A stretch of 64,000 bases of DNA, taken from positions 20,251 to 84,250 of the forward strand of contig CAZIZX010000004.1 of assembly GCA_964544275.1 (NCBI GenBank). Reading direction: 5' to 3'. Numbering within the stretch: position 1 is the stretch's first letter; each line of letters begins with the position of its first letter. The DNA comes from an uncultured Gammaproteobacteria bacterium. Its GTDB lineage: Bacteria > Patescibacteriota > Microgenomatia > UBA12405. The position numbers and the translations under genes were made by a program. Shown here piece after piece: positions 1 to 64,000 of the stretch. The notes beneath the pieces were generated by a model, which worked only from the letters and a program-made list of their open reading frames with translations, was not told the origin of the DNA and did not search any database.

Positions 1-237
1 CTTGTTTTGTCCGTAATATTTCAGCTCACCTTTTCTATTTATTACAGTAGCGAAATCATTAATCAAAATAACAACTACTATCAAAATCAAATTAAACTTG
101 AGGAACTCAAAGAACAGCACCAAATTCTGGAAAATCGGCTTTCCCAAATTACTTCAATCAATCATCTCCAGCAGCAAGTCCTCAAACTTAATCTCGTTCC
201 CATTTCCCAACACATCAACCTAAACATCTCACCATGA
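1..237 (+). CDS. FtsL-like septum formation initiator, 5'-partial at the window edge
   Basis: The reading frame is open back to nt 1, while the listed ORF starts at TTG nt 7. The product is rich in coiled-coil heptads. The stop overlaps the ftsI start (ATGA at 234-237). It sits directly upstream of ftsI, as ftsL does in dcw clusters. Confidence 0.4.
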   Translation, partial: LVLSVIFQLTFSIYYSSEIINQNNNYYQNQIKLEELKEQHQILENRLSQITSINHLQQQVLKLNLVPISQHINLNISP

Positions 238-1883
238 ATCAGCAACGCTCCAAAATACTTCTAATCACCCTTCTTCTAATCTTCTTATCAGTCTTAGCCC
301 GCTTGTTTTACTGGCAAGTAATTATGGGTCCGCAACTCAAGGAAAAAGCTCTCTCCCAAACCTACAAACTCCAAAAAAAATTGCCCCAAAGAGGCAAAAT
401 ATTATCCAGCGATAAATATCCGCTTGTTTTAAACCAAAAAAATTATCAACTGTCAATTTACAAACCCAACTTAACCATAGACCCAGATCTGGCCATCTCC
501 AAAGTAGAAGCGGTCAAGCCGGAATTTTCTCAAACCGACAATAGTACCTCAAAGTTTTTTTTGTCTACCGAAAATCAAAAATGGCAAACATTTCTTACTC
601 TTTTTAACAAGGAAGACCTCGAGTCACTAAACAACCCTGGCTTTAGCTTTCAGGAAATAAACAAGCGACTTTATCCAGAAAATAACCTAGCTAAAGATAT
701 TTTAGGTATTGTTGGCAAAAACTCCCAGGGTAATGACATTGGTTACGGCGGCTTGGAGGGTTACTATAATAAACAACTCAAAGGTAAAACTGGCTTTTCC
801 TGGATCACCACCGATGCCACCGGCAAAACCATACTCACCAAAAAAAGTTGGCAATCTGAAAATTATGACGGGTTAGACCTCCACACCCACATAGACCGTC
901 GTGTTCAATATCAAATTGAAAATATTTTAACCCAAGGAATCGACAAGTACTCAGCTGACTCCGGTTCTATCACGGTCATGGATAGCAAGACCGGGGCTAT
1001 TATCGGCATGTCCAGCCTTACTGCCACTAGTTCGGCTACCCCCAGCGCCACCAAAAATCCGGCCATCGCCGATCTCTTTGAACCAGGATCAATTTTTAAA
1101 CCTCTGATAATGGCTATGGCCCTTGATAGTAAAAGTATTGACCCGGATTTTATTTGTAACCAGTGCGACCGACCCCGAACTATCGGCCAATACACTATAA
1201 ATAATTGGAACTTAGAAACGTATCCCAATTCCACCATCTTCGACATTATCAGAAACTCAGACAATATTGGTATGAGCTCAATAATCAATCGCTTGGGCCT
1301 GGAAAAATTTCTGTCTTATTACAAAACATTGGGACTTAACCAAAAAACAGGGATTGACCTTCAGGGTGAAGCCAAGCCTCCCATGAAAACCCACTGGCCT
1401 GAAATCGACCTGGCTACAGCTTCTTTTGGCCAAGGTTTTGCCACCACCCAAATTAATATGCTTCAATCATTCAACGTCTTGGCTAACAATGGTGTTCTGG
1501 TTCGTCCCCACGTCTTAGATTTTCTTGACGATAACGGCAAAAAAATTACCACTCCCCACAATCAAGTCGAAACTGTCTTTGATACGAAAACTACCGATCT
1601 TATCAAAGAAATACTAAAATTCTCTGTTGAGAACAGCGCCGTGTCCAAGCTAAAACCAGCTCATCTAGAAGCTTGCGCCAAAAGCGGCACGGCTCAAGTA
1701 TCAATCCAAGGAGAATACGTCGACTCATCTACTATTGCCTCATATATCGGTTTCTCTCCCTGCGACAATCCCAAATTTACCATGATCGTTACTATCAACA
1801 ACCCCAAAACATCTCCTTACGGGTCCAGTACCGCCGCCCCCATCTGGTTCGACTTGGCTTCGATCATTACCAATCTGTTATAA
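234..1883 (+). CDS. ftsI: Peptidoglycan D,D-transpeptidase FtsI (class B PBP)
   Basis: N-terminal TM helix. Transpeptidase motifs SxxK (GSIFKP), SxN (RNSDN) and KSGT are present. dcw context. Confidence 0.85.
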   Translation: MNQQRSKILLITLLLIFLSVLARLFYWQVIMGPQLKEKALSQTYKLQKKLPQRGKILSSDKYPLVLNQKNYQLSIYKPNLTIDPDLAISKVEAVKPEFSQTDNSTSKFFLSTENQKWQTFLTLFNKEDLESLNNPGFSFQEINKRLYPENNLAKDILGIVGKNSQGNDIGYGGLEGYYNKQLKGKTGFSWITTDATGKTILTKKSWQSENYDGLDLHTHIDRRVQYQIENILTQGIDKYSADSGSITVMDSKTGAIIGMSSLTATSSATPSATKNPAIADLFEPGSIFKPLIMAMALDSKSIDPDFICNQCDRPRTIGQYTINNWNLETYPNSTIFDIIRNSDNIGMSSIINRLGLEKFLSYYKTLGLNQKTGIDLQGEAKPPMKTHWPEIDLATASFGQGFATTQINMLQSFNVLANNGVLVRPHVLDFLDDNGKKITTPHNQVETVFDTKTTDLIKEILKFSVENSAVSKLKPAHLEACAKSGTAQVSIQGEYVDSSTIASYIGFSPCDNPKFTMIVTINNPKTSPYGSSTAAPIWFDLASIITNLL

Positions 1884-1884
1884 T

Positions 1885-3207
1885 TTGTTGCTTTACATGT
1901 CAACAACCAAGCTGGGCATTTTTATCCAAAAGTTCAAAAATATTTTTTGGCACCTCCCCAAAAGTATATTTTTTAGTTACCTATATTCTTTCCCTTCCAA
2001 AAGATTTATTCTTATCGGTGTCACCGGCACCGACGGCAAAACAACTACCAGTACTCTCATTTATCACACTCTCCAAAAAGCCGGCTATAACACCGGCCTG
2101 ATAACCACCATTGGCGCCAAAATCGGAGATAAAGAAATCAGCACCGGCCTCCACACCACCAGTCCCGACCCTTCAATCATTCAAAAACTCTTCCAGGATA
2201 TGGCCAAAACCGGAATTACTCACGTTGTCTGTGAGGTTACTTCTCATGCTCTTGACCAGTACCGTTTTTGGGGCTGTGATTTTGATGTTTCCCTTCTCAC
2301 CAATATTTCCCACGAACATCTAGATTACCACCAAAATATAGATAACTACATCGCTTCCAAATCACGATTGTTCCGTCAATCCCGACATTCCATTCTCAAC
2401 AAAGACGACCTATCCTATCAACCCATAAAAAACTCTGTCAAATCTACCGTTTCCACCTATAGCATTACCAGTAAATCTGATTTTCAAGCCAAAAATATCA
2501 AATTAGGCCAAAAATTAACATTCCAGGTAAACAATATCAAACTCTCTACCGACAGCAATTATTACTATCAAGTCTACAACATTACCTCTGTTCTGGCACT
2601 GATGTCTCACTTAAAAATTGATATAAATTATCTGCTCAATACCATTAAAACGTTTCCGGAAACCAAAGGCAGAAGAGAAAGAGTGGTAAACGACTCAAGC
2701 ATAAACACTATTATCGATTTTGCCCACACTCCGGCAGCTTTGAAATCGACGCTCACTTCTCTAAAAAAGACTAACAAAGGCAAACTTTTAGTCATATTCG
2801 GCGCCACTGGAGGTCGCGATCCATCCAAAAGACCACTTATGGGTCAAGTAGTCTCACAAAATTCTGACATCGCCTTTATAACCGCCGACGATACTAGGGA
2901 TGAAAATATCTTCGACATAAACAAACAAATTATTTCCGGTATCGACCCACAAAAATCAATACTAATCGACAGCAACTCTACCACTCTCAACAAAATCAAA
3001 AAAATCATCTCTGCCAACAGCAAAAAATTTATTTATTTTAGTGTTCCCAACCGCCAGGACGCTTTTGACCTAGCCGTTAAACTGGCTCAAAATAATGATA
3101 CTATCGTCGCCTGCGGCAAAGGTCATGAAACCACCATACTCCACGGTCAAACTGAATATCCCTGGTCGGAACAGGAAGCCTTTAGAACCGCTTTTAGATC
3201 AAAATAA
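1885..3207 (+). CDS. murE: Mur ligase, MurE-like (UDP-MurNAc-tripeptide synthetase)
   Basis: P-loop 'IGVTGTDGKTTT'. Mur ligase middle and C-terminal regions. The position after ftsI is typical of murE. Substrate assignment rests on position only. Confidence 0.7.
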   Translation: MLLYMSTTKLGIFIQKFKNIFWHLPKSIFFSYLYSFPSKRFILIGVTGTDGKTTTSTLIYHTLQKAGYNTGLITTIGAKIGDKEISTGLHTTSPDPSIIQKLFQDMAKTGITHVVCEVTSHALDQYRFWGCDFDVSLLTNISHEHLDYHQNIDNYIASKSRLFRQSRHSILNKDDLSYQPIKNSVKSTVSTYSITSKSDFQAKNIKLGQKLTFQVNNIKLSTDSNYYYQVYNITSVLALMSHLKIDINYLLNTIKTFPETKGRRERVVNDSSINTIIDFAHTPAALKSTLTSLKKTNKGKLLVIFGATGGRDPSKRPLMGQVVSQNSDIAFITADDTRDENIFDINKQIISGIDPQKSILIDSNSTTLNKIKKIISANSKKFIYFSVPNRQDAFDLAVKLAQNNDTIVACGKGHETTILHGQTEYPWSEQEAFRTAFRSK

Positions 3208-3828
3208 ATGATTACCTCCTTCAATATCACCACTTCTACCGACATCGAAAAAAACTACAACCTTGGATTGCTTCCTCAAAGAAACAACAAAAACCTTTTT
3301 TATCAGGAAAGTTCTGCTCGCTCAAACCTAGCCCGTTTTTCCATTAGTTCAGAAAACAGAAGGATTATTCGCAAAACTGAAAGCTATTCTTTCCAAAAAA
3401 TTCCACTAAATCAATTTTCCTATACACCCCAAATCCAAAAAACAATTAAAAGTTGGATCAAAGATTTAAGCTGGGATTTTCCTGTTGCCTCGGTCAAAAA
3501 CATTTTTACCAACCATATTTTTAACTATCTCTATATCTGGTCAGATTCGTCCGGAAAAACAATTGCCTACGCCATCTGTTTTTTTTCTGATACTATTTCC
3601 CACATTGCTTATGTTTTTTATGATCCCAAAGTATCTCACCACGACCTTCCCATCCGCCTGGTGATTCAATTTATCCAAGATAGCTTTAATTTAAAATTAA
3701 AATATTCTTATCTTGGCAGATTTTCTAAAAATACGGGCTATTACAAAAGGAACATGCCAGGTCTGGAATTCTTTGTAAATGGTAATTGGATTGAATATAA
3801 TAAAGAAAACCAACAATTACTTGCCTAA
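3208..3828 (+). CDS. ATE_C/Bpt-like aminoacyl-tRNA--protein transferase family protein (GNAT-like fold), function unknown
   Basis: The motifs 'FSISSENRRIIRK', 'SHIAYVFYDP' and 'YSYLGRF' resemble the conserved 'F-S-(K/R)SQRRVLRKN', 'S(S/A)VY-FYDP' and 'YYLGYY' blocks of arginyl/leucyl-tRNA-protein transferases (ATE1/Bpt). The comparison is from memory only. The gene is wedged between murE and the next Mur ligase. Confidence 0.4.
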   Translation: MITSFNITTSTDIEKNYNLGLLPQRNNKNLFYQESSARSNLARFSISSENRRIIRKTESYSFQKIPLNQFSYTPQIQKTIKSWIKDLSWDFPVASVKNIFTNHIFNYLYIWSDSSGKTIAYAICFFSDTISHIAYVFYDPKVSHHDLPIRLVIQFIQDSFNLKLKYSYLGRFSKNTGYYKRNMPGLEFFVNGNWIEYNKENQQLLA

Positions 3829-3833
3829 AAATC

Positions 3834-5228
3834 ATGCATATTCACATCGTCGGTATAGCCGGCACCATGACAGCACCCTTAGCTGTTGCCCTAAAAAACC
3901 AAGGTCACCATATCACCGGTTCTGACCAACAACAAATTTTTCCTCCAGTTAGCCATATTCTCAAAAAAGCCCAAATAAAGATCAATACTCAAAACATTAT
4001 CAATAGTCAAATTGATCTGTGCATTATCGGCTCGTCTTACCTCTCATTTGCCAACACCCGACAAGAATTTGATACCATCAAAAAACTAAAACTCCCCTAC
4101 ATATCAGCCACCGAATATATTGCCCAAAACGTTTGTAAAAATAATTCTATACTCGTTGCCGGAACATACGGTAAAACTACCATAACCAGCCTGATTTCTT
4201 GGATACTCATTCGCGCTCAATACCAACCCAGCTTCATGTTTGGCGGTGAACCCAAAAACAATATCCCCTCGCTTCAAATTCAAAATTCTGACTGGTCAAT
4301 AACAGAAGCCGATGAATCCATAAATGGCCTTGACCTCCAAGGGAAATTTCTTTACTACCCCCTAAAATATCTCCTGCTTACCAGTGCTGACTGGGAGCAC
4401 AAAGAATCCTACCTCAAAGAAAGTGATAATTTTTCAGCTTTTTCCCGATTAATAAAAAAAGTTCCTAAAGCTGGTTTTCTGGTTCTCAACTCTCAGGGCA
4501 CAAACATTCTTAAACTCTCAAAACTCACTCCGGCCAAAGCAATCTTCTATAATTCTAATTCCTCATCCTATTTCATCAAAAATACCACCAAATCTAACCA
4601 CCGCACCCTAATTACAATAGCCACCCCAAAAGGGGATTTAACCGTAATTAGCCGGCTCTGGGGTCAATTTAATTATGAAAATATTTTGGCGGCCGTTACC
4701 CTGACCAGCGAACTCGGGATCGACCCTTTAATTATTAAAAAAGCCATAGCCAGTTATAAAGGCATCAAAAGAAGACTTGAACTTTTAAATTTCTCCAATA
4801 ACATCCATTTTTTTGATGATTTTGCTCAATCGGCTTCCCGGATTCAATCCGTCATCGACAGCCTCAAACAAGAGTTTCCCCAATCAAACATAAAAGTATT
4901 TTACGAACCTCACGCCTCATATATGAAAAATAAAAACAGCCTACCTCAACTCAAGCCAGCTTTCAAAAATGCGTCCGAAATAATCATCGGAAAAATTAAT
5001 TACACCTCAACTAGTGATAAAATTAATCGGGTTACGGCAACGGACCTCAAAAAATCAATTGGCAACAATTCAACATATCTGCCTCTTTATGATCAGGTCT
5101 TTCGTCATTACACCCAAAACCTCAAACCCAATGACATTCTGATTCACATGAGTTCTGGCGGTATCTTAGGACTAAATACCTACAAAAAAATTATAAATTA
5201 TTTCAATAATGTCAAGATACATCGTTAA
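3834..5228 (+). CDS. murC: Mur ligase, MurC/Mpl-like (UDP-MurNAc--L-Ala ligase family)
   Basis: The N-terminus 'IHIVGIAGTMTAPLAVALKNQGHHITGSD' resembles the MurC/Mpl Rossmann start. P-loop 'VAGTYGKTT'. Overlaps murA by 20 nt. Confidence 0.65.
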   Translation: MHIHIVGIAGTMTAPLAVALKNQGHHITGSDQQQIFPPVSHILKKAQIKINTQNIINSQIDLCIIGSSYLSFANTRQEFDTIKKLKLPYISATEYIAQNVCKNNSILVAGTYGKTTITSLISWILIRAQYQPSFMFGGEPKNNIPSLQIQNSDWSITEADESINGLDLQGKFLYYPLKYLLLTSADWEHKESYLKESDNFSAFSRLIKKVPKAGFLVLNSQGTNILKLSKLTPAKAIFYNSNSSSYFIKNTTKSNHRTLITIATPKGDLTVISRLWGQFNYENILAAVTLTSELGIDPLIIKKAIASYKGIKRRLELLNFSNNIHFFDDFAQSASRIQSVIDSLKQEFPQSNIKVFYEPHASYMKNKNSLPQLKPAFKNASEIIIGKINYTSTSDKINRVTATDLKKSIGNNSTYLPLYDQVFRHYTQNLKPNDILIHMSSGGILGLNTYKKIINYFNNVKIHR

Positions 5229-6552
5229 TGGTGGCCACCCTCTAAAAGGTGAAGTTTCAATCAGAGGCGCCAAAAACGCCAGTTTTAAGCAAATAATCGC
5301 TTCCATGCTCTCCGATCAAAATACTCAACTTACTAATATTCCTCAAATTTCAGACGTTAGAATAACCCAAAGCATTGCCAGTAAACTCGGTGCCCAAATT
5401 ACCCAAACTGGAGAACATAGTATAGAAATCGTCACTCCCAAATTTATTTCAGACACCGTACCTCATGGTACTGGTCAAAAATCCCGAACCTCTTTTATGT
5501 TTGCTGCACCTCTTCTTGCCAGAAACGGCAGCGCCGTTGTTCCCTTTCCCGGAGGCGACAAATTAGGTGACAGGCCTCTGGACCGCCTGTTTGATTGTCT
5601 CGAGCAAATGAATATCAATATAGAAATAAAAGACGATTTAATTTTTTTCAAAACAGATCGTATCAAACCAACCCATTATCGCTTTCCCAAACCGTCTCAC
5701 ACTGTCACCGAAACAATTCTTATGCTCGCCGCCACCGCCAACGGTGAAACTATTTTAGATAATGCCGCTCTCGAACCTGAAATTGATGACTTAATCGACA
5801 TGCTCAATTCTATGGGAGCCAAAATTAACCGCGATAATTCAAATCCGAGCAAAATAATTATCCAAGGAGTACCTTGGCTCAATGGAACTAAACACCAGGT
5901 AATTTGTGATCGAAATGAATCGGTCACCTTCGCCTGTGCCGCTCTCGCCACCAAAGGTTCGATCAATATTCTTAAAATAGATCCTGATACTATCAAGACC
6001 TTCCTGGAAATTATCGACCAAATGGGCGCCAAAATTAACACCGGCAAAGACGAAGTTTCCGTTAGTTGGGATCAACCATTAAAATCTATATCTATCGAAA
6101 CATCTCCAGAACCCGGATTTATGACCGACTGGCAGGCAGTTTTTTCTGTTCTTCTAACTCAAGCCGTCGGCTGTAGTTCTATCATCGAAAGAGTCTTCCC
6201 CAACCGCTTCCAACACATTGAATACTTAAAACAAATGGGGGGCAAAATTAAACCGTTTAATCCCGAAAACACCCATCCTGATTTTTACTTTTTTAATCAG
6301 GAAAGTGATCGACCAGAATTTCAGCATGGTATCAAAATTTATGGACCAACCAAACTTATGCCCGACAATCTAGTGGTCAATGACCTTCGGGCCGGTGCTT
6401 CTGTAACACTTGCAGCCCTAGTAGCCTCCGGTCAATCGATAATTGATGGCGTCGAATATATTGAGAGGGGATACGAAAAACTGGCCGAAAGACTCAGCTC
6501 TCTTGGCGCCAGCATAGAATATATCAAAACCTCTTTAGTTCGACCCATTTAA
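5209..6552 (+). CDS. murA: UDP-N-acetylglucosamine 1-carboxyvinyltransferase
   Basis: The N-terminus 'IVNGGHPLKGEVSIRGAKNA' and the overall EPT-family length are MurA-like. The active-site Cys/Asp position was not checked. Confidence 0.9.
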   Translation: MSRYIVNGGHPLKGEVSIRGAKNASFKQIIASMLSDQNTQLTNIPQISDVRITQSIASKLGAQITQTGEHSIEIVTPKFISDTVPHGTGQKSRTSFMFAAPLLARNGSAVVPFPGGDKLGDRPLDRLFDCLEQMNINIEIKDDLIFFKTDRIKPTHYRFPKPSHTVTETILMLAATANGETILDNAALEPEIDDLIDMLNSMGAKINRDNSNPSKIIIQGVPWLNGTKHQVICDRNESVTFACAALATKGSINILKIDPDTIKTFLEIIDQMGAKINTGKDEVSVSWDQPLKSISIETSPEPGFMTDWQAVFSVLLTQAVGCSSIIERVFPNRFQHIEYLKQMGGKIKPFNPENTHPDFYFFNQESDRPEFQHGIKIYGPTKLMPDNLVVNDLRAGASVTLAALVASGQSIIDGVEYIERGYEKLAERLSSLGASIEYIKTSLVRPI

Positions 6553-6581
6553 CATCAATGCTATATACTCTATCTTAAGAC

Positions 6582-7616
6582 ATGACCCACTTATACTTAG
6601 GACTCCTGCTTTTCTCCTTTTTTATTACCAGCATTTTAGTAGTTCCCTTCATCAACTTACTTTACAAACTAAAATTCCAACGGCAAAAACAAAAAACACT
6701 TGATTTCCAAAACGAACGCACTCCTACTTTCGACAAGTTTCACTCATCCAAATCCGGTACACCTATTGGCGGTGGCATTCTCATCATCTGCTCAGTTTCC
6801 CTGCTCTTCTTTTTCCTCCTGCCCATCCTCAAGTTTTCCAACATATTCATCTCCAGCAATTACCAAATCAACCGAGAAATCGAAATCTTATTTTTTACCT
6901 TTATCAGTTTTGGCTTGCTTGGTTTGTACGACGACGTTAAAAAATTCTTTGATTTCAAAATTAGCGGCTTTTTTGGCCTTCGCATGCGACAAAAATTTTT
7001 ACTTCAGGTCTTTTTGGCCCTGATAATATCCTCACTCATCTACTTCAGACTCAACATAAACTTTATTTACATTCCTTTTCTTGGTCCGCTAACTTTGGGT
7101 ATATTCTTCATCCCCATATCTGTTTTCTTTATTATTGCCTTTGCTAATTTTTTTAACATTACTGACGGCCTGGACGGACTTTCGTCAGGACTTCTGATGA
7201 TAGCCCTGTTTGCCTTTTGGTTTATCTCCAATACCTCACTCGACACTCCCATTTCACTCTTTCTTGCCCTCTGGCTTGGAAGTTTAATCGCCTTTCTCTA
7301 TTTCAATGTTTACCCCGCCAGAATTTGGTTAGGAGATGTTGGCTCGCTTTCCTTCGGAGCTACTTTTGCAGTTATTGCCATTCTTTTGGGAAGAATAGTG
7401 CCCCTATTAATTGTCGGTTTCCCCTTTATTGTTGAAGGCGTAAGCAGTGCTATTCAGATTGTCAGCAAAAAATATTTCAACAAAAGAATTATTCCGGCCG
7501 CACCACTTCATTTGACCCTTCAAAAAATGGGCTGGGAGGAACCAAAAATTGTTTCCCGTGCTTGGTTGGCCGGTATCATACTGGCAATATTTGGCTTATG
7601 GTTAGGTCTAAACTAA
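6582..7616 (+). CDS. mraY: Phospho-N-acetylmuramoyl-pentapeptide transferase
   Basis: Polytopic membrane protein. Motifs 'DDVKKF', 'NITDGLDGL' and 'NVYPARIWLGDVGSL' are typical of MraY. Confidence 0.9.
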   Translation: MTHLYLGLLLFSFFITSILVVPFINLLYKLKFQRQKQKTLDFQNERTPTFDKFHSSKSGTPIGGGILIICSVSLLFFFLLPILKFSNIFISSNYQINREIEILFFTFISFGLLGLYDDVKKFFDFKISGFFGLRMRQKFLLQVFLALIISSLIYFRLNINFIYIPFLGPLTLGIFFIPISVFFIIAFANFFNITDGLDGLSSGLLMIALFAFWFISNTSLDTPISLFLALWLGSLIAFLYFNVYPARIWLGDVGSLSFGATFAVIAILLGRIVPLLIVGFPFIVEGVSSAIQIVSKKYFNKRIIPAAPLHLTLQKMGWEEPKIVSRAWLAGIILAIFGLWLGLN

Positions 7617-8269
7617 ACACCAAACTATCAAATGAAGCCGAGCGTTATCTCGGGCTCCCTTATTGGCAAAACCGTCTAATCGACGGCAAAATTACCAAAG
7701 AAGGTTTTATGGGCGGCAAGGGCAACTGGCATCAAATCAACCAGGCCACAAAAGAACTGCTCTCCAAACTACCCCACAAACCACCTTCCTCTGAAATTTA
7801 TAACCTTCAAAAAAAGAACCATATTGGCATCGACTGTTCTGGTCTAGCCTATAATTTACTCAACTTTCTCTCGCTTGAAACAAAACAAAAAAGCATTGAG
7901 GAAAAAGTTGTCGGAACAGGAGGTAAATTTGGCATCAGGCGCGTCTCCTCAAATCTATTAACTTCGCCAGCAAACTCCATCCCAGTAACTTCTTATCAAA
8001 ACATTCAGCCGGGAGATTTAATCAGACTGGAAAAAGGTAGGCATGTAATTGTTATTTTAAAAAAAGTCGGCAACACCATAAATTATATTCACAGTAGCAA
8101 CAAAACCCTGATCCGGGGAGTCCACCTTGGCACTATTAAAATAATCAACCCCAAAGCTACTCTGGAACACCAGCACTGGATCGAAACCACCAAAGACAAC
8201 CAACCTTACTCTTCCTTGTTTAATTCCCAAAATGGCGACGGTATTTTCCGTCTCAAATGTCTAAGTTAA
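7562..8269 (+). CDS. NlpC/P60-family cysteine peptidase (cell-wall hydrolase)
   Basis: Catalytic Cys in 'IGIDCSGLAYN'. A downstream 'GDLIRLEKGRHVIVIL...IHSS' His block is NlpC/P60-like. The annotated start overlaps mraY by 55 nt, so the true start may be an internal Met (e.g. MGGKG). Confidence 0.5.
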   Translation: MVGRYHTGNIWLMVRSKLNTKLSNEAERYLGLPYWQNRLIDGKITKEGFMGGKGNWHQINQATKELLSKLPHKPPSSEIYNLQKKNHIGIDCSGLAYNLLNFLSLETKQKSIEEKVVGTGGKFGIRRVSSNLLTSPANSIPVTSYQNIQPGDLIRLEKGRHVIVILKKVGNTINYIHSSNKTLIRGVHLGTIKIINPKATLEHQHWIETTKDNQPYSSLFNSQNGDGIFRLKCLS

Positions 8270-8270
8270 A

Positions 8271-8438
8271 TTACTTTTCCTCAACTAATTCTTGGTACTT
8301 CAGTGGTTCTAGCAACAGAATCTCTACCTCAGTCCCACACTCATCACATTCCACAATATCTCCTACCGCCACATCAACCCCCAGTCTCTTCTCGTGCTTA
8401 CAATCAGGGCAAACAACTATTTTACTGTCTTTATTCAT
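8271..8438 (-). CDS. Small zinc-ribbon protein, LysW/amino-group-carrier-protein-like (55 aa, absent from the ORF track because it is under 60 aa)
   Basis: Reverse-strand translation gives MNKDSKIVVCPDCKHEKRLGVDVAVGDIVECDECGTEVEILLLEPLKYQELVEEK. It has two CxxC pairs. The pattern 'V.C..CG.E.E(I/V)..L(E/D)PL' recalls LysW. The acidic C-terminus ends EEK rather than EDWGE. It lies divergent to the PLP/ATP-grasp pair. Confidence 0.5.
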   Translation of the reverse strand: MNKDSKIVVCPDCKHEKRLGVDVAVGDIVECDECGTEVEILLLEPLKYQELVEEK

Positions 8439-8479
8439 CTTTTAATGTCAAAATATATTAAGTATCACAATTATAACCC

Positions 8480-9295
8480 ATGACACCTCTAGACCACACT
8501 TCTAATCTCTACTTCAAAAGGGAAGATCTGAATCCAACCGGATCGGCCAAAGATCGGGCTATTAGTCAACAGATAGAAAACCTCGTCCGTAAAAACTTTC
8601 ACTCCGCCGTCATATCCAGCTCAGGCAATGCCGCCATTTCTGCCATCCATTACTGCCAACAATCAAATATTCCATTGACCATATTTTTGTCACCCAAAAT
8701 TGATCCCAACAAACTTAAACTTATTCAGCAAAGACACCCTAAAATTCACTTTTCTCCAAAACCTGTCAGCGACGCCTTTAAATTTTCCAAAGCTAATTCT
8801 TCCTATTATCTTCGTCAATCAACAGATCCAACCGCCCTCAAAGGTTACCAGCAAATATCCAAAGAACTAATCAGCCAATTACCCCAAATCACCAGTATCT
8901 TCATCCCGGTTGGTAGCGGCACCACCCTCCTCGGCCTAAGTCAAACTCTGCCTAACAACGTCAAAATATTTGCCGCCCAGCCAGCATCCTATTGTCCCAT
9001 TAGCTCCCTTTTTGATCGCGATTACCAACCGGAGCAATCAACTATCACCGACGCCCTCTCCGTCAAATCCCTACCGCTTAAATCAAGCGTCATAACCGCC
9101 ATCAGACAATCAAGAGGGCGGGGGATTGTGGTCCAAAATCAATCCGTTATGGACGCCCAAACCACTCTTCTTAATTTGGAAATAAACTGTTCTCCAGAAG
9201 GCGCGCTTGCTTATGCTGCTTTCCTTAAAACTCAAAAAATCAAATCAGACCCGGGTAATTACCCGGTTATTCTTATTACCGGCACCCAAAGATGA
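8480..9295 (+). CDS. PLP-dependent enzyme, fold type II (threonine synthase / Trp-synthase-beta superfamily), short form
   Basis: 'FKREDLNPTGSAKDR' matches the PLP-lysine motif of threonine synthase, cysteine synthase and Ser/Thr dehydratase. At 271 aa it is shorter than ThrC. Its stop overlaps the start of the next gene (ATGA). Confidence 0.6.
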   Translation: MTPLDHTSNLYFKREDLNPTGSAKDRAISQQIENLVRKNFHSAVISSSGNAAISAIHYCQQSNIPLTIFLSPKIDPNKLKLIQQRHPKIHFSPKPVSDAFKFSKANSSYYLRQSTDPTALKGYQQISKELISQLPQITSIFIPVGSGTTLLGLSQTLPNNVKIFAAQPASYCPISSLFDRDYQPEQSTITDALSVKSLPLKSSVITAIRQSRGRGIVVQNQSVMDAQTTLLNLEINCSPEGALAYAAFLKTQKIKSDPGNYPVILITGTQR

Positions 9296-10455
9296 CCCGA
9301 CTGATAGATCAACTCAATAACAGTCACTTTATCTTCTACTTCCTGGTAGTCGATAATTTTTTGGATATCAGCTTGCCGGAACTAAAAAACTTTCACTTAA
9401 TCTACGCTTCCAAAAATCAAAATCTAAAAAGTCTCAAAAAAAACAACTTACCCTATTTTTGCCTCGAAGAACAAGGTATAAAACTCGATACCAAAAATTC
9501 CGGCAAACTTTTATCCCACAAACTGGTCGCTGAATATATAAAAAAGACCAGCCATGCTTCCAAGCTAACCCCAGCTATCATTCCTTTCAAACCATCCGCC
9601 AAAATCGATCATCTTTGTCGACTACACAAATGGACCCTGGTCAGTAATCCCTCAAAAGTCAACCGCCAGTTAGAAGACAAAATTAAATTTCCCCAAATTT
9701 GTCAACAGTTCAACATACCCGTCCTCCCTTTTTCCATTGGCAAACTTACTCAAAAAAATTTTCAGAAACATCAGCAATTATTCGGTCCGGACCTGGTCGT
9801 CCAAACCCATTTTGGCTGGGCCGGGAATAGCACTCACTACGCCAATACCTTCAGCAAAATTTCGAAATTAATTCCAACCGATACGCTGGTCAAATTTTCT
9901 CCCCTCATGGAGGGTTACACCCTAATAAACAATTGCTGCCAGACACATCTCGGTCTAATTCAAAGCCCTCCCGGTTTTCAGTTAACCGGAATCAAATCCT
10001 TGACCCAAAACCCTTTTGCCACCGTTGGTCGGCAATGGCCCTCTACCGCCCCACCAAATATCCAAAAGCAAGTCAGAAAAATAACCAACCAATTTTCTAC
10101 TCTTTTATCAAAATATAAATACCGCGGCTTTTTTGGACTGGACTTCTTTGTCTCCAAAGACCAAGTCTACCTCCTGGAGTGCAATCCTAGGTTAACCGCC
10201 TCTTTTTCCTTCTATACCCAATTAGAAAAAAACGCCAAAATTACACCTTTATTCTATTACCATCTAGCTGAGTTTATTAGCCAAAATTATAAATTTAATT
10301 ATACTTTACAAAAATACCGTTTTAATAATACCTCTATCGTTGGGACCGAACTGACACCCAAAAACAAAAATAACGTTACTATCCAAAAAATTCATATACC
10401 ATCAACTGTTCATTCGGTTCAGAATATTCCGAATCTCTCCATTAATCTCCCTTGA
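9292..10455 (+). CDS. ATP-grasp ligase (Ddl/CPSase-like C-terminal ATP-binding block), function unknown
   Basis: The C-terminal 'YRGFFGLDFFVSKDQVYLLECNPRLTASFSF' matches the ATP-grasp E-x-N-(P) Mg/ATP block ('R.DFF...YLNEIN..PG' in Ddl, 'EMNPR' in CPSase-like enzymes). The N-terminal half is divergent. It occupies the murD/ddl position in the dcw cluster. Confidence 0.55.
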   Translation: MTRLIDQLNNSHFIFYFLVVDNFLDISLPELKNFHLIYASKNQNLKSLKKNNLPYFCLEEQGIKLDTKNSGKLLSHKLVAEYIKKTSHASKLTPAIIPFKPSAKIDHLCRLHKWTLVSNPSKVNRQLEDKIKFPQICQQFNIPVLPFSIGKLTQKNFQKHQQLFGPDLVVQTHFGWAGNSTHYANTFSKISKLIPTDTLVKFSPLMEGYTLINNCCQTHLGLIQSPPGFQLTGIKSLTQNPFATVGRQWPSTAPPNIQKQVRKITNQFSTLLSKYKYRGFFGLDFFVSKDQVYLLECNPRLTASFSFYTQLEKNAKITPLFYYHLAEFISQNYKFNYTLQKYRFNNTSIVGTELTPKNKNNVTIQKIHIPSTVHSVQNIPNLSINLP

Positions 10456-11630
10456 AAATGAACAAGTCTCAAAATAGATATATTCTTCCCCTGGTTACTT
10501 TTTCCTTGGTTTTAATTGGCTTAATTTTTATATCAGTTTCGTCTCTCTCCGAAGCCTCTTCCACTACCGGCAATAAATTTTTCTTTATCGAAAAGCAACT
10601 AATTTGGCTGGGATTAGGCCTAATCTGCTTTTATTTTTTCTCCAAAATCAAAATATCCACCATCCAAAAAATGTCTTTCCCTCTATACATTGTCTCGATA
10701 ATAACCTTGGTTCTGGTTCTCATTCCTACTCTGGGAAATCAGGCATTAGGTGCCAGACGTTGGCTGGATTTAGGCATTATCGGCATTCAGCCCTCCGAAA
10801 TTGTTAAATTCACCTCCATAATCTACTTCTCCTTCCTTTTCTCAAAAGAAAACAAAAGAAACATGAAAAACCTGATTATCTACTTGGCTATTCCTTTCAT
10901 TCTAATTCTTCTTCAGCCCAATTTAAGCACAGCCATCCTGATTTCTACCATCGTCATTTCCGTCTATTATCTGGCCGGCGGCGAAATTATGTCCCTCTTT
11001 CTTCTCTGCATTTCCACCGCTTTTTTGAGCCTATTATTAATATTCACCTCCTCCTACCGGCTTGCCCGATTTAGAACTTTAATCAACCCCCAGGAAAACA
11101 CCACTTCCGCCTCCTATCACAGCAATCAAATAATTTTAGCCCTCGCCTCAGGAGGCTTTTTTGGTAAAGGTGTTGCCAACTCAGATCAAAAATACCGCTA
11201 TATTCCCAAAGTTTCTACCGACTCGATTCTGGCGGTTATCGGAGAAGAGACCGGCTTTATCGGCACCGGTTTAATCGTTCTAATTTACCTCTACCTGATC
11301 ACCTACCTTTTTAAATTAGCCCAAAAAATCACCGACCCGTTCCAGTCTCTCTTCGTCAGTAGTACCGCCTGCTGGATCGGTTATCAATGTTTAATTAACA
11401 TTTCAGCTATCGTCGCCATCATCCCTCTAACCGGCGTTCCTCTTCCTTTCATCTCCTATGGCGGATCTTCTCTCATCACTCTACTTTCAGCCATCGGTCT
11501 GGTTAGAAATATCGAAAAAAACAATGCCAAGCTGATATACTCAATTAGTGAACCAGAAAGTAAAGACCATCCTGATAACCGGCACCCACATTACCCCGGC
11601 CGTCGAGCTCATCAACCAACTCAAAAATGA
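10452..11630 (+). CDS. ftsW: SEDS-family peptidoglycan glycosyltransferase FtsW
   Basis: About 10 TM helices. Motifs 'ARRWLDLGIIGIQPSE' and 'IPKVSTDSILAVIGEETGFIG' are SEDS-like. Sits between the mur genes and murG. Confidence 0.85.
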   Translation: MKMNKSQNRYILPLVTFSLVLIGLIFISVSSLSEASSTTGNKFFFIEKQLIWLGLGLICFYFFSKIKISTIQKMSFPLYIVSIITLVLVLIPTLGNQALGARRWLDLGIIGIQPSEIVKFTSIIYFSFLFSKENKRNMKNLIIYLAIPFILILLQPNLSTAILISTIVISVYYLAGGEIMSLFLLCISTAFLSLLLIFTSSYRLARFRTLINPQENTTSASYHSNQIILALASGGFFGKGVANSDQKYRYIPKVSTDSILAVIGEETGFIGTGLIVLIYLYLITYLFKLAQKITDPFQSLFVSSTACWIGYQCLINISAIVAIIPLTGVPLPFISYGGSSLITLLSAIGLVRNIEKNNAKLIYSISEPESKDHPDNRHPHYPGRRAHQPTQK

Positions 11631-12636
11631 TCCTCTTGTCAAATGGAATATCGTTTATATTGGACGCAAACACAACTCCAGCACCTCAGACATTCCTTCG
11701 ATAGAATCAAAACTAATACCATCTCTTGGTGTCAAATTCTTTGGTATCAACTGTGGCAAACTTGACCGAAGATGGTTTCCCAACACCATCAAAGGCATCC
11801 CTCAGACATGTCGCGCCTTAACTGCCTCGCTTGAAATTCTCAAAAAAACCCAGCCTGATATCGTAATTTCCTTCGGAGGATATGTTTCAGTTCCTGTAAT
11901 CATCGCCTCCGAAATTAGCCACATCCCGTCCATCACCCATGAACAAACCCTCACCAACAGTCTATCCACTCGGATCAATAGCTACTTTACCGACAAGATA
12001 GCCTTGTCGTTTAACAATAAAAAACAGATCGGGTCGTTACCCGGAAACAAGGTCGTCGTCACCGGAAACCTTTTACGTTCTCAGATCTACACTACCAAGT
12101 CGAAACTTTTCTCCAAAATCAAGACCAAACTCCCAATTATTTATGTCACCGCCGGCAACCAGGGCTCTCAAACTATCAACCAGACTATTTCCCACCTCTT
12201 ACCTCAACTCAAAAATTTTTTGATCATCCACCCCGTCGGTCAACAGGACTATTCCCAAATTAAAAAATTATCGTCAAAATATCCCAATTATCTGGTATAT
12301 GAATACATTGGTACCGACGACATCGGTTGGGTACTCAATAAAGCCCAAATAATTATTAGTCGTTCCGGTGCCAACACCAGCCAGGAAATCGTCGCCTTAA
12401 ACAAAAAATCTATCCTTATCCCTCTTCCTTTTAGTCAGCAGGACGAACAACTCAAAAACGCCCAATGGGTCCAAGATAAACTCCCTCACCACACCATTAT
12501 TCTCGATCAATCGCAACTTAATCCGGAAAGTCTATTAACAGCCATCAATAACCTCTTAGAGAAACCGGAGCTCAAAAAGGATAAAATAAACCATGGCAAC
12601 CAAAAATTGGTCCAAGTCATTCACGATCTTATATAA
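11548..12636 (+). CDS. murG: UDP-GlcNAc:lipid I GlcNAc transferase (GT28)
   Basis: N-terminal 'ILITGTHITPAV' glycine-rich loop. GT28 C-terminal domain 'SRSGANTSQEIVALNKKSILIP'. GTG start, and the gene overlaps ftsW by 83 nt. Confidence 0.8.
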   Translation: MNQKVKTILITGTHITPAVELINQLKNDPLVKWNIVYIGRKHNSSTSDIPSIESKLIPSLGVKFFGINCGKLDRRWFPNTIKGIPQTCRALTASLEILKKTQPDIVISFGGYVSVPVIIASEISHIPSITHEQTLTNSLSTRINSYFTDKIALSFNNKKQIGSLPGNKVVVTGNLLRSQIYTTKSKLFSKIKTKLPIIYVTAGNQGSQTINQTISHLLPQLKNFLIIHPVGQQDYSQIKKLSSKYPNYLVYEYIGTDDIGWVLNKAQIIISRSGANTSQEIVALNKKSILIPLPFSQQDEQLKNAQWVQDKLPHHTIILDQSQLNPESLLTAINNLLEKPELKKDKINHGNQKLVQVIHDLI

Positions 12637-13000
12637 AAAAACCTTTCTCGCCCTTCTATTTTCGCTTTTAGCCTATTTGCTTTTTTTTCAGTTACACAAC
12701 GACAATCTCCATATCCAGATAGACCCGTCTTCCAATAAAAATGAATACTTACATCGACTTAATTTAGTCCTGAACACAGCCAACATCAACCCAAGCCAAC
12801 TAATATTGCGTGATTTTCAAAACGAAGTTGAGTTTCTTCTCGTAGACAATAATCATACTTCCAAAGTTATTCTATCTACCCAAAAAGACCCCTATCAACA
12901 AATTGCTTCTTTACAACAAATTTTAAAAATAGCTAAAATTAGTGACAAACATGTTAAGTTTATCGATTTAAGTATAGGCCGCCCATATGCAACACTCTAA
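12593..13000 (+). CDS. Putative short FtsQ/DivIB-like division protein
   Basis: Single N-terminal TM helix and a small periplasmic domain. The position between murG and ftsA is that of ftsQ. Only 135 aa, so the homology is unconfirmed. Confidence 0.3.
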   Translation: MATKNWSKSFTILYKKTFLALLFSLLAYLLFFQLHNDNLHIQIDPSSNKNEYLHRLNLVLNTANINPSQLILRDFQNEVEFLLVDNNHTSKVILSTQKDPYQQIASLQQILKIAKISDKHVKFIDLSIGRPYATL

Positions 13001-14237
13001 AATAGTCAGTGGCATCGACATTGGTACCTCAAAAGTTACGACCATAATCGGCCAATACTTTGATACCGAAGACAGGTTCAATGTTATTGCCGTCTCCTCA
13101 ATACCTTCCCTCGGTTTTAGAAAAGGCCAGATTATCAATCTGGAACAAGCCTCCAACACTATAACCCAAAGTATTGAATCAGCCGAAAGAATGGCTGGCT
13201 TTCAAATAAGTAATTCTATCGTCTCTTTCTCTGCCCCCCATATCGAATCTATAAATTCCCACGGCGTCGTCGCTATCAGTAACCCCAACGGCGAAATTGA
13301 ACCCATCGATATTAACCGTGTTATTGAAGCCGCCAAAGCTATTCCTCTTCCTGCAGGCAAAGAAATACTTCATGTCCTTCCTCGAAAATATACTGTTGAT
13401 GGTCAGGAGGGAGTAATCGATCCTGTTGGCATGAACGGCATCCGTCTTGAAATAGAAGCCAATATCATAGTTGCCTCCAGTCCAGCTATCAAAAATCTCA
13501 AAAAATGCCTTGAAGAAATTGGTATTCATATAACCACCTTAATTTATTCCGGTTTACCCACAGCCAAAGCAGCTCTTACCGAAACCGAAAAAGAACTCGG
13601 CGTTGCCCTAGTGGATATCGGTGGTAGCATCACCACTATAACCATCTATTCCGAAGGATCACCCTGCTATACTGCTGTCCTGCCGGTAGGAGCCAACAAT
13701 GTCACCAATGACCTGGCTATCGGACTTCGATTTTCACTTGAAGATGCCGAAAAAATTAAACTCCGTCTCAACAAAGCAGTCGAAAACAAAAAATTTGACG
13801 ATGAAATTGAACTATCACATTTCGGCGTCAGTTCCGAAGACAAAAGGAAAATTTCGCTCTCCACTGCCGTCAACGGTATAATCAAACCCAGGCTTGAGGA
13901 AATGTTCAGCCTGGTTTACACCCAAATTGAAAGTAGCGGTTTTCAAAATATCATCCCTGCCGGTATAGTTTTAACCGGTGGAGGGGCTCAAACAATTAAT
14001 GCCAGAGAAATTTGTTCCAAAACCATACCCCTACCTTTCAGGATCGGCAATCCACCCAAAATTGGTGGAGTTGTTGACGATATTATCAACCCTAGTTTTA
14101 CAAGTTCCATCGGTCTGCTGATGTACGCCCTAGACCAAAACGTCAAAGAAGACCCTTCCTCGGGCAAAAAAGGTAAAGTTTCTCTTAACGGTCTCTTTGG
14201 TCGTATCAAAAGCATGCTCGAACCTCTTCTTCCCTAA
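12987..14237 (+). CDS. ftsA: Cell division protein FtsA
   Basis: Actin-fold N-terminus 'VSGIDIGTSKVTTIIG' and 'VDIGGSITTITIY'. Lies directly upstream of ftsZ. Confidence 0.85.
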   Translation: MQHSKIVSGIDIGTSKVTTIIGQYFDTEDRFNVIAVSSIPSLGFRKGQIINLEQASNTITQSIESAERMAGFQISNSIVSFSAPHIESINSHGVVAISNPNGEIEPIDINRVIEAAKAIPLPAGKEILHVLPRKYTVDGQEGVIDPVGMNGIRLEIEANIIVASSPAIKNLKKCLEEIGIHITTLIYSGLPTAKAALTETEKELGVALVDIGGSITTITIYSEGSPCYTAVLPVGANNVTNDLAIGLRFSLEDAEKIKLRLNKAVENKKFDDEIELSHFGVSSEDKRKISLSTAVNGIIKPRLEEMFSLVYTQIESSGFQNIIPAGIVLTGGGAQTINAREICSKTIPLPFRIGNPPKIGGVVDDIINPSFTSSIGLLMYALDQNVKEDPSSGKKGKVSLNGLFGRIKSMLEPLLP

Positions 14238-14239
14238 AT

Positions 14240-15406
14240 ATGGCACTAATAAAAACACTGGCCGGACAATTCGCCAAAATGAAAGTTATCGGAGTGGGTG
14301 GGGGTGGAAATAATGCCATTAACTCCATGATATCCGAAGAGGGAATAACCGGAGTCGACTTTATCTCCATCAATACCGACTCCCAAGCCCTCCTAAACTC
14401 TCTCGCTCCCATAAAAATACAATTAGGTGAAAAATTAACCAAAGGCTTAGGCGCTGGTGGTAACCCTCAAATAGGGGAGGAGGCCGCCGAAGAATCCCGG
14501 GAAAGAATCAAAGAAATTCTCGAAGGTACTGACATGGTCTTCATTACTGGCGGCATGGGCGGAGGCACCTGCACCGGAGCCGCTCCTATAATCGCCGAAA
14601 TTGCCAAAAAAGAACTAGGGATTCTCACCATTGCCGTTGTCACCAAACCCTTTCTTTTTGAAGGTACCCGTCGCATGACCAATGCCGAAGAAGGTATTTC
14701 CCGTCTTCGTGAAAATGTTGACACTTTGATTGTCATCCCCAACCAAAAAGTCATGGATATAGTCAACGACAAAGCCACTCTCCTCGAAGCTTTCAAGATT
14801 GCCGACTCTGTTTTGAACAAAGGCACCAAAGCCATTGCCGAGCTGATTACCACTCCTGGCCTTATTAATCTCGATTTTGCCGATATCAAATCAATCATGA
14901 GCAACGCCGGATCGGCACTTATGGGAGTAGGGGAGGCCGAAGGCGACAATCGATCCAGGAATGCCGTTATTGCCGCCATTGATTCCCCGCTGGTCGAAGT
15001 CAATATCGAAGGCGCTCGCGGAGTTTTAATTAACATCAGTGGTGGACCTGATTTGACCATGGCCGAAATCGAAGAATCAGCCAAAACTATTACCGAACAC
15101 ACCGCCCCCGATGCCAATATTATTTTCGGTGCCACCATCGACAATAATCTCAAAAACAAAGTCAAAATTACTGTTATCGCCACCGGATTCGACCAACGGC
15201 CCAAACTTTTTCAGCCAACCTCAAAACCCCTTCAATCCCAAACACCCCCTCCCTCCAAACAGCCTGAACTTATTAAAACCGATCACGAAAATAAAACCGC
15301 GACTGACCCCAAAATAAAACAAATTATCAACGAAGATGATCTGCCTCAAGGAGTCGATATTGTTGATGAATTTGATATTCCCGCTTTCCTTCGGAAGAAT
15401 AAATAA
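14240..15406 (+). CDS. ftsZ: Cell division GTPase FtsZ
   Basis: 'GVGGGGNNAIN' and the tubulin signature 'TGGMGGGTCTGAAP'. Disordered C-terminal tail. Confidence 0.95.
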   Translation: MALIKTLAGQFAKMKVIGVGGGGNNAINSMISEEGITGVDFISINTDSQALLNSLAPIKIQLGEKLTKGLGAGGNPQIGEEAAEESRERIKEILEGTDMVFITGGMGGGTCTGAAPIIAEIAKKELGILTIAVVTKPFLFEGTRRMTNAEEGISRLRENVDTLIVIPNQKVMDIVNDKATLLEAFKIADSVLNKGTKAIAELITTPGLINLDFADIKSIMSNAGSALMGVGEAEGDNRSRNAVIAAIDSPLVEVNIEGARGVLINISGGPDLTMAEIEESAKTITEHTAPDANIIFGATIDNNLKNKVKITVIATGFDQRPKLFQPTSKPLQSQTPPPSKQPELIKTDHENKTATDPKIKQIINEDDLPQGVDIVDEFDIPAFLRKNK

Positions 15407-15460
15407 TCAGTGCTATAATATTTCAAGCTTTCAGGCCCTATTCAAAAAGACAATTTTCAC

Positions 15461-18271
15461 ATGAAAAATAAAAAGTTTTTCAACGATATTCCAGACAATT
15501 TCAATTTTGCCGAAAATGAGAAATTTCTCCTTGATTGGTGGGATAAAAATGATCTCATCAGAAGTTACCTAAATAAGAATGCGAATTCCGACAAAAATTT
15601 CTCTTTTATCGACGGCCCCATTACAGCCAATGGTCCAATGGGAGTCCACCATGCCCGAGGTAGAACCCTGAAAGACGTTTTTCAAAGATACAAAAACTCC
15701 CAAGGATACAGGCAACGCTTCCAAAACGGCTTCGACTGCCAAGGCCTGTGGGTCGAGGTGGAGGTCGAAAAAGACGCTGGTTTTAACTCCAAAAAAGACA
15801 TCCAAACTTTCGGACTGGATAACTTTACCCAAGCCTGTCTCGCCCGGGTAGAAAAATTCTCCAACCTTCAAACCAATCAATCAAAACGTCTCGGTATGTT
15901 TATGGACTGGGAAAACTCCTATTACACAAATTCAAGAACCAACAATCTCTACATCTGGCATTTTCTCAAAAAAGTCCACTCAAACGGCTGGCTGATCAAG
16001 AAAAAATCTGCCGCCACTTGGTGTCCCCGCTGTGAAACCGGCCTTTCCCAACACGAACAGGCCGACGGGTACCAGGAAATTAGCGATATTTCTGTTTACA
16101 CCAAATTCAAACTAAAAGATTCCGCCAACGAATATGTCCTTGTTTGGACCACCACGCCCTGGACCCTTTCGGCTAATGTTTTATTGGCTATAAATACGAA
16201 TTTTCAATACGTCAAAGTCCATCAAGATGATAACTACCTTTACTTAGCCAAGGAAGCCGCAGACAGGCTGGGCTTGACCGATTATGAAATAATCGATCCG
16301 TCAATATTAATTAATCGTTCTTATGAATCGCTCTTTGATATTCCCGCTCAAGAAGGCATCAGCCACTACATCACCCAATGGGATGCAGTTGACCCCATAG
16401 AAGGCACCGGCGTGGTCCACATCGCTCCCGGCTGTGGTCAGGAAGATTTCGAACTCGGCCAAAAACTTAACGCCGACATCATAGCTCCAATAAACGAAAG
16501 AGGCTATTTTATTGATGGTTTTGGTCAACTGACCGGCCAATACGCTCATGATGTTGCCCCACTCGTGTTTACCTATCTCAAACAATCGGACTCCTTTTTT
16601 AAAACAGAAAAAATTACTCACCGCTATCCTCACTGCTGGAGATGTAAAACTAAATGTCTTTTCCGGCTTGAAGATAGCTGGTTTATAAAATCAGACGAGA
16701 TCCGGCCATTGCTAAAACAAGCTGCTAGCACCGTCAAGTGGCACCCAAAATATTCCGGCCGTCGTATGCAGAATTGGCTCGACACCATGGAAGATTGGAT
16801 GATAAATCGGAAACGGTTTTATGGTTTAGCCTTGCCTTTCTACCAATGTACCCACTGTCACCAACTTACTGTAATCGGAAGTCTCGAGGAGCTGAAGTCC
16901 TTGAGTATCAACCCCCAACTCGTTGACCAACTTCAAAGCCTCCACCGGCCCTGGATTGACAAAATTGAAATCCGCTGTCCCCAATGTCAACAAACAGTCA
17001 GGCGTATTCCTGACGTCGGTGATGTCTGGTTGGATGCTGGCGTCGTCCCGTTCTCCACTTTAAAATATCTCGAGGACAAAGAGTATTGGCAGCAATGGTT
17101 TCCGGCAGAATTGGTCTTAGAAATGATTGAGCAAGTCAGATTGTGGTTCTATTCCATGCTGTTCTTCAGTGTTACTCTCGAGAACACCGCTCCATACCAA
17201 AACGTCGTCGCTCACGGAGAAGTCCGTGATGAACGCGGGGACAGAATGAGCAAAACCAAAAAAAACGGCATCCCTTACGACGAAGCCGTTGAAAAAATGA
17301 CAGCCGACGCCATGCGTTGGTTATACTGTCAACAAAAACATTTCATTTCGGTAAATTTTGGTTACAACATCGCCGACAATGTCAAACGAAGCTTCATTCT
17401 AATCCTCTGGAATACCTATCGGTTTTTTATCCAACATGCCAACGCCATCAACTGGTCACCGTCCTCAGAAACTTTAGATATTACCCAAATCACCAATCCA
17501 CTTGACCGTTGGATTCTTTCCCGGCTCCACACCGTTATCGCCGCCGCCACTAACCATCTGGATAAATTCGACACACCCAAAGCCACTACTAACATTGAAA
17601 AACTGGTTGAAGACCTGTCTACCTGGTATGTCAGGCGCTCCCGTGAGCGTGACGATAATTTGGGAGTTCTCCATGAAGTTTTAACCACAATTTCCAAGCT
17701 AATCGCTCCCTTTATGCCTTTCATGGCTGAGACCATGTATCAAAACCTTGTGGGTACTTCTGATTCAGCCAAAACCACCTCTGTCCACCTGCAAAATTGG
17801 CCAACAGCCCAAAATAATCTGGTGGACGAAAAGCTAAATCTCGAAATGGACCTGGTTCGGGATATCTCCCGCCAAATCCACGGTATTCGCCAGAAAGAAG
17901 CTATTAAAGTCCGCCAACCACTCAGCCAAGCCACAGTAAATATTAACCAATCTTCGATATCACCTTCCCTGATAAACATTCTCAAAGAAGAAACCAATGT
18001 CAAAAACATAATCTGGGAAAAAAGTACTTCACCTACCCCTCAAGTCAGTTTGGACACCAAACTCACTCCCGACTTAATCAGTGAAGGAGAGTACCGGGAT
18101 TTTACCCGCTCAGTTCAAATATTGAGAAAAGAAATGGGACTCAATCTCCAAGATAAAATCAAAATATTTGCCCCTTCCTGGCCAAAAAATTTTGAGGAAA
18201 ATATCAAGTTAAAAACCTTGGCCGTGTCGATCGAAACATCTGACAACCTCAAAATTGAAAAAGTCAGTTAA
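15461..18271 (+). CDS. ileS: Isoleucyl-tRNA synthetase
   Basis: HIGH-region 'PITANGPMGVHHARG', 'KMSKTKKN' (KMSKS) and a CP1 editing region. A zinc-knuckle-like WCPRCETG motif is present. 936 aa. Confidence 0.9.
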   Translation: MKNKKFFNDIPDNFNFAENEKFLLDWWDKNDLIRSYLNKNANSDKNFSFIDGPITANGPMGVHHARGRTLKDVFQRYKNSQGYRQRFQNGFDCQGLWVEVEVEKDAGFNSKKDIQTFGLDNFTQACLARVEKFSNLQTNQSKRLGMFMDWENSYYTNSRTNNLYIWHFLKKVHSNGWLIKKKSAATWCPRCETGLSQHEQADGYQEISDISVYTKFKLKDSANEYVLVWTTTPWTLSANVLLAINTNFQYVKVHQDDNYLYLAKEAADRLGLTDYEIIDPSILINRSYESLFDIPAQEGISHYITQWDAVDPIEGTGVVHIAPGCGQEDFELGQKLNADIIAPINERGYFIDGFGQLTGQYAHDVAPLVFTYLKQSDSFFKTEKITHRYPHCWRCKTKCLFRLEDSWFIKSDEIRPLLKQAASTVKWHPKYSGRRMQNWLDTMEDWMINRKRFYGLALPFYQCTHCHQLTVIGSLEELKSLSINPQLVDQLQSLHRPWIDKIEIRCPQCQQTVRRIPDVGDVWLDAGVVPFSTLKYLEDKEYWQQWFPAELVLEMIEQVRLWFYSMLFFSVTLENTAPYQNVVAHGEVRDERGDRMSKTKKNGIPYDEAVEKMTADAMRWLYCQQKHFISVNFGYNIADNVKRSFILILWNTYRFFIQHANAINWSPSSETLDITQITNPLDRWILSRLHTVIAAATNHLDKFDTPKATTNIEKLVEDLSTWYVRRSRERDDNLGVLHEVLTTISKLIAPFMPFMAETMYQNLVGTSDSAKTTSVHLQNWPTAQNNLVDEKLNLEMDLVRDISRQIHGIRQKEAIKVRQPLSQATVNINQSSISPSLINILKEETNVKNIIWEKSTSPTPQVSLDTKLTPDLISEGEYRDFTRSVQILRKEMGLNLQDKIKIFAPSWPKNFEENIKLKTLAVSIETSDNLKIEKVS

Positions 18272-19266
18272 TGCAAAAAAACTACGGTCTCCCCATAACC
18301 ATCAGTCTATTCCTCCTCTTTTCCATCAATATTCTGATGGTCAGTTCTCTTGCTCCACACATCTTACTCAGGCAATTATTTGCCTGGTTTATCGGTTTTA
18401 TGTTGTTTCTATTCGGTAGGCAGCTAATTCCTAAACAACTGGCACCCCAGAAAAATCTGATCCTAGCCTTCTCCTGTCTGCTTCTTCTGACTCCAATTGT
18501 TATGAACAATATAACCAGAGGTTCCAGGCGATGGATTGATATCGGTCCACTTTCAATTCAGCCCACCGAAGTCGTTAAGCCCTTACTTATGGTTTTCCTA
18601 GCCACTTCCTCAACACCCCTGCTTCACTTGATTCCAGTTTCGATAATCGCTATCCAACCGGACCTGGGAAGTGCCCTGTCCACGCTCTTTTTAATAACTC
18701 CCATAGTTTTGTACAGCAAAAAACTCCTGAAGCTGACTCTCGTAGGGTTGTTTGCCCTAATCGCCCTATCACCCATAATTTGGAGAAACGTACTCCATGA
18801 CTACCAAAAAAACAGAATTATTTATTTCTTAGATCCGACCTCCGATCCACTTGGAAAAGGATACAACATAATTCAATCAAAAATTGCCATTGGTTCGGGT
18901 GGATTATTTGGCAAAGGTTATCGTAAGGGGAGCCAGGGCCAGCTACTTTTCCTTCCCGAAAAGCATACTGACTTTATGCTGGCCGCTACGGGTGAGGAGT
19001 TAGGTTTCTTCGGAATAACCTTAATAATATCATCCTACTTCCTGCTTATTAGTTCACTTTTCAAAAAAGCTTATTCTACCTCAGACCGACCTCTGTTTAT
19101 TTTTACCCTAGGCATTGCTTTCCAGATTTGGATGCAGGCATTTGTTAATATCGGCATGAACATTGGCATCCTTCCGGTAACCGGAACCCCCCTGCCCTTT
19201 CTATCGGTTGGAGGATCTTCAATTATGTCGCTGTTATTCTCTCTGGGAATCGTCTTTTCTTCCTGA
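18271..19266 (+). CDS. Second SEDS-family protein (RodA/FtsW-like)
   Basis: Polytopic. Motifs 'GSRRWIDIGPLSIQPTE', 'LPEKHTDFMLAATGEELGF' and 'PVTGTPLPFLSVGGSS' are SEDS-like. Confidence 0.8.
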   Translation: MQKNYGLPITISLFLLFSINILMVSSLAPHILLRQLFAWFIGFMLFLFGRQLIPKQLAPQKNLILAFSCLLLLTPIVMNNITRGSRRWIDIGPLSIQPTEVVKPLLMVFLATSSTPLLHLIPVSIIAIQPDLGSALSTLFLITPIVLYSKKLLKLTLVGLFALIALSPIIWRNVLHDYQKNRIIYFLDPTSDPLGKGYNIIQSKIAIGSGGLFGKGYRKGSQGQLLFLPEKHTDFMLAATGEELGFFGITLIISSYFLLISSLFKKAYSTSDRPLFIFTLGIAFQIWMQAFVNIGMNIGILPVTGTPLPFLSVGGSSIMSLLFSLGIVFSS

Positions 19267-19273
19267 ATTCTCA

Positions 19274-19301
19274 TTAACTTACATATCTCTTGTGATATAA
19301 T
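19274..19301 (+). promoter_or_regulatory. Candidate sigma70-type promoter for rplU-rpmA (TTAACT-N16-TGATATAAT, extended -10)
   Basis: TATAAT at 19296-19301 is preceded by TGn. A weak -35 lies 16 nt upstream. The element ends 9 nt before the rplU ATG. Confidence 0.3.
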
Positions 19302-19309
19302 CAAACATT

Positions 19310-19624
19310 ATGAAATACGCAGTTATAGCTATCTCTGGTACCCAGTACCAAGTTGAAGAAAATCAGACAATTACAATTGATAAGCTTGATCTCAAAGAAG
19401 GCGACACGGGCTCTACTGATCAGGTCTTGCTTCATGTTGACAATGATAAAGTTGAAGTCGGCAAACCCACCATCAAAGGTGCCTCTGTAAATTTTAAAAT
19501 TCTAAAAAACTACCAGGGTAACAAACTTCGTGTTTTCAAATATAAAGCCAAATCTCGTTACCGCCGGACCCAGGGTTTTCGAGCCCAACTTTCCGATATC
19601 CAAATTACTCAAATCAACAAATAA
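19310..19624 (+). CDS. rplU: 50S ribosomal protein L21
   Basis: 'MKYAVIAISGTQYQVEENQ' and a KKRKR-rich middle are typical of L21. Confidence 0.9.
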   Translation: MKYAVIAISGTQYQVEENQTITIDKLDLKEGDTGSTDQVLLHVDNDKVEVGKPTIKGASVNFKILKNYQGNKLRVFKYKAKSRYRRTQGFRAQLSDIQITQINK

Positions 19625-19627
19625 ACC

Positions 19628-19879
19628 ATGGCACACACAAAAGCGCAAGGTAAAACTAACCAAAAAAGCAATCGACCCGGTCAAAGACGGGGAGTCAAGA
19701 TTTTCGGCGATCAAAAAATTGCTGTTGGTCAAATAATTGTTCGCCAAGTTGGATCAAAATTCCACTCCGGCCAGGGTACCAAAGTTGGCAAAGATTTTAC
19801 CATCTACGCCACCAGGCCCGGCAAAGTCAAATTCTCAAAAAAATTAGGCAAAAAAGTCATTTCCGTCATCAGCGCCTAA
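19628..19879 (+). CDS. rpmA: 50S ribosomal protein L27
   Basis: 'MAHTKAQGKTNQKSNRPGQRRGVKIFGDQ' is a classic L27 N-terminus. Confidence 0.9.
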   Translation: MAHTKAQGKTNQKSNRPGQRRGVKIFGDQKIAVGQIIVRQVGSKFHSGQGTKVGKDFTIYATRPGKVKFSKKLGKKVISVISA

Positions 19880-19945
19880 GTTTGACCTAGTCTGCACCAT
19901 TTTTTCTTACTTTTTTCACGGGTATTTTCATAGTAATCTATTACT

Positions 19946-20794
19946 ATGAAAGGCGCTGCCCAACTTGCTACCAACCAACTCGAACCCAACCCCTTGCAAC
20001 CTCGTGGAGTTATTAGTCCGGAATCTCTGTCTGAACTCATCGAATCTATTAGGGAACATGGAATTTTAGAACCCTTAATCGTTGCCAAAACTCCCGCTGG
20101 ATACCAAATAATCGCTGGCGAACGTCGTTGGCGCGCAGCCAGATTCCTGAAGCTTGAATATGTCCCCGCCATTGTCAAAGAAACCTCTCCTCAGCAAATG
20201 CTGGAGATGGCCATTGTCGAAAACGTTCAAAGAAAAGACTTGAATCCAATAGAAAGAGCCAAGGCTTTTCTCCGCCTCAAAGATGAATTTGGCCTAGATA
20301 ATCCCCAGATAGCCAAAAAGATCAGCAAAAGCACCCCTTATGTTATCAATGTACTCAAGCTATTATCCCTCCCTGACGCTCTAAAAGACGGACTTTTGTC
20401 TGGTTTGATCACCGAAGGTCACGCCCGAGCTCTTTCAGGAATAGGGGACACTCGGCTCACCATCGAAGCTTACAAGATCGTCCTCAGAGAAAAAGCATCA
20501 GTCAGAAGAGCAGAAGAAATCGCCCGACGCATGAAGAAAAAAATTGAAGAAGGCACTGTTCCTATTACCAAAGAAAACCTTCCTCAATTCCTCAGATCCA
20601 AACTCGACAATCTCAGCACTGATCTTCAGTCAGTTTTTAAAGATAACACTACTGCGGTAAAAATTACTCAAACTAATGTTTTTACCCGAATTACCTTCCA
20701 ATTCAAAGGACCCGTAGATCAAAGGTATCAGAACATCAATACTCTGTACAAACAACTTTGCCAAAAAGAACTCAAATCGGAAGTGGAAAGTTAA
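19946..20794 (+). CDS. parB: Chromosome partitioning protein ParB/Spo0J
   Basis: ParB box 'GILEPLIVAK...YQIIAGERRWRAA' and an HTH region. Confidence 0.85.
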   Translation: MKGAAQLATNQLEPNPLQPRGVISPESLSELIESIREHGILEPLIVAKTPAGYQIIAGERRWRAARFLKLEYVPAIVKETSPQQMLEMAIVENVQRKDLNPIERAKAFLRLKDEFGLDNPQIAKKISKSTPYVINVLKLLSLPDALKDGLLSGLITEGHARALSGIGDTRLTIEAYKIVLREKASVRRAEEIARRMKKKIEEGTVPITKENLPQFLRSKLDNLSTDLQSVFKDNTTAVKITQTNVFTRITFQFKGPVDQRYQNINTLYKQLCQKELKSEVES

Positions 20795-20800
20795 ACCTAC

Positions 20801-21421
20801 TTAATAACTTACTTTGGGCACCATCCCCACTCGACTGACTGGCCAATATTTAAAAAAAGCTTTACCCACTATTAATTCCTTCTTAATTGGACCAAACTCC
20901 CTTCCATCTCTCGAGTGGGATCTGTTGTCCCCCAAACAAAGATAATATCCGGACGGAACTTCCTTCTCAACCCCCTCCACGGCAAACGCACCGGATTCAG
21001 TATAAAACTCACTCGGCAAATAGGTTTCTTCCAGTATCTTTCCATTCAGATATACACTTCCTTCCTTCACCATTACTCTGTCTCCAGGAATTGCAATAAT
21101 TCTTTTTATGTACTCACATTCATCTTCGGCACAAGGTTCGCTTGGAGGGGCTTTAAACACTACCACGTCACCCTTTTGAGGCTCGCCAAAACGATAAGAC
21201 AATTTATCCGTAAGCAGGTATTCCCCATCCTGAAAATTAGGCAGCATTGAACTACCCTTCACTTCATTTGGTTGAACTATAAATAAATATAACAACACAA
21301 AGACCGATAAGGCTAGCACTATTGATTGGGCAAACTCTAGTATCAACCCGCCAAAAGAAGCACCTTTTTGCAATTCAAATTTTATTTTCATAACCTCTAG
21401 TTTATTACTTCCGAAAGCCAA
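20801..21421 (-). CDS. lepB: Signal peptidase I (S26)
   Basis: 'GSSMLPNF' (catalytic Ser), 'YIKRIIAIPGD' and 'GDNRSHSRDGREFG' boxes. Confidence 0.85.
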   Translation of the reverse strand: MAFGSNKLEVMKIKFELQKGASFGGLILEFAQSIVLALSVFVLLYLFIVQPNEVKGSSMLPNFQDGEYLLTDKLSYRFGEPQKGDVVVFKAPPSEPCAEDECEYIKRIIAIPGDRVMVKEGSVYLNGKILEETYLPSEFYTESGAFAVEGVEKEVPSGYYLCLGDNRSHSRDGREFGPIKKELIVGKAFFKYWPVSRVGMVPKVSY

Positions 21422-21467
21422 CTACAACCGCTAAAATTCTCACTTATATTGATATAATTGCCTTAAA

Positions 21468-21541
21468 GGTTGTTTAGCTCAGTTGGTTAGAGCGCATCGT
21501 TCACATCGATGAGGTCATAGGTTCGAATCCTATAACAACCA
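21468..21541 (+). tRNA. tRNA-Val(CAC)
   Basis: Manually folded cloverleaf: acceptor GGTTGTT/AACAACC, anticodon loop TTCACAT, T-loop TTCGAAT. CCA is not encoded. Confidence 0.85.
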
Positions 21542-22915
21542 CTACACATTACAATAAATGTCTGCCGGTTCGATCCACTCTCTCCCATCCTGCTTAATTA
21601 GTTTATCGGCTTCTTTGGGACCCCAGCTACCACTTTTATAAGAATTTACTGCCACTTTTTCCGACTCCAATGCGTCAATAAATTTCCACTGCGCCTCTAC
21701 TTCGGCCGCATCGTTAAAAAACGTTTGGTCTTCATTTAACGCGTCAAATATTAGTTTCTCGTATGGGTTTATCAAATTATTAGATAAACTTTTATAACAA
21801 AATTGCATCAGACCTTCATCCAAAGCCAGCCCCATTCCCGGTTTCTTTACTAGCAACTTCAACACTATTCCTTCGTTCGGCTGGATCCGAAAAACCAACA
21901 CATTTTTCTTTTTACCTTCATTTTTGAACACGATATTAATCTCAGCCGCGTTTTTAGCTAATTTTTTTCCAGCCCTTATATAAACAGGAACCTCCTTAAA
22001 CCGCCCATGCGACAAAATTGTTTTTAGAGCAAAAAAGGTGTTCGTCTTTTTATCTCCCTCGTCAGTATAACCTTCATATTGTCCCAAGACCAACTTATCG
22101 GCCAAAGGCACCAAAGATTTCAACACCTCAAGCCGACGCAAAGTTATTCTCTGATTGTCAAAACTCCCAGGCTCACCCATGGTAGCAAACACCAGCATCT
22201 GCAACAAATGATTTTGGCCAACATCTTTCAACGCTCCAACTTTATCATAATAACTGTTTCTGGCCTCTGCTCCAAAAGTTTCCGAAGCCATTATCTGGAT
22301 ATGATCAATATACTCACTACTCATAACCGGCTCAAATATTTTATTACCAAAACGAAACGCCATAATGTTCTGAATAGTTTCCTTAGCCAAATAATGATCA
22401 ATCCGAAATATTTGATCTTCTGAATAATACCTAGCCATCAATTCATTTAATTTTCTGGCTGTTTTCAAATCCTCACCAATCGGCTTCTCCACCATTAATT
22501 TGATTTTGTTGCCATCTTTATTATCCAATCCCGACTCGTGTATATTCCCCAAAATCGCTTCATACAGATTCGGATGTGTCGCCAGATAAAATATTTTGTT
22601 TTTACAAGGACCCTTTTTATCAACAATCTCCTTCAACTCACCATAAAGACTCCTCTCTGACACATCACCACTGGCAAATTCAAACTTGTCAATAAATCCT
22701 TTAGTCAACTCACCGGAAACGTCCTTATATTTTCCCCTAATTGCTTCTCTTATAAACTGCTTATATTCACCAAGGCTTCTTTCTCTGTGCGACAATCCAA
22801 TCACCTCAACGTCTTTTACTAATCCCTTACTGTATAACCCAAACAACGCTGGAATCAATTTTATCTTCGCCAAATTGCTGGTAATTCCAAACACCACTAT
22901 CAAAAAGTTTTTCAT
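21542..22915 (-). CDS. zwf: Glucose-6-phosphate 1-dehydrogenase
   Basis: N-terminal NADP-binding 'VVFGITSNLAKIKLIPAL' and the G6PD signature 'RIDHYLAKE'. Confidence 0.9.
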   Translation of the reverse strand: MKNFLIVVFGITSNLAKIKLIPALFGLYSKGLVKDVEVIGLSHRERSLGEYKQFIREAIRGKYKDVSGELTKGFIDKFEFASGDVSERSLYGELKEIVDKKGPCKNKIFYLATHPNLYEAILGNIHESGLDNKDGNKIKLMVEKPIGEDLKTARKLNELMARYYSEDQIFRIDHYLAKETIQNIMAFRFGNKIFEPVMSSEYIDHIQIMASETFGAEARNSYYDKVGALKDVGQNHLLQMLVFATMGEPGSFDNQRITLRRLEVLKSLVPLADKLVLGQYEGYTDEGDKKTNTFFALKTILSHGRFKEVPVYIRAGKKLAKNAAEINIVFKNEGKKKNVLVFRIQPNEGIVLKLLVKKPGMGLALDEGLMQFCYKSLSNNLINPYEKLIFDALNEDQTFFNDAAEVEAQWKFIDALESEKVAVNSYKSGSWGPKEADKLIKQDGREWIEPADIYCNV

Positions 22916-22921
22916 TACAGA

Positions 22922-23329
22922 TTATTTATAAGCCTCAACCCTTCCGATTACAACCGCTTTTGTTTTTGTCACCCCATCTTCAACGTCCACTATCTGCCGC
23001 CGCCTAAATCTACCCCATAGATCAGACAAACCATCTTCATGAACACAATCTAATTTCATTACTAAAAAAAGTTTTTCCCCAAGCCTTCTTTCTTGACCAA
23101 ACACACTAATTTCAATAGCTCCATCTCCCTTTTCTTTCAAATCTGCTTCTCCGGGTAAATACTCCGGATGCCTTTCCAAAATCGCCCCAAAAGACAACTG
23201 GTCCAAATTATCTCTGCTTCTTTCCAATATCATTGCCGGAGTCGAACTAGTCGCTGCATCAAACTTTCCATATACTTCCCAAAGTCCTCTCATTAATGAC
23301 TTTTCCATTTCTACAGTTATTCTAATCAC
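22922..23329 (-). CDS. Hypothetical protein (135 aa), upstream of zwf in the same orientation
   Basis: Open frame with a protein-like composition, 7 nt from the zwf start. No motif recognised. Confidence 0.3.
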   Translation of the reverse strand: MIRITVEMEKSLMRGLWEVYGKFDAATSSTPAMILERSRDNLDQLSFGAILERHPEYLPGEADLKEKGDGAIEISVFGQERRLGEKLFLVMKLDCVHEDGLSDLWGRFRRRQIVDVEDGVTKTKAVVIGRVEAYK

Positions 23330-23465
23330 AATAAAACTTTTATTACAGGACTAGATTAAACTTGACCATAATTGAACATTAAAGTTATTAATTGTTATAT
23401 TTTATTAACTATAAGATTCATCTTACAAAGTAACATTTATGCCAAATTTTATGTAAAATTTAAAT

Positions 23466-24155
23466 ATGAAATCGGTTGTCTATTTCTTTTTTACCTTATT
23501 CTTGTTTGTAACCACCAGCCTCCTTTTAACCCAAAATTATTGGCCTCAAATGTTTTCTGTCCAAGACCCAATCGATCCCGACAATTTAATCGAAAAGTTC
23601 AGTACTTCCACCACTGGAATATTTGACAACAAACAGGTACCTGTTCCTAAGTATTCATACAGCAACCCACTCATCCTGGGTGATCAATCCGATGACCATG
23701 TCCAAAAAAGAATTGAGGTCGACCTGACTACTCAACGTTTATACGCCTACGAAAACGACGCCTTGATATTTAACTTCATTGTTTCTACTGGCAAATGGGA
23801 CCGAACTCCTACCGGCACATACAAAATATGGACCAAAATACGATCCCAAAAAATGTCCGGTGGCTCAAAAGAATTAGGAACCTATTATTATTTACCCAAC
23901 GTTCCTTTTATTCTATTTTTTTATAACGAAAAAGTTCCCAAATCTGTAGGTTATAGCATTCACGGTACTTATTGGCACAATAATTTTGGTGTTCCCATGT
24001 CCCACGGCTGTGTCAACATGAAAACAACCGAAGTTGAACAAATTTTCAACTGGGCTGACCATAATACGCCCATTACAATTTACGGTAAATACGAAACCAA
24101 ACTTCCCGACGCCAACCTCAACCCTAAATATTCTACTCTAATTTCTAAAATCTAA
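23466..24155 (+). CDS. L,D-transpeptidase (YkuD domain), membrane-anchored
   Basis: N-terminal TM helix. Catalytic 'HGTYWHNNFGVPMSHGCVNM' (His...SHGC). Confidence 0.8.
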   Translation: MKSVVYFFFTLFLFVTTSLLLTQNYWPQMFSVQDPIDPDNLIEKFSTSTTGIFDNKQVPVPKYSYSNPLILGDQSDDHVQKRIEVDLTTQRLYAYENDALIFNFIVSTGKWDRTPTGTYKIWTKIRSQKMSGGSKELGTYYYLPNVPFILFFYNEKVPKSVGYSIHGTYWHNNFGVPMSHGCVNMKTTEVEQIFNWADHNTPITIYGKYETKLPDANLNPKYSTLISKI

Positions 24156-26562
24156 CTTCATCAAGCAACTTATCCATCACCAAAGATGTCGCATATAACT
24201 TCGCCCAATCGCCCTTTTTCTGCTCAGCTTTGGCCAACTCTTTAAGCTCTTGATAATATTGATAACTCAAAGACTGAAACTTATTTGGCGATGTACATTT
24301 CTTCTTTTTTAATAATGGCAACCTATCTATCACTTCTTCCCTGATTGTAACTTTGCGATACAAAACCTTGGCTTTATTGCCATTCACCTTTTTCTGTTGC
24401 GTCTCAATTAGTTGCACCAAGTTGTTAATTATTCTACCACTCACCAAAGTTTCGTTTTTACTTTTTCTAAAGTTAAATACTCCTGTCAACACCTTTTCCC
24501 AGTCCTTTTTGTTCAATCCTGATACAGCCAGCTTCAATCCCGAATTACCCTTAAAACGATCTTCCAGCAAACGTAAATCCCTCAAAATCAAGCCGTACAA
24601 AAAAGAGCCACCTTTTTGGTCAGCTCGGACCACCCCACTCTCTGAATCAATTTCGAATTTGACCTCTCTTCCACTTACGATCTCATCTTCATAATAACTC
24701 CATTTACCCTTATCAAACGTACTACCAACCACCAAATGATAAGTTCCACTTCCTGTTCCTTGCAAATTTACGCTACAATTTTTGGCTGGATTTTTAAAAA
24801 ACACAAACCCATCTTGATCTTCTTTTACCTCACCGCCACAAGTAACCTTCATTCGAGCAGGGGAACCCAAGTAAAATAACAATCCATTGTCATATCCGCC
24901 TTTTTCATAAACACCACCTCCAGAATATTCACCCAAACCCAACAAATCAAAGACCTTCCCGATAGATTCATTCACCATATCTCCATGGTTTGAAACAACC
25001 TCAACATATTCATCGGACCCGAATATTGCACTCTTTTTTAACACCGTCCCGTCACCTTGCTTAGTAGTAACGTAAGACACTGGCTTCCCGTCTTCCCAAT
25101 ATCCCAATACTTCATCAAAAACCGACCTTTTTTTTACATTTATCCACTCCAAAGTCGGAACTCCGATTGCAGTTACTGCTTCAAACTTCGGAAATATTGA
25201 ATCTACTACTGAGTTTTTAACCATCAAATAATCATTTTTATGCTTCATGTCACCATATTTACGCACCACTCCATTATTTTTTAAATAATTAAAAACCGGC
25301 AATAGGTCTTTAACCACCGAAGCATAAACTCTAACAGTGGCAACATTACTCTCAAAATTTTTCTTTTGTAATTGAAGCAATATATTCATGGCAATAGAAG
25401 AAACATCTGTTTTATCCGATACCCTGCCTCCATACCAAGATTCATAAGCCTTAACTGCTCCAAAATGCGGACTGCCTATACTAACAACCTTTCCAATGTT
25501 CTTGTCCAAATTTTCCTGATACCATGTCCGCGCGACAAGTCCGCCCAAACTATGACCAACCAAATCCAGTTTACTACCCGAATCTACATTTTGACCAACA
25601 AACTCATCAAAATTATCCACAATTTCCGAAACCGGTTTTCTCCAATCATAATTCCACACAAAAAAATCTTCACCCTTCACCAATCCTTTCTGCTCAAAAG
25701 CACTAATTAATTCAGAATAATTATTGACAAATGGAGTCATTCGCCAATCCTCGTTCGATACTACCTCATTAAAAACCATCGCCCTTTCGTTCCAACTTGC
25801 CCCCAATCCTGGGAGAACAATAATTTTTTGGTCAATCTCAGGCGTTACAGAATTTACATCTGACACTTTATAGTAAAGAAATCTATTCGTCGATATGTGA
25901 TTACCACCCCAACTTCTTAGTCCATAACCCCCACAGTCCATAAAAGATTCACTATCGTCTACATAATCAAATACCAAAACACCATCGTGGTAAATCTTAA
26001 AAGAATTGCCGACAGCTTCGATTCTAACATTTATTTCCTGACCCAAAACCAGATCACTTGAACCTATTTCAACGGGCGACGTCTCCCCTAACTTGTGGTA
26101 ATCATCTATGCTGTGATTAGCAGAAGTTGATATATATTTCCACAACCGATAGTTGTTACCATATTCTGCAGTATAACTTGGGTCATGGAAGCGAAAATCA
26201 ACCATATAGTATTTACTAAAATCATCAGAAATACGAAATATATATGACTGATCCAACCCTACAATCGCCTCAGCATTCGATTCAATTACATAATTACAGC
26301 TATCAAAACTATCTTTTACATACAAATGAGCAGAGGCATTAGAACCCACATTACTATAAAGACTACCGTCTTGTAAATACCAATAGTTTTCATCATTTCC
26401 CATTACTACTCTACTAATCCAATTGTCTTCGTAGGTATTATCGTCAAAGTCATCATAGAACAACACTGCCGCACGAGATTTTACAGGAAAAAATAATAAA
26501 AATGATAAAATAATAAAACAATAAACAACAAAATTAGACGTACGTTTAGTATTTTTCATCAC
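24145..26562 (-). CDS. Secreted 805-aa alpha/beta-hydrolase (PGAP1/lipase-like), multidomain
   Basis: Signal peptide. Nucleophile elbow 'VGHSLGGLVARTW...IGSPHFG' is typical of PGAP1-like lipases/esterases. The N-terminal lectin/jelly-roll-like region is uncharacterised. Confidence 0.6.
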   Translation of the reverse strand: MMKNTKRTSNFVVYCFIILSFLLFFPVKSRAAVLFYDDFDDNTYEDNWISRVVMGNDENYWYLQDGSLYSNVGSNASAHLYVKDSFDSCNYVIESNAEAIVGLDQSYIFRISDDFSKYYMVDFRFHDPSYTAEYGNNYRLWKYISTSANHSIDDYHKLGETSPVEIGSSDLVLGQEINVRIEAVGNSFKIYHDGVLVFDYVDDSESFMDCGGYGLRSWGGNHISTNRFLYYKVSDVNSVTPEIDQKIIVLPGLGASWNERAMVFNEVVSNEDWRMTPFVNNYSELISAFEQKGLVKGEDFFVWNYDWRKPVSEIVDNFDEFVGQNVDSGSKLDLVGHSLGGLVARTWYQENLDKNIGKVVSIGSPHFGAVKAYESWYGGRVSDKTDVSSIAMNILLQLQKKNFESNVATVRVYASVVKDLLPVFNYLKNNGVVRKYGDMKHKNDYLMVKNSVVDSIFPKFEAVTAIGVPTLEWINVKKRSVFDEVLGYWEDGKPVSYVTTKQGDGTVLKKSAIFGSDEYVEVVSNHGDMVNESIGKVFDLLGLGEYSGGGVYEKGGYDNGLLFYLGSPARMKVTCGGEVKEDQDGFVFFKNPAKNCSVNLQGTGSGTYHLVVGSTFDKGKWSYYEDEIVSGREVKFEIDSESGVVRADQKGGSFLYGLILRDLRLLEDRFKGNSGLKLAVSGLNKKDWEKVLTGVFNFRKSKNETLVSGRIINNLVQLIETQQKKVNGNKAKVLYRKVTIREEVIDRLPLLKKKKCTSPNKFQSLSYQYYQELKELAKAEQKKGDWAKLYATSLVMDKLLDEVRF

Positions 26563-26569
26563 AATAATA

Positions 26570-27445
26570 ATGGTAGATATTTCACATCATGTCAATAAGC
26601 ATGTTGGAGTAATTATCGTAAACTTTAACTCGACTACATTTCTAAATAAATTAATCCAATCACTTAGTCACATATCACAAGTCATCAACGAAATAATTAT
26701 TGTTGATAATAATTCGCAAGACATTAACAAACTAAAAACAGATAAAAACATCACTTTAATCAAAAAAACAAAAAATGTCGGGTTTGCAAAAGCGGTAAAT
26801 CAAGGCATAAAAAAATCTAAAAGCAAATTTATCCTATTAGTTAATCCAGACTGCCTCATTATTGACGATTCGATAATTGGCCTTATTAAAAAAATAAGCT
26901 CCGATAACAACATAGGAGTAATAGGTGGCAAAATACAGAACTATCACAATTCGGAATACCAACCAACGGCTAATACAAAACCAACATTTCTTACAGCTTT
27001 GTTTGAATTTACTAATCTGAAAAAAATATTTCCAAATAATACATATACAAAAAGGTTTTGGGTTAATGATAAGCAAATCACTAACGATACGGAAGTTGAT
27101 AGTCTATGCGGAGCATTTCTAATATTTAGAAAAATAATCAATAAAAGATTAAACCTTTTTGATGAAAACTACTTTCTTTACCTCGAAGATGTAGATTTTG
27201 GCTTAAAAAATAAAAAGGAGGGCTACAAGGTTGTTTACTCTCCTGACGCCACAATAAAACACCTGGGCGGCGCGAGTAATAATAGCAAATACAACACAGC
27301 GCTAAAGTATTGGTATAAATCAAGAAAGTACTTCTATACAAAACATAGCAATAAAATCGTAGCTATAATTTTATTGCTTTTATTCTCTACAGAAGAAAAC
27401 TTATTAAAAATCTACCACTTTCTTAAAAATGAACCAATTTATTAA
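26570..27445 (+). CDS. Glycosyltransferase family 2
   Basis: 'VIIVNFNS', 'IIVDNNSQD' (DxD) and 'GFAKAVNQGI' are GT2-like. Confidence 0.75.
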   Translation: MVDISHHVNKHVGVIIVNFNSTTFLNKLIQSLSHISQVINEIIIVDNNSQDINKLKTDKNITLIKKTKNVGFAKAVNQGIKKSKSKFILLVNPDCLIIDDSIIGLIKKISSDNNIGVIGGKIQNYHNSEYQPTANTKPTFLTALFEFTNLKKIFPNNTYTKRFWVNDKQITNDTEVDSLCGAFLIFRKIINKRLNLFDENYFLYLEDVDFGLKNKKEGYKVVYSPDATIKHLGGASNNSKYNTALKYWYKSRKYFYTKHSNKIVAIILLLLFSTEENLLKIYHFLKNEPIY

Positions 27446-28205
27446 CCTTACTCTCCTCCTCATCACCAAGAATGAATCAGAAAACCTAAAGAATTATTTT
27501 AGCTGGCTAGATCAGTGCCCCAGAATTAACGAAATTATCGCCGTCGACGACAATTCGGAGGACAACACTAAACAAATTCTAAAATCTTTAGGAAGCAAAA
27601 GTCGTCAAGTAAAAATTTTCAACAGAAAACTGAATGGTAATTTTTCTGCCCAACGACAATTTGCCACCTCAAAGTCCTCCAACAATTGGATCCTCTGGCT
27701 CGACGCTGACGAAAACCCAGACGATAAATTAATTACAATTCTAAATCATATTGATCTACATCAATATTTTAATTTTTCTTTCAAAAGATCGGATGTATTT
27801 CTTGGACATCTGTTAAAACACGGCGAAACATCCTCTCAAACTTTTTTAAGATTATTCAACAAAAAATATGGTCAATTCAAAGGTAAAGTCCACGAAGTGT
27901 GGTCAAGTACCAAACCAACACAAATCAGAAACGATCTGACAATTCTCCATTACTCTCATCTCAACCTAAGCGCATTTCTCCAAAAAATAAATTTCTATAC
28001 CGACATCCGAGCTCAGGAATTATTTGATAGGGGAGTACGATCAAGCCTTTTTCAAATAATTTTTTATCCTTCCGCCAAATTCATTCAAAACTATTTCTTT
28101 CGTCTCGGATTCCTTGATTCCACTCCAGGAATAATTCTAGCTCTCGGCATGAGTTTTCATTCGTTTCTAGTACGATCTAAACTATGGCACTTACAGCAAA
28201 AATAA
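27429..28205 (+). CDS. Glycosyltransferase family 2-like
   Basis: 'LLITKNESENL...IAVDDNSEDNT' is a GT2 N-terminal DxD region. Confidence 0.6.
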   Translation: MNQFINLTLLLITKNESENLKNYFSWLDQCPRINEIIAVDDNSEDNTKQILKSLGSKSRQVKIFNRKLNGNFSAQRQFATSKSSNNWILWLDADENPDDKLITILNHIDLHQYFNFSFKRSDVFLGHLLKHGETSSQTFLRLFNKKYGQFKGKVHEVWSSTKPTQIRNDLTILHYSHLNLSAFLQKINFYTDIRAQELFDRGVRSSLFQIIFYPSAKFIQNYFFRLGFLDSTPGIILALGMSFHSFLVRSKLWHLQQK

Positions 28206-29266
28206 CTCTCTATTTAACTCTACTCGTCTTCTCTTTTGGTCAATTGTTCCGACTTCACATTTTCTCAACTTCCTTTCCACTCCTCGATATCACCATACTC
28301 TCCCTCTTTATAACCAATATTATTTATCTCGAAAAATCAAATCAACTGAAGATAAAAAATAAACCAATTTTCTTTTTTCTAATATTTTCCTGGATTACCT
28401 ATTTAATAAATTGTCTAAGCAATTCATTCTTTTATTTATCCTCACTTTTTTATCTTATCCGACTTAATGTTCTGCTATCATTCTTTGTTTTTCCGATTAG
28501 CCCCAAACTTCTTGACCGTAGCTTCAACCGGTATTTCTCATTATTTTTACTTTCCTGTGTCATCTTTGGCCTCATACAATACCTTCTCTGGCCCGACTTC
28601 ACCTATTTTGATTCTCTAAACTGGGATCCACACTTATATCGTCTAGTTGGCACCTTTTTTGATCCCACCTTTACTGCTCAAATATTTCTGTCATTCCTCA
28701 TTTTTTTATTTGTTAACAATAACTATAAAATAAATTTTTCCATCGTTATAACATATCTCGCCCTAGCTCTTACCTACAGTCGCTCTGCTCTCTTAGGATT
28801 CGTCATCGCATTCTCATTCATATCTTTTAAAACTAAAAATCCCAAAACTTTCTTCGTCAGCCTAATAATCTTCTTGCTAACTCTATTGGCACTTCCCAGA
28901 ATGCCGGGAGAAGGAACTAAGCTGGAAAGAACCTCGTCCATCAAAGCCAAAATTGAGAATTATCAGGAAGCCATCAAGCTAATCCCTACGTCTCCAGTAA
29001 TTGGTATCGGCTACAATAATATCGCTCATTATCGTACCATTACCGATCCTAATTCACATGCTAATTCCGCCTTTGACTCCTCCTTGATCAACATTCTCAT
29101 CACCACCGGAATTATTGGACTGAGTCTATTTGTCATCGGTTTAACAACTTTTTTCAAGAAAGCCACTCTCGTCCAGCAAACAATCCTCGTCTCACTTTTA
29201 TTCCACTCACTTTTTGCTAATTCTCTATTTTACCCCTGGACACTACTCATCCTGTTTCTTGTCTAA
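28184..29266 (+). CDS. O-antigen ligase/polymerase-like (Wzy_C) polytopic membrane protein
   Basis: More than 10 TM helices. The loop 'LALALTYSRSALLGFVIAF' resembles the Wzy_C motif. Confidence 0.55.
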   Translation: MALTAKITLYLTLLVFSFGQLFRLHIFSTSFPLLDITILSLFITNIIYLEKSNQLKIKNKPIFFFLIFSWITYLINCLSNSFFYLSSLFYLIRLNVLLSFFVFPISPKLLDRSFNRYFSLFLLSCVIFGLIQYLLWPDFTYFDSLNWDPHLYRLVGTFFDPTFTAQIFLSFLIFLFVNNNYKINFSIVITYLALALTYSRSALLGFVIAFSFISFKTKNPKTFFVSLIIFLLTLLALPRMPGEGTKLERTSSIKAKIENYQEAIKLIPTSPVIGIGYNNIAHYRTITDPNSHANSAFDSSLINILITTGIIGLSLFVIGLTTFFKKATLVQQTILVSLLFHSLFANSLFYPWTLLILFLV

Positions 29267-29979
29267 ATGTCATACGTTATTGAAATCTGTTTCCTTGATT
29301 CGTTACCAGCCAAATCTCTTGCCACTATCTCCACATCATTCTTACCCGGATTTAACTGTAATTTAATCTTGAACTGCCCCTCATTATCTACCATTGCCAC
29401 CCGAGCGTTTACCAGGACACTCACGTCCTTTTCACACCTACCAATAACATCAAAGTCAGCATATTCCACTATCACACTATCTTCCCCAGGATTGATCATC
29501 TCAATTGACGGGGACTCATTATCATATACAACACTAAAAACCGATGAAAGATCGCTGCTTAACCCATTTTCAGCAATAGCAATAGCATTAAAATAATTAA
29601 CACCAAAATCAAGGTCAATATTTTCAAATTTAAAATCCCCCTCTCGACTAACTAATTCTTTTCCAATTGATACGTCATTTTTTAATAACTCAACACTGGT
29701 ATTTGCCTCTGCTGTCCCGCTAATCACAATTCGGGCACTGTTAGTAGCTTCAAAAGGTAATATTATTCTCGGAGCCAATGGGGGTATTCCGGTACTTTCT
29801 TCCGTCTCGTTTTTACTTTTTGACTCACCTAAAAATATTGAAAACCTGACCAGAAACGGCAATCCAAACACAATTACCATTACTACTGTCAACAACGTTA
29901 TCAAACCCAAAACAACCGTCTTTTTTGTAATTTGTTCCTCGGCTTTCCTCTCCAACCTGGAACGGTTAAATTGTGTCAT
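29263..29979 (-). CDS. Hypothetical membrane-anchored extracellular protein
   Basis: N-terminal TM helix followed by beta-rich repeats with an Ig-like feel. Convergent with the O-antigen-ligase-like gene (4-nt overlap). Confidence 0.35.
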   Translation of the reverse strand: MTQFNRSRLERKAEEQITKKTVVLGLITLLTVVMVIVFGLPFLVRFSIFLGESKSKNETEESTGIPPLAPRIILPFEATNSARIVISGTAEANTSVELLKNDVSIGKELVSREGDFKFENIDLDFGVNYFNAIAIAENGLSSDLSSVFSVVYDNESPSIEMINPGEDSVIVEYADFDVIGRCEKDVSVLVNARVAMVDNEGQFKIKLQLNPGKNDVEIVARDLAGNESRKQISITYDI

Positions 29980-30017
29980 ATTACTTGTTTGTATATTCTA
30001 TTCTACTACACCCTAAG

Positions 30018-30090
30018 AGCCGAAGAGGGGATTCGAACCCCTGACCCCAGCTTTACGAAAGCTATGCTCTACCAACTGAGCTACTTCGGC
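30018..30090 (-). tRNA. tRNA-Thr(CGT)
   Basis: The reverse complement folds as a cloverleaf: acceptor GCCGAAG/CTTCGGC, anticodon loop TTCGTAA, T-loop TTCGAAT. Confidence 0.85.
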
Positions 30091-30115
30091 TAAGTTTACC
30101 ACAAGTCCATTTGGG

Positions 30116-30186
30116 AGCGGCTAGAGGGAATTGAACCCTCGACCTATCCTTGGGAAGGACATATTTTACCACTAAACTATAGCCGC
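30116..30186 (-). tRNA. tRNA-Gly(CCC)
   Basis: The reverse complement folds as a cloverleaf: acceptor GCGGCTA/TAGCCGC, anticodon loop TTCCCAA, T-loop TTCAATT. Confidence 0.85.
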
Positions 30187-30195
30187 ACTTTCGTC

Positions 30196-30813
30196 CTATT
30201 CTATCACAGACGAAGTTTCGATTCTGGGTATTTCCAATACCATTCCAATCTCAATCTCGGAGGGATTCACTACCTGACTTTTATTAGCCTCCCAAATATT
30301 CACCCAACGAAAACCATCGCCGTAGGCTGCTACCGCCAACTTCCACAAGTGATCACCCTTCACCACTGTATATTTTTCTCCTTCAGTAATCTTTGAAACT
30401 ATTCTTTCGCTTTCTTGAACACCCTCCTGCTCCATTTTGGGCAGCAGTAACTTTTGACCAACTTCAATGAGTCCAACGTTCTCTATGTTATTCAAACTAG
30501 CAATATCCTTCCAAGCATAACCATTGTTTAATTTATTCTCCGCAATTCTCCACAAGCTATCACCGGCCACTACTTCATAAGTATTGCCATCCACAGTTAC
30601 CCTATCTTCTCCCGATCCTTGGCCAGAATTATCACTTAAAGATAAATTTTCAAAACTGCTTATACCCGGGATATCAATACTCCCCCTCCTTTTTTGGACA
30701 AAATTTACCACCAACCCAATTACCACAACCACCACCAATAATCCCAAAAACATACTGACGATTTCCTCTGCCGAATTTACTCCCAATTTATCTTTTATCC
30801 CATTTATTTTCAT
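30196..30813 (-). CDS. LysM-domain protein (two LysM repeats), membrane-anchored
   Basis: TM helix. Two 'Y.V..GD.LW.IA' LysM motifs (YEVVAGDSLWRIA and YTVVKGDHLWKLA). Confidence 0.75.
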   Translation of the reverse strand: MKINGIKDKLGVNSAEEIVSMFLGLLVVVVVIGLVVNFVQKRRGSIDIPGISSFENLSLSDNSGQGSGEDRVTVDGNTYEVVAGDSLWRIAENKLNNGYAWKDIASLNNIENVGLIEVGQKLLLPKMEQEGVQESERIVSKITEGEKYTVVKGDHLWKLAVAAYGDGFRWVNIWEANKSQVVNPSEIEIGMVLEIPRIETSSVIE

Positions 30814-30877
30814 TTACTTAAAATTAAATATTATTATCTATAACAAATTTACACCAAATCTATCCTATAGTCAATTA

Positions 30878-31186
30878 CTAGCCTGTTTTTTTTCTGACCA
30901 CAATATCTCTCTCAAAATTATTTCCCGATCCTGAGCCAAATTTATTTAATTTATTTATAAAATTATTGATTAATCTCATATTAATTTCATATATTCTTTG
31001 TTTTCCTTTTGTATTTACCTTCACTAAATTAGCTTTTCTCAATACCGCCAAATGACTGGACAAAGTAGCCTGTGTAATCTCAAAAAACTCCAGAATATAA
31101 TTCACCGATAATCCTCCCTTCTTTTTTAACAAGGTCAAAATTTTCCTTCTGTTTCTATCTGCCAAAGCTTTAAATATCTTATCCAC
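30878..31186 (-). CDS. ArsR/SmtB-family transcriptional regulator
   Basis: Winged HTH 'ADRNRRKILTLL...ITQATLSSHLAVLRKANLV'. Confidence 0.8.
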   Translation of the reverse strand: MDKIFKALADRNRRKILTLLKKKGGLSVNYILEFFEITQATLSSHLAVLRKANLVKVNTKGKQRIYEINMRLINNFINKLNKFGSGSGNNFERDIVVRKKTG

Positions 31187-31194
31187 ACCTTTAT

Positions 31195-31216
31195 TATATA
31201 GATATTTATCTATATA
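31195..31216. promoter_or_regulatory. Perfect 10-2-10 inverted repeat TATATAGATA-TT-TATCTATATA, candidate ArsR operator
   Basis: The palindrome lies 9 nt upstream of the arsR start, within the arsR/ndk divergent region. ArsR/SmtB repressors typically bind 12-2-12-type dyads in their own promoters. Confidence 0.35.
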
Positions 31217-31316
31217 TCAATATTTGTAATTATATTCACCATCAGCAATAGGTTGGTCTTGATATTACCCCGGTAAAATGTAAAAATCAGAAACATTACT
31301 TATTCAACACGTATTT

Positions 31317-31919
31317 ATGGATATTAAAAAAGAAAAAACCCTCGTTGTTATCAAACCCGATGGAATTCAAAGAACTTTAATTGGTGAGATTATCAGAAGA
31401 TACGAAAGGTCCGGCTTAAAATTAATTGCCCTTAAGCTACTGGTTCCCAGCCCTGAACTGATCGACAAACACTACACGGTTGATCCTGAGTGGAAAGCTA
31501 AAACCGGCGCCAAAGCCATTGAATCATATAAGACTCAAAACAAAACCCCACCCTCTGAAAATCCAGTTGAGGTAGGGGATAAAGTATTGGCTAATTTAGT
31601 CAAATATATGTCATCAGGCCCTGTTGTAGCTATGGTCTGGCAGGGGATGCATGCAGTTAGCGTAGTTCGAAAAATTTGCGGTTCAACCGAACCTAGAACT
31701 TCAGATGTTGGCACCATCAGAGGTGACCTAACCATTGATTCTTACGAAATTGCCGATATTGACGGCCGATCGGTCCGAAATCTTGTCCACGCCTCCAGCT
31801 CAGTTGAAGAAGCCGAAAAAGAAATTAGTCTCTGGTTTATGCCCGAAGAACTAATCAACTATCGTCTCATCAGTGAAGAAATCCTCTACGACATCAACCT
31901 GGATGGAATTCTGGAATAA
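31317..31919 (+). CDS. ndk: Nucleoside diphosphate kinase (long form with insertions)
   Basis: 'VVIKPDGIQRTLIGEII', 'YMSSGPVVAMVWQG' and the active-site 'NLVHAS'. About 50 extra residues relative to typical Ndk (~150 aa). Confidence 0.85.
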   Translation: MDIKKEKTLVVIKPDGIQRTLIGEIIRRYERSGLKLIALKLLVPSPELIDKHYTVDPEWKAKTGAKAIESYKTQNKTPPSENPVEVGDKVLANLVKYMSSGPVVAMVWQGMHAVSVVRKICGSTEPRTSDVGTIRGDLTIDSYEIADIDGRSVRNLVHASSSVEEAEKEISLWFMPEELINYRLISEEILYDINLDGILE

Positions 31920-31947
31920 AAAAACGTGATATTATAAGGTTTAATAT

Positions 31948-32580
31948 ATGGGCCTAGAAACCGGACGAATATTCATAATCACCGGACCGTCTGGTACAGG
32001 TAAAGACGCCATCTTTAGTCATCTCCTTCATCAATATCCCCACATCCGAAGAATCGTCACTGATGCCGCCCGCCAACCTCGCAATGGAGAGATTAATGGT
32101 GTCGACTATAACTTTGTATCACCACGACAATTTCAACAAAACATTACTGACGGAATATATGCCGAGTACGTACCCTACGGCGGAGGCAAGGCCACCAAAC
32201 GGACTGATCTACTTCAAGTCCTCAATGGACAAAGTGTCTTCTGGAGAATTGACCCCAGCCGCGCCACCGAAATTCAAGCCTTTTATCAAGATAAATTCTC
32301 TCCTATAGAAGCAGAAGTTCTGACCAACAATACCCAGGTTTTATATATCGGCACCGAACGATTGACAATTCTTAAAGATCGTTTTTTTGCCCGGGATCCA
32401 AAAGCATCCAGAACTGATTTCCTAAAAAGAATAAGAGAAGACTGGACTGAATGGCAAAAGTATGAGGTTAAGATGGAACACGGCACCAACATCCGATACA
32501 GCCTTTTGATAAACCTAAACGGTCAGCTAGACACCACCCTAACCCAAGCCACAGAAATTGTTGCCAGGTCTCTATCGTAA
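31948..32580 (+). CDS. gmk: Guanylate kinase
   Basis: P-loop 'GPSGTGKD'. 'ARQPRNGEINGVDYNFVSPRQF...YGGGKATKRT' matches the Gmk 'TTR.PR.GE.dG.dY.FVS...F...YGT' pattern. Confidence 0.7.
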   Translation: MGLETGRIFIITGPSGTGKDAIFSHLLHQYPHIRRIVTDAARQPRNGEINGVDYNFVSPRQFQQNITDGIYAEYVPYGGGKATKRTDLLQVLNGQSVFWRIDPSRATEIQAFYQDKFSPIEAEVLTNNTQVLYIGTERLTILKDRFFARDPKASRTDFLKRIREDWTEWQKYEVKMEHGTNIRYSLLINLNGQLDTTLTQATEIVARSLS

Positions 32581-32582
32581 CA

Positions 32583-34481
32583 TCAACCGGCACCACCTCC
32601 GCCACCACCTCCGCCTCCTCCGCCACCTCCAGACGATCCTCCCGAGGAACCAACCCCCGAAGCTCCGTAACTAGAACTGGAAACACTAGAAATGCTTGAT
32701 ATGGCATTTGAAATCGAGGAAATACTTGACGAGAAGCTGGTCATATTCCCAGTCGTACTCAAACCCCAATACATCGCTCCCGCCCGCATATCCGTCTCTG
32801 GAAACTTCACTGGCAGCTGACTCAAAACTTTCTCCGACACCCCCAGCACCGTTCCATATACCAAATACTTTTCCCACAAAACAATCGAATCTATAGGGGA
32901 TTCTTTAGTCTTACCATACTCTTTCAAATGCTTTTTAAAAGCCAACCAAGACGCCGCTTCAAAACTACCCTTCTCAGTTCTCTTTTCCCCGTATCTTCTA
33001 AACATCGATGAAAGCATCGCCAACAAAAACGTCATAACTGCCCCCAAGATGGGTATCCACCTAATTGAATCCACTACCATTTGCCTTACTATGTAAACCT
33101 GAACCCAAAGAATCAACCAAAATACCAGATAACCATAGTTTTTTTTCTCGCTGGAAAATTCATTCAGATAACCTTCTTTCAGATTCTTGACCAATACTGT
33201 TTTCGGCAAACTTTCTCTAAAAAATTTCTGACAATAAACCTGGTTACTTCGGCAATAGTTGACAATATCGTCCAGCGCCAGCGTGTCTTTTTCTACCCCA
33301 CCAACCATCACCTTTCTTAAATTTATTCTTTTCAGAAAATTTATCACCCCCTCTTGTACAGATGTTGGACTTTTCTCCCCGAAAATATCTTCAAGATAAT
33401 ACTTGTAATTCTTAAAAATAATCCCTTCCTTCTGGTCACTTCTCACTAAACGATAATATCTATCCTGAATCAGCGACAAAACAGTAGCCGTAAAGGCTTT
33501 AGGAGTCAGATCTTCCCTTCCATTTATCAACTGCTCAATCTGAGCCGGGTCAATATCACTTGGCGGTTCCCACAATCTTCCTGATAAATTCACCTGTGGT
33601 AACGGTGCATCTTTTCCATGTCGCCAGAACTCACGCAACTTTACTACAAAATAACAGGCGGCAAACAAACTCAAACCCAGCGACACCCATACCCACCCCA
33701 TTGCCCGATTGGTCCTACTCTCCAACTGCCTTCTTGTCTCATTGATGAATCCCTCTTCCTCCTGAATAATTTCCTGCCTAGTACCACTTTCCACCGCTCC
33801 GCCACTAAATATCTCTCGTGGTAACAAAATTCTGGCCTCAAAAAAATCTTTTTCCTTTAGACTTCCCAATTCATAGACCACCAAATCATTCTGTGGAATC
33901 GACACTCTACCTGACAATGGTCCGTGTGCATATGCTGTAACCTCATCATCACCCAGACCGGCCGGTAACATTATATTTGCCTTTATATTCTTTTGCGCCA
34001 ACTCCCACTCATTCCCAATCAGTTTCCAATAAACTTCGGCCACATTGTCCCGCAAAGTAACCACATTTACCACATCATAACTTAATTTAAATGTCTTTCT
34101 TTGACCACTGGCTCTATAAAACCACTTAACATAATAAGTATCAAATCTCTCTTCCACATAAAAAAATCCTGGCGTCCTCATAGAATCCAAAGTAGCAGTT
34201 TGACTCCTTTCTACCTGTTCATAACAAGTTACCTCATCACACAACTCAAAACCACTCAAAATATAGGGTGTATTTCTTCCTCCCGATTTCTTTATCTCCT
34301 GGTAAGCAAAGGTATAATCACCATCAAAGTTGTAAACCCTTTCCTCAGTCACACTCATCGACCCATCATCCGTCACCCTTATTCCAATATTTACCTGATC
34401 AATAGAATAAGACCTGGCATGAATACTTCCTGGAAAAAATAAACCTATAGCGAAAACCACCCATAAAAGCCTTTTTACCAT
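32583..34481 (-). CDS. DUF2207-like membrane protein with a C-terminal Ser/Gly-rich tail
   Basis: Signal peptide, a large extracytoplasmic domain, TM helices, and a C-terminus 'SSISSIS...GGSSGGGGGGGGGGGGGAG'. This architecture is recalled for the DUF2207 family. Confidence 0.5.
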   Translation of the reverse strand: MVKRLLWVVFAIGLFFPGSIHARSYSIDQVNIGIRVTDDGSMSVTEERVYNFDGDYTFAYQEIKKSGGRNTPYILSGFELCDEVTCYEQVERSQTATLDSMRTPGFFYVEERFDTYYVKWFYRASGQRKTFKLSYDVVNVVTLRDNVAEVYWKLIGNEWELAQKNIKANIMLPAGLGDDEVTAYAHGPLSGRVSIPQNDLVVYELGSLKEKDFFEARILLPREIFSGGAVESGTRQEIIQEEEGFINETRRQLESRTNRAMGWVWVSLGLSLFAACYFVVKLREFWRHGKDAPLPQVNLSGRLWEPPSDIDPAQIEQLINGREDLTPKAFTATVLSLIQDRYYRLVRSDQKEGIIFKNYKYYLEDIFGEKSPTSVQEGVINFLKRINLRKVMVGGVEKDTLALDDIVNYCRSNQVYCQKFFRESLPKTVLVKNLKEGYLNEFSSEKKNYGYLVFWLILWVQVYIVRQMVVDSIRWIPILGAVMTFLLAMLSSMFRRYGEKRTEKGSFEAASWLAFKKHLKEYGKTKESPIDSIVLWEKYLVYGTVLGVSEKVLSQLPVKFPETDMRAGAMYWGLSTTGNMTSFSSSISSISNAISSISSVSSSSYGASGVGSSGGSSGGGGGGGGGGGGGAG

Positions 34482-34599
34482 TACCCTAATTTATCATCTT
34501 CTCCAAAAAAAATCTGCCCAAACAAGCAGGGGTTTTCTGCGGAGCAGGTGGGTCTGGAACCTTTCTATCCCTATAACACCCTGTCTTATTCTACTCTCT

Positions 34600-34647
34600 C
34601 TTTGTGCCTAAATAAGACAAATAAGACACTATAAAAAAGGAGTGTCT
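34600..34647 (-). terminator. Candidate rho-independent terminator downstream of the histidine-phosphatase gene
   Basis: On the minus strand: stem GAGACACT/AGTGTCTT, loop CCTTTTTTAT, then a T-rich TATTTGTCTTATTT tract. It lies just 3' of the stop at 34679. The region also carries AATAAGACA/TGTCTTATT repeats. Confidence 0.3.
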
Positions 34648-34678
34648 CAAAACCAGTGATCTATTTTGAACTATATAG

Positions 34679-35353
34679 CTACTCAAGACAGTGTGAAGTG
34701 TCATTCCAGCATTGAAGTTTCCATCTTTCATCCTCATAAGTAAAAATACAGACCCCAGTATTGCTTAATCGTAAAAAACTTTTAAGTTTTAAAGATACTC
34801 CAACCGGAAAATTATCCCCCAACAGCATTAATCCAGCCATTAAAGCGATAAAGTTGGCGTGAGACACAACCAAGATATTTTCTTTGTTATGAGACTTTAA
34901 AAACTCTAATGCTGCCAACCCTCGCTTCTTTAAATCTTCAAAATTTTCCTCGTCTGAATAGTGCCAGCTAGGGTCAACTGTATACATTTCACCAATCTTT
35001 TTGAAAATGGCTTTAATTTCTTCATTCTCTTTCGACTTGCCAATCAATTCTTTTGGTTTTCTGGTTTCGGCAAACAGTTCACTAATCTGGACGTTCTCAT
35101 TTATTGCTTTTGCAGTTTGGACCGCCCGGAGGTGCGGACTGGAAACAATTAAATCTAAGTGTGTTTTGGTAAATCTTTTACCAAGTTCTTTGGCTTGTTC
35201 CAAGCCTCGTTGGTTTAGAGGTTCTTCATTGGGCTGGCTGATTTTCTTTTCTAAAGAATCAGTGGAACCATGGCGGACGAAGTATACCTTCATGTTATGA
35301 TCATAGCATATGGAAAATAAGGAGCTATGGGACTTATTAATGACTGAATACAA
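34679..35353 (-). CDS. Histidine phosphatase superfamily (phosphoglycerate-mutase-like) protein
   Basis: The 'MKVYFVRHGSTD' RHG catalytic motif begins at an internal Met (~35296), which is the probable true start. A 'VSHANF' second His motif is present. Confidence 0.65.
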   Translation of the reverse strand: MYSVINKSHSSLFSICYDHNMKVYFVRHGSTDSLEKKISQPNEEPLNQRGLEQAKELGKRFTKTHLDLIVSSPHLRAVQTAKAINENVQISELFAETRKPKELIGKSKENEEIKAIFKKIGEMYTVDPSWHYSDEENFEDLKKRGLAALEFLKSHNKENILVVSHANFIALMAGLMLLGDNFPVGVSLKLKSFLRLSNTGVCIFTYEDERWKLQCWNDTSHCLE

Positions 35354-35981
35354 ACTACTTTTCGAGAACGTGTGGGAGTTTGGGGGTGGTTATGGTTTTC
35401 GCTATCATCACGGAATTCGAGTCATGAAATATTGTCAAAAGATAGCTAAATTTCCTAGATTCAAAGATAAGAATCTAAATATCGACGCCTTATTAACTGC
35501 CGCTTTATTTCATGATATTGGCAAAATTGAAGCAGTTAATGAAAACGGACAATTAGTTTATGGAAATTATGGCGGCATCAGTCACGACGCATTAGGAGCG
35601 CAAGTGGCTCCAAAATATTTAGAAAAATATATTAATGATCAAGAACTTATCGACTTAATATGTTTAATAATTTCTGAGCAGGAAGGTAAAAATACTCCGA
35701 CACGAGTTGAATCAAAAATAATCAAAGATGCCGACAGGTTAGACCACTACGGTGTCCTTCATCTGTGGTGTTCCATCACTCATGCCAATTATCACAAGAA
35801 GAATATTGAAGGCTTACAAGAATTTTGGGAAGGGGAAGAAGGAAGATCGTTATATGAGGCTAACTTCTCCAAATTCTTTTTTCCGGAAGTTAAAAGAATC
35901 GCCGAAAATCGATTTGCTAACTTAACAAAGACTACCGAATTAATGTCTAGTGAGGAAGAAGGTTTGGATATTCTTTTTTAA
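35310..35981 (+). CDS. HD-domain phosphohydrolase
   Basis: 'H...ALFHDIGK...D' HD motif with further conserved His/Asp ('DADRLDHYG'). Confidence 0.7.
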   Translation: MENKELWDLLMTEYKLLFENVWEFGGGYGFRYHHGIRVMKYCQKIAKFPRFKDKNLNIDALLTAALFHDIGKIEAVNENGQLVYGNYGGISHDALGAQVAPKYLEKYINDQELIDLICLIISEQEGKNTPTRVESKIIKDADRLDHYGVLHLWCSITHANYHKKNIEGLQEFWEGEEGRSLYEANFSKFFFPEVKRIAENRFANLTKTTELMSSEEEGLDILF

Positions 35982-37385
35982 TTGACTAAAAAGGAAAAGA
36001 TAATGAAGAATATAGATATAAAAAGTCTTATTAAGGACAATGTAATGTCGGCCGACGAAATCCTGGAATATATTAATGGAAATATCCCCTATGTTGGAAA
36101 AGATTTATCCAATGTAGTTCTATACAAGAATTATAAAGAGTGGAAACAGATTTTAGAGAAATACCCAAAATCGCAAATTATTAATACAAGTAGAAGGAAA
36201 ATATTATTTGATAAAGAAATGCGGAGCCTTGTTATACCAACTAATGAAGGAAATTTTAAAGGTTTCCAATATTCAATACAAGTAAAAGTGTTGAATTATT
36301 TACTGGGCACAAATATTACCTATCAAGAGATTGATCTTCATGATGAAAAAGAATTGTGGAATGAATGGACTTTACGGTTAATCAATAATTGTAAGAACTA
36401 CTCAGTTTCAAACATAACAGGAACTATCGTCGGTAGTATCAATAATACTTATTTTAGATTCAGTAAGTATTTAAATCATCCCATCCTTTGCAATTTGGAT
36501 GGATTCTATAAATCCATATTATCAACGGTGGAATTTAGGAAATATCTTGAGTACAGATTAGATTTAATTTTGGCCGAAGAAGATCTAGTGCTCGGTCGTC
36601 ATCAATTTGATAAAACCTTGTTCATCGATTTTCAACACATTCCTCTTCCTTCAAAAATGGATTATCAAAAATGCGTTGTTGCCAAGGACTATATCTATGA
36701 CCGACCAAATAGACTAGCCAAATTAAATTCAAACGAAAACTTAATTGATTACATTAAAGCTGATTATATTTATTCTCTTGATAGATTGAATCAAACAAAC
36801 TCTATTGATCCTGTATTTCAATCGGAAAATCCTATCATTGTTCGGGATTCATTATTGAGTTATCAGTTAATAAATACCGGGAAGGAATGGCTTATTAATT
36901 TTGACTGGGTTTCATCGAGTCAAATAAATAAAGCCCTGGAAATAATTTCCGGAAACTTTAATATTACCCATTTCTACAATTTTGGAAAATGTGGTTATTT
37001 CGGTAAACGCCTAAAAATCGGCGATTTGGTCAAGCCGATATCTTGTAAAAAGTATCCTGGGACAGGAGGAGAGATTAATTTCATTAATAACATTAGAGTC
37101 GGAACAGAATGCAAGAATTTAACAGTGGACTCGCCCCTTCTCGAGACTCGACCAGGGTTGGTGAATGAAGCAAAAAGCTTCGGATATTCGTCAATAGAAA
37201 TGGAGTTGTTTTATATGCTTAAGGCTCTTAAACCGCATTCCAAAAAATATATTTGTTACTATGTTTCCGATACGCCACTTTCAAATACCAAGTTATCTGT
37301 CAGACTCGACTCTTTAAAGCCTAGGCTGGAAGTTCTCGAAGAAATATTCAATGAAATAGTAAAAAATCATTTTATTGCTCAATAA
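35982..37385 (+). CDS. 467-aa protein with a C-terminal PNP/UDP-phosphorylase-like (nucleosidase) domain; N-terminal ~300 aa unknown
   Basis: 'GKCGYFGKRLKIGDLV' resembles the PNP/MTAN phosphate-binding 'G.AGG...L..GD.V' block. 'SSIEMELFYM' resembles the catalytic 'VEME(S/A)AA' block. The start abuts the HD gene stop. Confidence 0.4.
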   Translation: MTKKEKIMKNIDIKSLIKDNVMSADEILEYINGNIPYVGKDLSNVVLYKNYKEWKQILEKYPKSQIINTSRRKILFDKEMRSLVIPTNEGNFKGFQYSIQVKVLNYLLGTNITYQEIDLHDEKELWNEWTLRLINNCKNYSVSNITGTIVGSINNTYFRFSKYLNHPILCNLDGFYKSILSTVEFRKYLEYRLDLILAEEDLVLGRHQFDKTLFIDFQHIPLPSKMDYQKCVVAKDYIYDRPNRLAKLNSNENLIDYIKADYIYSLDRLNQTNSIDPVFQSENPIIVRDSLLSYQLINTGKEWLINFDWVSSSQINKALEIISGNFNITHFYNFGKCGYFGKRLKIGDLVKPISCKKYPGTGGEINFINNIRVGTECKNLTVDSPLLETRPGLVNEAKSFGYSSIEMELFYMLKALKPHSKKYICYYVSDTPLSNTKLSVRLDSLKPRLEVLEEIFNEIVKNHFIAQ

Positions 37386-37565
37386 ATCTGCAAATGGTAT
37401 ACTACTTTCAAAGCGTTTGAGGTGAAATCCAATCACCAATGCAGATTGGGGTAAAAAACCAATCCGGGGATGCCCGTTATAGCAAATTAAGACTTGGTTG
37501 AGGTGGCACCTCCTGACACGGCCGCAACCCACGATTTGTGTGTCCATTAGTGGTTAATATATTCT
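37384..37565 (+). promoter_or_regulatory. GC-rich structured leader upstream of serS (candidate cis-regulatory RNA, possibly T-box-like)
   Basis: Long-range complementarity AAATCTGCA (37384-37392) / TGCAGATT (37440-37447). Hairpin GGTGA-AATCCAA-TCACC (37421-37437) presents UCC. Stem GATTGG/CCAATC. 'GAGGUGGCACCUCC' (37500-37513) resembles the T-box 'GGUGGNACC' core with N=C. GC content is well above the surroundings. Confidence 0.25.
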
Positions 37566-38810
37566 ATGCTAGATATTAAATTCATTAGGGATAATGTTGA
37601 TATTGTTAAAGAAGGTGTCAGAAATAAAAATTATGACGACCAAATTGTTGATCAATTATTAGAAAAGGATTCGGAAAAAAGAAAAATTCAAACAAAAGTA
37701 GAAACGTTAAAAGGAGAAAAAAATAAACTTGGACCTGAACAGGCAGAACGAGGTAAAGAAATAAAATTAGAGCTAAAAGAATTAGAGGAAAAACTTAAGC
37801 AGGAAGAAGTTTCTTTAAATGATTTGCTAAATGAAATTCCAAATATTCCTTTAAAAGGGGTACCTGTAGGAAAAGGCGAGGAAGGAAACGTGGAGATCAA
37901 AAAATGGGGAGAGCCAAGAAAGTTCGACTTTGTGCCAAACAACCATTTGGATATAGGCAAAAAATTAGGAATATTAGACTTCGAGACAGGTTCTAAGGTT
38001 GCTGGATCACAGTTTTATTATCTTTATGGAGATGGGGCATTACTCGAGTTAGCTCTAGTTCAATATGCATTTAATTTATTATCAAAAGAAGGCTTTACTC
38101 CAGTTATTACTCCAGATGTAGCAAAATCTCGTTATTATCTTGGGACTGGTTATTCACCTCGCGGAAAAGAAGCTCAGACTTACAAAATTGAAGGTGAAGA
38201 TTTAGGTCTAATTGCTACAGCAGAAGTTACTTTAGCTGGCAAACATGCTGACGAAATTCTGTCACAAAGCATTCTTCCAATTAAATATGTAGGGTATTCA
38301 CATTGCTTTAGACGTGAGGCTGGATCCTACGGTAAATATTCAAAAGGTTTGTATAGAGTACATCAATTTACTAAAGTTGAAATGTTCATTTATAGTACCG
38401 CCGAAGACTCAAACAAATATCATGAACAGATTCTCAGCCTAGAAGAAAAAATATATCAAAATTTAGGATTGCCTTATAGAGTGCTTGAAATGTGCTCTGG
38501 GGATTTGGGAGCAATGGCAGCCAGAAAGTTTGATATTGAAGCCTGGATGCCTGGCAGGAATGAATATGGAGAGGTCACTTCTACCTCTAATTGCACGGAT
38601 TACCAGGCTAGGAACTTGAATATTAAATATAAAGCCAAAGACGGATCCACAAAATATGTTCATATGTTAAATGGCACAGCCATAGCAACATCTAGAACAC
38701 CATTGGCAATTTTGGAAAATTATCAAAATGAAGATGGCACTGTAACTATTCCTGAAGTGTTACGACCTATTATGGGTAAGGACAAGATCTTGTTGCCTAA
38801 ATCAATTTAA
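37566..38810 (+). CDS. serS: Seryl-tRNA synthetase
   Basis: N-terminal coiled-coil arm followed by class II motifs ('FRREAGS', 'GRNEYGEVTSTSNCTDYQARNL'). Confidence 0.9.
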   Translation: MLDIKFIRDNVDIVKEGVRNKNYDDQIVDQLLEKDSEKRKIQTKVETLKGEKNKLGPEQAERGKEIKLELKELEEKLKQEEVSLNDLLNEIPNIPLKGVPVGKGEEGNVEIKKWGEPRKFDFVPNNHLDIGKKLGILDFETGSKVAGSQFYYLYGDGALLELALVQYAFNLLSKEGFTPVITPDVAKSRYYLGTGYSPRGKEAQTYKIEGEDLGLIATAEVTLAGKHADEILSQSILPIKYVGYSHCFRREAGSYGKYSKGLYRVHQFTKVEMFIYSTAEDSNKYHEQILSLEEKIYQNLGLPYRVLEMCSGDLGAMAARKFDIEAWMPGRNEYGEVTSTSNCTDYQARNLNIKYKAKDGSTKYVHMLNGTAIATSRTPLAILENYQNEDGTVTIPEVLRPIMGKDKILLPKSI

Positions 38811-39445
38811 TAGCTAATTAGGCTTCTGGCTAATTCTAATGCCTTATCTGCCTTAACAATTCCGTCTTCAAAGTTCTTAGGAACTTCTTTAGTAAAGATT
38901 TCTTTTTGATGTTTTGGATTTACGAATAGAAGGTAGCAGGTATTAGCGTAGGCTCCATTTCTAAAAAACACACCTGGTTGAGTTCCCCATAAAGTGAAAC
39001 CAATTTTCTCAGCAACTTTTATTGCCCCGACATTTGGTTCACGCACATAAGCTCTAATAGTTGATCTATTTATTTGATCGCATGCAAACCAAATGCTAGC
39101 CAAACTCACTAAACTAGCAACTCCTTTGCCCCACCATTCCTGATCCCAGATAGCCAATCCCTGAGTACACGATCCAATATCATCAACTTCATTTAAACTG
39201 ACAATCCCTATTGGCTCGTTTGTATCAGTAGAAGCAATTATCCAAGCATAATCCCGATTTGATTTTGAAATTCTTTCATGCCACTCTTTTTCCATCTCTA
39301 TTGTTGGTGCCCCGATCAAAGTTGTCCATAGATTAGTTTTAAAGTTGGACAAGCCAGTCGAGATCTTCGGTATATCATCCGGAACTGCCGGTCTCAAACA
39401 AATACTTAGCTTCTCATTTTTAATGGAAAAATTCATACCAAACAT
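38807..39445 (-). CDS. GNAT-family N-acetyltransferase (RimJ/RimL-like)
   Basis: Acetyl-CoA motif 'QEWWGKGVASLVSLASI' and the 'VREPNVGAIKVAEKIGF' block. Confidence 0.65.
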   Translation of the reverse strand: MFGMNFSIKNEKLSICLRPAVPDDIPKISTGLSNFKTNLWTTLIGAPTIEMEKEWHERISKSNRDYAWIIASTDTNEPIGIVSLNEVDDIGSCTQGLAIWDQEWWGKGVASLVSLASIWFACDQINRSTIRAYVREPNVGAIKVAEKIGFTLWGTQPGVFFRNGAYANTCYLLFVNPKHQKEIFTKEVPKNFEDGIVKADKALELARSLISY

Positions 39446-39480
39446 AAAAAGTATTATACTACGCTTATTATTTTCAATAA

Positions 39481-40200
39481 ATGTTACATATGATAAAAGC
39501 TGTTATTTTTGATTTAGACGGGACAATTATCACTGAGGACCATATTCAAGAAGGTTTAAAGTATGTCTACCGCAGAAATTCAAAATTTCTTAAAGATATC
39601 AGCCTTTCTGCTTTTTTGTCAGCAAACGAAAAGGCTGTCCAGCATATAATTGAACTCCGTAAAAAAGGCTCAATACTGCTTCATCAAACCGGAATACGGA
39701 TATGGTATGAAGTTTTATCTGACCTAAATATACCGTTGAGTGCTGAACTAGTTTATTCCATGTACAAAGATTTACAGAAGTTTATTTTAGAAAACATTAA
39801 GCTAGATCCTGAATTCATTCCGTTGGTAGAAGAGATAAAAGCAAAGGGGATTAAAATTGGAATACTGTCAAATGGCCTGTTTATTGAGAGATTTGAGCGT
39901 GTAGCCAAAGTAAAAATTATTAATTACATTAATGTGTTGGTTTCTTCTGATATGTTGGGGGTTGAGAAGCCCAATATAAAAATATTTAAGTATATCTGCG
40001 ATTTATTAGAAGTCGATCCCAAGGAAACAGTCTATGTTGGCAATGATTCTTATCAGGACATAAGAGGTGCTCAAAACACTGGAATGATCCCAATATTACT
40101 TGCCAAGAAAGGAGTTGAAGAACAAAAAACACTGGGATCGGTTACGATAGCCAGAAGTTTTGGAGAAATCCAAAAAATTTTAAACAATTTAATACCTTAA
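39481..40200 (+). CDS. HAD-superfamily hydrolase
   Basis: Motif I 'AVIFDLDGTII', 'GILSNG' (motif II region) and 'VGNDSYQDIRGAQNTG' (motif IV). Confidence 0.8.
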   Translation: MLHMIKAVIFDLDGTIITEDHIQEGLKYVYRRNSKFLKDISLSAFLSANEKAVQHIIELRKKGSILLHQTGIRIWYEVLSDLNIPLSAELVYSMYKDLQKFILENIKLDPEFIPLVEEIKAKGIKIGILSNGLFIERFERVAKVKIINYINVLVSSDMLGVEKPNIKIFKYICDLLEVDPKETVYVGNDSYQDIRGAQNTGMIPILLAKKGVEEQKTLGSVTIARSFGEIQKILNNLIP

Positions 40201-40947
40201 TTCATCATCGCAAATACTTATTTTTCCTTTTTCAAAAAAGTCATTAAATTCAATATATAAATTTGATACCACATTCCTCAGTTCATTAACTGAATATGAT
40301 TCCCCTTTGACAAATTTTTTACCCCAGGCTTGAAACGAAGGAAAATTTTGTTTTAGCTCAATCGAATCCTGAACTCGAGTCAAAGTTGTTTTATATTGAT
40401 GCTTATTTATTAAACCTACATAGCTCACTACTTTCCAAAATAAATAATCAGCCAAAGCATACATTCGGACTGTGTCTTCCCGGTCAGATGAATTGAAAAA
40501 TTTGCAAAACGTTTCGTATATATGATTAACGAACTCTTTTTTAAGATAAATACCAAAATCTTGTTTTATTACCTCTTTAAAATGGTTTTTGAATTCACTA
40601 ATTATTAATTCGTTGCCATAAATTACTTTTCCGTCCAAGTAAGTTCCCAGTCGTAATGGCCAAATAAGATCTATTTCACCGATGTCTTTGTAAACCAGAT
40701 TTTTGCCAAGCATTATAGTTTGGTACTTATGACCATTGAAAATTCCTTCAAATGTTTCTTTAAAATCAGGCGATTTCATTATAACTGTCAACTCAACATC
40801 TGAATATTTATCATCCTCATTTCTGCACACCGAGCCATATAAAATTATTGCCTCAATTTCACCTTTATATTTATCTCTAATTAATTCAACGAGACTATTA
40901 ATAAAGTCAACTCTTTCATCGTGTGTTTTTATAAATGGGTAGATCAT
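40189..40947 (-). CDS. ANT(4')/kanamycin-nucleotidyltransferase-like nucleotidyltransferase (Pol-beta superfamily)
   Basis: 'THDERVDFINSLVELIRDKYKGEIEAIILYGSVCRNEDDKYSDVELTVIM' aligns by eye with the KNTase N-terminus ('REERMKIVHEIKERILDKYGDDVKAIGVYGSLGRQTDGPYSDIEMMCVM'). GS...DxD NTase motif. 252 aa. Confidence 0.6.
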   Translation of the reverse strand: MIYPFIKTHDERVDFINSLVELIRDKYKGEIEAIILYGSVCRNEDDKYSDVELTVIMKSPDFKETFEGIFNGHKYQTIMLGKNLVYKDIGEIDLIWPLRLGTYLDGKVIYGNELIISEFKNHFKEVIKQDFGIYLKKEFVNHIYETFCKFFNSSDREDTVRMYALADYLFWKVVSYVGLINKHQYKTTLTRVQDSIELKQNFPSFQAWGKKFVKGESYSVNELRNVVSNLYIEFNDFFEKGKISICDDELRY

Positions 40948-40964
40948 ATTTTGCTGAATAAATA

Positions 40965-42473
40965 TTAGTTTTTAAATTGGGATTGAATAGACTCAATCAA
41001 CTGTTTTCTGATTATCTTGCCGCTACTGGTTCTAGGAAAATTGCTAATCCAAAAAAATCTTTTTGGGATTTTATTGGGGGGTAATTTTTGTTTAAAAACT
41101 TGTGATAGGTAGTTTTCATTTTCTTGGTGGCTAGGCTCATCATTTTCAGCTTTAGTTTCTATACAAAGAATTACTTTTTTAACATTGTCAATTTCAATGC
41201 TCCCTGCGACAACCACTAAAGCAGGATCTTCTCTCTTTACAACATTTTCAATTTCCTGCGGGTAAATATTTTCCCCATTTATCGTAAACATGTCATCTGT
41301 TCTACCTATCAAATATAGGTAGCCATCTTCATCGAGATATCCAGTGTCGTTTGTATGATGATATCCCAATTCATCAGAACACGCTGCAATCTTGCCGTCC
41401 TTAATATAGCCTAATGAGGTATTGTGGCCGGATGTTAATACTTCACCTTTTTGGAAAGGTTCACTTTCAATTTTATTGTTTTCAATATTGAGAATTTTGG
41501 TGTTGCACCCCTTAATCGCTTTTCCTACTGAGTTGGCTTTCCATAAGAAGTATTGTGAGGAGGTATGCAAAGGTGATAACTCAGTTTTGCCATATGCCTG
41601 ATATAAGTGTTTGCCAGTATTTTCATACCATTTCTTCTCAGTGGTAGCAGACAAGTAATCTGCCCCGCATAAAAAATATCTAAAATTTTCTAAACATTTT
41701 TTTACCTTCGCTGGATCTGATAAAAGCAAATCATAAACAGCAGGAATTCCAAATAGTGTATTGGCTTTTGAATCTTCCAGTTTTGCGAAGATTCCATCAG
41801 GGTCGGATAGTTTTATGTTGTCCAAATATAAGGTAGAACCGCAAAATATTGAGGCATTAAATATTACATTCTGCCCATAGCAATGGTAAAAAGGTAAAAA
41901 GCAAAAAATCTTATCTTCTGGGTGTATACCACAGTAGAAAGTAGCCATTTTCCGGTTATAAATTACATTCAAATGAGATAAGGCTACGGCTTTGGGTATA
42001 TTAGTAGTACCCGACGTAAATTGTATTGTCGCCAAATCATTGTATTGCTTATCTTCAATAATTAGGTCGGATTCAAAGTCCAAGCCGATTAACTTATCAA
42101 CTTCAACAATTTTTCTTTTTTGATTTAGTTTTTTGGAATATTCAGAATTTGTAAATATGAATTTTAAATCAAGCTTATTTACAACAGTCTCAATTAATTC
42201 CTCTGGCCAGTTTTGATTCAAAGATACTACGATATTTCCAGTTGCCAGAATTGAATAGTAGGCTACTATCCAGTCTATGCTATTTGGCATAAGTATTGCT
42301 AGCTTGTTGTCTTGGGAATTTTTTAGTGTCTCTCGAATATATTTTGATAAAGCGGCTACTTTAGTAGCTAATTGACCATAAGTAATATTGTCTTTGCTGA
42401 CCATGTCGACAACAGCCACCTCTTTTTCGAGGGTCAGTTTTTGCTCTTCAATTATTAAAGCTATGTTCGGCAT
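40965..42473 (-). CDS. AMP-dependent synthetase/ligase (adenylate-forming enzyme)
   Basis: 'FTSGTTNIPKAV' (A3), 'YGKTE' (A5), 'GYIKDG...DTGYLDEDGYLYLIGRTDDMF' (A7/A8) and the C-terminal 'SSGKIIRK' (A10). Confidence 0.85.
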   Translation of the reverse strand: MPNIALIIEEQKLTLEKEVAVVDMVSKDNITYGQLATKVAALSKYIRETLKNSQDNKLAILMPNSIDWIVAYYSILATGNIVVSLNQNWPEELIETVVNKLDLKFIFTNSEYSKKLNQKRKIVEVDKLIGLDFESDLIIEDKQYNDLATIQFTSGTTNIPKAVALSHLNVIYNRKMATFYCGIHPEDKIFCFLPFYHCYGQNVIFNASIFCGSTLYLDNIKLSDPDGIFAKLEDSKANTLFGIPAVYDLLLSDPAKVKKCLENFRYFLCGADYLSATTEKKWYENTGKHLYQAYGKTELSPLHTSSQYFLWKANSVGKAIKGCNTKILNIENNKIESEPFQKGEVLTSGHNTSLGYIKDGKIAACSDELGYHHTNDTGYLDEDGYLYLIGRTDDMFTINGENIYPQEIENVVKREDPALVVVAGSIEIDNVKKVILCIETKAENDEPSHQENENYLSQVFKQKLPPNKIPKRFFWISNFPRTSSGKIIRKQLIESIQSQFKN

Positions 42474-42486
42474 ATTATAAAGGTTA

Positions 42487-43122
42487 TTAATTAATTATTA
42501 TTTGAAGTATCTTTGATTTTTGATAACAATCCTCAATAGAATCTGGTTGCCACCAACCTTGGAGCTCGCTATTAGGTATCAATACTTTGTCTGCACAGGG
42601 AATCCTACCCGGACTAAATCTCCAACCCATAGGCCATAAGTCAACAGATTGATCAGGTTTGCCTTCGCGAACTTGTAGCGGCATACTGCCACTAAACTTT
42701 AAACCGAGCCGTGATTCGATAGCTAAATTTATAGCTACATGGTGGAACTGGTTTGGTAATCCCGGCACACCGACTAATAGCCTTGGTTTAAAAGCCTCCT
42801 CTCTTGTTACCAGATCTCTGTCGTAAACATAACTGGCATTTTTGATTACCCACCGGCTTTCTTCAGGATGTGATTGAAAGAACGATGTGTACCCTTCAAC
42901 ATATACTTCTTCAAATACCTGGTCAAAATCAACAACTCGGCCATTCGAATATCTCCATCTAACTCTCCAGTTATTTAATCCGTATTTCTCTGTCAATTCG
43001 GCTTCAATTCTGTCTCTATCTCTCCCAAAGAAGCCAATATTTTCTATAGTTTCCCATGCTTCGACATCTGACATTCTGTAATAATAACACCAAATCCATA
43101 TTATTGAATGTTTAGTTGGCAA
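42487..43122 (-). CDS. Hypothetical protein (211 aa)
   Basis: Protein-like composition, co-directional and tightly spaced with the AMP-ligase. No motif recognised. The probable start is the internal 'MSDVEAW'. Confidence 0.3.
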   Translation of the reverse strand: MPTKHSIIWIWCYYYRMSDVEAWETIENIGFFGRDRDRIEAELTEKYGLNNWRVRWRYSNGRVVDFDQVFEEVYVEGYTSFFQSHPEESRWVIKNASYVYDRDLVTREEAFKPRLLVGVPGLPNQFHHVAINLAIESRLGLKFSGSMPLQVREGKPDQSVDLWPMGWRFSPGRIPCADKVLIPNSELQGWWQPDSIEDCYQKSKILQIIIN

Positions 43123-43181
43123 GATCCACTATAATCATAGTACTACATAAAGTCTTCGTCATATACTGTCAAGCAATGGCT

Positions 43182-44033
43182 TTATTTTATATCTTTATCC
43201 AGGACGACTAGGTGTGGAATTGATAATTTTATCAAGTCATCTTTCAGTTTAGATAATCCGACATAAATGCCTGGGTGACATTCACTCATTTTCTTTTTGC
43301 TTCCACAAACACATTTTTTGTAACCTTTGATATTTTTCCTCTTTTTGAGCATTTGCTGAAGAGTGAACTTTTCTTCAGACCGAATTACCATCGAAAACAC
43401 TTTCTCCGTTTTCTCTCGTGAATGAGAATGTGTCTCCCCGTATTTCTCGATAATCCCTAATACGCCGTGAGCATATTCTCCCCAAGGCCAGTGTCGGTAC
43501 CTTTGGTAAAAAGTCTGCTCGTAAAAAAATGGAATAACCATCTGGTTAATGAATTCACTCAACTTAAATCCTGAGGGGAAGTATTCAACTTCAGCCCCCG
43601 CCACACACAGACAAACTGCCCCGTTTGGATTAACGTGAAGATCCGGCAGGTCAATTAAGTTACCCTTGGCGAAGCTCTCAATTTTTTTATCGACTTCAAA
43701 CACATGTGGCAGTTTTGAGGATGGAGTAGAGGTGAATGTCATTTTTATCTGGTATTCATCCTCAACATAGACTCCATTGCTTTGCCCGCCCGCCTGTGGT
43801 CCTATTAAAAACGAGTTATCTGAATTGTTGTAGCTCATAGCAAATTTCAAATTGCCTTGAATTTCATCAACCCCATCAACCCGTCTATCCGCAGTCAATA
43901 GAGGATGGTATTTTTTGAGCCACCCTAGATCTTTGATGGCGAGCCTTAGGTCAAAAGGTTCTCCACGGTTTGGGCGGTGAATGTCCGACATAGACGTTTT
44001 GGGTAAACTGCTTATTATCCTCAAGCTCTTCAT
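43182..44033 (-). CDS. Hypothetical protein (283 aa) with a SEC-C-like metal-binding motif
   Basis: 'KKCVCGSKKKMSECHPG' matches the SEC-C 'CxCGSxKKxKxCC/H' motif. The rest is unassigned. Confidence 0.35.
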   Translation of the reverse strand: MKSLRIISSLPKTSMSDIHRPNRGEPFDLRLAIKDLGWLKKYHPLLTADRRVDGVDEIQGNLKFAMSYNNSDNSFLIGPQAGGQSNGVYVEDEYQIKMTFTSTPSSKLPHVFEVDKKIESFAKGNLIDLPDLHVNPNGAVCLCVAGAEVEYFPSGFKLSEFINQMVIPFFYEQTFYQRYRHWPWGEYAHGVLGIIEKYGETHSHSREKTEKVFSMVIRSEEKFTLQQMLKKRKNIKGYKKCVCGSKKKMSECHPGIYVGLSKLKDDLIKLSIPHLVVLDKDIK

Positions 44034-44289
44034 TGAATATCATTTTCCAATAAGAAAGCGATCCCTCAATATTTCCATCGGATTCCTTATCGACGGCATT
44101 GGAGATTATTTCGTGAAGAGACTGAATTTTTCCCTTGATCGATTCTCTTGTCCAATCGTCCCAATCATCAAGGAAAAATCACCCGAAGAGAGGATTAGAG
44201 GCTATGTGATCCATGTCCTAAAAACTGGATTCTCGGAAGAAAAACAGGATATATTGACACTATTTAAGACAAGATTTATTTTAGAAGAC

Positions 44290-44332
44290 AAGCAAATAAG
44301 TATTTCCCCGAGGCCAGCCTCTGGCCTCGGGG
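44290..44332 (-). terminator. Strong hairpin terminator (perfect 12-bp GC-rich stem CCCCGAGGCCAG/CTGGCCTCGGGG, 3-nt loop) downstream of the HNH gene
   Basis: The stem is at 44306-44332, 15 nt past the HNH stop on the minus strand, followed by a T-rich tract (TTATTTGCTTGTCTTC). Confidence 0.45.
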
Positions 44333-44346
44333 AATGAAAGCCAACT

Positions 44347-44622
44347 TTAAATCAAGTTGCCACCTTTTACACTGTTATTGTGCCAGTTAAGAGGCTGAAG
44401 ATTAGAATAATGGTCCGATCCACCCTTTGAAACCGGGATGATATGATCAATTTCCCAACCATATTCCGAATTTCGGTTGCCATAATCGACAAATCGCATC
44501 GCAGTACCAAATTTGTCAAAACGGTATTCATTACTCACATCAATGCCGTCTCTGGTGGCTGGACCACCTTTGTTCCAAACAAATAATTTAACTTGATCAG
44601 TAATACTAATTTGATTTAACAT
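44347..44622 (-). CDS. Small HNH endonuclease
   Basis: 'EIDHIIPVSKGGSDHYSNLQPLNWHNN' is the canonical HNH motif (DH...N...H/N). 91 aa. Confidence 0.8.
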   Translation of the reverse strand: MLNQISITDQVKLFVWNKGGPATRDGIDVSNEYRFDKFGTAMRFVDYGNRNSEYGWEIDHIIPVSKGGSDHYSNLQPLNWHNNSVKGGNLI

Positions 44623-44685
44623 TTTTTAATTAATAATTATAAATTGCAAAATCTTCCAGAACCGATACAATGAATGTTGAAGTGG

Positions 44686-44727
44686 AAAAGACGTCTGAGA
44701 AGATTTTATCTTAGGCGTCTTTTTTAT
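44686..44727 (-). terminator. Candidate terminator 3' of tRNA-Asp
   Basis: AAAAGACG...CGTCTTTT outer stem with an inner AAGAT/ATCTT stem, flanked by T/A runs. It lies ~280 nt downstream of the tRNA-Asp 3' end on the minus strand. Confidence 0.35.
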
Positions 44728-45004
44728 TGGGTTAATTCGGGCATGATTATATTAAACCTATAATTACGCCAGATATATTTGAACCTCATATCTAGCGTTC
44801 GAAGATATAATATTCACTACCACTAGTGTGTGTCAACTGCAAATTAATAGTACAAAGATGATCAAAGTTCCGGTAAATACCGGACGCATCCCCTCAAGGA
44901 CATGGGTCTGGAACGAAATTGAAGCTAAACAGGAACAAATAGAAAAATGGTCAAGGGAGTAGCATCACCTATATTACATGGAACTATCGGGAACAAGCAA
45001 ACAT

Positions 45005-45081
45005 TGGCGGGCCCAATGGGATTCGAACCCACGATCTTCCGCGTGACAGGCGGATGTGCTAGACCGCTGCACCATGGGCCC
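45005..45081 (-). tRNA. tRNA-Asp(GTC), CCA encoded
   Basis: The reverse complement folds as a cloverleaf: acceptor GGGCCCA/TGGGCCC, anticodon loop CTGTCAC, T-loop TTCGAAT, discriminator G plus CCA. Confidence 0.85.
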
Positions 45082-45218
45082 TGCTACAAAAAGTACATGA
45101 TACTATACCAAACCTCCCTCAAGCTGACAACCAGTAGGAAAATACTAAATGCCAAGCCTTAGACGCAAACTTAAACCCGTTCATGGCCTTTATTTAAAAA
45201 ATTTTCTATAATTAACAC

Positions 45219-46256
45219 ATGTACCTCGAAAAAGAAAATTACACCAATAGTGAGATTGGAGAATTGCTGGAAAATATCGCTACCGCCTACGAAATCAAGA
45301 ACAAAAATTTTTTCAGAATTATTTCCTACCAAAATGCTGCTGAAACCATCTTTAATCAAACCCGACCAGTCCAAAAATTATGGCAAAAAGACAAATCTCT
45401 TCTTGACCAATTACCAGGAATTGGCGAAAATATCCTAGAAAAATTAGATTATCTCTTCACTCACCACGATCTTCACCCGGCTATCAAAAAAGCATTTTCC
45501 AACATCCACCCGGTTGTCTTCACTTTTACCAAAATCACCGGAGTTGGCCCCAAAACTGCTCACAAGCTGACTAAAAACCTTGAGTTTAAGGAAGACCCCG
45601 AAGATGCCCTGGAACAATTGGTTGAGTACGCCCAGCAAGAAAAAATTCGCCACTTTCCTGATTTCGGCCAACGTTCAGAGGAACTCATCCTAGAAAACAC
45701 TCTTAACTTTATGGGGCGGCAAAAAAGAATGAGCTTAAGTCAAGCCCAAAAAATTTCCGACAAACTTATTAAATATCTGAAGAAAGAATTTCCAGACACC
45801 GAGTTTATCCCGCTTGGCTCCCTCCGAAGAAAAGCCTCGTCTGTCGGAGATATCGATATCGCCGTCAAAAGTACTGAAACTGAAAAAATTCTGGAGCATT
45901 TTATTAATTATCCCGACAATATCCAAACAATTACCCAAGGTCCCAAAAAAGCCTCCATCAAAATCAGAAACGATATCAGAGTCGATTTAATGGTCCAACC
46001 ACCCCAAACCTTTGGTTCTCTTCTGCAACATTTTACCGGCTCCCGTCAACACAACATCCTGCTTCGGCGCTATGCCCAAAACTTGGGCTACAGCCTGTCC
46101 GAGTACGGTATCAAAGACTTGCGTACCGACAAAATTAACACTTTTGACAATGAAACCGATTTTTATAACTTCCTCAAACTCTGTTACATTGAGCCGGAAA
46201 ATAGAATAGGGGAATATGAAATCGAAGAAGCTCAAAAATGTTATACTAAAAAATAA
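45219..46256 (+). CDS. DNA polymerase X family (pol-beta-like core, no PHP domain)
   Basis: HhH 'LPGIGENILEKL'. NTase motif 'GSLRRKASSVGDIDIAV'. 345 aa, corresponding to the pol-beta 8-kDa, fingers, palm and thumb regions. Confidence 0.7.
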   Translation: MYLEKENYTNSEIGELLENIATAYEIKNKNFFRIISYQNAAETIFNQTRPVQKLWQKDKSLLDQLPGIGENILEKLDYLFTHHDLHPAIKKAFSNIHPVVFTFTKITGVGPKTAHKLTKNLEFKEDPEDALEQLVEYAQQEKIRHFPDFGQRSEELILENTLNFMGRQKRMSLSQAQKISDKLIKYLKKEFPDTEFIPLGSLRRKASSVGDIDIAVKSTETEKILEHFINYPDNIQTITQGPKKASIKIRNDIRVDLMVQPPQTFGSLLQHFTGSRQHNILLRRYAQNLGYSLSEYGIKDLRTDKINTFDNETDFYNFLKLCYIEPENRIGEYEIEEAQKCYTKK

Positions 46257-46278
46257 TAATTAATTTTTAAAACCAAAG

Positions 46279-46860
46279 ATGACTATCGTAATTATCGCTA
46301 TTTTAGCTTTGTTAGTACTTTTCGTCATCGGTTTTTTCAACCGAATGAAAACTTATCAAGTCAGAATTAAGGCTTCGGTCCAGGAAATTGGTAACCAGCT
46401 AAAACGCCAAGCTAATCTTATTCCTAATTTAGTCGATTCTGCCAAAGGTTACATGAAGCACGAAAAAGGGATATTTGATAACTTAACCGACGCCCGAAAA
46501 ATGATTGCTCAGGCCGTCGATACCAACGACACCAAAAAACTTGATCAGTCGCAAGAAATGATCGGCAAAGCTCTCGGAGCTCTTCGTGTAATTGTCGAAA
46601 GTAATCCTGAAATAAAAGCCTCCGAAGTTGTCTCCAACCTAATGAATGAATTGCGTGATACCTCCGATAAAATCATGTATGCCCGTCGCACTCTCATCGA
46701 TTTAACCGCTGACTACAACACTGCCATCCACACCATCCCTGGTATTTGGTTAGCTTCACTGTTCGGTTTCCAAGAAGAAAAAGGTCTACAAACAGCCTTG
46801 GAAGGTGAACATATCCAAGTATCGGAATCTGACACCAAAAACCCCACTGTCAGCCTTTAA
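46279..46860 (+). CDS. lemA: LemA family protein
   Basis: N-terminal TM helix plus 'QVRIKASVQEIGNQLKRQANLIPNLV' and 'RRTLIDLTADYNTAI', typical of LemA. Confidence 0.85.
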   Translation: MTIVIIAILALLVLFVIGFFNRMKTYQVRIKASVQEIGNQLKRQANLIPNLVDSAKGYMKHEKGIFDNLTDARKMIAQAVDTNDTKKLDQSQEMIGKALGALRVIVESNPEIKASEVVSNLMNELRDTSDKIMYARRTLIDLTADYNTAIHTIPGIWLASLFGFQEEKGLQTALEGEHIQVSESDTKNPTVSL

Positions 46861-47749
46861 CTCTATGCTCAACGTCTACGAACAGGTATCAAGCAACAAG
46901 CTTAGGTCCAATGTAATTATGCTTCTTTTTGTCACCTTCATCGTTGGTGTCGCCTATGCCATTTCTTATGCTTTCGAATTGGGTACACCTTTCATAATTT
47001 TCGCCTTTATCTTCTCCATAGTTTCTGCCGGAATCAGTTATCTGTGGGGCGACAAGATCGTACTCGGCCTCAACAAAGCTCGACCGGCTTCCCGTCAGGA
47101 ATTTTTCGATTTTTACACCATTACCGAGAATTTAAGCTTAGGCCAAGGAACTCCCATGCCCCAAATTTATGTCATCGACAGCCCCGCCATGAACGCCTTT
47201 GCCACTGGCCGTGATCCCAAAAATTCTGTTATTTGTGCCACCACCGGCCTCCTTCAAAAACTGAACCGAACCCAGCTTGAGGGCGTAATTGCTCACGAAT
47301 TGTCCCATATCCAAAACTACGACATCCGTCTTATGACCATCGTCAGCATCCTCATCGGTTCGCTTTCAATTCTTATCAATGTCGCTTCAAGAAGCATGTT
47401 TTACCGCCCTCGCGGCCGGGACAGAAACAATTCTAGTGGAATTTTCATGATTGTCGGCTTAGTTCTAATAATATTTGCCCCCATAATTGCTCAGTTAATT
47501 CAACTGGCTATTTCCCGAAGGAGGGAATATTTAGCCGACGCTTCTGGGGTTAAACTAACTCGTCAACCCCAAGGATTAATTGAAGCCCTAAAAATTATTG
47601 CCGCTGACTCAAATCCTTTCAAAACGGCCTCCACTGCCACTGCTTCACTTTACATCAAAAACCCGTTTAAAGGCGACAAAATCGCCAGTCTTTTTTCTAC
47701 CCACCCGCCCATCGAAGAAAGAATCAAAACACTGGAACAAATGCTTTAA
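46805..47749 (+). CDS. HtpX-like M48 zinc metalloprotease
   Basis: HExxH 'IAHELSHIQNYD'. Four TM helices. The likely true start is the internal Met at ~46865, just after the lemA stop. Confidence 0.75.
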   Translation: MNISKYRNLTPKTPLSAFNSMLNVYEQVSSNKLRSNVIMLLFVTFIVGVAYAISYAFELGTPFIIFAFIFSIVSAGISYLWGDKIVLGLNKARPASRQEFFDFYTITENLSLGQGTPMPQIYVIDSPAMNAFATGRDPKNSVICATTGLLQKLNRTQLEGVIAHELSHIQNYDIRLMTIVSILIGSLSILINVASRSMFYRPRGRDRNNSSGIFMIVGLVLIIFAPIIAQLIQLAISRRREYLADASGVKLTRQPQGLIEALKIIAADSNPFKTASTATASLYIKNPFKGDKIASLFSTHPPIEERIKTLEQML

Positions 47750-47846
47750 ATCTAGACCATTTTAGTTTATATTAAAGTAACCCTGCCTCAAATATAGTGC
47801 CCCACTGTATCTTGAAACAATTACCTTAATCCTGCAAAATTAAACC

Positions 47847-50800
47847 ATGTCTGACTTTGTCCACCTCCACGTCCACACCGAATATTCTCTCCTGGATGGC
47901 TTAAGCAAAATAAAACAATTAATTCCGACCATAAAAGACATGGGTATGGACGCTGTAGCCATTACCGATCACGGTAGTATGTATGGTGCTGTTGAATTCT
48001 ACAAAGCCTGCAAAAAAGCCGAGATAAAACCAATTATCGGAGCTGAAATGTACCTGGCACCCAATGGCCGTCAAGATCGCTCTGCTAGTAACCGACGCAA
48101 TTACCATCTCATCCTTCTGGCCAAAAACCAGCAAGGATACAAAAACCTAATGAAGATGGTCAGTATCAGTTATCTTGAAGGGTTTTACTATAAACCTCGC
48201 ATAGACTGGGAAATTCTACAAAAATACCATGAAGGTTTAATTTGTACTAGTGCCTGCCTAGAAGGCGAAATTTCCCAGCTAATCCTCAATGAAGAACCGG
48301 AAAAGGCCAGACAAAGAGCCAGAGACTTTCAGGAACTGTTCGGCCAAGATTTCTACTTGGAAATTCAAATTCATCCCGGTCTAAAGGATCAGGATAAATC
48401 AACTGAAGAACTGGTAAAAATAAGCCGTGAACTTGGAATCCCTCTGGTAGCCGCCAACGACGCCCACTATATCAAGAAAGAAGACGCCTTTGCCCAGGAT
48501 GTATTGATGATGATCAACACCCAGACCACTCTAAATCACCAAAACCGGCTTTCCATGTACGACATTCAAGATTTCTATATCAAAAGCCCGGAAGAAATGA
48601 AAGAGCAGTTTGCCAAATATCCGGATGCTTTAGAAAACACGATCAAAATAGCCCAAAAATGCGACCTTGACATCGAAATTGGCAGCTGGTATTTCCCCAA
48701 ATTTCCACTACCAAAAGGCAAAACCGCTCCCGAAGTACTAGCCGATTTAGTCATGGAACAAACAAAACTTCATTACGGTCAGATTACGACTGAAATCAAA
48801 GAGAGGCTTGATTACGAACTTGATGTCATCTGTTCCAAAGGCTATGCTCCTTACTTTTTAATTATGCGAGACTTTGTTCAATGGACCGAAAACAATGATA
48901 CCCCCACTAATACCAGAGGATCAGCCGCCGGTTGTCTGGTGGCCTTCGTTCTGGGTATTACCTCTGTTGACCCTCTTATCTACCAACTCCCTTTTGAGCG
49001 CTTTTTAACCAAAGACCGCCCTTCACCCCCCGACATCGACCTGGATGTAGCCGACGTTAAAAGACAGGAAATGCTCTATCACATCGTCGATCAGTATGGT
49101 GAAAATAGTGTGGCCCAAATCTGTACCTTTGGCCGAATGATGGCTCGGGGTGCTGTTCGGGACACTGCCCGTGTTTTGGGCTATGAATATGCCGCCGGCG
49201 ACAAAATCAGCAAATTGATTCCCATGGGTTCTCAAGGCTTTCCCATGTCAATCGATAAAGCCCTAAACACCACTCCCGATCTCAAAGATCTTTACCAAAA
49301 CGACCCGGATGCTAAAAAAATCCTTGATACCGCCAAACAAATAGAAGGTTGTGCCCGCCACATCAGCGTCCATGCCTGTGCTATTGTTATTTCCCCCGAT
49401 GATATCAACGATTTTACCCCGATACAGCTGGAAACCGGCGGTGACAAGCGAATTACCCAATACGAAATGCATGCCTGCGAAGATATTGGCCTCATCAAGT
49501 TCGATATTTTAGGAATCCGCAACTTATCCTTCCTCCGGGAATCTGTCATTAACGCCCGTAAAACGAAAGGAATCGACATCAACCTCAGAAAGGTGCCTCT
49601 TGATGATAAAAAAACGTTTGACATGCTCTCCAAAGGCGACACTATGGGAGTTTTTCAATTAGCCGGAGAAGGAATGACCAAATGGCTCAAAGAACTAAAA
49701 CCGGAAAGAGTTGAAGACCTTATGGCCATGGTCGCGCTCTATCGCCCCGGCCCAATGGCTATGATTCCCGAATATATTGCCCGCAAAAATGATCCTTCCA
49801 AAATTACCTATTTTGATCCCAAAATGGAAAAGTGGCTTAATAAATCTTACGGAGTCTTGGTTTACCAGGATGACTGTTTGTATACTGCCATCGAACTAGC
49901 CGGCTACAGCTGGATCGAAGTCGACAAGTTCCGCAAAGCTATTGGTAAAAAAATACCGGAAGAGATGGCCGCCCAAAAGGAAAAGTTTATCCAAGGCTGT
50001 ATCAGCAATGGCTACACCCAAGAAAAAGCCACCGAGATTTTTAGCTATATTGAACCCTTCACCTCCTATGGTTTCAACAAAGCTCATGCCGCTTCTTACG
50101 GCATGCTGGCCTACCGAACCGCCTACATGAAAGCCAATTTTCCGGTTGAATATATGTGCGCCCTGCTGACAGCCGAATCTCAGAATACCGAAAAAGTCAC
50201 TTCCGGAGTCGAAGAGTGCCGTCACATGGGCATCATAATTAACCCACCTGACGTTAACTTTTCGGAAAGCGGTTTCACCATGGAACCAAACGACAACTCA
50301 TTGGATAATTTAGCCATCCGTTTCGGTCTAAATGCTATCAAAAATGTCGGCGAAGCCGCCATTGAAGTAATTTTAACCGAAAGACAAGAAGGAGGAGAGT
50401 TTAAAAGCCTATCTGACTTCTGCCTTCGAGTAGACGGCCAAAAAGTTAACAAAAGAGTTCTCGAAAGTCTGATAAAAGTCGGTGCCATGGACAAATTCGG
50501 CAAAAGAAGCGCTATGCTTTCGGCTCTGGACCGAATCCGAATAGATTGTGAAAAACTGAACAGTAAAAAAACTAACGGGCAGTTCGGTCTTTTTGATAAT
50601 ATCGATACCGCCAAAACCACTCAAATTGAATCCCCGCCCGACAATCTTCCCGACATAGAAGAAATGACCCAAAACGAAAAACTGGCCTTCGAAAAACAAC
50701 TTATGGGTGTCTTCGTTACCGAAAATCCTATCAGCAAAATTCTTGAACCATTCCAAAAATATGGCTTTCAGCGACTCAGTGACATCCCCCAAAGAGGCCC

Positions 50801-51266
50801 TGAAGTTAATGTCAAAACCTGTGCCGTAATTTCCAAATTCAGAATCATTCGCACCAAAAAAAACAACGCCAAAATGGCCTTTGTCACCCTTGAAGATGAA
50901 ACCGGAAAAATCGAAGCCGTTATCTTTCCCAAAACATTCGACGGTTGTGAAAGTATTTTAGCCGAAAACAAACCGATCTATATCGAAGGTAAGACCAATA
51001 TCCGCAATGACGAATTTTCAATCCTGATTGATGTCATTTCTGAAAACGTCCCCCAAAACTCCAAGACCAAAGAATTCGACTTTGTCATCCAAATCCCTGA
51101 AGGGACCAGTCAAAACCAATTAATGCAAGTTAATACACTACTCAAGCAAAATCCCAACGGTCACCGCGGCCTTATCATTTTGGCCAACGGCAAAAACATC
51201 CCGCTTTCCTACGGGGTCAATTACACCAAAAAACTGGAGCAGGATATTACTGACATCTTAAAATAA
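47847..51266 (+). CDS. dnaE: DNA polymerase III alpha subunit
   Basis: PHP domain 'HLHVHTEYSLLDG'. Palm and fingers motifs 'GLIKFDILGIRNL'. OB fold near the C-terminus. 1139 aa. Confidence 0.95.
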   Translation: MSDFVHLHVHTEYSLLDGLSKIKQLIPTIKDMGMDAVAITDHGSMYGAVEFYKACKKAEIKPIIGAEMYLAPNGRQDRSASNRRNYHLILLAKNQQGYKNLMKMVSISYLEGFYYKPRIDWEILQKYHEGLICTSACLEGEISQLILNEEPEKARQRARDFQELFGQDFYLEIQIHPGLKDQDKSTEELVKISRELGIPLVAANDAHYIKKEDAFAQDVLMMINTQTTLNHQNRLSMYDIQDFYIKSPEEMKEQFAKYPDALENTIKIAQKCDLDIEIGSWYFPKFPLPKGKTAPEVLADLVMEQTKLHYGQITTEIKERLDYELDVICSKGYAPYFLIMRDFVQWTENNDTPTNTRGSAAGCLVAFVLGITSVDPLIYQLPFERFLTKDRPSPPDIDLDVADVKRQEMLYHIVDQYGENSVAQICTFGRMMARGAVRDTARVLGYEYAAGDKISKLIPMGSQGFPMSIDKALNTTPDLKDLYQNDPDAKKILDTAKQIEGCARHISVHACAIVISPDDINDFTPIQLETGGDKRITQYEMHACEDIGLIKFDILGIRNLSFLRESVINARKTKGIDINLRKVPLDDKKTFDMLSKGDTMGVFQLAGEGMTKWLKELKPERVEDLMAMVALYRPGPMAMIPEYIARKNDPSKITYFDPKMEKWLNKSYGVLVYQDDCLYTAIELAGYSWIEVDKFRKAIGKKIPEEMAAQKEKFIQGCISNGYTQEKATEIFSYIEPFTSYGFNKAHAASYGMLAYRTAYMKANFPVEYMCALLTAESQNTEKVTSGVEECRHMGIIINPPDVNFSESGFTMEPNDNSLDNLAIRFGLNAIKNVGEAAIEVILTERQEGGEFKSLSDFCLRVDGQKVNKRVLESLIKVGAMDKFGKRSAMLSALDRIRIDCEKLNSKKTNGQFGLFDNIDTAKTTQIESPPDNLPDIEEMTQNEKLAFEKQLMGVFVTENPISKILEPFQKYGFQRLSDIPQRGPEVNVKTCAVISKFRIIRTKKNNAKMAFVTLEDETGKIEAVIFPKTFDGCESILAENKPIYIEGKTNIRNDEFSILIDVISENVPQNSKTKEFDFVIQIPEGTSQNQLMQVNTLLKQNPNGHRGLIILANGKNIPLSYGVNYTKKLEQDITDILK

Positions 51267-51346
51267 AATCCCTTCCATTTGGGAAAACCCCGTGCTAGAA
51301 TACCAAAGTTCCTTTTGCTATAATTTCAAAGCAAATTTAAAAATAT

Positions 51347-51661
51347 ATGGCTCTCAAATTTACACACCAGGACACCGACTTCAACGTGGGTGACACTGTC
51401 AAAGTCAACTACAAAATCAAAGAACGTGGTGACCGAGAAAGACTCCAAGCATTCGACGGTATTATCATATCCGTCAAGGGTCGAGATGAAAATCAAAATT
51501 TTATTGTCAGAAAATCAGCTTCCGATGGAGTATTTGTCGAAAAGATTTTCCCGGTAGGTTCTCCCTGGATAGACAATATCAAAAAATTACGCGGCCCCAA
51601 AAGAACCGTCCGTCGAGCCAAGCTTTATTATCTTCGGGATCCTAAAGCTAGAACTTTATAA
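51347..51661 (+). CDS. rplS: 50S ribosomal protein L19
   Basis: 'FNVGDTVKVNYKIKERGDRERLQAFDGIIISVKG' is typical of L19. Confidence 0.9.
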   Translation: MALKFTHQDTDFNVGDTVKVNYKIKERGDRERLQAFDGIIISVKGRDENQNFIVRKSASDGVFVEKIFPVGSPWIDNIKKLRGPKRTVRRAKLYYLRDPKARTL

Positions 51662-51667
51662 ATACAA

Positions 51668-51741
51668 GGGTCCTTAGCTCAGTTGGTTAGAGCATCTGCC
51701 TTTTAAGCAGGTGGTCGAGAGTTCGAATCTCTCAGGACCCA
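51668..51741 (+). tRNA. tRNA-Lys(TTT)
   Basis: Cloverleaf: acceptor GGGTCCT/AGGACCC, anticodon loop CTTTTAA, T-loop TTCGAAT. The listed ORF start at 51711 falls inside this tRNA. Confidence 0.85.
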
Positions 51742-51746
51742 CTTTC

Positions 51747-52385
51747 ATGCATTTATACGGATTAATTGTCGGTATCAGTATCGCTGTCGGTACTTACTAC
51801 TTCTCCAGACACAATCAGACCATCCCCAAAAATAAAGAAAACTTGTTCATATTCCTTGTCATAATTTCCGCCATCATCGGCGCCCGTCTTTATCACGTAA
51901 TTGATTTTTGGTCCTTCTATTCCCAAAATTTACCTCAAATACCCAATACTAGGGGTGGGGGACTCGCTATATATGGTGGATTACTCGGTGGTCTGTTTAC
52001 TATTCTTCTTTTTTCTCGCTTCAACAGAATACCTCTCCTAAAAATTACCAACCTGATATCTCCTATCCTACCTTTATGCCAAAGCATTGGTCGTTTTGGC
52101 AATTATTTTAACCACGAAGGTTACAGTTCCAATGGCCAACCGGTTTGGTTCTATGAATCTGTTCTAACCTTCCTTTTATTCTTAATATTAATCAAATCCA
52201 AAACTAATCAGACAGCCACCTATCTAATCGGTTACGGCACCATCCGCTTCTTTCTTGAGTTCCTCCGAACTGACACCTGGACCATCGGTCACCTCAAAAT
52301 CGCCCAGATAATCAGTCTGGCGTTCATAGCCACCGGATTAATAATTATCAAAAACCGTTACACTACAATTAACAAACAGATGTGA
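51747..52385 (+). CDS. lgt: Prolipoprotein diacylglyceryl transferase
   Basis: 'GGLAIYGGLLGG' and the Lgt signature 'GRFGNYFNHE'. The start was moved to the ATG at 51747, just after the tRNA. Confidence 0.7.
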   Translation: MHLYGLIVGISIAVGTYYFSRHNQTIPKNKENLFIFLVIISAIIGARLYHVIDFWSFYSQNLPQIPNTRGGGLAIYGGLLGGLFTILLFSRFNRIPLLKITNLISPILPLCQSIGRFGNYFNHEGYSSNGQPVWFYESVLTFLLFLILIKSKTNQTATYLIGYGTIRFFLEFLRTDTWTIGHLKIAQIISLAFIATGLIIIKNRYTTINKQM

Positions 52386-52682
52386 ACTCACTGTACAGCC
52401 GGAACATTTACTAGAAAGCATCTCGACTTACAAAAAATAAGAGAACTGGTTTTTTTAATACAGCGGCAAAATTATAGTCATCGATACTAAAAAGGTGACC
52501 TATAAACAGCTCTATACTTCAAATACTTAACAGCTTCACTTAAATCTACTGGTATTAATCCCAGTTGTTAGTACTAACCTAACAATCAGTATATATGAAA
52601 GATTGACTATGCTAACGGCATCTGTGAAAAAGAAGTGATTACTCAAAAGTCCTTTTGTTACTAGCGGGTGAGTGAAGGCACC

Positions 52683-53051
52683 CTATCCTCTTAGAATATT
52701 ATGGGCGATTTTTGCCAACAAAGCATCCATATCGAATGGTTTTTCTATAAAATCATCTGATCCTGCTTCCCGAGCAATCTTTTCAGTTTCCCGGTTTGCT
52801 GAAATCATTATAATAGGAATGTGTTTTGTAAGTCGCTGATTTCTTAGATTTCTGCAAATATCTCGTCCGTCTACATCTGCCATCCAAATATCTAAAAGTA
52901 GCAAATCAGGTAAATAGTCACCGACCTTCCGCATGGTATACCCATTAGCTGTTGACTCAACCTCATACCCAGCATCTTCTAACATCATAGTAAGCACAAC
53001 TACAATATCTTTATCGTCATCGGCAACCAGTATTTTTTTCTTCATATTCAT
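52683..53051 (-). CDS. Single-domain response regulator (CheY-like receiver)
   Basis: 'KILVADDDKDIV', the phospho-acceptor 'LLLLDIWMADVDG', and the T/K positions. Confidence 0.8.
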   Translation of the reverse strand: MNMKKKILVADDDKDIVVVLTMMLEDAGYEVESTANGYTMRKVGDYLPDLLLLDIWMADVDGRDICRNLRNQRLTKHIPIIMISANRETEKIAREAGSDDFIEKPFDMDALLAKIAHNILRG

Positions 53052-53066
53052 TCTTTCCCTTACAGA

Positions 53067-56000
53067 TTAGCTCTTTCCTAAAGGTAATGTAAAATAAAAT
53101 TTTGAACCTTTACCCCTCTCACTTTCAACCCAAATTTTTCCCTGATGCCCTTTTATAATTTCCGCTGCTATATACAGTCCTAATCCAAATCCAGCCACAT
53201 TCGTTTCTCCTTTATCTCTGATTCTATAAAATCGCTCAAATACCTTTGCCTGATCGCGTTTTTCAATACCAGATCCAAAATCTTTGACACTTACAATAGC
53301 GTTTTTTTTATCAGTTTCCATCCGAACAATCACCTTATCTGAATTAGCTGAGTATTTGATAGCATTGGCAATAAGATTTGAGAGTACTTGTTCAATACGA
53401 CTTTGATCACCAAAAACCTGCTCCTTAATTTCTCCTTCTTTAACAATTTGATGCGTTTCGGTTGTATGTTGAAAATCTGCTATCATTTTTGAAACAATTA
53501 CGTTTAAGTCAAAATTCTTTTTCGTCATTATCATTTTACCCGCCTGTATCTTACTTGTATCGAGCAAGTCGCTGATAAGGTTTGCCACCCTATCTGTTTG
53601 ATCATTAATGTTTTGTATAAGATAGGTATCTTTACTGTCATTTCGTTGCGAAATACGTTTCTTAAGAATTTGAGCATACGCTTTCAAAGTAGTAATAGGA
53701 GTCTTGAGTTCATGAGAAGCAATACCGATAAATGAATCTTTTTGCTGTTCGATATCTTTGCGATCCGTAATATCCTCAATTGCAAGGAGAATATTATCTC
53801 CATCTTTATAAAACTTACGGGCATTGAGAAGCATTACTTTGTGTCCAATTACAGGAAAACTATGTTGTATTTCATAATTATCAAAGACGTTATCCTGAGG
53901 TAAAATTTCATTTAAGAGTTTTCGCAAAGATGGTATATTCCATTGGCCATTTCCTAAATCGTAGACAAAATTCCCAATTGATTCTTCAGAAGATACCTGA
54001 AACATTTGCTGGAAAGATCTATTTGTAGTTTTTACCCGTAAGTCTCGATCTAAAACGATCAGAGGGATTTGTACCGTCCGAATAATAGCTTCTGCATAAT
54101 TATGTGCTTCGAGGAGCTGTTCATTACGATTTTGTAATTCCTCATTCACTGTAATTAGCTCTTCGTTAGTCGACTCAAGCTCTTCCTTGCTTGTTTCAAG
54201 TTCTTCGTTGATACTCTGCAGTTCTTCATTACTTGAGAGAATTTCCTCAGATGCCGTCTGCAGTTCCTCATTCGTCGCCTCCATCTCTTCGGTAACCGCA
54301 CGCATATCCTCACGGGTTTGAACAAGCTCTTGTTCCAACTCCGTAATCCGATTATACTTAGCTTCCCGCTTGTGACGATCAACTGTCTGTTTTATGGGTA
54401 CTATCCCTGCTTGAGATACGTATTTGGTAGTATCTTCAAACAAAACCAAGTAATACAGTTCCGTTGATGACCCCTTGAGAGGAAGCACCTCAACATTAAC
54501 TAGTTTTACATTAGTACTCTGACTTAGCGGGATACCTTCTTTCCTAAAAGGCTTTCCGCTTTTTTTTACTTTGGAAATTGCACTGCGTAGCTCAAATCCC
54601 AAGCCTTCTCTTGCCATTTTTATAAGATTAAAGCTTGGTTTTCCTTGAGATGGTTCAAGAAACATGCCTGTGGAACCACGAAATTGGATAATCTCCAAAT
54701 CATTGTTGATTACAACACTAGCAGGAGTATAATGGCTAAGAAGAATTGTATCTGCCTGTTTTTGTATTTCAGCCGAATCTACAACAGGTTCGTTTATCAT
54801 TACCGCACTCCTATCAACTTGATTATCTAGCTTTGGAATAATTGTACGAAAGCCACCATTACCTCGAAAAGTAATGTCTTTTCTTGTATAAATTTTGTAT
54901 TTTTTATCAATCTGAGAAAAAAGCTCGGGTGAGGCGGAAGTAGCCTCTGACTTTCCCAGCATGAGAAACCCTCCTGGCTTAAGTGCATACTGAAAAGCAC
55001 GGAGAGTCCTATCTTGCAAGCTTAAATCAAAATAAATAAGGAGATTGCAGCAACTAATTAAATCGAGTTTGGAAAATGGTGGATCTGTAAAGACATTGTG
55101 CAATGCGAAGATGCACATCTCACGAATGGACTTGTTAATTTGATAGAATCCACCTGATTTCTCGAAATACAGGGTTAAGTTTTTTGGCTCTATACCAACC
55201 ACATCACGTTGTGAGTACTTACCTACACGCGCTTTTTCGATAGCAGTTTTACTGACATCTGTCCCGAATATTTGCACCGGGATATTTAGTGACTTACCAG
55301 CCAAAAATCCAGACAAAGACATGGCGATTGAGTAGACTTCTTCGCCGGTTGCACATCCTGGAACCCACACGCGTACTGGCTCTTTTGGTGACCTATTTTT
55401 TATTAAACGTGGAAAGATAGTGTCATATAAAAATTGAAAAGTATGGTGTTCTCTGAAAAAGCTCGTAACATTAATAAGAAGGTCATCGTTAAGAATCGCT
55501 ATCTCACCATTATTATCTTTCAGATATTCGATGTAGCTCTTGAGTGTTTTAATTTTATGAAAGAGCATTCGTCGTCTAATACGACGTTGCATTGTAGCTC
55601 TTTTATAATGGCTAAAGTCAATCCCAAAGCTTTTCCGTAGCATAAAGAAAATCATTTTTAGCCCGTCTTCATGTTCAGGTAGTCCCTGTTGATCTTGTAG
55701 AATCTGAGACTGTTGAACATAAGGGTGATTGTTCATTTTTATCAGTTCATTGGCAATCTCATCAGGTGCGAGAATAAAATCCACATCTCCTGAGGCAATC
55801 GCAGCTTGCGGCATTCCCTGATATTTTGCACTCGAATCCTGAGCAAAGGTAGCGCCTCCTTCACTTTTGATGGCTGTAAGCCCCAGCGTACCATCCGATG
55901 CAGTTCCGGAAAGAATTATGCCAATCGCCCGTTCTTTTTGACTCTTTGCCAAAGAAGTAAAAAATTGATCAATCGGCATGTGTGGTTTGTTACCCTTTTC

Positions 56001-56354
56001 CCGAGTCGTGAGCTTGAGAATTCCACGTCTGATTGTCATATCTTTGTTATGAGGAATAACATAGACATGATTTGGGCGGACAGGGGTTTCGTCTTTCGCT
56101 TCTATAACCCGCATTGTCGTAGCTTTTGATAAGAGCTTGGCCAAAATACTCTCATGGTTAGGATCAAGATGTTGAACCAAGACAAAACCCATGCCTAAAT
56201 TTTCAGGTAGAGCTTTTAAAAATTGAGTGAACGCCTCGAGCCCTCCTGCAGACGCACCAATACCTACAATAGGGAAAAAACTACTTGTAAAAGAGTTCTG
56301 CTCGTTTTCCTTTCTATAATTCGGTTTGACCATTTTTGGCAGGTCATCTCTCAT
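53067..56354 (-). CDS. CheB-methylesterase / CheR-methyltransferase / coiled-coil / PAS / histidine-kinase fusion protein (1095 aa)
   Basis: CheB catalytic 'IVGIGASAGGLEAF...VLVQH'. CheR 'FFREHHTF...VWVPGCATGEEVYSIAM'. Heptad E/Q-rich coiled coil. PAS. HisKA 'ASHELKTPIT'. HATPase_c 'GFGLGLYIAAEII'. Confidence 0.8.
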   Translation of the reverse strand: MRDDLPKMVKPNYRKENEQNSFTSSFFPIVGIGASAGGLEAFTQFLKALPENLGMGFVLVQHLDPNHESILAKLLSKATTMRVIEAKDETPVRPNHVYVIPHNKDMTIRRGILKLTTREKGNKPHMPIDQFFTSLAKSQKERAIGIILSGTASDGTLGLTAIKSEGGATFAQDSSAKYQGMPQAAIASGDVDFILAPDEIANELIKMNNHPYVQQSQILQDQQGLPEHEDGLKMIFFMLRKSFGIDFSHYKRATMQRRIRRRMLFHKIKTLKSYIEYLKDNNGEIAILNDDLLINVTSFFREHHTFQFLYDTIFPRLIKNRSPKEPVRVWVPGCATGEEVYSIAMSLSGFLAGKSLNIPVQIFGTDVSKTAIEKARVGKYSQRDVVGIEPKNLTLYFEKSGGFYQINKSIREMCIFALHNVFTDPPFSKLDLISCCNLLIYFDLSLQDRTLRAFQYALKPGGFLMLGKSEATSASPELFSQIDKKYKIYTRKDITFRGNGGFRTIIPKLDNQVDRSAVMINEPVVDSAEIQKQADTILLSHYTPASVVINNDLEIIQFRGSTGMFLEPSQGKPSFNLIKMAREGLGFELRSAISKVKKSGKPFRKEGIPLSQSTNVKLVNVEVLPLKGSSTELYYLVLFEDTTKYVSQAGIVPIKQTVDRHKREAKYNRITELEQELVQTREDMRAVTEEMEATNEELQTASEEILSSNEELQSINEELETSKEELESTNEELITVNEELQNRNEQLLEAHNYAEAIIRTVQIPLIVLDRDLRVKTTNRSFQQMFQVSSEESIGNFVYDLGNGQWNIPSLRKLLNEILPQDNVFDNYEIQHSFPVIGHKVMLLNARKFYKDGDNILLAIEDITDRKDIEQQKDSFIGIASHELKTPITTLKAYAQILKKRISQRNDSKDTYLIQNINDQTDRVANLISDLLDTSKIQAGKMIMTKKNFDLNVIVSKMIADFQHTTETHQIVKEGEIKEQVFGDQSRIEQVLSNLIANAIKYSANSDKVIVRMETDKKNAIVSVKDFGSGIEKRDQAKVFERFYRIRDKGETNVAGFGLGLYIAAEIIKGHQGKIWVESERGKGSKFYFTLPLGKS

Positions 56355-56360
56355 AAATTA

Positions 56361-56504
56361 TCAATTTCCTCGTATGCCAACATTTAAACCTGGTAATCCT
56401 CTAGAACACACCCATCTACGAACAGCACCTACGTTTACACCTAAGAATTCAGCAACTTCATTTACGTTAAGAAGGTTGGGATTAGACGTCTCATCTTCAT
56501 TCAT
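56361..56504 (-). CDS. Excisionase/MerR-type HTH mini-protein (47 aa, not in the ORF track)
   Basis: Reverse-strand translation gives MNEDETSNPNLLNVNEVAEFLGVNVGAVRRWVCSRGLPGLNVGIRGN. 'L.V.EVAEFLGV...VRRWV..G.LP' matches Xis/AlpA-like HTH_17. It is in the same frame as the kinase gene but separated by TGA TAA. Confidence 0.45.
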   Translation of the reverse strand: MNEDETSNPNLLNVNEVAEFLGVNVGAVRRWVCSRGLPGLNVGIRGN

Positions 56505-56699
56505 ATCAAAATAACCTATTACTTTATAGTACTACATAGTTACTAATAAATATATACGTTTAGGTCTAGTTCCATTTTTAACTTAGAAGCTAAGTCGAAA
56601 CGCTCCAGGCAAGTCCCTCTGTTCCATTCCAAACAGTCCACTCACAAAACTAAAAATCCAGCGGGCACTGGATAAATTTCAAAAAAGGGGTAGAAAATT

Positions 56700-57059
56700 T
56701 TATAACTTTCTAACTACTTCACCGATTTGAGCTAAATTTATCTTACCAACATCTACATCTACTCCCCTCACAGAGAAACGAGCCATGCCAACAGTTTTAA
56801 CCTCTGGAGCTTGTACCCGAATTGCCGCTAATACAGCTTGTCCATCTGCACCATCACCATCGTAGGGATTAAGATTCCCATCAATTATAGCCACTTGGAC
56901 ACCTAATTCCTTTAGTTGTGTAACAGCTTCTAAAGCTTGCTGTCTGGTTTCTGCTGTTAACACAATACTATGCCCTGCAGCAACTAATAGGTATTTTAAT
57001 AATATTTGCGATCTTATATCATCTTCGACAACAAAAACTCTAGCTTTTTCAGGACTCAT
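56700..57059 (-). CDS. Receiver-domain-like protein (atypical REC)
   Basis: 'VFVVEDD', the acceptor-position 'AIIDGNL' and alpha/beta periodicity. Divergent from canonical CheY. Confidence 0.5.
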   Translation of the reverse strand: MSPEKARVFVVEDDIRSQILLKYLLVAAGHSIVLTAETRQQALEAVTQLKELGVQVAIIDGNLNPYDGDGADGQAVLAAIRVQAPEVKTVGMARFSVRGVDVDVGKINLAQIGEVVRKL

Positions 57060-57164
57060 ATTTCATTTCACCTTCCTATTCCATTATTACATTACCCTTA
57101 AATATTTAAAAGACAACCCAAAATAGCCGAAGTAGGCTAAGTGGTCACAACTTTGTTCGCTTGT

Positions 57165-57241
57165 TGGTGACCCCAGGGGGATTCGAACCCCCGATTGCCT
57201 GGATGAAAGCCAGGAGTCCTAGGCCACTAGACGATGGGGCC
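57165..57241 (-). tRNA. tRNA-Glu(TTC), CCA encoded
   Basis: The reverse complement folds as a cloverleaf: acceptor GGCCCCA/TGGGGTC, anticodon loop CTTTCAT, T-loop TTCGAAT, discriminator A plus CCA. Confidence 0.85.
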
Positions 57242-57322
57242 GATTCTATCGGAAACGTTCTAATTTTATCAGCAACCACCCTCAAATTCCAGCCTCTATT
57301 GTTTCAGGTTATAATCTAAAAG

Positions 57323-57943
57323 ATGATTTACATTTATCACGGCGACAACACCAAAGACAGTCGCGAAGCTTTTAACCAACACCTCGACCAGAACAAGGAC
57401 ACAAATATCCTCCGTTTGGACAACAAAGAAGCCGATCCCGATCTTATCAACAACTTCCTCAACGGCACTTCTCTGTTTAGTTCCAAAAAAGTGCTTGCTT
57501 TAACCAATTTCTTCTCTATTACCAAAGCCACTCTGGATAAAATTGTCAAAATTATTAATTCTCAAAACGACACCGACATTTTAATCTGGCAGGACAAAAC
57601 CTTAAATGCTACCCAACTGAAAACATACCCCAAAGCTAACAGTAAGCTTTTTCGTCTGGATAATAAGCTCTTTGCCTGCCTCAATTCTATAAAACCTCAT
57701 AATTTGAGCCAATTTATTCCTCTCTACGAAGAAGTAATCCAGCAAAACCTTTATGATCTCTTTCTTTATCTTCTAAAAAATAATATACGCAAACAATTAA
57801 CCACCTATTCCCGTTTTGACACGGCCTCTCTCAAGAAATCCTATCTTCAAATGATCGAGCTTGACTACCAAAATAAGTCCGGAGAACTAACCATCGCCAA
57901 AGAACTGGCCCTGCAAAGAATCATCATTAATCTGGTCAAATGA
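57323..57943 (+). CDS. Possible DNA polymerase III delta subunit (HolA-like), short
   Basis: The N-terminal 'IYIYHGDNTKDSREAF...FSSKKVLALTNFF' resembles the HolA N-domain pattern (LYLLYGEE...F.S.K.VVL.N). Only 206 aa. Confidence 0.35.
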   Translation: MIYIYHGDNTKDSREAFNQHLDQNKDTNILRLDNKEADPDLINNFLNGTSLFSSKKVLALTNFFSITKATLDKIVKIINSQNDTDILIWQDKTLNATQLKTYPKANSKLFRLDNKLFACLNSIKPHNLSQFIPLYEEVIQQNLYDLFLYLLKNNIRKQLTTYSRFDTASLKKSYLQMIELDYQNKSGELTIAKELALQRIIINLVK

Positions 57944-58172
57944 TATCCTATAACATAACACATTTTGGTGATCTTTTTTGATACAGTATGTATTCTTTAT
58001 TTAAATAATTTCCTATGTATTATTTACTCATAAAAATGGCAATAACTAAAAACAGACTCTTGTTAGCAGTCATCTCAATCGACCGCTAAAATCAAACCTA
58101 AACTCTCATCTGACCTATAATATTGGTACTGACAGTTCCCCCTTCGCCCGTTAATCTGCTATTATTTTATAA

Positions 58173-58568
58173 ATGCAAGTTGTTGTCCCAAAACCATGGG
58201 GTCGAGAAATTGTCTTAACCGACAACAAACTCCCATATACAGCCAAAATCCTGGAAATAAAAGCCGGCAGTAAGCTTTCGCTTCAATACCATGACCAAAA
58301 AATCGAAACATTAACTCTTTTCCAGGGATCAGCCAATATTACTTTTGGACCTTCCGTTCAAAATCTGACCACCCAAACCATGAAATCCAAAACCGGTTAC
58401 ACCTTCATCCCCAACACTATCCATCGTATCGAAGCTACCACCGATTGCATCATTTTCGAAGCCTCTTCTCCCGAAACCGGCACCACTTTCAGGCTGGAAG
58501 ACGACTACCGTCGCCAAAACGAAACCCAAACTATTAGAGATTTACCTAATCGAGGATGGCAACCATAA
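58173..58568 (+). CDS. Cupin-domain protein (mannose-6-P isomerase type II-like)
   Basis: 'VVPKPWGREIVL' is the PWGxE cupin start. 'LSLQYHDQKIETL...IHRIEA' are the metal-binding His positions. Confidence 0.5.
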   Translation: MQVVVPKPWGREIVLTDNKLPYTAKILEIKAGSKLSLQYHDQKIETLTLFQGSANITFGPSVQNLTTQTMKSKTGYTFIPNTIHRIEATTDCIIFEASSPETGTTFRLEDDYRRQNETQTIRDLPNRGWQP

Positions 58569-60877
58569 AATCCAACCAACCCAACATACTTTGGTTCAAT
58601 CAAATTAGTCGTGAAGATATCGACCTTGCCGGCGGCAAAGGGGCTAACCTGGGTGAAATGTATAGCCTAAATATTCCAGTTCCCAACGGCTTTGTTGTCA
58701 CTTCCGCTGCCTACTTTCGCTTCATCGAAGAAAACGAACTCAATCAAAAAATAAAAGACATCCTGACCGCCACCGATATTGACGATCCCAACCAATTACT
58801 TGATGCCTCCAAAAAATGCAAAGCCATAATAAAAAGAGGAGTAATCAACGAAAACCTGGCTATAGAAATCATGAAAGCCTACAAAAAACTTTCCGGCTTC
58901 GGTGGACTAAAAAATATTCCGGTAGCCGTCCGATCTTCCGCTACTGCCGAAGACCTACCCGACGCTTCCTTTGCTGGACAACAGGAAACTTTCTTGAATG
59001 TTATTGGTGAATCAAATGTCTTGAGTCGCGTCCAAGATTGCTGGGCTAGTCTTTTTACCCCCAGGGCTATCTTTTACCGCCAAAAGAAAAAATTTGACCA
59101 TTTCAAAGTTGGAATTGCCGTCCCCATCCAAAAACAAATTCAATCGGAAATCTCCGGTATTATGTTTACAGTTAATCCCGTTACTAACGACAAAACCAAT
59201 ATCATTGTCGAAACCGTTTGGGGGCTAGGAGAATATATCGTCCAAGGCACTATCACCCCGGATCAGCATATTATCAACAAAAACAACTGGACAGTTACTT
59301 CCAAAAGTCAGGTTAAACAAACCGTCCAGCTACTCAAATCATCAGACGAAACCAAAGAAGTAAGTGTCCCCAAAACAAAACAAAATAAGCCCAAAATATC
59401 GGATACCACCGCCGTCAAAATTGCCAAAATTGGACAAAAACTTCATAATCACTACGGCAAACCTCAGGACATCGAATTCGCCATCGACAAAAACCAGATT
59501 TTCATAGTTCAAACCCGACCGATCACTACCATCGAAAGCAATCAAAAAATATTGGAATCCCAACAGAAAATCACCAAAGAACCGGACCTTCTAGGTGAAG
59601 CCGCCAGTCCTGGTATAGCCAGCGGTCCGATAGTCATTATAAAAAGTCCCAAAGAAATCGATCGGGCCAAAAAAGGCCATATTTTGGTTACTTCAATGAC
59701 TACCCCCGATTTTGTTCCGGCTATGAAAAAAGTCAACGGCATTATCACCGACAAAGGCGGTCAAACATCTCACGCTGCTATTGTTAGTCGCGAACTCGGA
59801 GTCCCTTGTGTTGTTGGCACCAAAACAGCCACCTCTTCCCTCAAAGAGGGGGATATTGTCACTCTAAACGGCACCGAAGGTAAAATCTGGCACGGAGACC
59901 AAACACAAGGAAGTCAAATTTTTACACCACCAAGACTCCTTGGCAGCACAGCCCAAAAAACCGCCACCAAAATCATGATTAACTTGGGCGAACCTCAATT
60001 AGCCAAAGATTTGTCTTCCAGAAACGTCGATGGTATCGGCCTTCTTCGAGCGGAATTTATGATCGCCAACATCGGCATCCACCCCAAAAGAATGATTGCT
60101 GAAAATAAACAAAAGCAATACATAAACCAACTTACCAAAGGCTTGCTTCAATTTTGTCAAAATTTTACCCCTCGTCCGGTTATTTATCGAGCCACCGATT
60201 TCAAAACCAATGAATACCGTTATCTTAAATGGGGCAAATTATACGAACCGGAAGAGCCCAATCCTTTACTCGGCTTTCGGGGAGCAGTCCGCTACATCAA
60301 TTCTCCTGATGTTTTTGAAATGGAACTCGAAGCTATCAAACAAGTCAGAAACAAATATAATCTCAAAAATCTCTGGTTGATGATTCCTTTTGTGCGCACA
60401 CCCCAGGAACTTGAAAATGTCAAAAAGATAATTGCTTCAGCCGGCCTTCTTCGTTCTCCCTCTTTCAAGCTTTATATGATGGTCGAAATTCCCAGTAATG
60501 TGGTACTTCTGGACAAGTTTATCGATGTTGGCATAGATGGTATCTCTATCGGCAGCAACGACCTGACCATGTTAACCCTGGGTCTGGATCGAGACAATAG
60601 TGAAGTTGCCAAAGACTTTAATGAGATGGACTCGTCCGTCCTCTGGATGCTCAAAAAAACTATTACTACCGCCCAAAAACGAGGTATTAGTAGCTCCATC
60701 TGCGGCCAGGCACCCAGCAATTATCCCGAACTAGTCGAGAAACTTGTCAAATGGGGAGTTAGTAGCATTTCAGTTAGTCCCGACGCCATCGATCGAACCC
60801 GGGAAATTGTCGCTTGGGCCGAAAATAAACGATTAGATAATAAAGTTAGCAAAAAACCACAACCAGTTCACCCTTAA
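58556..60877 (+). CDS. ppsA: Phosphoenolpyruvate synthase (pyruvate, water dikinase)
   Basis: PPDK_N 'DIDLAGGKGANLGEM'. Phospho-His domain 'GGQTSHAAIVSRELGVPCVVG'. C-terminal PEP-utilising TIM barrel. 773 aa. Confidence 0.85.
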   Translation: MATIKSNQPNILWFNQISREDIDLAGGKGANLGEMYSLNIPVPNGFVVTSAAYFRFIEENELNQKIKDILTATDIDDPNQLLDASKKCKAIIKRGVINENLAIEIMKAYKKLSGFGGLKNIPVAVRSSATAEDLPDASFAGQQETFLNVIGESNVLSRVQDCWASLFTPRAIFYRQKKKFDHFKVGIAVPIQKQIQSEISGIMFTVNPVTNDKTNIIVETVWGLGEYIVQGTITPDQHIINKNNWTVTSKSQVKQTVQLLKSSDETKEVSVPKTKQNKPKISDTTAVKIAKIGQKLHNHYGKPQDIEFAIDKNQIFIVQTRPITTIESNQKILESQQKITKEPDLLGEAASPGIASGPIVIIKSPKEIDRAKKGHILVTSMTTPDFVPAMKKVNGIITDKGGQTSHAAIVSRELGVPCVVGTKTATSSLKEGDIVTLNGTEGKIWHGDQTQGSQIFTPPRLLGSTAQKTATKIMINLGEPQLAKDLSSRNVDGIGLLRAEFMIANIGIHPKRMIAENKQKQYINQLTKGLLQFCQNFTPRPVIYRATDFKTNEYRYLKWGKLYEPEEPNPLLGFRGAVRYINSPDVFEMELEAIKQVRNKYNLKNLWLMIPFVRTPQELENVKKIIASAGLLRSPSFKLYMMVEIPSNVVLLDKFIDVGIDGISIGSNDLTMLTLGLDRDNSEVAKDFNEMDSSVLWMLKKTITTAQKRGISSSICGQAPSNYPELVEKLVKWGVSSISVSPDAIDRTREIVAWAENKRLDNKVSKKPQPVHP

Positions 60878-61511
60878 GCTTTCTTTTCTTTAGAAAAAGA
60901 CTTAACTCCAAAGCACTTCCGGAAATAATTTCTTCATACATCTTTGTCATTTCCCGACAAATTACCACTTTTGTCTCCTCACCATAAACAGTTCTTATCT
61001 CATCAATTAATTTCCCAACCCGGAAAGGGGATTCATATACAATTTTACTTCCACTAACCTTAAAAAATTCTTCCAGCACCTTCATCCTGTCATTGTTCTT
61101 TTTCGGCAAAAAACCCAAAAACGAAAACCTCCCTCCCGGCAACCCCGACAATACCAAGGCATTGACTACCGCACTCGGACCGGGCACAGCCGTCATGTTC
61201 AATCCCAACTCCCGACATCTCTTAACCAATCTGTAGCCGGGATCCGAAATAGTTGGGGTACCAGCATCAGAAACCAAAGCAACATCTACCCCATTTTCCA
61301 ACAAACCAATAACTTCCGGCATTTTTTGCTCCTCAATCTCATCATAAAAGGAGATCAGTTTTGCCCTGCTTTCGATATTTAAATTTTTAAGCATCAAAGC
61401 TGTTACTCGAGTATCTTCACAAAGCAAATAATCTGTCCCTTCCAGAACTTCTCTGGCTCTCACCGACAAATCCTTCAAGTTTCCAATTGGAGTAGCCACA
61501 ATGTAAAGCAT
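60846..61511 (-). CDS. rsmI: 16S rRNA (cytidine1402-2'-O)-methyltransferase
   Basis: 'LYIVATPIGNLKDLSVRAREVL...LLCEDTR' is the tetrapyrrole-methylase-fold RsmI N-terminus. The 3' end overlaps ppsA convergently by 32 nt. Confidence 0.85.
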   Translation of the reverse strand: MLYIVATPIGNLKDLSVRAREVLEGTDYLLCEDTRVTALMLKNLNIESRAKLISFYDEIEEQKMPEVIGLLENGVDVALVSDAGTPTISDPGYRLVKRCRELGLNMTAVPGPSAVVNALVLSGLPGGRFSFLGFLPKKNNDRMKVLEEFFKVSGSKIVYESPFRVGKLIDEIRTVYGEETKVVICREMTKMYEEIISGSALELSLFLKKRKLKGELVVVFC

Positions 61512-62131
61512 TATTCAAAATGTCGAATAATTGCTACCACTTTTCCTCGAATCTCCACATCTGTCACAAATATTGGTGTCATCGTCGAATTAGCCGGCTG
61601 TAAACGAACCCTATTGGCTTCTTTGTAGTAACGCTTTAAAGTGGCAAAACCGTTTCTTAAAACAGCTACTACAATATCCCCATTATTAGCTATTTTCTGT
61701 TCTTTAATAACTACGTAATCTCCGTTCAAAATCCCATCATCTATCATCGAGTCTCCCTTTGCTTGAAGCACATAAGAATGATCTCCCGGTTTCACCATCT
61801 TCGAATTAACCGGCAAGGTCGCCTCCGGATCCGTATATGGCTCAATCGGCTCACCACAGGCTATAAAACCCAACACCGGCAGTTCAATAAATGCCTCGCT
61901 CGTCTGTTCCTGGCCGACTACTTCAATACCCCTGATAGCTCCACGGTACCTTCTAATCAATCCTTTCTTTTCCAATACCGCCAAATGTTCATGTACTGTC
62001 GCCAAAGATGATAGTCCTAAGTAATTAGCAATCTCCGTTAACGTCGGAGCGCAACCGCTTTTATCAATATTTTTAGCGATATAATCCAAAATTTGTTTTT
62101 GCCTTTTATATAATACAGTTGCCATATCCAA
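61511..62131 (-). CDS. lexA: LexA repressor
   Basis: N-terminal winged HTH 'LTEIANYLGLSSLATVHEHLAVLEKKGLI'. Cleavage region and S24 peptidase 'AKGDSMIDDGI...DIVVAVL'. Confidence 0.85.
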   Translation of the reverse strand: MDMATVLYKRQKQILDYIAKNIDKSGCAPTLTEIANYLGLSSLATVHEHLAVLEKKGLIRRYRGAIRGIEVVGQEQTSEAFIELPVLGFIACGEPIEPYTDPEATLPVNSKMVKPGDHSYVLQAKGDSMIDDGILNGDYVVIKEQKIANNGDIVVAVLRNGFATLKRYYKEANRVRLQPANSTMTPIFVTDVEIRGKVVAIIRHFE

Positions 62132-62172
62132 ATATTACACGAAGATTACCCGAAGTCAACTAAGCAATTTTC

Positions 62173-62190
62173 TGTTATATTTAAATAACA
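62173..62190. promoter_or_regulatory. Palindrome TGTTAT-N6-ATAACA in the lexA/transglutaminase divergent promoter region, candidate LexA (SOS) box
   Basis: An 18-bp dyad 'TGTTATATTTAAATAACA' lies 42 nt upstream of the lexA start and 3 nt upstream of the + strand gene. LexA is autoregulatory in characterised systems. Confidence 0.35.
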
Positions 62191-62192
62191 CC

Positions 62193-63971
62193 ATGATCAG
62201 CCTCTTTCTTATATTAATTTTATTCAAAATTTTCACCTCTCCCGCATTTTCCGCCAACGAGTTCAATCTCAAACAAACCATTACTTACACCATCAATCGC
62301 TCTGGCAGCGCCACCATCAATCAAGAGAACAAACTGATCAATAATTTCTCCCAAATTTATGCTCAGGAATACGTAATCCAACTTTCCGGAACCGATATTC
62401 AAAATATTATTGGTACGGATAGTGGCGGCAGTATCGTCAAATCGGTCCAAAAAGACGGAGATCAAACTATCATTTATCTAAAGTTTAACCATCCGGCTAT
62501 CGGCAAAGACAACTACACCTCATTTGAACTTAACTATCAAGTGCCTCAATTTGCTGTCAACAAAGGAAAAATCTGGGAAATCTCCCTGCCGGAATTTAGA
62601 AATCAACAGGAATCAGATACAATTTCAACTAATCTGATAATTCCCACTTCATTTGGAAAAATTTCTTTTTCTTCAATTCCCCTAGGTTCGGTTAATCAAA
62701 TGAGCAGTAATTACCACATCAATATCAACCAATCAAGCCTAGTAAACCAAAAAATACTACTAATTTTTGGTGATTTTCAGCTTTTTGACTTTGACCTAAC
62801 ATTTTATCTCAACAACGACTCATCGGATTTCATCTCCACTCAAATCGCCATCCCCCCCGACACCGAAAACCAAAGACTCATCTATACCCTGATAGAACCT
62901 CAACCAATTAATGTAACTCAGGACAATGACGGTAATTGGCTGGCCCTCTACTATCTCGACCCCAACCAAATCATTGAAGTTAAAGTTGCCGGCCAAGTCA
63001 AAATATCTCCTCTGAAAACAACTTTTGAAAATATCAATACCAACTCCCTCACCCAAGAACAAGAATACTGGCCAATATCCCACCCTCGCATTCAGGAAAT
63101 TGCTGCTAATCTGTCAACTCCCAAGTCTATTTATGATTATGTCACCCAAACATTAAGCTATGATTATGATCGGATTAACTCAGCTAAAAGAAAAGGGGCC
63201 CTCTTGGCTCTCGAGAATCCTAGTAACTCACTTTGTACCGAGTTTACTGACCTTTTTGTTACCCTAGCCCGTGCCAAAGGTATTCCTTCTCGGGAAATCC
63301 AGGGGTTTGCCTATACCAACAACCCCAAAATCAAACCCACCAACACCAACGCCGATATCCTCCACGCCTGGCCACAATACTTCGATCAGACGTCAAAGCA
63401 GTGGATATCCATTGACCCTACCTGGGGCAAAACCACCAACGGCATTGAATACTTTCATGATCTAGACCTAAATCACTTTACTTTTGTCATCCACGGTGAA
63501 GATAGCAGCTTACCACCCCCCCCGGGTTCCTACAAAGATGATCGTAATATAAAAACAGTCGATGTTCGTTTTGCCCAAAACGAAATTAACCCCCCGGAAA
63601 TCCTACCTTTAAAGCTTACTCCAATCAACATTGGTCTAAACCAAAACCCATCCATCATAATAAAAAATCCAAATTTTACTGCCATATCAAATATTGACAT
63701 CTCTGGAATTGGATTTGAATTCGGCCATCACATCGCCACTCTACCACCCTTAGGATCAATCGAAATAGATATTCCCAAAATACCTTTTTTAAAATCCCTT
63801 CTGCCTCACAATCAAGTTATAAAATTATTAATCTCAACAGACACGGGCCACAACCAAACTGCTGAAGTTAAGTATTTACCTCATTTTTTGAATTTAGCCA
63901 TAATCATACTTGGGATAATATTTACCATAAGCACTGGAGCTATAATATTTTTACTCAAGAAAAGAAAATGA
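62193..63971 (+). CDS. Transglutaminase-like cysteine protease superfamily protein, secreted/membrane-anchored
   Basis: Signal peptide and a C-terminal TM helix. The Cys-His-Asp core is 'SLCTEFTDLFVTLARAKGIP', 'ADILHAWPQYFD' and 'ISIDPTWG'. Confidence 0.6.
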   Translation: MISLFLILILFKIFTSPAFSANEFNLKQTITYTINRSGSATINQENKLINNFSQIYAQEYVIQLSGTDIQNIIGTDSGGSIVKSVQKDGDQTIIYLKFNHPAIGKDNYTSFELNYQVPQFAVNKGKIWEISLPEFRNQQESDTISTNLIIPTSFGKISFSSIPLGSVNQMSSNYHININQSSLVNQKILLIFGDFQLFDFDLTFYLNNDSSDFISTQIAIPPDTENQRLIYTLIEPQPINVTQDNDGNWLALYYLDPNQIIEVKVAGQVKISPLKTTFENINTNSLTQEQEYWPISHPRIQEIAANLSTPKSIYDYVTQTLSYDYDRINSAKRKGALLALENPSNSLCTEFTDLFVTLARAKGIPSREIQGFAYTNNPKIKPTNTNADILHAWPQYFDQTSKQWISIDPTWGKTTNGIEYFHDLDLNHFTFVIHGEDSSLPPPPGSYKDDRNIKTVDVRFAQNEINPPEILPLKLTPINIGLNQNPSIIIKNPNFTAISNIDISGIGFEFGHHIATLPPLGSIEIDIPKIPFLKSLLPHNQVIKLLISTDTGHNQTAEVKYLPHFLNLAIIILGIIFTISTGAIIFLLKKRK

Positions 63972-64000
63972 AAAAACTACTCCGCTACTCACTCCTGTTA

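Follow-up and report, generated by a model that had tools for sequence, protein, structure and literature searches.

An ATE/Bpt-like gene paired with a MurC/Mpl-type ligase in the cell-wall gene clusters of Patescibacteria

The cytoplasmic Mur pathway (MurA–F) is regarded as near-universal in wall-bearing bacteria, and to our knowledge tRNA-dependent steps of peptidoglycan synthesis are limited to Fem-type cross-bridges. FemX, FemAB and MurM add amino acids to peptidoglycan precursors from aminoacyl-tRNA, an activated carboxyl donor whose acceptor must be a free amine. Two GNAT lobes, to which a coiled coil is often added, make up these enzymes of ~330–420 aa. The transferases ATE1 and Bpt (PF04376 and PF04377; EC 2.3.2.8 / 2.3.2.29) act on proteins and recognise an N-terminal acidic residue (Glu) as acceptor type. 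The aminoacyl-phosphatidylglycerol synthase MprF (DUF2156) is membrane-anchored, is built as a tandem GNAT and has a lipid acceptor.

For the assembly of the wall peptide itself, pseudomurein synthesis in methanogens (pMurC/D/E) sets a precedent, with a peptide that is built off the muramyl sugar and attached later. It differs from the route considered below in being archaeal, in starting on UDP-Glu and in having no known tRNA-dependent step. In bacterial recycling, Mpl attaches peptide to UDP-MurNAc (PMC3060825).

Here we describe a gene, X, that encodes an ATE/Bpt-like protein and lies between two Mur ligase genes. It is found in the window (the whole stretch of DNA analysed, 64 kb) within a dcw cluster of the following composition:

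7..237: FtsL-like
234..1883, forward strand: FtsI (class B PBP); Pfam Transpeptidase and PBP_dimer; upstream boundary of the conserved block
1885..3207, forward strand: MurE', a MurE-type ligase without the N-terminal UDP-binding domain; TIGR01085, 348 bits
3208..3828, forward strand: X, ATE/Bpt-like protein of GNAT fold, putative aminoacyl-tRNA-dependent transferase
3834..5228, forward strand: Mpl', a MurC/Mpl-family ligase with Mpl-like signatures
5209..6552, forward strand: MurA (UDP-GlcNAc enolpyruvyl transferase); Pfam EPSP_synthase, E 5.7e-77; position conserved
6582..7616, forward strand: MraY; Pfam Glycos_transf_4; E. coli MraY, 106 bits
7562..8269, forward strand: NlpC/P60-fold cysteine peptidase-like protein; no evident signal peptide
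8271..8438, reverse strand: LysW-like zinc-ribbon protein, 55 aa; Pfam Zn_ribbon_LysW
8480..9295, forward strand: PALP, a PLP enzyme of the threonine-synthase / SbnA / serine-dehydratase fold, 271 aa
9292..10455, forward strand: ATP-grasp ligase; NCBIfam PRK06524, 92 bits
10452..11630, forward strand: FtsW; TIGR02614, 318 bits
11548..12636, forward strand: MurG; E. coli MurG, 62 bits; Pfam Glyco_transf_28 in the matching locus L005
Beyond MurG: FtsQ-like, FtsA, FtsZ

The gene and its family

X is a real open reading frame with an ATG start and a product of 206 aa. The stop codon of MurE' (TAA, 3205–3207) abuts this ATG, and the downstream ligase begins 5 bases past the stop of X, so that MurE', X and the ligase are packed closely together as one segment of an operon. 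An earlier note on this DNA had described a 206-aa gene with three motif blocks. The reading frame and all three blocks are confirmed: residues 44–56 read FSISSENRRIIRK, residues 131–140 SHIAYVFYDP and residues 166–172 YSYLGRF.

A chance ORF can be dismissed on the strength of its relatives. A homology search returned 497 matching protein clusters (~60–67% identity, 196–210 aa), the named ones belonging to Candidatus Shapirobacteria or the Patescibacteria group. Scanning one genome per GTDB species revealed a relative in 312 species genomes, and an alignment of 34 members holds 53 invariant columns. The family is small and sharply delimited, since only 244 of 1.84 billion representative proteins matched in a profile search at E ≤ 1e-3. 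Its distant members measure 215–280 aa, from sources that include Nomurabacteria, the Microgenomates group and Shapirobacteria; among the sequences searched, the family is confined to Patescibacteria.

Relatives of X are publicly annotated as 'hypothetical protein' or, in IMG, as 'arginyl-tRNA--protein-N-Asp/Glu arginylyltransferase'. Bpt-family proteins had been thought undescribed in dcw clusters, and in line with this our search of a full-text library found no paper joining ATE/Bpt-like genes with Patescibacteria, dcw clusters or Mur ligases. Even on a conservative reading, the cell-wall cluster gains in X a Patescibacteria-wide member not reported before.

Fold and conserved residues

Profile searches place X near the arginyltransferases, below the curated thresholds. 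Pfam ATE_C (PF04377) matches X with an E-value of 2.9e-4 and 21.9 bits against a gathering score of 25. The same model is matched by 59 of the 64 diverse family members at E ≤ 0.01 (best 3e-10), and one relative (P0128) passes the cut-off of 25 with 30.5 bits. Five NCBIfam arginyltransferase (Bpt) models also match X, with E-values down to 3.6e-7 and scores of ~30 bits vs cut-offs of 170–267; one of them, NF002346, aligns residues 36–196 of X to profile positions 80–244 of 247. Pfam searches of X with Leu_Phe_trans (PF03588, at E ≤ 1), FemAB (PF02388) and ATE_N (PF04376) gave no match. Thus, of the two families suggested for X beforehand, ATE_C holds in the relatives and stays sub-threshold in X, and Leu_Phe_trans drops out. 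Among the 64 relatives, generic GNAT models appear as well (Acetyltransf_6 in 26, Acetyltransf_1 in nine). Sequence searches of the PDB with X or with the 34-member profile gave nothing useful; the 64-member profile weakly reaches ATE1, where it aligns to residues 234–307 of the yeast protein. MprF shows no sequence match with X.

The AlphaFold2 model of X (mean pLDDT 88.8, pTM 0.87) reveals a clearer relationship. Searching the PDB with this model by Foldseek placed human, yeast and K. lactis ATE1 at the top, with E-values from 9e-9 to 4e-7 and query-normalised TM-scores of 0.63–0.72, followed by MprF/aa-PG synthases and Weissella FemX. The GNAT-like transferase fold proposed in the earlier note is borne out by this ranking. 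In the model the overall fold is ATE1-like, its N-terminal part included, and X comprises one GNAT domain plus a small sheet at the N-terminus; a zinc finger is lacking. The two-lobed tandem-GNAT architecture of FemABX is absent, and at 206 aa this single-domain protein is well short of the Fem enzymes. Among aminoacyl-tRNA-dependent aminoacyl transferases, X is putatively a pared-down representative of the ATE/Bpt branch.

The residues that are conserved in X include a catalytic pair. Tyr179-Lys180 is invariant in all 64 diverse members and aligns, in the 64-member profile, to Tyr303-Lys304 of yeast ATE1. Both ATE1 residues are essential, and the pair is equivalent to Phe304-Lys305 of FemX; Lys304 corresponds to Lys305, the catalytic residue of FemX, and to the lysines of the aa-PG synthases (PMC9351520). 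X shares with FemX, FemAB and MurM both the GNAT superfamily fold and the equivalent of this catalytic lysine (FemX K305). Arg38, Arg52, Gly20, Gly170 and Trp194 are likewise invariant among the 64 members, whereas only 38 of these 64 wider-family sequences have Arg25, a residue that the X subfamily keeps without exception. The family also carries an invariant basic block, SSENRRI(L/I)RK, with a predicted helix at residues 48–56. A positively charged helix is common to aminoacyl-tRNA transferases and absent from other GNATs (PMC9351520), and as modelled the helix of X corresponds to it in position and charge. The β4–α3 loop of X reads DPKVSHHDLP (residues 139–148; family consensus P...H.NLP). 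As this loop lacks glycine, the CoA pyrophosphate motif of acetyltransferases, Q/R-x-x-G-x-G/A, is absent. The segment GLLPQRN presumably stands where a GxRRSG motif would be.

Other features set X apart from ATE1 and Bpt. X begins at about position 45 of the Bpt profile and is thus ~45 residues shorter at the N-terminus. The zinc finger of klAte1 is formed by four cysteines, C23, C26, C95 and C96 (PMC9351520), whereas X has no conserved cysteine in residues 1–60, the sole invariant one in the 34-member alignment being C124. The arginine-binding pocket of klAte1 consists of S255, S273, E277 and Y289 (PMC9351520). At the aligned positions X has His132 for S255, Leu/Met151 for S273, a small residue (or Phe, Val, Ala) at position 155 for E277 and Cys/Ser/hydrophobic residues at position 167 for Y289, with no acidic residue at any of them. 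Arginine is an unlikely donor because these positions are non-acidic; judging from the sequence, X could plausibly transfer a small or hydrophobic amino acid. We rejected X as an arginyltransferase like ATE1, the essential Glu277 being aligned to Phe, Val or Ala. No equivalent of Arg80, the basic pocket residue with which klAte1 recognises an acidic N-terminal acceptor, could be mapped in X.

The ligase partner and clusters without MurD

To analyse genomic context, we used local ORF calling and phmmer on 88 loci of the X subfamily (Shapirobacteria-type). All 88 keep the order MurE'–X–Mpl'. Where the contig allows, the fuller order is FtsL, FtsI, MurE, X, MurC/Mpl-type ligase, (MurA), MraY, P60-like, PALP, ATP-grasp, FtsW. 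The murE–X–murC arrangement, whose conservation had been put forward as a check, is therefore kept throughout the subfamily and also recurs in distant lineages. MurE' immediately precedes X in every Shapirobacteria locus and in L092, L096, L099, L100 and L101, and the distant-subfamily members P0124 and P0128 sit after a short MurE. A Nomurabacteria genome has MurE'–X–ligase with MurF, a true FemAB gene, MurB, MurA and two MraY-type genes nearby.

Other members of the family show different orders. One locus (P0144) reads MurB (reverse strand), ATP-grasp, P60-like, MraY, X, ligase, NUDIX, LysW-like (reverse strand), PALP, and P0157 is located downstream of its ligase with overlapping stop and start codons. 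X adjoins a MurC/Mpl-type ligase in every locus examined, whereas MurE' upstream is usual, not constant. Since distant subfamilies keep the pairing in differing orders, it is the MurC/Mpl-type ligase that stays with X throughout. The earlier note had paired X with both murE and murC; the adjacency stands, with the ligase rather than MurE as the fixed element. The link is covalent in one lineage, whose 645-aa protein P0122 consists of X, a Pro/Ser-rich linker and a MurC/Mpl-type ligase. Three independent contigs, which stem from different samples, carry this fusion, with the same dcw surroundings.

The ligase downstream of X had been called murC, a name that is only approximate for the gene at 3834..5228, because its product falls below both curated cut-offs (NCBIfam murC, 234 bits vs 335; mpl, TIGR01081, 177 vs 389). 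X-linked ligases overall score 234–263 bits with murC and 177–216 bits with mpl, also below the cut-offs. Membership of the MurC/Mpl family holds, and several comparisons place Mpl' nearer to Mpl than to MurC. By phmmer, the window protein matches E. coli Mpl with 143 bits vs 87 for E. coli MurC, and Mpl' proteins elsewhere give 184 vs 114, 161 vs 133 and 170 vs 90 bits. The best PDB sequence match is 3hn7, the Mpl of Psychrobacter arcticus (PaMpl). The alignment further reveals the Mpl-type insertion after EADE, which reads YDCAFFDKRSKF in Mpl, SING-LDLQGKF in the window and YPTSNTDEKSKF in L095, compared with SDAS-----F in MurC. Mpl' shares with Mpl the motifs GSD..(Y/F)PP(M/V)S, FDDFA, EPHxSxM and MSSGG, and the positions of these features are listed as Mpl-specific in the Mpl structure paper (PMC3060825). 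Unlike Mpl, however, Mpl' stays below the mpl cut-off, scores higher with the murC model and is located in the core dcw cluster. Given its higher score with the NCBIfam murC model than with mpl, Mpl' could be an ordinary divergent MurC.

As in murein-peptide recycling operons, which carry NlpC/P60 enzymes of the YkfC type, a cytoplasmic NlpC/P60 gene accompanies Mpl'. The gene is found with X and Mpl' in every lineage examined that has enough flanking DNA, and the fold of its product matches gamma-D-Glu-diamino-acid endopeptidases. The core dcw cluster shows no MurC/Mpl-type ligase besides Mpl', which suggests a role in biosynthesis rather than in recycling.

The upstream ligase MurE' is truncated. 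Its match to TIGR01085 begins at profile position 70–75 (75 in the window), Pfam recognises only the Mur_ligase_M and Mur_ligase_C domains, and BLASTP aligns its residues 27–430 to residues 95–484 of E. coli MurE. In that alignment MurE' seems to retain two features of E. coli MurE, the Lys position that is carbamylated and the DNPR Arg. In L100, MurF is truncated at the N-terminus too, so that loss of the N-domain may reflect general gene shrinkage and be no sign of chemistry off the nucleotide.

Three clusters offer a wider view of the ligase repertoire. L100, on a 239-kb contig, runs MraZ, MraW, FtsL, FtsI, MurE', X, Mpl', MurB, MurA, canonical Ddl, MurF, MraY, P60-like. L101 runs MraZ, MraW, FtsL, FtsI, MurA, MurE', X, Mpl', MurB, Alr, Ddl, MurF, P60-like, MraY, and L099 contains MurF, MurE', X, Mpl', MurB, MurA, MraY. 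Within ~10 kb on either side of X, none of the three has a MurD or a second MurC, and searching the clusters with E. coli MurD yielded only weak secondary matches to other ligases. The 64-kb window holds just two Mur-family ligases. These absences cover ~10 kb either side of X together with the window; the genomes as a whole may lack MurD, or MurD and MurC could lie elsewhere in them, given the extent of this view.

A putative tRNA-dependent step in stem-peptide synthesis

That X is fixed to one ligase, in clusters without MurD, suggests an undescribed tRNA-dependent step in wall-peptide synthesis. On balance, and with modest confidence, we consider X to be an aminoacyl-tRNA-dependent transferase that acts in peptidoglycan stem-peptide synthesis together with Mpl'. 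Context and fold both favour the tRNA-dependent step in wall-precursor synthesis that the earlier note had envisaged, and dedication to stem-peptide synthesis, as opposed to protein N-degron tagging, appears to be the best explanation of the data. Whereas ATE1 and Bpt have a protein acceptor, the acceptor of X would likely be the stem peptide. The weak points of this reading are the sub-threshold ATE_C score of X, the generic GNAT matches and the higher score of the murC model over the mpl model.

X could instead be an analogue of FemX or MurM that adds a cross-bridge amino acid at the free amine of the diamino acid in position 3, the substrate being UDP-MurNAc-peptide, lipid II or free peptide, with Mpl' acting as MurC and MurD encoded elsewhere. 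The shared superfamily fold and catalytic lysine would fit, as would a dcw location beside MurE, the installer of the acceptor residue, and the fact that NCBIfam murC is the best HMM for the partner ligase. We nevertheless judge this rather unlikely, because the invariant and even fused partner of X is a MurC/Mpl-type ligase, neither MurE nor MurF, and because the absence of MurD from three otherwise complete clusters and the Mpl-type features of the ligase would be left unexplained. Moreover, a genuine FemAB-family gene stands beside the MurE'–X–Mpl' triad in L099, so that X is not simply the Fem enzyme there. Of the FemXAB cross-bridge comparison made earlier, the tRNA dependence is retained, but the step may not be a side-chain branch of the FemX type: where Fem enzymes add a branch at position 3, X may form a bond of the backbone itself.

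Protein tagging was the other role proposed for X, which would then aminoacylate the N-terminus of a protein, for instance a division protein, its dcw location reflecting regulation. The nearest homologues by sequence and structure are indeed protein N-terminal transferases, and the IMG label of the relatives points the same way. Yet X lacks both the N-terminal ~45 residues present in Bpt and the Cys4 zinc finger of ATE_N, its adjacency to a Mur ligase is kept across deep Patescibacteria lineages up to covalent fusion, and its family is a Patescibacteria-only group, distinct from canonical Bpt, with 244 members found in the profile search. We regard this role as highly improbable. An acyl-CoA-dependent GNAT, which would N-acylate a precursor amine (diamino acid or amino sugar) from acetyl- or another acyl-CoA, is likewise very unlikely: the order of the structural matches, the invariance of the Tyr-Lys pair and of the basic helix and the missing CoA loop all speak against it.

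If X is an aminoacyl-tRNA-dependent enzyme of stem-peptide synthesis, its place in the pathway is constrained by chemistry. X replacing MurD directly was rejected: UDP-MurNAc-L-Ala has no free amine, and X therefore cannot copy the MurD reaction. A different route would be possible. In this scheme MurE', which lacks the UDP-binding domain, would couple D-Glu and the diamino acid while neither is attached to a nucleotide. X would then move the position-1 amino acid from tRNA to the alpha-amino group of a Glu that is either free (D-Glu) or part of gamma-D-Glu-diamino acid; the residue would probably be small (Ala or Gly), since the side-chain pocket is non-acidic. Mpl' would attach the finished di- or tripeptide to UDP-MurNAc, and X and Mpl' would thereby replace MurC and MurD.

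We put forward such a bypass of MurC and MurD, with a free cytoplasmic stem peptide in a large part of Patescibacteria, as a tentative possibility that we would not presume to be correct. The part of it that gives X its role, namely formation of the first bond, L-Xaa to D-Glu, by an ATE-like enzyme via aminoacyl-tRNA with subsequent Mpl-like loading, is to be held with similar doubt. The bypass explains jointly why X adjoins or is fused to Mpl', why the ligase resembles Mpl, why MurE' has lost its N-domain, why MurD and MurC are missing from these clusters and why a cytoplasmic NlpC/P60 enzyme accompanies them. Against it stand the possibility that MurD is encoded elsewhere, the lack of a mapped equivalent of ATE1 Arg80 and the proposed acceptor, as we know of no ATE/Bpt enzyme that uses D-Glu.

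If true, tRNA would be a substrate in the synthesis of the core peptidoglycan backbone, beyond cross-bridges, and a very large and poorly understood bacterial radiation would possess an alternative way of assembling the stem peptide. The ATE/Bpt family would then reach from protein tagging into small-molecule biosynthesis, and the finding would bear on how ultra-small symbionts supply or salvage wall building blocks. MurE', X and Mpl' constitute a directly testable three-enzyme system.

The surrounding genes provide further detail. There is no tRNA gene in or beside the cluster, and all six tRNAs of the 64-kb window lie beyond 21 kb, so that they offer no clue to a dedicated isoacceptor. The ATP-grasp ligase is not a recognisable Ddl (no match to E. 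coli DdlB at E ≤ 1e-3), and the PALP enzyme matches NCBIfam threonine synthase models with 75–102 bits, all below the cut-offs. The LysW-like zinc-ribbon protein encoded on the opposite strand has an invariant C-terminus, ...EL(I/V)EEK, and the EEK ending is present in >60 orthologues.

Two gene sets and a possible role in the C-terminal dipeptide step

The clusters that carry X, the ATE/Bpt-like GNAT-fold protein and putative aminoacyl-tRNA-dependent transferase, encode one of two gene sets. Canonical Ddl is encoded in two of them (L100 and L101), in L101 together with Alr. The window, L093 and L099 (Nomurabacteria) have instead a PLP enzyme with a threonine-synthase/SbnA fold and a non-Ddl ATP-grasp ligase (window 8480..10455), accompanied in the window and L093 by a LysW-like protein. 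Within the flanking DNA reached, none of the loci examined held both sets. The PLP/ATP-grasp set may provide a different way of making the C-terminal dipeptide or an unusual amino acid. The features concerned are as follows.

7562..8269, + strand, NlpC/P60-fold cysteine peptidase-like gene
8271..8438, - strand, LysW-like zinc-ribbon protein of 55 aa, with CPDC...ECxECG
8480..9295, + strand, PLP enzyme
9292..10455, + strand, ATP-grasp ligase

The position of the LysW-like gene is constant, with the P60-like gene on one side and the PLP enzyme and ATP-grasp genes on the other. In more than 60 Shapirobacteria loci the protein has the invariant C-terminal end ...PLKY.EL(I/V)EEK, while a distant homologue in L093 ends in ...DEGK. 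LysW carrier proteins end in EDWGE, and the EEK end is therefore a different C-terminal tag.

Mur ligase domains and a second fusion of the X-like domain

The N-terminal UDP-binding domain is missing from MurE (window 1885..3207) and from its counterparts in all X-linked loci checked, and the MurF of L100 (15464..16669) lacks about 80 N-terminal residues. In contrast to both, the Mpl-like ligase alone retains a recognisable N-terminal Mur_ligase domain. A profile search also identified P0182, an X-family protein of 809 aa, in which an X-like domain (residues ~31-217) precedes a long C-terminal extension. This extension gives the X family a second fusion partner, distinct from the Mpl-like ligase; judged by eye, the sequence of the extension looked like a PEP-utilising or pyruvate-phosphate-dikinase-type enzyme.

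tRNA ligases and the extent of the division/wall cluster

A few genes before murE lies a conserved glycine-tRNA ligase gene, in the order RecO, aaRS, unknown, [MraZ], MraW, a synteny common to L005, L001, L003, L007, L089 and L100. In L005, the locus that matches the window and extends beyond its start, this gene lies just upstream of the window.

L005 3830..5149, glycine-tRNA ligase (NF003211, 552 bits)

Its conservation is a weak hint that Gly-tRNA may serve as the donor for X, and it could equally reflect coincidental synteny. The division/wall cluster continues directly after ftsZ (window 15461..19266) with genes for isoleucine-tRNA ligase and for a second protein of the SEDS family, which is RodA-like and 331 aa long.

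Strand composition and record titles

Throughout window 1..12000, where the + strand carries all main genes, GC skew takes strongly negative values, between -0.09 and -0.46, and the coding strand is thus markedly C-rich.

Among public MAG records with the Shapirobacteria-type cluster, many bear the title 'uncultured Gammaproteobacteria bacterium' (binchicken assemblies), and one bears 'Candidatus Methanoperedens sp.'; loci under discordant titles include L009, L013, L015-L017 and L064, among others. These titles appear to result from wrong taxonomic labels or from mis-binned contigs.

Follow-up and report, generated by a model that had tools for sequence, protein, structure and literature searches.

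The LysW/ArgW carrier systems, represented by LysW-LysX-LysZ-LysY-LysJ-LysK in Thermus, Sulfolobus and Thermococcus and by the AmCP pathways of Streptomyces, are among the closest described counterparts of the gene module considered here. In both cases the carrier is a zinc ribbon of about 50 aa with an acidic C-terminal tail and recognisable LysW homology, and its gene accompanies those of a modifying enzyme, a hydrolase and an ATP-grasp ligase. This set suggests a logic of loading, modification and release. However, LysW ends in Glu, whereas the module carrier ends in Lys and has a tail about five residues shorter. The module ATP-grasp is of another kind than LysX/RimK by fold comparison, homologues of LysZ, LysY, LysJ and LysK are missing from the module, and the partners are instead a fold-II PLP enzyme, an NlpC/P60 protein and MurD. 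The context, too, is peptidoglycan synthesis and not the production of lysine or arginine. Should the reading proposed below be true, the polarity is reversed relative to LysW, with the carrier giving the amine and the cargo the carboxyl.

Other systems share parts of this design. D-Glutamate can be supplied by the glutamate racemase MurI, by D-amino-acid transaminase, or by the Xanthomonas MurD2/MurL pair, in which, as Feng et al. are said to have found, L-Glu is ligated first and then epimerised with ATP. As in these routes, the presumed isomerisation function is genetically tight with MurD and ATP would be spent outside Mur ligation, but no MurI or MurL homology is seen in the module, and its chemistry would be PLP-dependent, and would involve both a carrier protein and a peptidase. 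In glutathionylspermidine synthetase/amidase (Gsp) and trypanothione synthetase (TryS), one protein unites a ligase of the ATP-grasp type with a papain-like (CHAP/NlpC-P60) amidase and makes and breaks the same kind of amide bond. ATP-grasp::NlpC/P60 fusions occur in the module family as well, although with the opposite domain order, kinship only at superfamily level and, presumably, a protein tail as substrate. YkfC and dipeptidyl-peptidase VI, cytoplasmic gamma-D-Glu-L-Lys/DAP endopeptidases, resemble the module peptidase, and the murein peptide ligase Mpl resembles a MurC-like ligase upstream, whose Mpl score nearly equals its MurC score; however, YkfC and Mpl recycle free murein peptides, while those of the module stand in the biosynthetic cluster and are tied to carrier protein, PLP enzyme and ATP-grasp. 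Finally, CysO-CysM-Mec+ and HcyS-type synthesis also combine a small carrier with an enzyme that activates at the expense of ATP, a PLP enzyme of fold II and a peptidase for release. There, however, a ThiS-like thiocarboxylate serves as carrier, adenylation as the mode of activation and a JAMM metalloprotease as peptidase, and carrier, activating enzyme and peptidase are all non-homologous to those of the module.

The four genes between mraY and ftsW

The window, a 64 kb stretch of DNA, comes from a candidate-phyla-radiation (CPR) bacterium, and four genes occupy the usual murD site. The module genes and the three upstream genes discussed with them are:

1885..3207, plus strand: MurE without the N-terminal (UDP-binding) domain, 440 aa (TIGR01085, 348 bits)
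3208..3828, plus strand: ATE/Bpt-like protein (arginyl/leucyl-tRNA-protein transferase C-domain-like), 206 aa, with sub-cutoff profile matches
3834..5228, plus strand: divergent MurC/Mpl-like ligase, 464 aa, always adjoining the ATE-like gene
7598..8269, plus strand: cytoplasmic NlpC/P60-family cysteine peptidase/amidase, 223 aa, overlapping the end of mraY
8271..8438, minus strand: LysW-like zinc-ribbon mini-protein, putative carrier, 55 aa (Pfam PF21344 above cutoff)
8480..9295, plus strand: minimal fold-type-II PLP enzyme (PALP), 271 aa (Pfam PALP, E 4e-44)
9292..10455, plus strand: ATP-grasp carboxylate-amine ligase, 387 aa, with a three-domain fold

All four open reading frames between mraY and ftsW lie where the preliminary description had placed them, including the NlpC/P60 overlap with mraY, the divergent zinc ribbon and the ATGA stop/start overlap by which the PLP and ATP-grasp genes are translationally coupled. 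Profile searches of the 64 kb window found none of murD, murF, ddl, alr, murI and murB, in agreement with the reported absence of murD and murF from the cluster, and no Mur-ligase paralogues beyond MurE and the MurC-like gene. (At other loci, gene absences refer to flanks of 6-10 kb.)

The LysW-like gene, formerly treated as a curiosity, is probably the centre of the system, because nearly all sequences have a Lys at the end of the tail. It matches Zn_ribbon_LysW at 32.3 bits (cutoff 27), TIGR01206 and NF041070 below cutoff and, in the PDB, Thermus LysW (3wwl, the best match, E 2e-6) and 5k2m_E. Entropies of 30.9/20.3/61.9 by codon position identify the minus strand as the coding strand. The protein carries CPDC...CDEC motifs and the acidic tail ...PLKYQELVEEK. 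All 74 distinct Shapirobacteria-type orthologues end in Lys (EEK in 70, EQK in two and ETK in two), as do 64 of 66 distant homologues from diverse metagenomic loci. The other two distant homologues end in EEKG, which argues for the Lys side chain, not its alpha-carboxyl, as the functional group.

The ATP-grasp has an intact catalytic block (D284/E296/N298/R300), and the previously noted GLDFF...YLLECNPR segment is present. Its structural model, on the other hand, points away from the Ddl-like, N-terminally divergent enzyme described earlier: the N-domain is that of an ordinary ATP-grasp, with 332 of 387 residues aligned to a biotin-carboxylase domain, and the full three-domain fold is nearest to PurK/biotin carboxylase and to L-amino-acid or peptide ligases. 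Among its neighbours are the amine-acylating amino-acid ligases BesA, PylC, PGM1 and L-amino-acid ligases. The Ddl profile match is weak and local. By fold, the enzyme is not Ddl-like.

The PLP enzyme, with its PLP lysine in NPTGSAKDR (GSAKDR), has no counterpart of the threonine-synthase N-terminal domain and scores under every ThrC, dehydratase and CysK equivalog cutoff. In the PDB it is about equally distant from Thr dehydratase, ThrC, Ser/Asp racemases and CysK. Its substrate loop reads SS(S/T)GNAA, and SSSGNAA and LR(P/Q)SxD are kept in distant homologues. The Ser/Thr directly before GN is Thr in most Shapirobacteria members and occupies the position of Ser84, the re-face base of serine racemase.

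The NlpC/P60 frame is open from TTG 7562 and encodes a helical N-terminal part of some 75 aa followed by a C-terminal papain-like domain with the fold of gamma-D-Glu-diamino-acid endopeptidases; Gsp amidase and TryS are also among the fold matches. In MurD-type loci, the peptidases show a weakly scoring dipeptidyl-peptidase SH3 domain like that of YkfC, and one member carries a D-glutamate-cyclase-like domain (174 bits).

Conservation and rearrangement of the module

The four genes form a conserved, undescribed module. The order mraY - NlpC - LysW(minus) - PALP - ATP-grasp - ftsW was found at every sufficiently long locus in about 80 species (GTDB, Shapirobacteria/Woesebacteria-type) and in three metagenome loci; what had been called a non-canonical insertion is a fixed part of the cluster, not a set of passengers. 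Distant lineages (33-75 % GC) have the same four components in shuffled orders:

L084 (Gottesmanbacteria): NlpC - MurD - LysW - PALP
L091: MurD - LysW - PALP::ATP-grasp (MurD: TIGR01087, 258 bits against a cutoff of 212)
L092: MurD - LysW - PALP - ATP-grasp::NlpC
L096: NlpC::MurD - LysW - PALP - ATP-grasp
L095: LysW - [D-glutamate-cyclase-like_C + NlpC] - MurD::PALP - ATP-grasp
L085: MurB; ATP-grasp - NlpC - MraY - ATE-like - MurC/Mpl - LysW - PALP

The module is linked by neighbourhood and gene fusion either to MurD or to the transferase/Mpl-like pair. It adjoins or is fused to MurD in one form; in the other, that of this window, it goes with the ATE/Bpt-like transferase and the MurC/Mpl-like ligase. 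In a sample of 45 metagenome loci, 25 were of the MurD type (GC 38-75 %) and 20 of the ATE-like plus MurC/Mpl type (GC 33-50 %), and none had both forms within the limited flanks. Four kinds of pairwise enzyme fusion occur: PALP::ATP-grasp (P0330, P0236), which bears out the proposed coupling of these two enzymes, ATP-grasp::NlpC, NlpC::MurD and MurD::PALP (P0447, P0427, P0442). At L091, L092 and L096 the module stands with MurD alone, outside dcw clusters.

A possible carrier route to the D-glutamate residue

What does the module do? The adjacency and fusion with MurD in other bacteria suggest that it probably handles the D-glutamate step on a protein carrier. The reading tentatively preferred here, as a possibility that falls short of a likelihood, is an enzymatic unit around a carrier that would act through the side-chain amine of its (near-)C-terminal Lys; the unit would serve the second-residue (D-glutamate) step of stem-peptide synthesis. 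The ATP-grasp would join an activated carboxyl of L-glutamate, by analogy with MfnD and BesA most likely the gamma-carboxyl, to the epsilon-amine of the carrier Lys. The PLP enzyme would then take the free alpha-amine of the tethered glutamyl residue and invert C-alpha from L to D. In most lineages, MurD would acylate the alpha-amine of the tethered D-Glu with UDP-MurNAc-L-Ala; in the lineage of this window and in the L085-type lineage, with no murD beside the module, L-Ala would come from the ATE/Bpt-like aminoacyl-tRNA transferase, and the unit, once released, would be coupled to UDP-MurNAc by the MurC/Mpl-like ligase. Cleavage of the gamma-D-glutamyl-lysine bond by the YkfC-like cytoplasmic NlpC/P60 peptidase would release the product and free the carrier. 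In a simpler variant, MurD would receive free D-Glu from the peptidase. In favour of the reading are the conserved gene order, the shuffled loci and fusions, the Lys-ending tail, the endopeptidase-like fold and SH3 domain of the NlpC/P60 protein and the D-glutamate-cyclase-like domain of one member, the amine-acylating ligases near the ATP-grasp fold, and the Ser/Thr before GN in the PLP enzyme. The identity of the amino acid, the choice of carboxyl and the type of PLP reaction are guesses.

Several observations count against this D-glutamate carrier reading. The PLP enzyme is no nearer to racemases than to dehydratases, ThrC and CysK, and the residue before GN is mostly Thr, not Ser, in Shapirobacteria. 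In canonical NlpC/P60 substrates, Lys/DAP is engaged through its alpha-amine rather than its epsilon-amine; a close ATP-grasp homologue (P0196, locus L090) stands without the other components; and the complementarity of MurD and ATE rests on limited flanks. If murD and murI are present elsewhere in these genomes, the need for a carrier route is less obvious.

Alternatively, as the preliminary description proposed, the PLP enzyme could make a non-standard or D-amino acid and the ATP-grasp, as a Ddl analogue, a dipeptide to complete the C-terminus of the stem, replacing Ddl/MurF, with the NlpC/P60 protein and the zinc ribbon as accessories. The coupling of PALP and ATP-grasp, fused in some organisms, the window without murF and ddl, and the local Ddl match would fit. 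The data do support a functional unit linked to the making of peptidoglycan precursors, along with the coupling and the missing murD and murF; the MurF/Ddl partnership is not supported: other lineages show adjacency or fusion to MurD and a close relative keeps murF alongside the module, and this replacement is very unlikely. Side-chain or cross-bridge synthesis, modelled on Racfm/Aslfm of Enterococcus faecium, is unlikely as well. Here the PLP enzyme would racemise Asp, Ser or Glu and the ATP-grasp would put the D-amino acid on the epsilon-amine of precursor Lys3, the ...EEK tail of the ribbon mimicking the ...D-Glu-Lys acceptor as regulator, primer or scaffold. A racemase with an ATP-grasp is a known pair for D-Asp bridges, Ser and Asp racemases are among the PDB matches, PylC-type acylation of the Lys epsilon-amine is among the fold neighbours, and the ATE-like transferase might act as a bridge enzyme of the FemX kind. 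However, this would leave unexplained the MurD fusions of the PLP enzyme and peptidase, the near-invariant co-occurrence of a dedicated mini-protein, and the loci with MurD alone outside dcw clusters.

The CysO-CysM-Mec+ pathway of cysteine synthesis and SbnA provide the logic for another scheme, a carrier-templated synthesis of a diamino-dicarboxylic acid as a DAP substitute for MurE. The PLP enzyme would make aminoacrylate from (phospho)serine, and attack by the carrier Lys epsilon-amine would give a lysinoalanine-like product; NlpC/P60 would remove the modified Lys and the ATP-grasp would restore it, as tubulin-tyrosine ligase does with Tyr. No fold-II chemistry is commoner than beta-replacement, the matches include SbnA, CysK and CysM, the set of components parallels the CysO system, and CPR bacteria lack DAP and lysine synthesis. 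Still, the scheme is highly improbable: the genetic link is to MurD, not MurE, EEKG tails would require two cuts, and the variable residue before Lys (E, G, Q, T, M) makes an odd site for re-ligation by an ATP-grasp. Most improbable is muropeptide salvage, in which the YkfC-like NlpC/P60 would cleave imported host L-Ala-gamma-D-Glu-Lys/DAP peptides, the Mpl-like ligase and MurD would re-use the pieces, and the other genes would trim or re-activate fragments. The YkfC-like fold and SH3 architecture, the Mpl-like scores and the literature view of CPR bacteria as epibionts with little biosynthesis agree with salvage, but it gives the carrier, PLP enzyme and ATP-grasp no role, and MurD-type modules also occur at loci of 65-75 % GC, which are unlikely to be from CPR epibionts.

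Upstream genes

The ATE/Bpt-like transferase and MurC/Mpl-like ligase upstream had been overlooked. The transferase has sub-cutoff matches to Pfam ATE_C (E 3e-4) and to arginyltransferase models of NCBIfam (E 4e-7), and none in a PDB sequence search. It has conserved motifs, and its L085 homologue reaches E 5e-9. The gene lies outside the four-gene block and is co-conserved with it in all MurD-less forms, including 20 metagenome loci (0/20 with MurD). The MurC/Mpl-like ligase scores 234 bits with TIGR01082 murC (cutoff 335) and 177 with mpl, and its L085 orthologue 250 and 246. The TIGR01085 match of MurE begins at profile position 75, and ftsI ends 1 nt upstream, leaving no space for an N-domain; the orthologues (434-441 aa) likewise consist of Mur_ligase_M and C domains only.

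Gene order and conservation of the module

The first 20 kb of the window are taken up by a co-directional division and cell-wall cluster from a member of the Patescibacteria (CPR) with a low GC content of about 41 %.

Features of the cluster (window positions, strand)
234-1883, +: ftsI
1885-3207, +: MurE without N-terminal domain
3208-3828, +: 206-aa ATE/Bpt-like protein
3834-5228, +: divergent MurC/Mpl-like ligase
5209-6552, +: murA
6582-7616, +: mraY
7562-10455, carrier −, others +: four module genes
likely start ATG 7598, +: NlpC/P60-like ORF, 223 aa, overlapping mraY
8271-8438, −: zinc ribbon (carrier), 55 aa
8480-9295, +: PLP gene, sharing ATGA with the ATP-grasp gene
9292-10455, +: ATP-grasp gene, sharing ATGA with the PLP gene
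10452-11630, +: ftsW
beyond 11630, +: murG, ftsQ, ftsA, ftsZ, ileS, rodA

The preliminary description had the coordinates and details of the four genes right: the mraY overlap, the minus-strand 55-aa zinc ribbon and the ATGA overlap are all present. It took the four genes for an insertion, and this has to be given up, since they are a fixed part of the cluster. The order murE - ATE-like - murC-like - murA - mraY - NlpC - LysW(minus) - PALP - ATP-grasp - ftsW - murG is shared by 80 GTDB species, most of them Candidatus Shapirobacteria and Woesebacteria, and by 3 metagenome contigs, wherever the contig is long enough. This synteny, with the gene fusions found in other lineages, rules out four unrelated passengers. 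For the ATP-grasp protein, the protein collection contains 562 homologues; the best 120 of them are all at least 50 % identical, and the taxon-named entries among them are all from Patescibacteria but one, which is labelled Methanoperedens.

No murD is present in the 64-kb window or in the 80 syntenic loci (window and flanks seen). Searches of the whole window turned up no additional Mur ligase and no ddl, alr, murI or murB. The MurE (1885-3207, +) lacks the N-terminal UDP-binding domain, with no room upstream for one, as does the MurF of a related lineage (comparison locus L123, 3672-4925); the profile matches of both begin at about position 65-75. Unlike this MurE, the MurC-like ligase retains its N-domain.

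The carrier is certainly encoded on the minus strand. Codon-position entropy rules out a spurious antisense ORF, as does the opposite strand, where no frame stays open in more than 34 of the 74 loci. Only 41 bp (8439-8479) separate the gene from the divergent PLP gene, and 1 bp (8269-8271) from the convergent NlpC gene, so that its transcript must overlap the flanking plus-strand operon. Nearly all loci preserve the opposite orientation; in a few where the module accompanies MurD, the carrier is on the same strand.

Other lineages were reached through weak homologues of the NlpC-like protein and the ATP-grasp ligase. The same components occur there in other orders, and where MurD is present it is bona fide and adjoins the module or is fused with it.

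Arrangement of the module in comparison loci from other lineages (:: marks a gene fusion)
L084, Gottesmanbacteria: NlpC - MurD - LysW(minus) - PALP
L091: MurD (above TIGR01087 cutoff) - LysW - PALP::ATP-grasp
L092: MurD - LysW - PALP - ATP-grasp::NlpC/P60
L096: NlpC/P60::MurD - LysW - PALP - ATP-grasp; outside any dcw cluster
L095: LysW - [D-glutamate-cyclase-like domain + NlpC/P60] - MurD::PALP - ATP-grasp
L085: MurB / ATP-grasp - NlpC - MraY - ATE-like - MurC/Mpl-like - NUDIX - LysW - PALP

A search with the MurD proteins of these loci returned more MurD::PALP fusions (including from Peregrinibacteria) and more NlpC/P60::MurD fusions. A metagenome scan with the PLP enzyme as query added 80 loci, among them 25 of the order NlpC - MurD - LysW - PALP - ATP-grasp, whose GC of 38 to 75 % ranges far beyond the CPR, and 20 with the ATE-like and MurC/Mpl-like genes (GC 33 to 50 %). 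In the flanks seen, MurD and the ATE-like gene occur together in none of these 25 and 20 typed loci. The data show that the four genes form one functional unit of peptidoglycan precursor synthesis, and that its specific partner is MurD, or else the ATE/Bpt-like transferase with the MurC/Mpl-like ligase. That they make up a single stem-peptide synthesis module centred on the carrier is very probable.

The module proteins

The carrier has a zinc-ribbon domain (CxxC...CxxC) of the LysW family (Pfam PF21344, 32.3 bits against a cutoff of 27) and matches LysW in the PDB (3wwl, E 2e-6; 5k2m_E, E 1e-5), with a TIGR01206 score of 27.7 bits against a cutoff of 53. LysW/ArgW carriers have a tail ending in Glu, whose gamma-carboxyl holds the cargo. 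LysW ends in ...EDWGE, whereas the window carrier ends in ...ELVEEK. All 74 distinct Shapirobacteria-type carriers have a terminal Lys (EEK 70, EQK 2, ETK 2), and so do 64 of 66 carriers from diverse loci, the other two ending in EEKG. EGK is typical where the ATE-like gene is present and EEK where MurD is. In loci L123 and L124 the carrier (6725-6919, −) ends in ...VVIEEKG, the only case in which the conserved Lys is not last. Since the Lys is near-invariant and is still used when Gly follows, these tails suggest that cargo is attached to the Lys side-chain amine.

The LysW/ArgW amino-group carrier system is the nearest known kind; the module shares its carrier fold and probably its logic of loading, modification and release, but has another reactive residue, an entirely different set of partner enzymes and another pathway. 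The partner set LysX/ArgX (RimK-type ATP-grasp), LysZ, LysY, LysJ and LysK is not that of the module. NCBI and JGI name carriers of the L096/L097 type "lysine biosynthesis protein LysW" in Patescibacteria and Gracilibacteria; given the gene context and the Lys terminus, this label on the mini-proteins is probably a misannotation.

Sequence-family matches of the ATP-grasp ligase are weak and partial (ATP-grasp_3; NCBIfam PRK06524, 92 bits against a cutoff of 684). A structure model built from a 40-sequence alignment (pLDDT 92.9) has the three-domain ATP-grasp fold with the Mg/ATP-binding D/E/N and the catalytic R (ExNxR block). Its fold matches include a Streptomyces peptide ligase (24.4), the L-amino-acid ligase BL00235 (23.8) and BesA (23.5), followed by PGM1 (23.2) and PylC (21.2), with Ddl at only about 18.5 and LysX/ArgX at about 16.5. 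The model and these matches indicate a carboxylate-amine ligase, predicted to be complete and catalytically intact, and set it apart from LysX and from ordinary Ddl. The Ddl-like character first ascribed to it is not borne out: there is no full-length match to a Ddl model, and Ddl is not the closest fold. LysX orthology is ruled out by the same comparison, and a role as MurD replacement is weakened by the presence of MurD and the ATP-grasp together in 18 of the 25 metagenome loci with MurD. In L090, another comparison locus, a 458-aa ATP-grasp (P0196, 10001-11377) outscores some module members on the family profile. Its neighbours are glycosyltransferase, NUDIX and PPDK_N-like genes, with no carrier, PLP enzyme or peptidase; this protein could be a functionally distinct paralogue or belong to a dispersed module.

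The PLP enzyme is a minimal fold-II enzyme (Pfam PALP, 151.7 bits) with a conserved Schiff-base K (GSAKDR) and Gly-rich phosphate loop (PVGSGTT). It is about equidistant from Thr dehydratases, ThrC, Ser/Asp racemases and CysK/SbnA. A threonine synthase was rejected: the best ThrC model, PRK08329, gives 102 bits, under the equivalog cutoff of 358, and the match begins at profile position 65, the N-terminal domain being missing. In fold-II Ser/Asp racemases, the second catalytic base is a Ser that immediately precedes GN in the substrate loop. This loop, SS(S/T)GNAA, is kept even in very distant homologues, as SSSGNAA in the window and most distant homologues and SSTGNAA in most Shapirobacteria. 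By sequence, the enzyme resembles racemases no more closely than dehydratases or ThrC.

The NlpC/P60 model (pLDDT 96) has a papain-like fold with a Cys-His-polar triad, the Cys and His being invariant among homologues, and matches MepS, CwlO, LytE, a YkfC-like protein and a gamma-D-Glu-L-diamino-acid endopeptidase. A hydrophobic segment is lacking at the N-terminus, MVRSKLNTKLSNEAERYLG, as are the signal peptide and cell-wall-targeting domains expected of a secreted autolysin, so the protein presumably acts in the cytoplasm; fusions with MurD or ATP-grasp, both cytoplasmic enzymes, occur in other lineages. At L095 (6247-7953) the peptidase carries an N-terminal D-glutamate-cyclase-like domain (PF14336, 174 bits), found once among the loci examined.

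The ATE-like protein (3208-3828) falls just short of Pfam ATE_C (21.9 bits, cutoff 25), its NCBIfam matches (E 4e-7 to 5e-9) are far below cutoffs, and its profile has no sequence match in the PDB. The ATE/Bpt family targets N-terminal Glu/Asp. The gene lies on the plus strand between murE and the murC-like gene in the window and at 9591-10283 in L085. Every MurD-less form of the module keeps it together with the MurC/Mpl-like ligase, and it is missing from every MurD-containing locus seen.

A proposed carrier-based route to D-glutamate

What might the module do? D-glutamate is MurD's own substrate, and NlpC/P60 peptidases typically cut gamma-D-glutamyl-Lys/DAP bonds; these, with the D-glutamate-cyclase-like domain of one peptidase, are the grounds on which we would place the module at the D-Glu step. 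We tentatively propose a D-Glu carrier model, with all its chemistry inferred. The ATP-grasp would load cargo onto the carrier, the PLP enzyme would invert it after loading, MurD or the ATE-like transferase would acylate the bound cargo, and the NlpC/P60 peptidase would release the product. The PLP enzyme requires the alpha-amine to be free, so attachment of the cargo must be through a carboxyl group. The four fusions observed link exactly the adjacent steps of this putative cycle.

An extension of this model, which we consider improbable, is that murD was lost in the lineages of the window and of L085 and that L-Ala-D-Glu is built on the carrier rather than on UDP-MurNAc, in a tRNA-dependent bypass of MurC and MurD. 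The ATP-grasp would tether L-Glu to the carrier lysine for inversion by the PLP enzyme, the ATE/Bpt-like transferase would add L-Ala from Ala-tRNA, the YkfC-like peptidase would free the dipeptide and the Mpl-like ligase would join it to UDP-MurNAc.

Four other explanations were weighed; all are considered improbable, and each accounts for fewer observations than the D-Glu carrier model. That the module replaces Ddl or MurF, as suggested in the preliminary description, is in keeping with the lack of both genes in the window; in L112, L123 and L124, however, which have the window's order but with murC - murB - murA - murF - mraY - module - ftsW, the module is accompanied by murF and occupies exactly the place of murD. 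(A putative MurD between murA and mraY in these loci is an N-truncated MurF by NCBIfam.) A ligase for D-amino-acid bridges, as in the Racfm/Aslfm system, would account for a racemase paired with an ATP-grasp ligase, and leaves aside the fusions to MurD. Production of a DAP-like diamino acid on the carrier by beta-replacement would suit the resemblance to CysK/SbnA, which is matched by that to racemases, and a muropeptide salvage set would suit the YkfC-like peptidase and Mpl-like ligase, less so the high-GC loci with MurD, which are unlikely to come from CPR epibionts.

To our knowledge, cytoplasmic stem-peptide synthesis (MurC-F with MurI, Alr and Ddl) is held to be nearly universal, and it is a major antibiotic target. 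A widespread module physically ties a LysW-type carrier, a PLP enzyme, an ATP-grasp and a peptidase to MurD, and in some lineages stands where MurD is missing. In the literature searched, no description was found of LysW combined with MurD or peptidoglycan, nor of the module under Microgenomates murD/murF, Shapirobacteria peptidoglycan or CPR glutamate racemase. If the model is true, there would be a second, carrier-protein-based way to supply or install D-glutamate, LysW-like carriers would have their first role beyond lysine, arginine and secondary-metabolite synthesis, and the recurrent LysW annotation in Patescibacteria would need correcting. All module components are small and soluble, which opens the hypothesis to in vitro testing.

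Other features of the window

Most of the window has a strongly negative GC skew (to -0.43); only around 36-40 kb is it near zero or positive. Because the skew is negative and the genes of the first 20 kb lie on the plus strand (the carrier apart), the coding strand is unusually C-rich there. A 245-aa ORF antisense to ftsZ (14467-15204, −) most likely encodes no protein and is a shadow ORF. ORFs of 467, 211 and 283 aa (35982-37385, +; 42487-44033, −) have no Pfam match, and the latter two adjoin an AMP-binding (adenylate-forming) enzyme at 40965-42473. A YkuD-type L,D-transpeptidase gene (23466-24155, +) suggests 3-3 cross-links in the wall of this organism; near it lie glycosyltransferase/Wzy-like genes (26570-29266) and a LysM protein (30196-30813).

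Follow-up and report, generated by a model that had tools for sequence, protein, structure and literature searches.

An antisense LysW-like mini-gene with a Glu-x-Lys end accompanies cell-wall genes in Microgenomates and Dormibacteria

The small minus-strand gene at 8271..8438 of the 64-kb window, by which we mean the whole stretch of DNA that was analysed, encodes a member of a distinct LysW-like subfamily that is characterized by an EEK tail and stands outside lysine and arginine biosynthesis. Because the mini-gene travels with three unstudied enzymes next to murD, it probably marks an undescribed early step in the synthesis of peptidoglycan precursors. To our knowledge, LysW-type carriers are known only from lysine/arginine synthesis and a few antibiotic pathways, always ending with glutamate and accompanied by the same enzyme set. 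The Lys-ended relative travels instead with three different enzymes and MurD. In CPR bacteria, which are ultra-small and make few amino acids, it is hosted among the core cell-wall genes, and the unrelated Dormibacteria carry it as well. Calling the EEK-tail genes 'lysine biosynthesis protein LysW', as public databases do, is almost certainly a misannotation, which would inflate the predicted biosynthetic capacity of the organisms carrying them. Furthermore, the example illustrates that a conserved antisense gene of less than 60 codons can go unnoticed in one of the most studied gene clusters of bacteria.

A conserved minus-strand gene

The ORF of 55 aa begins with ATG and ends with the stop codon at 8273-8271; position and translation are identical to those quoted in the first-pass annotation. 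It is confirmed as a genuine, strongly conserved protein-coding gene. Its product is conserved across more than 80 genomes, and public gene calls already include one protein of identical sequence as well as 38 homologues with lengths of 50-59 aa. The gene had been described as unannotated, which holds for the ORF track used at that time with its cut-off of 60 aa, but not for the public databases, since NCBI and JGI give its relatives the name 'lysine biosynthesis protein LysW'. The mini-gene was found in every homologous locus of sufficient length, and its frame is open in all homologous loci, which span 35-67% GC. Conservation of the frame and of the C-terminus had been suggested as a check, and both are indeed conserved in these loci. 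Among 64 distinct homologous DNA copies the diversity at the three codon positions of this frame amounts to 0.28, 0.18 and 0.55, and at the level of sequence comparison purifying selection on the frame is shown.

The view that no protein-coding gene exists on this strand, the ORF being a product of chance or the plus-strand ORF of 62 aa being the real gene, has practically no chance of being right: the gene is small, lies on the opposite strand of a one-directional cluster and has no clear promoter, terminator or ribosome-binding signal above background, but the Pfam match, the PDB profile, the AF2 fold, the public homologues and the codon-position diversity all favour the minus-strand gene, and its frame stays open in all homologous loci while the plus-strand frame is broken in 33 of the 64 copies. 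The plus-strand ORF (8257-8445) also gave no family match and was rejected as a gene, in line with the earlier judgement that it looks less protein-like.

Regarding the surroundings, the Rfam scan found no family at the locus and reported six tRNAs only, all of them elsewhere. One promoter-like site (8693-8666, minus strand) and one terminator-like site (8168-8148, minus strand) were detected, in numbers not clearly above the shuffled background. The mini-gene and the gene of the neighbouring PLP enzyme are arranged head-to-head, and 41 bp (8439..8479) separate their start codons, which falls into the range of 15-50 bp seen in most of about 70 loci; this spacer contains no Rfam match, and the promoter scan was not above background there.

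A LysW fold with a different end

The assignment to the LysW fold was well founded. The match to the Pfam domain PF21344 (Zn_ribbon_LysW) scored 32.3 bits (E 7.5e-8; gathering threshold 27), and the profile of the homologues retrieved the solved LysW proteins 5k2m_E and 3wwl_A from the PDB with E about 1e-8. The AF2 model of the mini-protein reached a pLDDT of 82; its top six PDB matches are all LysW proteins (TM 0.64-0.75), and the high-probability structural matches consist of LysW chains only. Searching with the LysW/ArgW family models, as proposed in the first-pass annotation, gave a divided answer, because the Pfam threshold was passed and both NCBIfam cut-offs were failed, with 27.7 bits for TIGR01206 (the lysW equivalog; cut-off 53.2) and 26.7 bits for NF041070 (LysW/ArgW; cut-off 75). 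The four-cysteine zinc knuckles noticed early on are present as C10-P-D-C13 (8400..8411, minus strand) and C31-D-E-C34, followed by GTE (8337..8348, minus strand), and C10, C13, C31 and C34 are invariant among 39 close and 38 distant homologues. The mini-protein is acidic throughout the tested lineages (35-67% GC), its pI being 4.1-4.5.

The main peculiarity is found in the C-terminal tail E50-L-V-E-E-K55 (8274..8291, minus strand), the proposed functional end of the protein. In LysW, the C-terminal EDWGE motif carries the substrate on the gamma-carboxyl of its terminal Glu (PMC10433800). The mini-protein had already been reported to end unlike EDWGE, and its tail ELVEEK indeed lacks Trp and ends with Lys, which is invariant at the C-terminus of the 39 close and 38 distant homologues. 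In the close-homologue alignment A1, the residues E50, L51, E53, E54 and K55 are all invariant, while in the distant EEK-tail set K55 is the sole invariant residue besides the cysteines, with E53 and E54 being at least 90% conserved. The subfamily thus ends with an invariant Glu-x-Lys, usually EEK or EEEK; in the wider family, the EEK ending is found in 37 of the best 150 representatives. The tail is conserved with or without overlap by a neighbouring gene. In the AF2 model, the predicted free tail comprises about five residues and is shorter than that of LysW.

The public annotations imply a canonical LysW/ArgW carrier of alpha-aminoadipate or glutamate in lysine/arginine biosynthesis. This role is in accordance with the Pfam LysW-domain match and with the names of the relatives, but it is hardly credible given the low NCBIfam scores, the lack of EDWGE and of a terminal Glu, and the lack of a LysX-type ligase and of LysZ/Y/J/K-type genes among the window ORFs of at least 150 aa and in the related loci. 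More specifically, neither a LysZ/ArgB kinase nor a LysY/ArgC reductase, a LysJ/ArgD aminotransferase or a LysK/ArgE M20 hydrolase was detected when the window ORFs of at least 150 aa were scanned or read, and the gene tables of the related loci contain no LysZ/Y/J/K-type genes. A canonical LysW function was rejected on account of the tail, the cut-offs, the type of ligase and the lack of pathway genes in these sequences. The cautious wording of the first-pass annotation, a variant carrier or a different use of the fold, agrees with our own reading. The sole known role of the LysW fold is that of an amino-group carrier, which is loaded by an ATP-grasp enzyme and unloaded by a hydrolase (PMC10433800).

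Partner genes across lineages

The gene neighbourhood, which the first-pass annotation had overlooked apart from the ATP-grasp gene, gives the most informative context. In the window the mini-gene sits antisense within the dcw cell-wall cluster, i.e. a conserved antisense gene of less than 60 codons is placed inside a one-directional gene cluster. It stands head-to-head with the gene of the PLP enzyme, which is followed by the ATP-grasp gene, and the amidase gene is located on its other side. The whole cassette consists of an NlpC/P60 amidase, MurD, the opposite-strand mini-gene, a ThrC-like PLP enzyme and an orphan ATP-grasp enzyme, with MurD missing in the lineage of the window. We define the EEK-tail subfamily by a LysW-fold ribbon with C-terminal E-x-K, head-to-head with a ThrC-like PLP enzyme and then an orphan ATP-grasp gene, an arrangement that is present in the window; more distant members occur at L007-9, L091, L092, L093/94, L097/98 and L099. 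Literature on LysW in CPR bacteria, on amidoligase and peptide-tagging systems and on glutamate racemase in CPR bacteria yielded no description of the cassette.

The constant divergent partner is a fold-type II PLP enzyme of 271 aa (8480..9295, plus strand; Pfam PALP, 151.7 bits), which resembles threonine synthases. Its family profile matched solved threonine synthases best (E 1e-29 to 1e-24), followed by Ser/Thr dehydratases and Ser/Asp racemases, while the search with the single sequence ranked serine racemase first. Two elements of the enzyme are invariant, namely the PLP-lysine motif GS.K.R and the loop SS(S/T)GN, and its orthologues adjoin the mini-gene in all lineages.

The orphan ATP-grasp ligase (387 aa; 9292..10455, plus strand; Pfam ATP-grasp_3) starts 854 bp from the start codon of the mini-ORF, consistent with the distance of about 850 bp given originally, and it is a constant neighbour of the mini-gene across the related loci. 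However, contrary to the suggestion, the ligase is not of the RimK/LysX type: in fold it comes closest to biotin carboxylase, PurK and PurT, and there is neither a sequence match to LysX or RimK nor the GSWGR motif, although the sequence does contain GWAGNS. The NCBIfam model PRK06524 scored 92 bits, far under its cut-off of 684, and the PDB sequence search with this protein returned no match. The AF2 model (pLDDT 94.9) relates to its nearest folds with TM values of about 0.6 at 11-15% identity, and LysX and RimK are absent from the PDB sequence matches and from the top 50 fold matches. Nucleotide and Mg motifs are retained, and orthologues of just 24-32% identity still have the E-x-N-x-R and K/S motifs unchanged.

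The third partner is a cytoplasmic NlpC/P60-type cysteine amidase (7598..8269, plus strand), whose stop is 1 nt from the stop of the mini-gene. Its ORF opens with TTG at 7562, but ATG at 7598 is the likely start according to alignment A7 and the sequence. The Pfam NLPC_P60 match is weak for the amidase of the window (19.2 bits), while its orthologues match this family confidently, as seen for L093, L094 and L099 (68 bits in the latter). The catalytic cysteine of the D-C-S motif, which is C92 when counted from the TTG at 7562, and the catalytic His are invariant. The window amidase is 38% identical to the orthologue of Gottesmanbacteria and 37% identical to that of L097, and all five lineages whose sequence extends far enough encode an NlpC/P60 amidase.

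The genome scan was done with the ATP-grasp alignment and two search patterns; since these patterns catch Microgenomates-type sequences only, the number of species carrying ATP-grasp matches is at least 92. The mini-gene was found upstream of the ATP-grasp gene, on the opposite strand, in 66 of the 69 scan loci with at least 1.25 kb of sequence upstream of ATP-grasp, being absent from L059, L076 and L085. The pair of PLP enzyme and ATP-grasp is kept at 24-40% identity in Gottesmanbacteria, L092, L093/94, L097/98 and the Dormibacteria-type contig. On this contig (L099), the five genes form one block away from any dcw cluster. A MurD-like ligase is encoded directly beside the mini-gene, in convergent orientation, in five other lineages including the non-CPR Dormibacteria; two of the five are represented by truncated fragments only, and one full-length copy passes the MurD equivalog cut-off. 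In the window and its relatives among Shapirobacteria and Woesebacteria, MurD is absent from the slot beside the mini-gene, and tblastn revealed no MurD orthologue in the 64-kb window. As judged from the gene content of these sequences, the lineage of the window has lost murD from the cassette, which weakens a strict coupling to MurD. In low-GC lineages the partner enzymes carry a basic net charge, but those of L093 and L091 do not; therefore, charge complementarity with the acidic mini-protein is no general argument.

Possible functions and known systems

The best explanation we can offer, plausible though falling slightly short of probable, is that the mini-protein serves as a covalent carrier in a cassette with the ATP-grasp enzyme, the PLP enzyme, the amidase and MurD. 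The ATP-grasp enzyme would ligate an amino acid to the tail of the mini-protein using ATP, the PLP enzyme would convert the carrier-bound amino acid, and the amidase would cut off the product and thereby regenerate the carrier. The product, most simply D-glutamate, might then feed the MurD step. A carrier function is favoured by the finding of a real and selected gene with a LysW fold, the invariant tail, the acidity, the conserved partners, the adjacency to MurD and the kept catalytic motifs. It is disfavoured by the ATP-grasp enzyme, which is unrelated to LysX beyond the superfamily and most like bicarbonate- or formate-activating enzymes, by the PLP enzyme, which is closest to threonine synthases acting on phospho-amino acids and not to racemases, by the short free tail predicted in the model, and by the antisense position inside an operon, where one would hardly expect an abundant carrier to be encoded.

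The bond usually cleaved by NlpC/P60 enzymes connects gamma-D-glutamyl with a diamino acid. Because of this activity and because the cassette is welded to murD, the simplest version of the carrier mechanism would be the conversion of gamma-tethered L-Glu into D-Glu. In this version L-Glu would be bound by its gamma-carboxyl to the epsilon-amine of Lys at the C-terminus; the tethered Glu would be racemised at its free alpha-amino centre by the PLP enzyme, and the amidase would free D-Glu for MurD. However, known NlpC/P60 enzymes cut gamma-D-Glu bonds at the alpha-amino group of the diamino acid and not at the epsilon-amino group. A carrier-dependent supply of D-glutamate or another stem-peptide amino acid for peptidoglycan, in this specific form with Lys-tethered L-Glu, PLP-dependent inversion and release by a gamma-D-glutamyl-specific amidase next to MurD, is regarded as rather unlikely. 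If true, it would represent a new chemistry of LysW-type carriers with a Lys tether rather than a Glu tether. In Microgenomates and Dormibacteria it would also replace glutamate racemase by a one-way route driven by ATP, and in Shapirobacteria, whose cassette has lost murD, this route might include the ligation step as well.

It is also possible, though on the whole doubtful, that the mini-protein is a non-covalent accessory or regulatory subunit, whose ribbon binds and organises or regulates the PLP enzyme, the ATP-grasp enzyme and/or MurD, for example by serving as an acidic scaffold or by imitating the -Glu-Lys terminus of the stem peptide. The enzymes would then use free amino acids or UDP-MurNAc-peptides, for instance as a racemase and a D-amino-acid ligase like enterococcal Rac/Asl. 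The adjacency to the PLP enzyme and MurD is the tightest and most universal linkage of the mini-gene, both the ATP-grasp and the PLP enzyme have a plausible stand-alone chemistry, and the short free tail would fit as well. There is also a carrier-free precedent, because an ATP-grasp D-aspartate ligase and a racemase build peptidoglycan cross-bridges on the epsilon-amine of Lys. In contrast, the invariant C-terminal residue and a dedicated cytoplasmic cysteine amidase fit a covalently loaded end and not a scaffold, and no non-carrier role is known for the LysW fold.

Less probable still is a cycle resembling tubulin tyrosination, in which the terminal Lys would be a removable cap clipped by the papain-fold amidase, whereupon the ATP-grasp enzyme would ligate an amino acid, Lys-like or other, to the exposed terminal Glu in a LysW-type loading. 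Such a capped carrier would account for the nearly invariant Glu two residues before the C-terminus, and the encoded -Glu-Lys end resembles LysW-gamma-Lys, the last LysW-bound intermediate. A papain-fold peptidase together with an ATP-grasp ligase corresponds to the logic of vasohibin and TTL, which act in these two capacities on the -EEY end of tubulin. However, the PLP enzyme could not act on a cargo whose alpha-amine is blocked, a mere cap would give no reason for Lys to be invariant, and a LysX-type recognition motif is missing.

It is very unlikely that the mini-protein is a graspetide-like ribosomal peptide, turned by the ATP-grasp enzyme into an end product with a lactam between Glu and Lys of its own tail. 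Graspetide ATP-grasp ligases join side chains of Glu/Asp to Lys or Thr/Ser, and the tail offers both Glu and Lys, but the mini-protein folds as a zinc ribbon and has just one E-E-K end, it is encoded as a single conserved copy in core cell-wall clusters with a core that is neither variable nor repeated, no locus contains an exporter or leader peptidase, the ATP-grasp enzyme, with biotin carboxylase, PurK and PurT as its nearest relatives, is unlike graspetide or RimK-type ligases, and the constant PLP enzyme and MurD would be left without a role.

The covalent-carrier reading finds its nearest parallel in LysW/ArgW of Thermus thermophilus, Sulfolobus and Thermococcus kodakarensis (PDB 3wwl, 3vpb, 5k2m), which are likewise four-Cys zinc ribbons about 55 aa long. 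They share the fold (TM 0.64-0.75, at 26-46% identity in the ribbon), are strongly acidic, and have a conserved acidic C-terminal tail as well as an ATP-grasp ligase and a hydrolase encoded nearby. The LysW/ArgW tail ends as EDWGE with Glu, whereas that of the mini-protein ends as E-x-K with Lys, and the partner ligase is of the LysX/ArgX/RimK type in the former but not in the latter. The mini-gene is antisense to its partners, whereas lysWXJK form an operon (PMC3597687). Moreover, a kinase, a reductase, an aminotransferase and an M20 hydrolase are replaced by a ThrC-like PLP enzyme and an NlpC/P60 amidase in the EEK-tail cassette, and the setting among cell-wall genes beside MurD is different. 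AmCP-dependent secondary-metabolite pathways in Streptomyces and Serratia use LysW homologues for non-proteinogenic amino acids. Like the role proposed for the cassette, these pathways employ a LysW-type carrier for an unusual amino acid and not for primary Lys/Arg synthesis, but they keep the Glu-terminated tail and the LysX/Z/Y/J/K-type enzymes, none of which is found in the EEK-tail cassette.

Detyrosination and tyrosination of tubulin show a similar encoded terminal residue after -EE and a papain-fold peptidase plus an ATP-grasp ligase acting at that end; however, the tubulin cycle is a eukaryotic regulatory modification that involves no PLP enzyme and yields no metabolic product. In Enterococcus faecium, the D-aspartate ligase Aslfm, which is paired with an aspartate racemase, puts a D-amino acid on the epsilon-amine of the Lys following Glu for peptidoglycan. 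This pair resembles the cassette, as an ATP-grasp ligase and, in that case, a racemase are encoded together, but the acceptor is the UDP-MurNAc-pentapeptide and not a protein, neither carrier nor amidase is involved, and the racemase is PLP-independent. MurD2/MurL of Xanthomonas represents a non-MurI route to peptidoglycan D-Glu that is encoded with a MurD-type ligase, but the epimerisation takes place on UDP-MurNAc-L-Ala-L-Glu and employs no carrier protein, PLP enzyme, ATP-grasp enzyme or amidase (PMC8788868, PMC5808125).

Finally, CysM chains, e.g. 3dwg, are among the PDB matches of the PLP enzyme. In the CysO-CysM-Mec+ system of Mycobacterium tuberculosis, the C-terminus of the carrier is activated, a PALP-family enzyme acts on it, and a dedicated peptidase releases the amino acid. 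CysO is a beta-grasp carrier with a GG end, whereas the mini-protein is a zinc ribbon with an EEK end; hallmarks of a CysO/ThiS-type carrier, i.e. the beta-grasp fold, the C-terminal Gly-Gly and an E1-like gene in the loci, were not found. Furthermore, the CysO system relies on an E1-like adenylase and a JAMM protease, while the EEK-tail cassette has an ATP-grasp enzyme and an NlpC/P60 protein. What both have in common, by analogy only, is the same logic of a small carrier combined with a PALP-family enzyme and a releasing peptidase.

The zinc-ribbon gene and its cell-wall cluster

The minus-strand ORF at 8271-8438 has an ATG start, encodes a 55-aa protein (MNKDSKIVVCPDCKHEKRLGVDVAVGDIVECDECGTEVEILLLEPLKYQELVEEK), hereafter the mini-protein, and is a genuine gene. 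It is flanked by plus-strand genes, with one base separating its stop codon from that of the upstream 235-aa gene (7562-8269) and 41 bp lying between its start codon and that of the downstream 271-aa gene (8480-9295). Among 5.8 billion proteins searched, an identical one already exists as a public gene call, and there are 38 further homologues (50-59 aa, 56-82% identity), some of which carry the name LysW from JGI or NCBI. In the homologue alignment the cysteines C10, C13, C31 and C34, the core GDI-x-EC-xx-CGTE-x-E and the tail residues E50, L51, E53, E54 and K55 are invariant. Mean pairwise diversity among 64 distinct homologous DNA copies was 0.28, 0.18 and 0.55 at codon positions 1, 2 and 3 of this frame. 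The first-pass annotation had preferred the minus strand to an overlapping 62-aa ORF on the plus strand, and this choice is borne out: the minus-strand frame is conserved across homologues, the product passes the Pfam Zn_ribbon_LysW model (32.3 bits versus a gathering score of 27, E 7.5e-8), and the antisense frame corresponding to the plus-strand ORF is broken by stops in 33 of the 64 copies. The 62-aa ORF, which also gave no match in the family search, was therefore rejected as a real gene. An Rfam search found no family at the locus.

The surrounding plus-strand genes represent a dcw cell-wall and division cluster, which comprises FtsI (234-1883), MurE (1885-3207; 440 aa, TTG start), an ATE_C-like protein (3208-3828), a MurC/Mpl-like ligase (3834-5228), MurA (5209-6552), MraY (6582-7616), an NlpC/P60-like protein (7562/7598-8269), the 271-aa PLP enzyme (8480-9295), an ATP-grasp enzyme (9292-10455) and FtsW (10452-11630), followed by MurG, FtsQ, FtsA, FtsZ, IleRS and RodA. 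Apart from MurE and the MurC/Mpl-like ligase, no MurD, MurF, MurB or Ddl was found in the cluster (window 1-20000), and tblastn detected no MurD orthologue anywhere in the 64-kb window. MurE is matched by its model only from model position 75 onward and seems to lack the usual N-terminal domain. The 206-aa protein between MurE and the MurC-like ligase weakly resembles the C-terminal domain of arginyl-tRNA-protein transferases (Pfam ATE_C 21.9 bits, below the threshold of 25; NCBIfam arginyltransferase E 3.6e-7), and a weak ATE_C match also occurs in the gene at the same position in three related loci (L001, L003, L006); aminoacyl-tRNA-dependent transfer onto the peptidoglycan precursor is a possible activity.

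Outside the dcw cluster, further cell-wall-related genes encode a YkuD L,D-transpeptidase (23466-24155, plus strand), a LysM protein (30196-30813, minus) and a transglutaminase-core protein (62193-63971, plus). At 53067-56354 (minus) a single 1095-aa protein combines CheB methylesterase, CheR methyltransferase, PAS, HisKA and HATPase domains, which is unusual for a small CPR-type genome. Three ORFs have no Pfam match at E <= 0.001, namely 35982-37385 (plus, 467 aa), 42487-43122 (minus, 211 aa) and 43182-44033 (minus, 283 aa).

Conservation of the cassette across lineages

Related loci were gathered by contig look-up of homologues and by scanning GTDB species representatives with an ATP-grasp alignment. 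The scan yielded 92 relatives, a lower bound since its patterns catch Microgenomates-type sequences only, of which 80 loci were kept; all belong to the Microgenomates (Shapirobacteria, Woesebacteria, Gottesmanbacteria). Of the 69 genome-scan loci whose sequence extends 1.25 kb or more beyond the ATP-grasp gene on its upstream side, 66 have the mini-gene on the opposite strand, the exceptions being L059, L076 and L085. Many loci (L012, L013, L017, L019 and others) are titled "uncultured Gammaproteobacteria bacterium", yet they display typical Microgenomates dcw clusters with the cassette; organism names in this MAG catalogue are not reliable.

In Gottesmanbacteria, where the cassette is found outside the dcw cluster, the order is NlpC/P60-like gene, MurD-like ligase gene, antisense mini-gene, PLP enzyme and ATP-grasp; the orthologues show 38%, 38% and 36% identity to the window proteins, and the mini-protein, 35-43% identical, ends in PLEEEK. 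Two further loci (L097/98) read MraY, PaaX-like, NlpC/P60-like, MurD, mini-gene, PLP enzyme, ATP-grasp, FtsW, MurG, FtsQ and FtsA, two others (L093/94) MraY, NlpC/P60, MurD, mini-gene, PLP enzyme and ATP-grasp, and the short fragments L092 and L095 show the same cassette arrangement. A lineage with 67% GC, to whose proteins NCBI gives the name Candidatus Dormibacteria, is hence not a CPR organism. On its 103-kb contig the five-gene block of NlpC/P60, MurD-like ligase, mini-gene (tail FVDEEK), PLP enzyme and ATP-grasp is flanked by MoxR/VWA genes on one side and DnaJ on the other, at a distance from any dcw cluster. When clustered at 90% identity, this Dormibacteria mini-protein (P0263) groups with two Malassezia proteins of ~950-990 aa and short fragments, a grouping that looks like a database clustering artefact rather than biology.

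For every Mur ligase touching the mini-gene the MurD equivalog model was the best match, scoring 260.7, 202.9, 193.1 and 161.8 bits (cut-off 212); the truncated ligases of L091 and L095 reached 160 and 129 bits. MurD lies immediately beside the mini-gene in five lineages other than that of the window, while the murD slot is empty in the Shapirobacteria/Woesebacteria cassettes, so that the window's lineage is the exception. The order shared across distant lineages hence defines the conserved unit as nlpC/P60, murD, antisense lysW-like gene, thrC-like PLP enzyme and ATP-grasp, and it shows that the mini-gene/enzyme set is linked to murD.

The antisense orientation of the mini-gene, inside an otherwise one-directional cluster in most lineages examined, has been maintained over very deep divergence. 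In about 70 loci the head-to-head distance to the PLP-enzyme start is mostly 15-50 bp, and in most loci the upstream gene, an NlpC/P60 amidase or MurD, abuts or overlaps the 3' end of the mini-gene tail-to-tail (gap +2 to -49 nt, i.e. an overlap of up to 49 nt). The mini-gene promoter must lie inside the PLP-enzyme coding region, and transcripts that read through the cluster are antisense to the mini-gene; in a simple scan, neither promoter nor terminator signals exceeded background.

The E-x-K tail and the partner enzymes

The mini-protein shares with LysW the character of a small acidic zinc ribbon (pI 4.5, net charge -7; orthologues pI 4.1-4.3 in genomes from 35% to 67% GC). Its homologue profile finds solved LysW structures of Thermococcus (5k2m_E, E 2.8e-8) and Thermus (3wwl_A, 7.6e-8), and its AlphaFold model (mean pLDDT 82, five short strands) has LysW chains as the best six PDB matches (TM 0.64-0.75, rmsd 1.3-3.1 Å, probability 1.00), below which matches are noise. 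LysW/ArgW proteins are defined by Zn-binding cysteines and a C-terminal EDWGE motif, whose terminal Glu carries the substrate and which is read by the GSWGR motif of LysX/ArgX (PMC10433800). The tail here is ELVEEK, with an invariant C-terminal Lys and no Trp.

Of the 704 matches from an exhaustive profile search over 1.84 billion representatives, the best 150 include 37 with an EEK tail, often [LIV]EEEK, and only 8 with the canonical WGE end. When 38 diverse sequences with an EEK tail, sharing 33-61% identity with the window protein, are compared, only the four Cys and the terminal Lys are invariant, and the two Glu before this Lys are at least 90% conserved. Since the rare variants ETK, EQK, EDK and EGK retain the terminal Lys and the Glu two residues before the C-terminus, the signature is E-x-K-COOH. 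The tail is kept both where a neighbouring gene overlaps it and where none does, hence its conservation is intrinsic. On these sequence features the EEK-tail proteins form a distinct subfamily. Six further profile matches (P0165, P0171, P0172, P0173, P0239, P0305; 185-1126 aa) contain 3-9 tandem LysW-like ribbons and are predicted multi-ribbon proteins.

The first-pass annotation had pointed to the nearby ATP-grasp gene in connection with the RimK-family ligases of LysW/ArgW, but the enzyme at 9292-10455 (plus) is not of this type. Its family matches are limited to the generic ATP-grasp_3 model and PRK06524 (92 bits versus a cut-off of 684), and a PDB sequence search gave no match. The nearest folds to its model (pLDDT 94.9) are those of biotin carboxylase, PurK and PurT (TM ~0.6, 11-15% identity), LysX/RimK are missing from the top 50 fold matches, and the enzyme has GWAGNS and nothing resembling GSWGR. 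Minimal in size and of fold type II, the PLP enzyme has an invariant PLP-lysine motif and SS(S/T)GN loop; its family profile ranks solved threonine synthases best (E 1e-29 to 1e-24), followed by Ser/Thr dehydratases and then by Ser/Asp racemases, cysteine synthases and SbnA, while serine racemase came first in the single-sequence search. The NlpC/P60-like protein, which lacks a signal peptide, has an invariant D-C-S catalytic cysteine and retains the catalytic histidine. The LysW-fold mini-protein thus shows an obligate genomic partnership with a catalytically intact ATP-grasp, PLP enzyme and cysteine amidase.

Possible function and relation to known systems

Transport of an amino acid on the tail, which an ATP-grasp enzyme loads and a hydrolase unloads, is the sole known function of the LysW fold. 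ATP-grasp enzymes couple a carboxylate with an amine via an acyl phosphate, fold-type II PLP enzymes require a free alpha-amino group, NlpC/P60 enzymes typically cleave gamma-D-glutamyl bonds to a diamino acid, and MurD requires D-Glu. Combined with the cassette findings, this knowledge suggests that the ATP-grasp might tie an amino acid, most simply L-Glu via its gamma-carboxyl, to the epsilon-amine of Lys55, that the PLP enzyme might then convert it at the free alpha centre by racemisation, and that the amidase might release the product and regenerate the carrier. A covalent carrier in general is our tentative preference, whereas the specific version, in which D-Glu is made on the Lys tether, is distinctly doubtful. 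Weak points of the scheme are that threonine synthases, not racemases, are the nearest relatives of the PLP enzyme, that the ATP-grasp is nearest to bicarbonate- or formate-activating enzymes, that the free tail is short, that NlpC/P60 specificity is known for alpha-linked diamino acids, and that the cassette of the window's lineage is without murD.

Somewhat unlikely, though a serious contender, is a non-covalent accessory or regulatory role, in which case the enzymes would use free or UDP-linked substrates. A capped-carrier cycle, where Lys55 would be removed by the amidase and the exposed Glu loaded by the ligase, comparable to vasohibin and TTL on tubulin, seems improbable, and a graspetide-like lactam very improbable. 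Canonical LysW was rejected. The mini-gene fails most of the literature-defined LysW/ArgW criteria: besides the Lys-ended tail and the non-LysX ligase, the product fails the NCBIfam LysW equivalog (27.7 bits versus 53.2) and the LysW/ArgW domain model (26.7 versus 75), and no amino-acid kinase, semialdehyde dehydrogenase, class-III aminotransferase or M20 hydrolase was found among the scanned or read window ORFs of at least 150 aa or in any related locus, which leaves this identity scarcely tenable. With the conserved frame, the Pfam match and the codon-position diversity, the absence of any gene at 8271-8438 is the least credible reading.

Relatives already carry the label "lysine biosynthesis protein LysW" at NCBI and JGI, so the ORF in itself is no novelty. 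Full-text literature searches retrieved no paper linking LysW to CPR bacteria or describing the mini-gene/PLP/ATP-grasp/amidase cassette. Only parts of its logic are common to LysW/ArgW, the Streptomyces AmCP pathways, CysO/CysM/Mec+, the Asl/Rac D-aspartate cross-bridge enzymes and MurD2/MurL, an alternative D-Glu route (PMC8788868). Compared with LysW/ArgW the fold is the same, whereas the reactive end, the enzymes and the pathway all differ.
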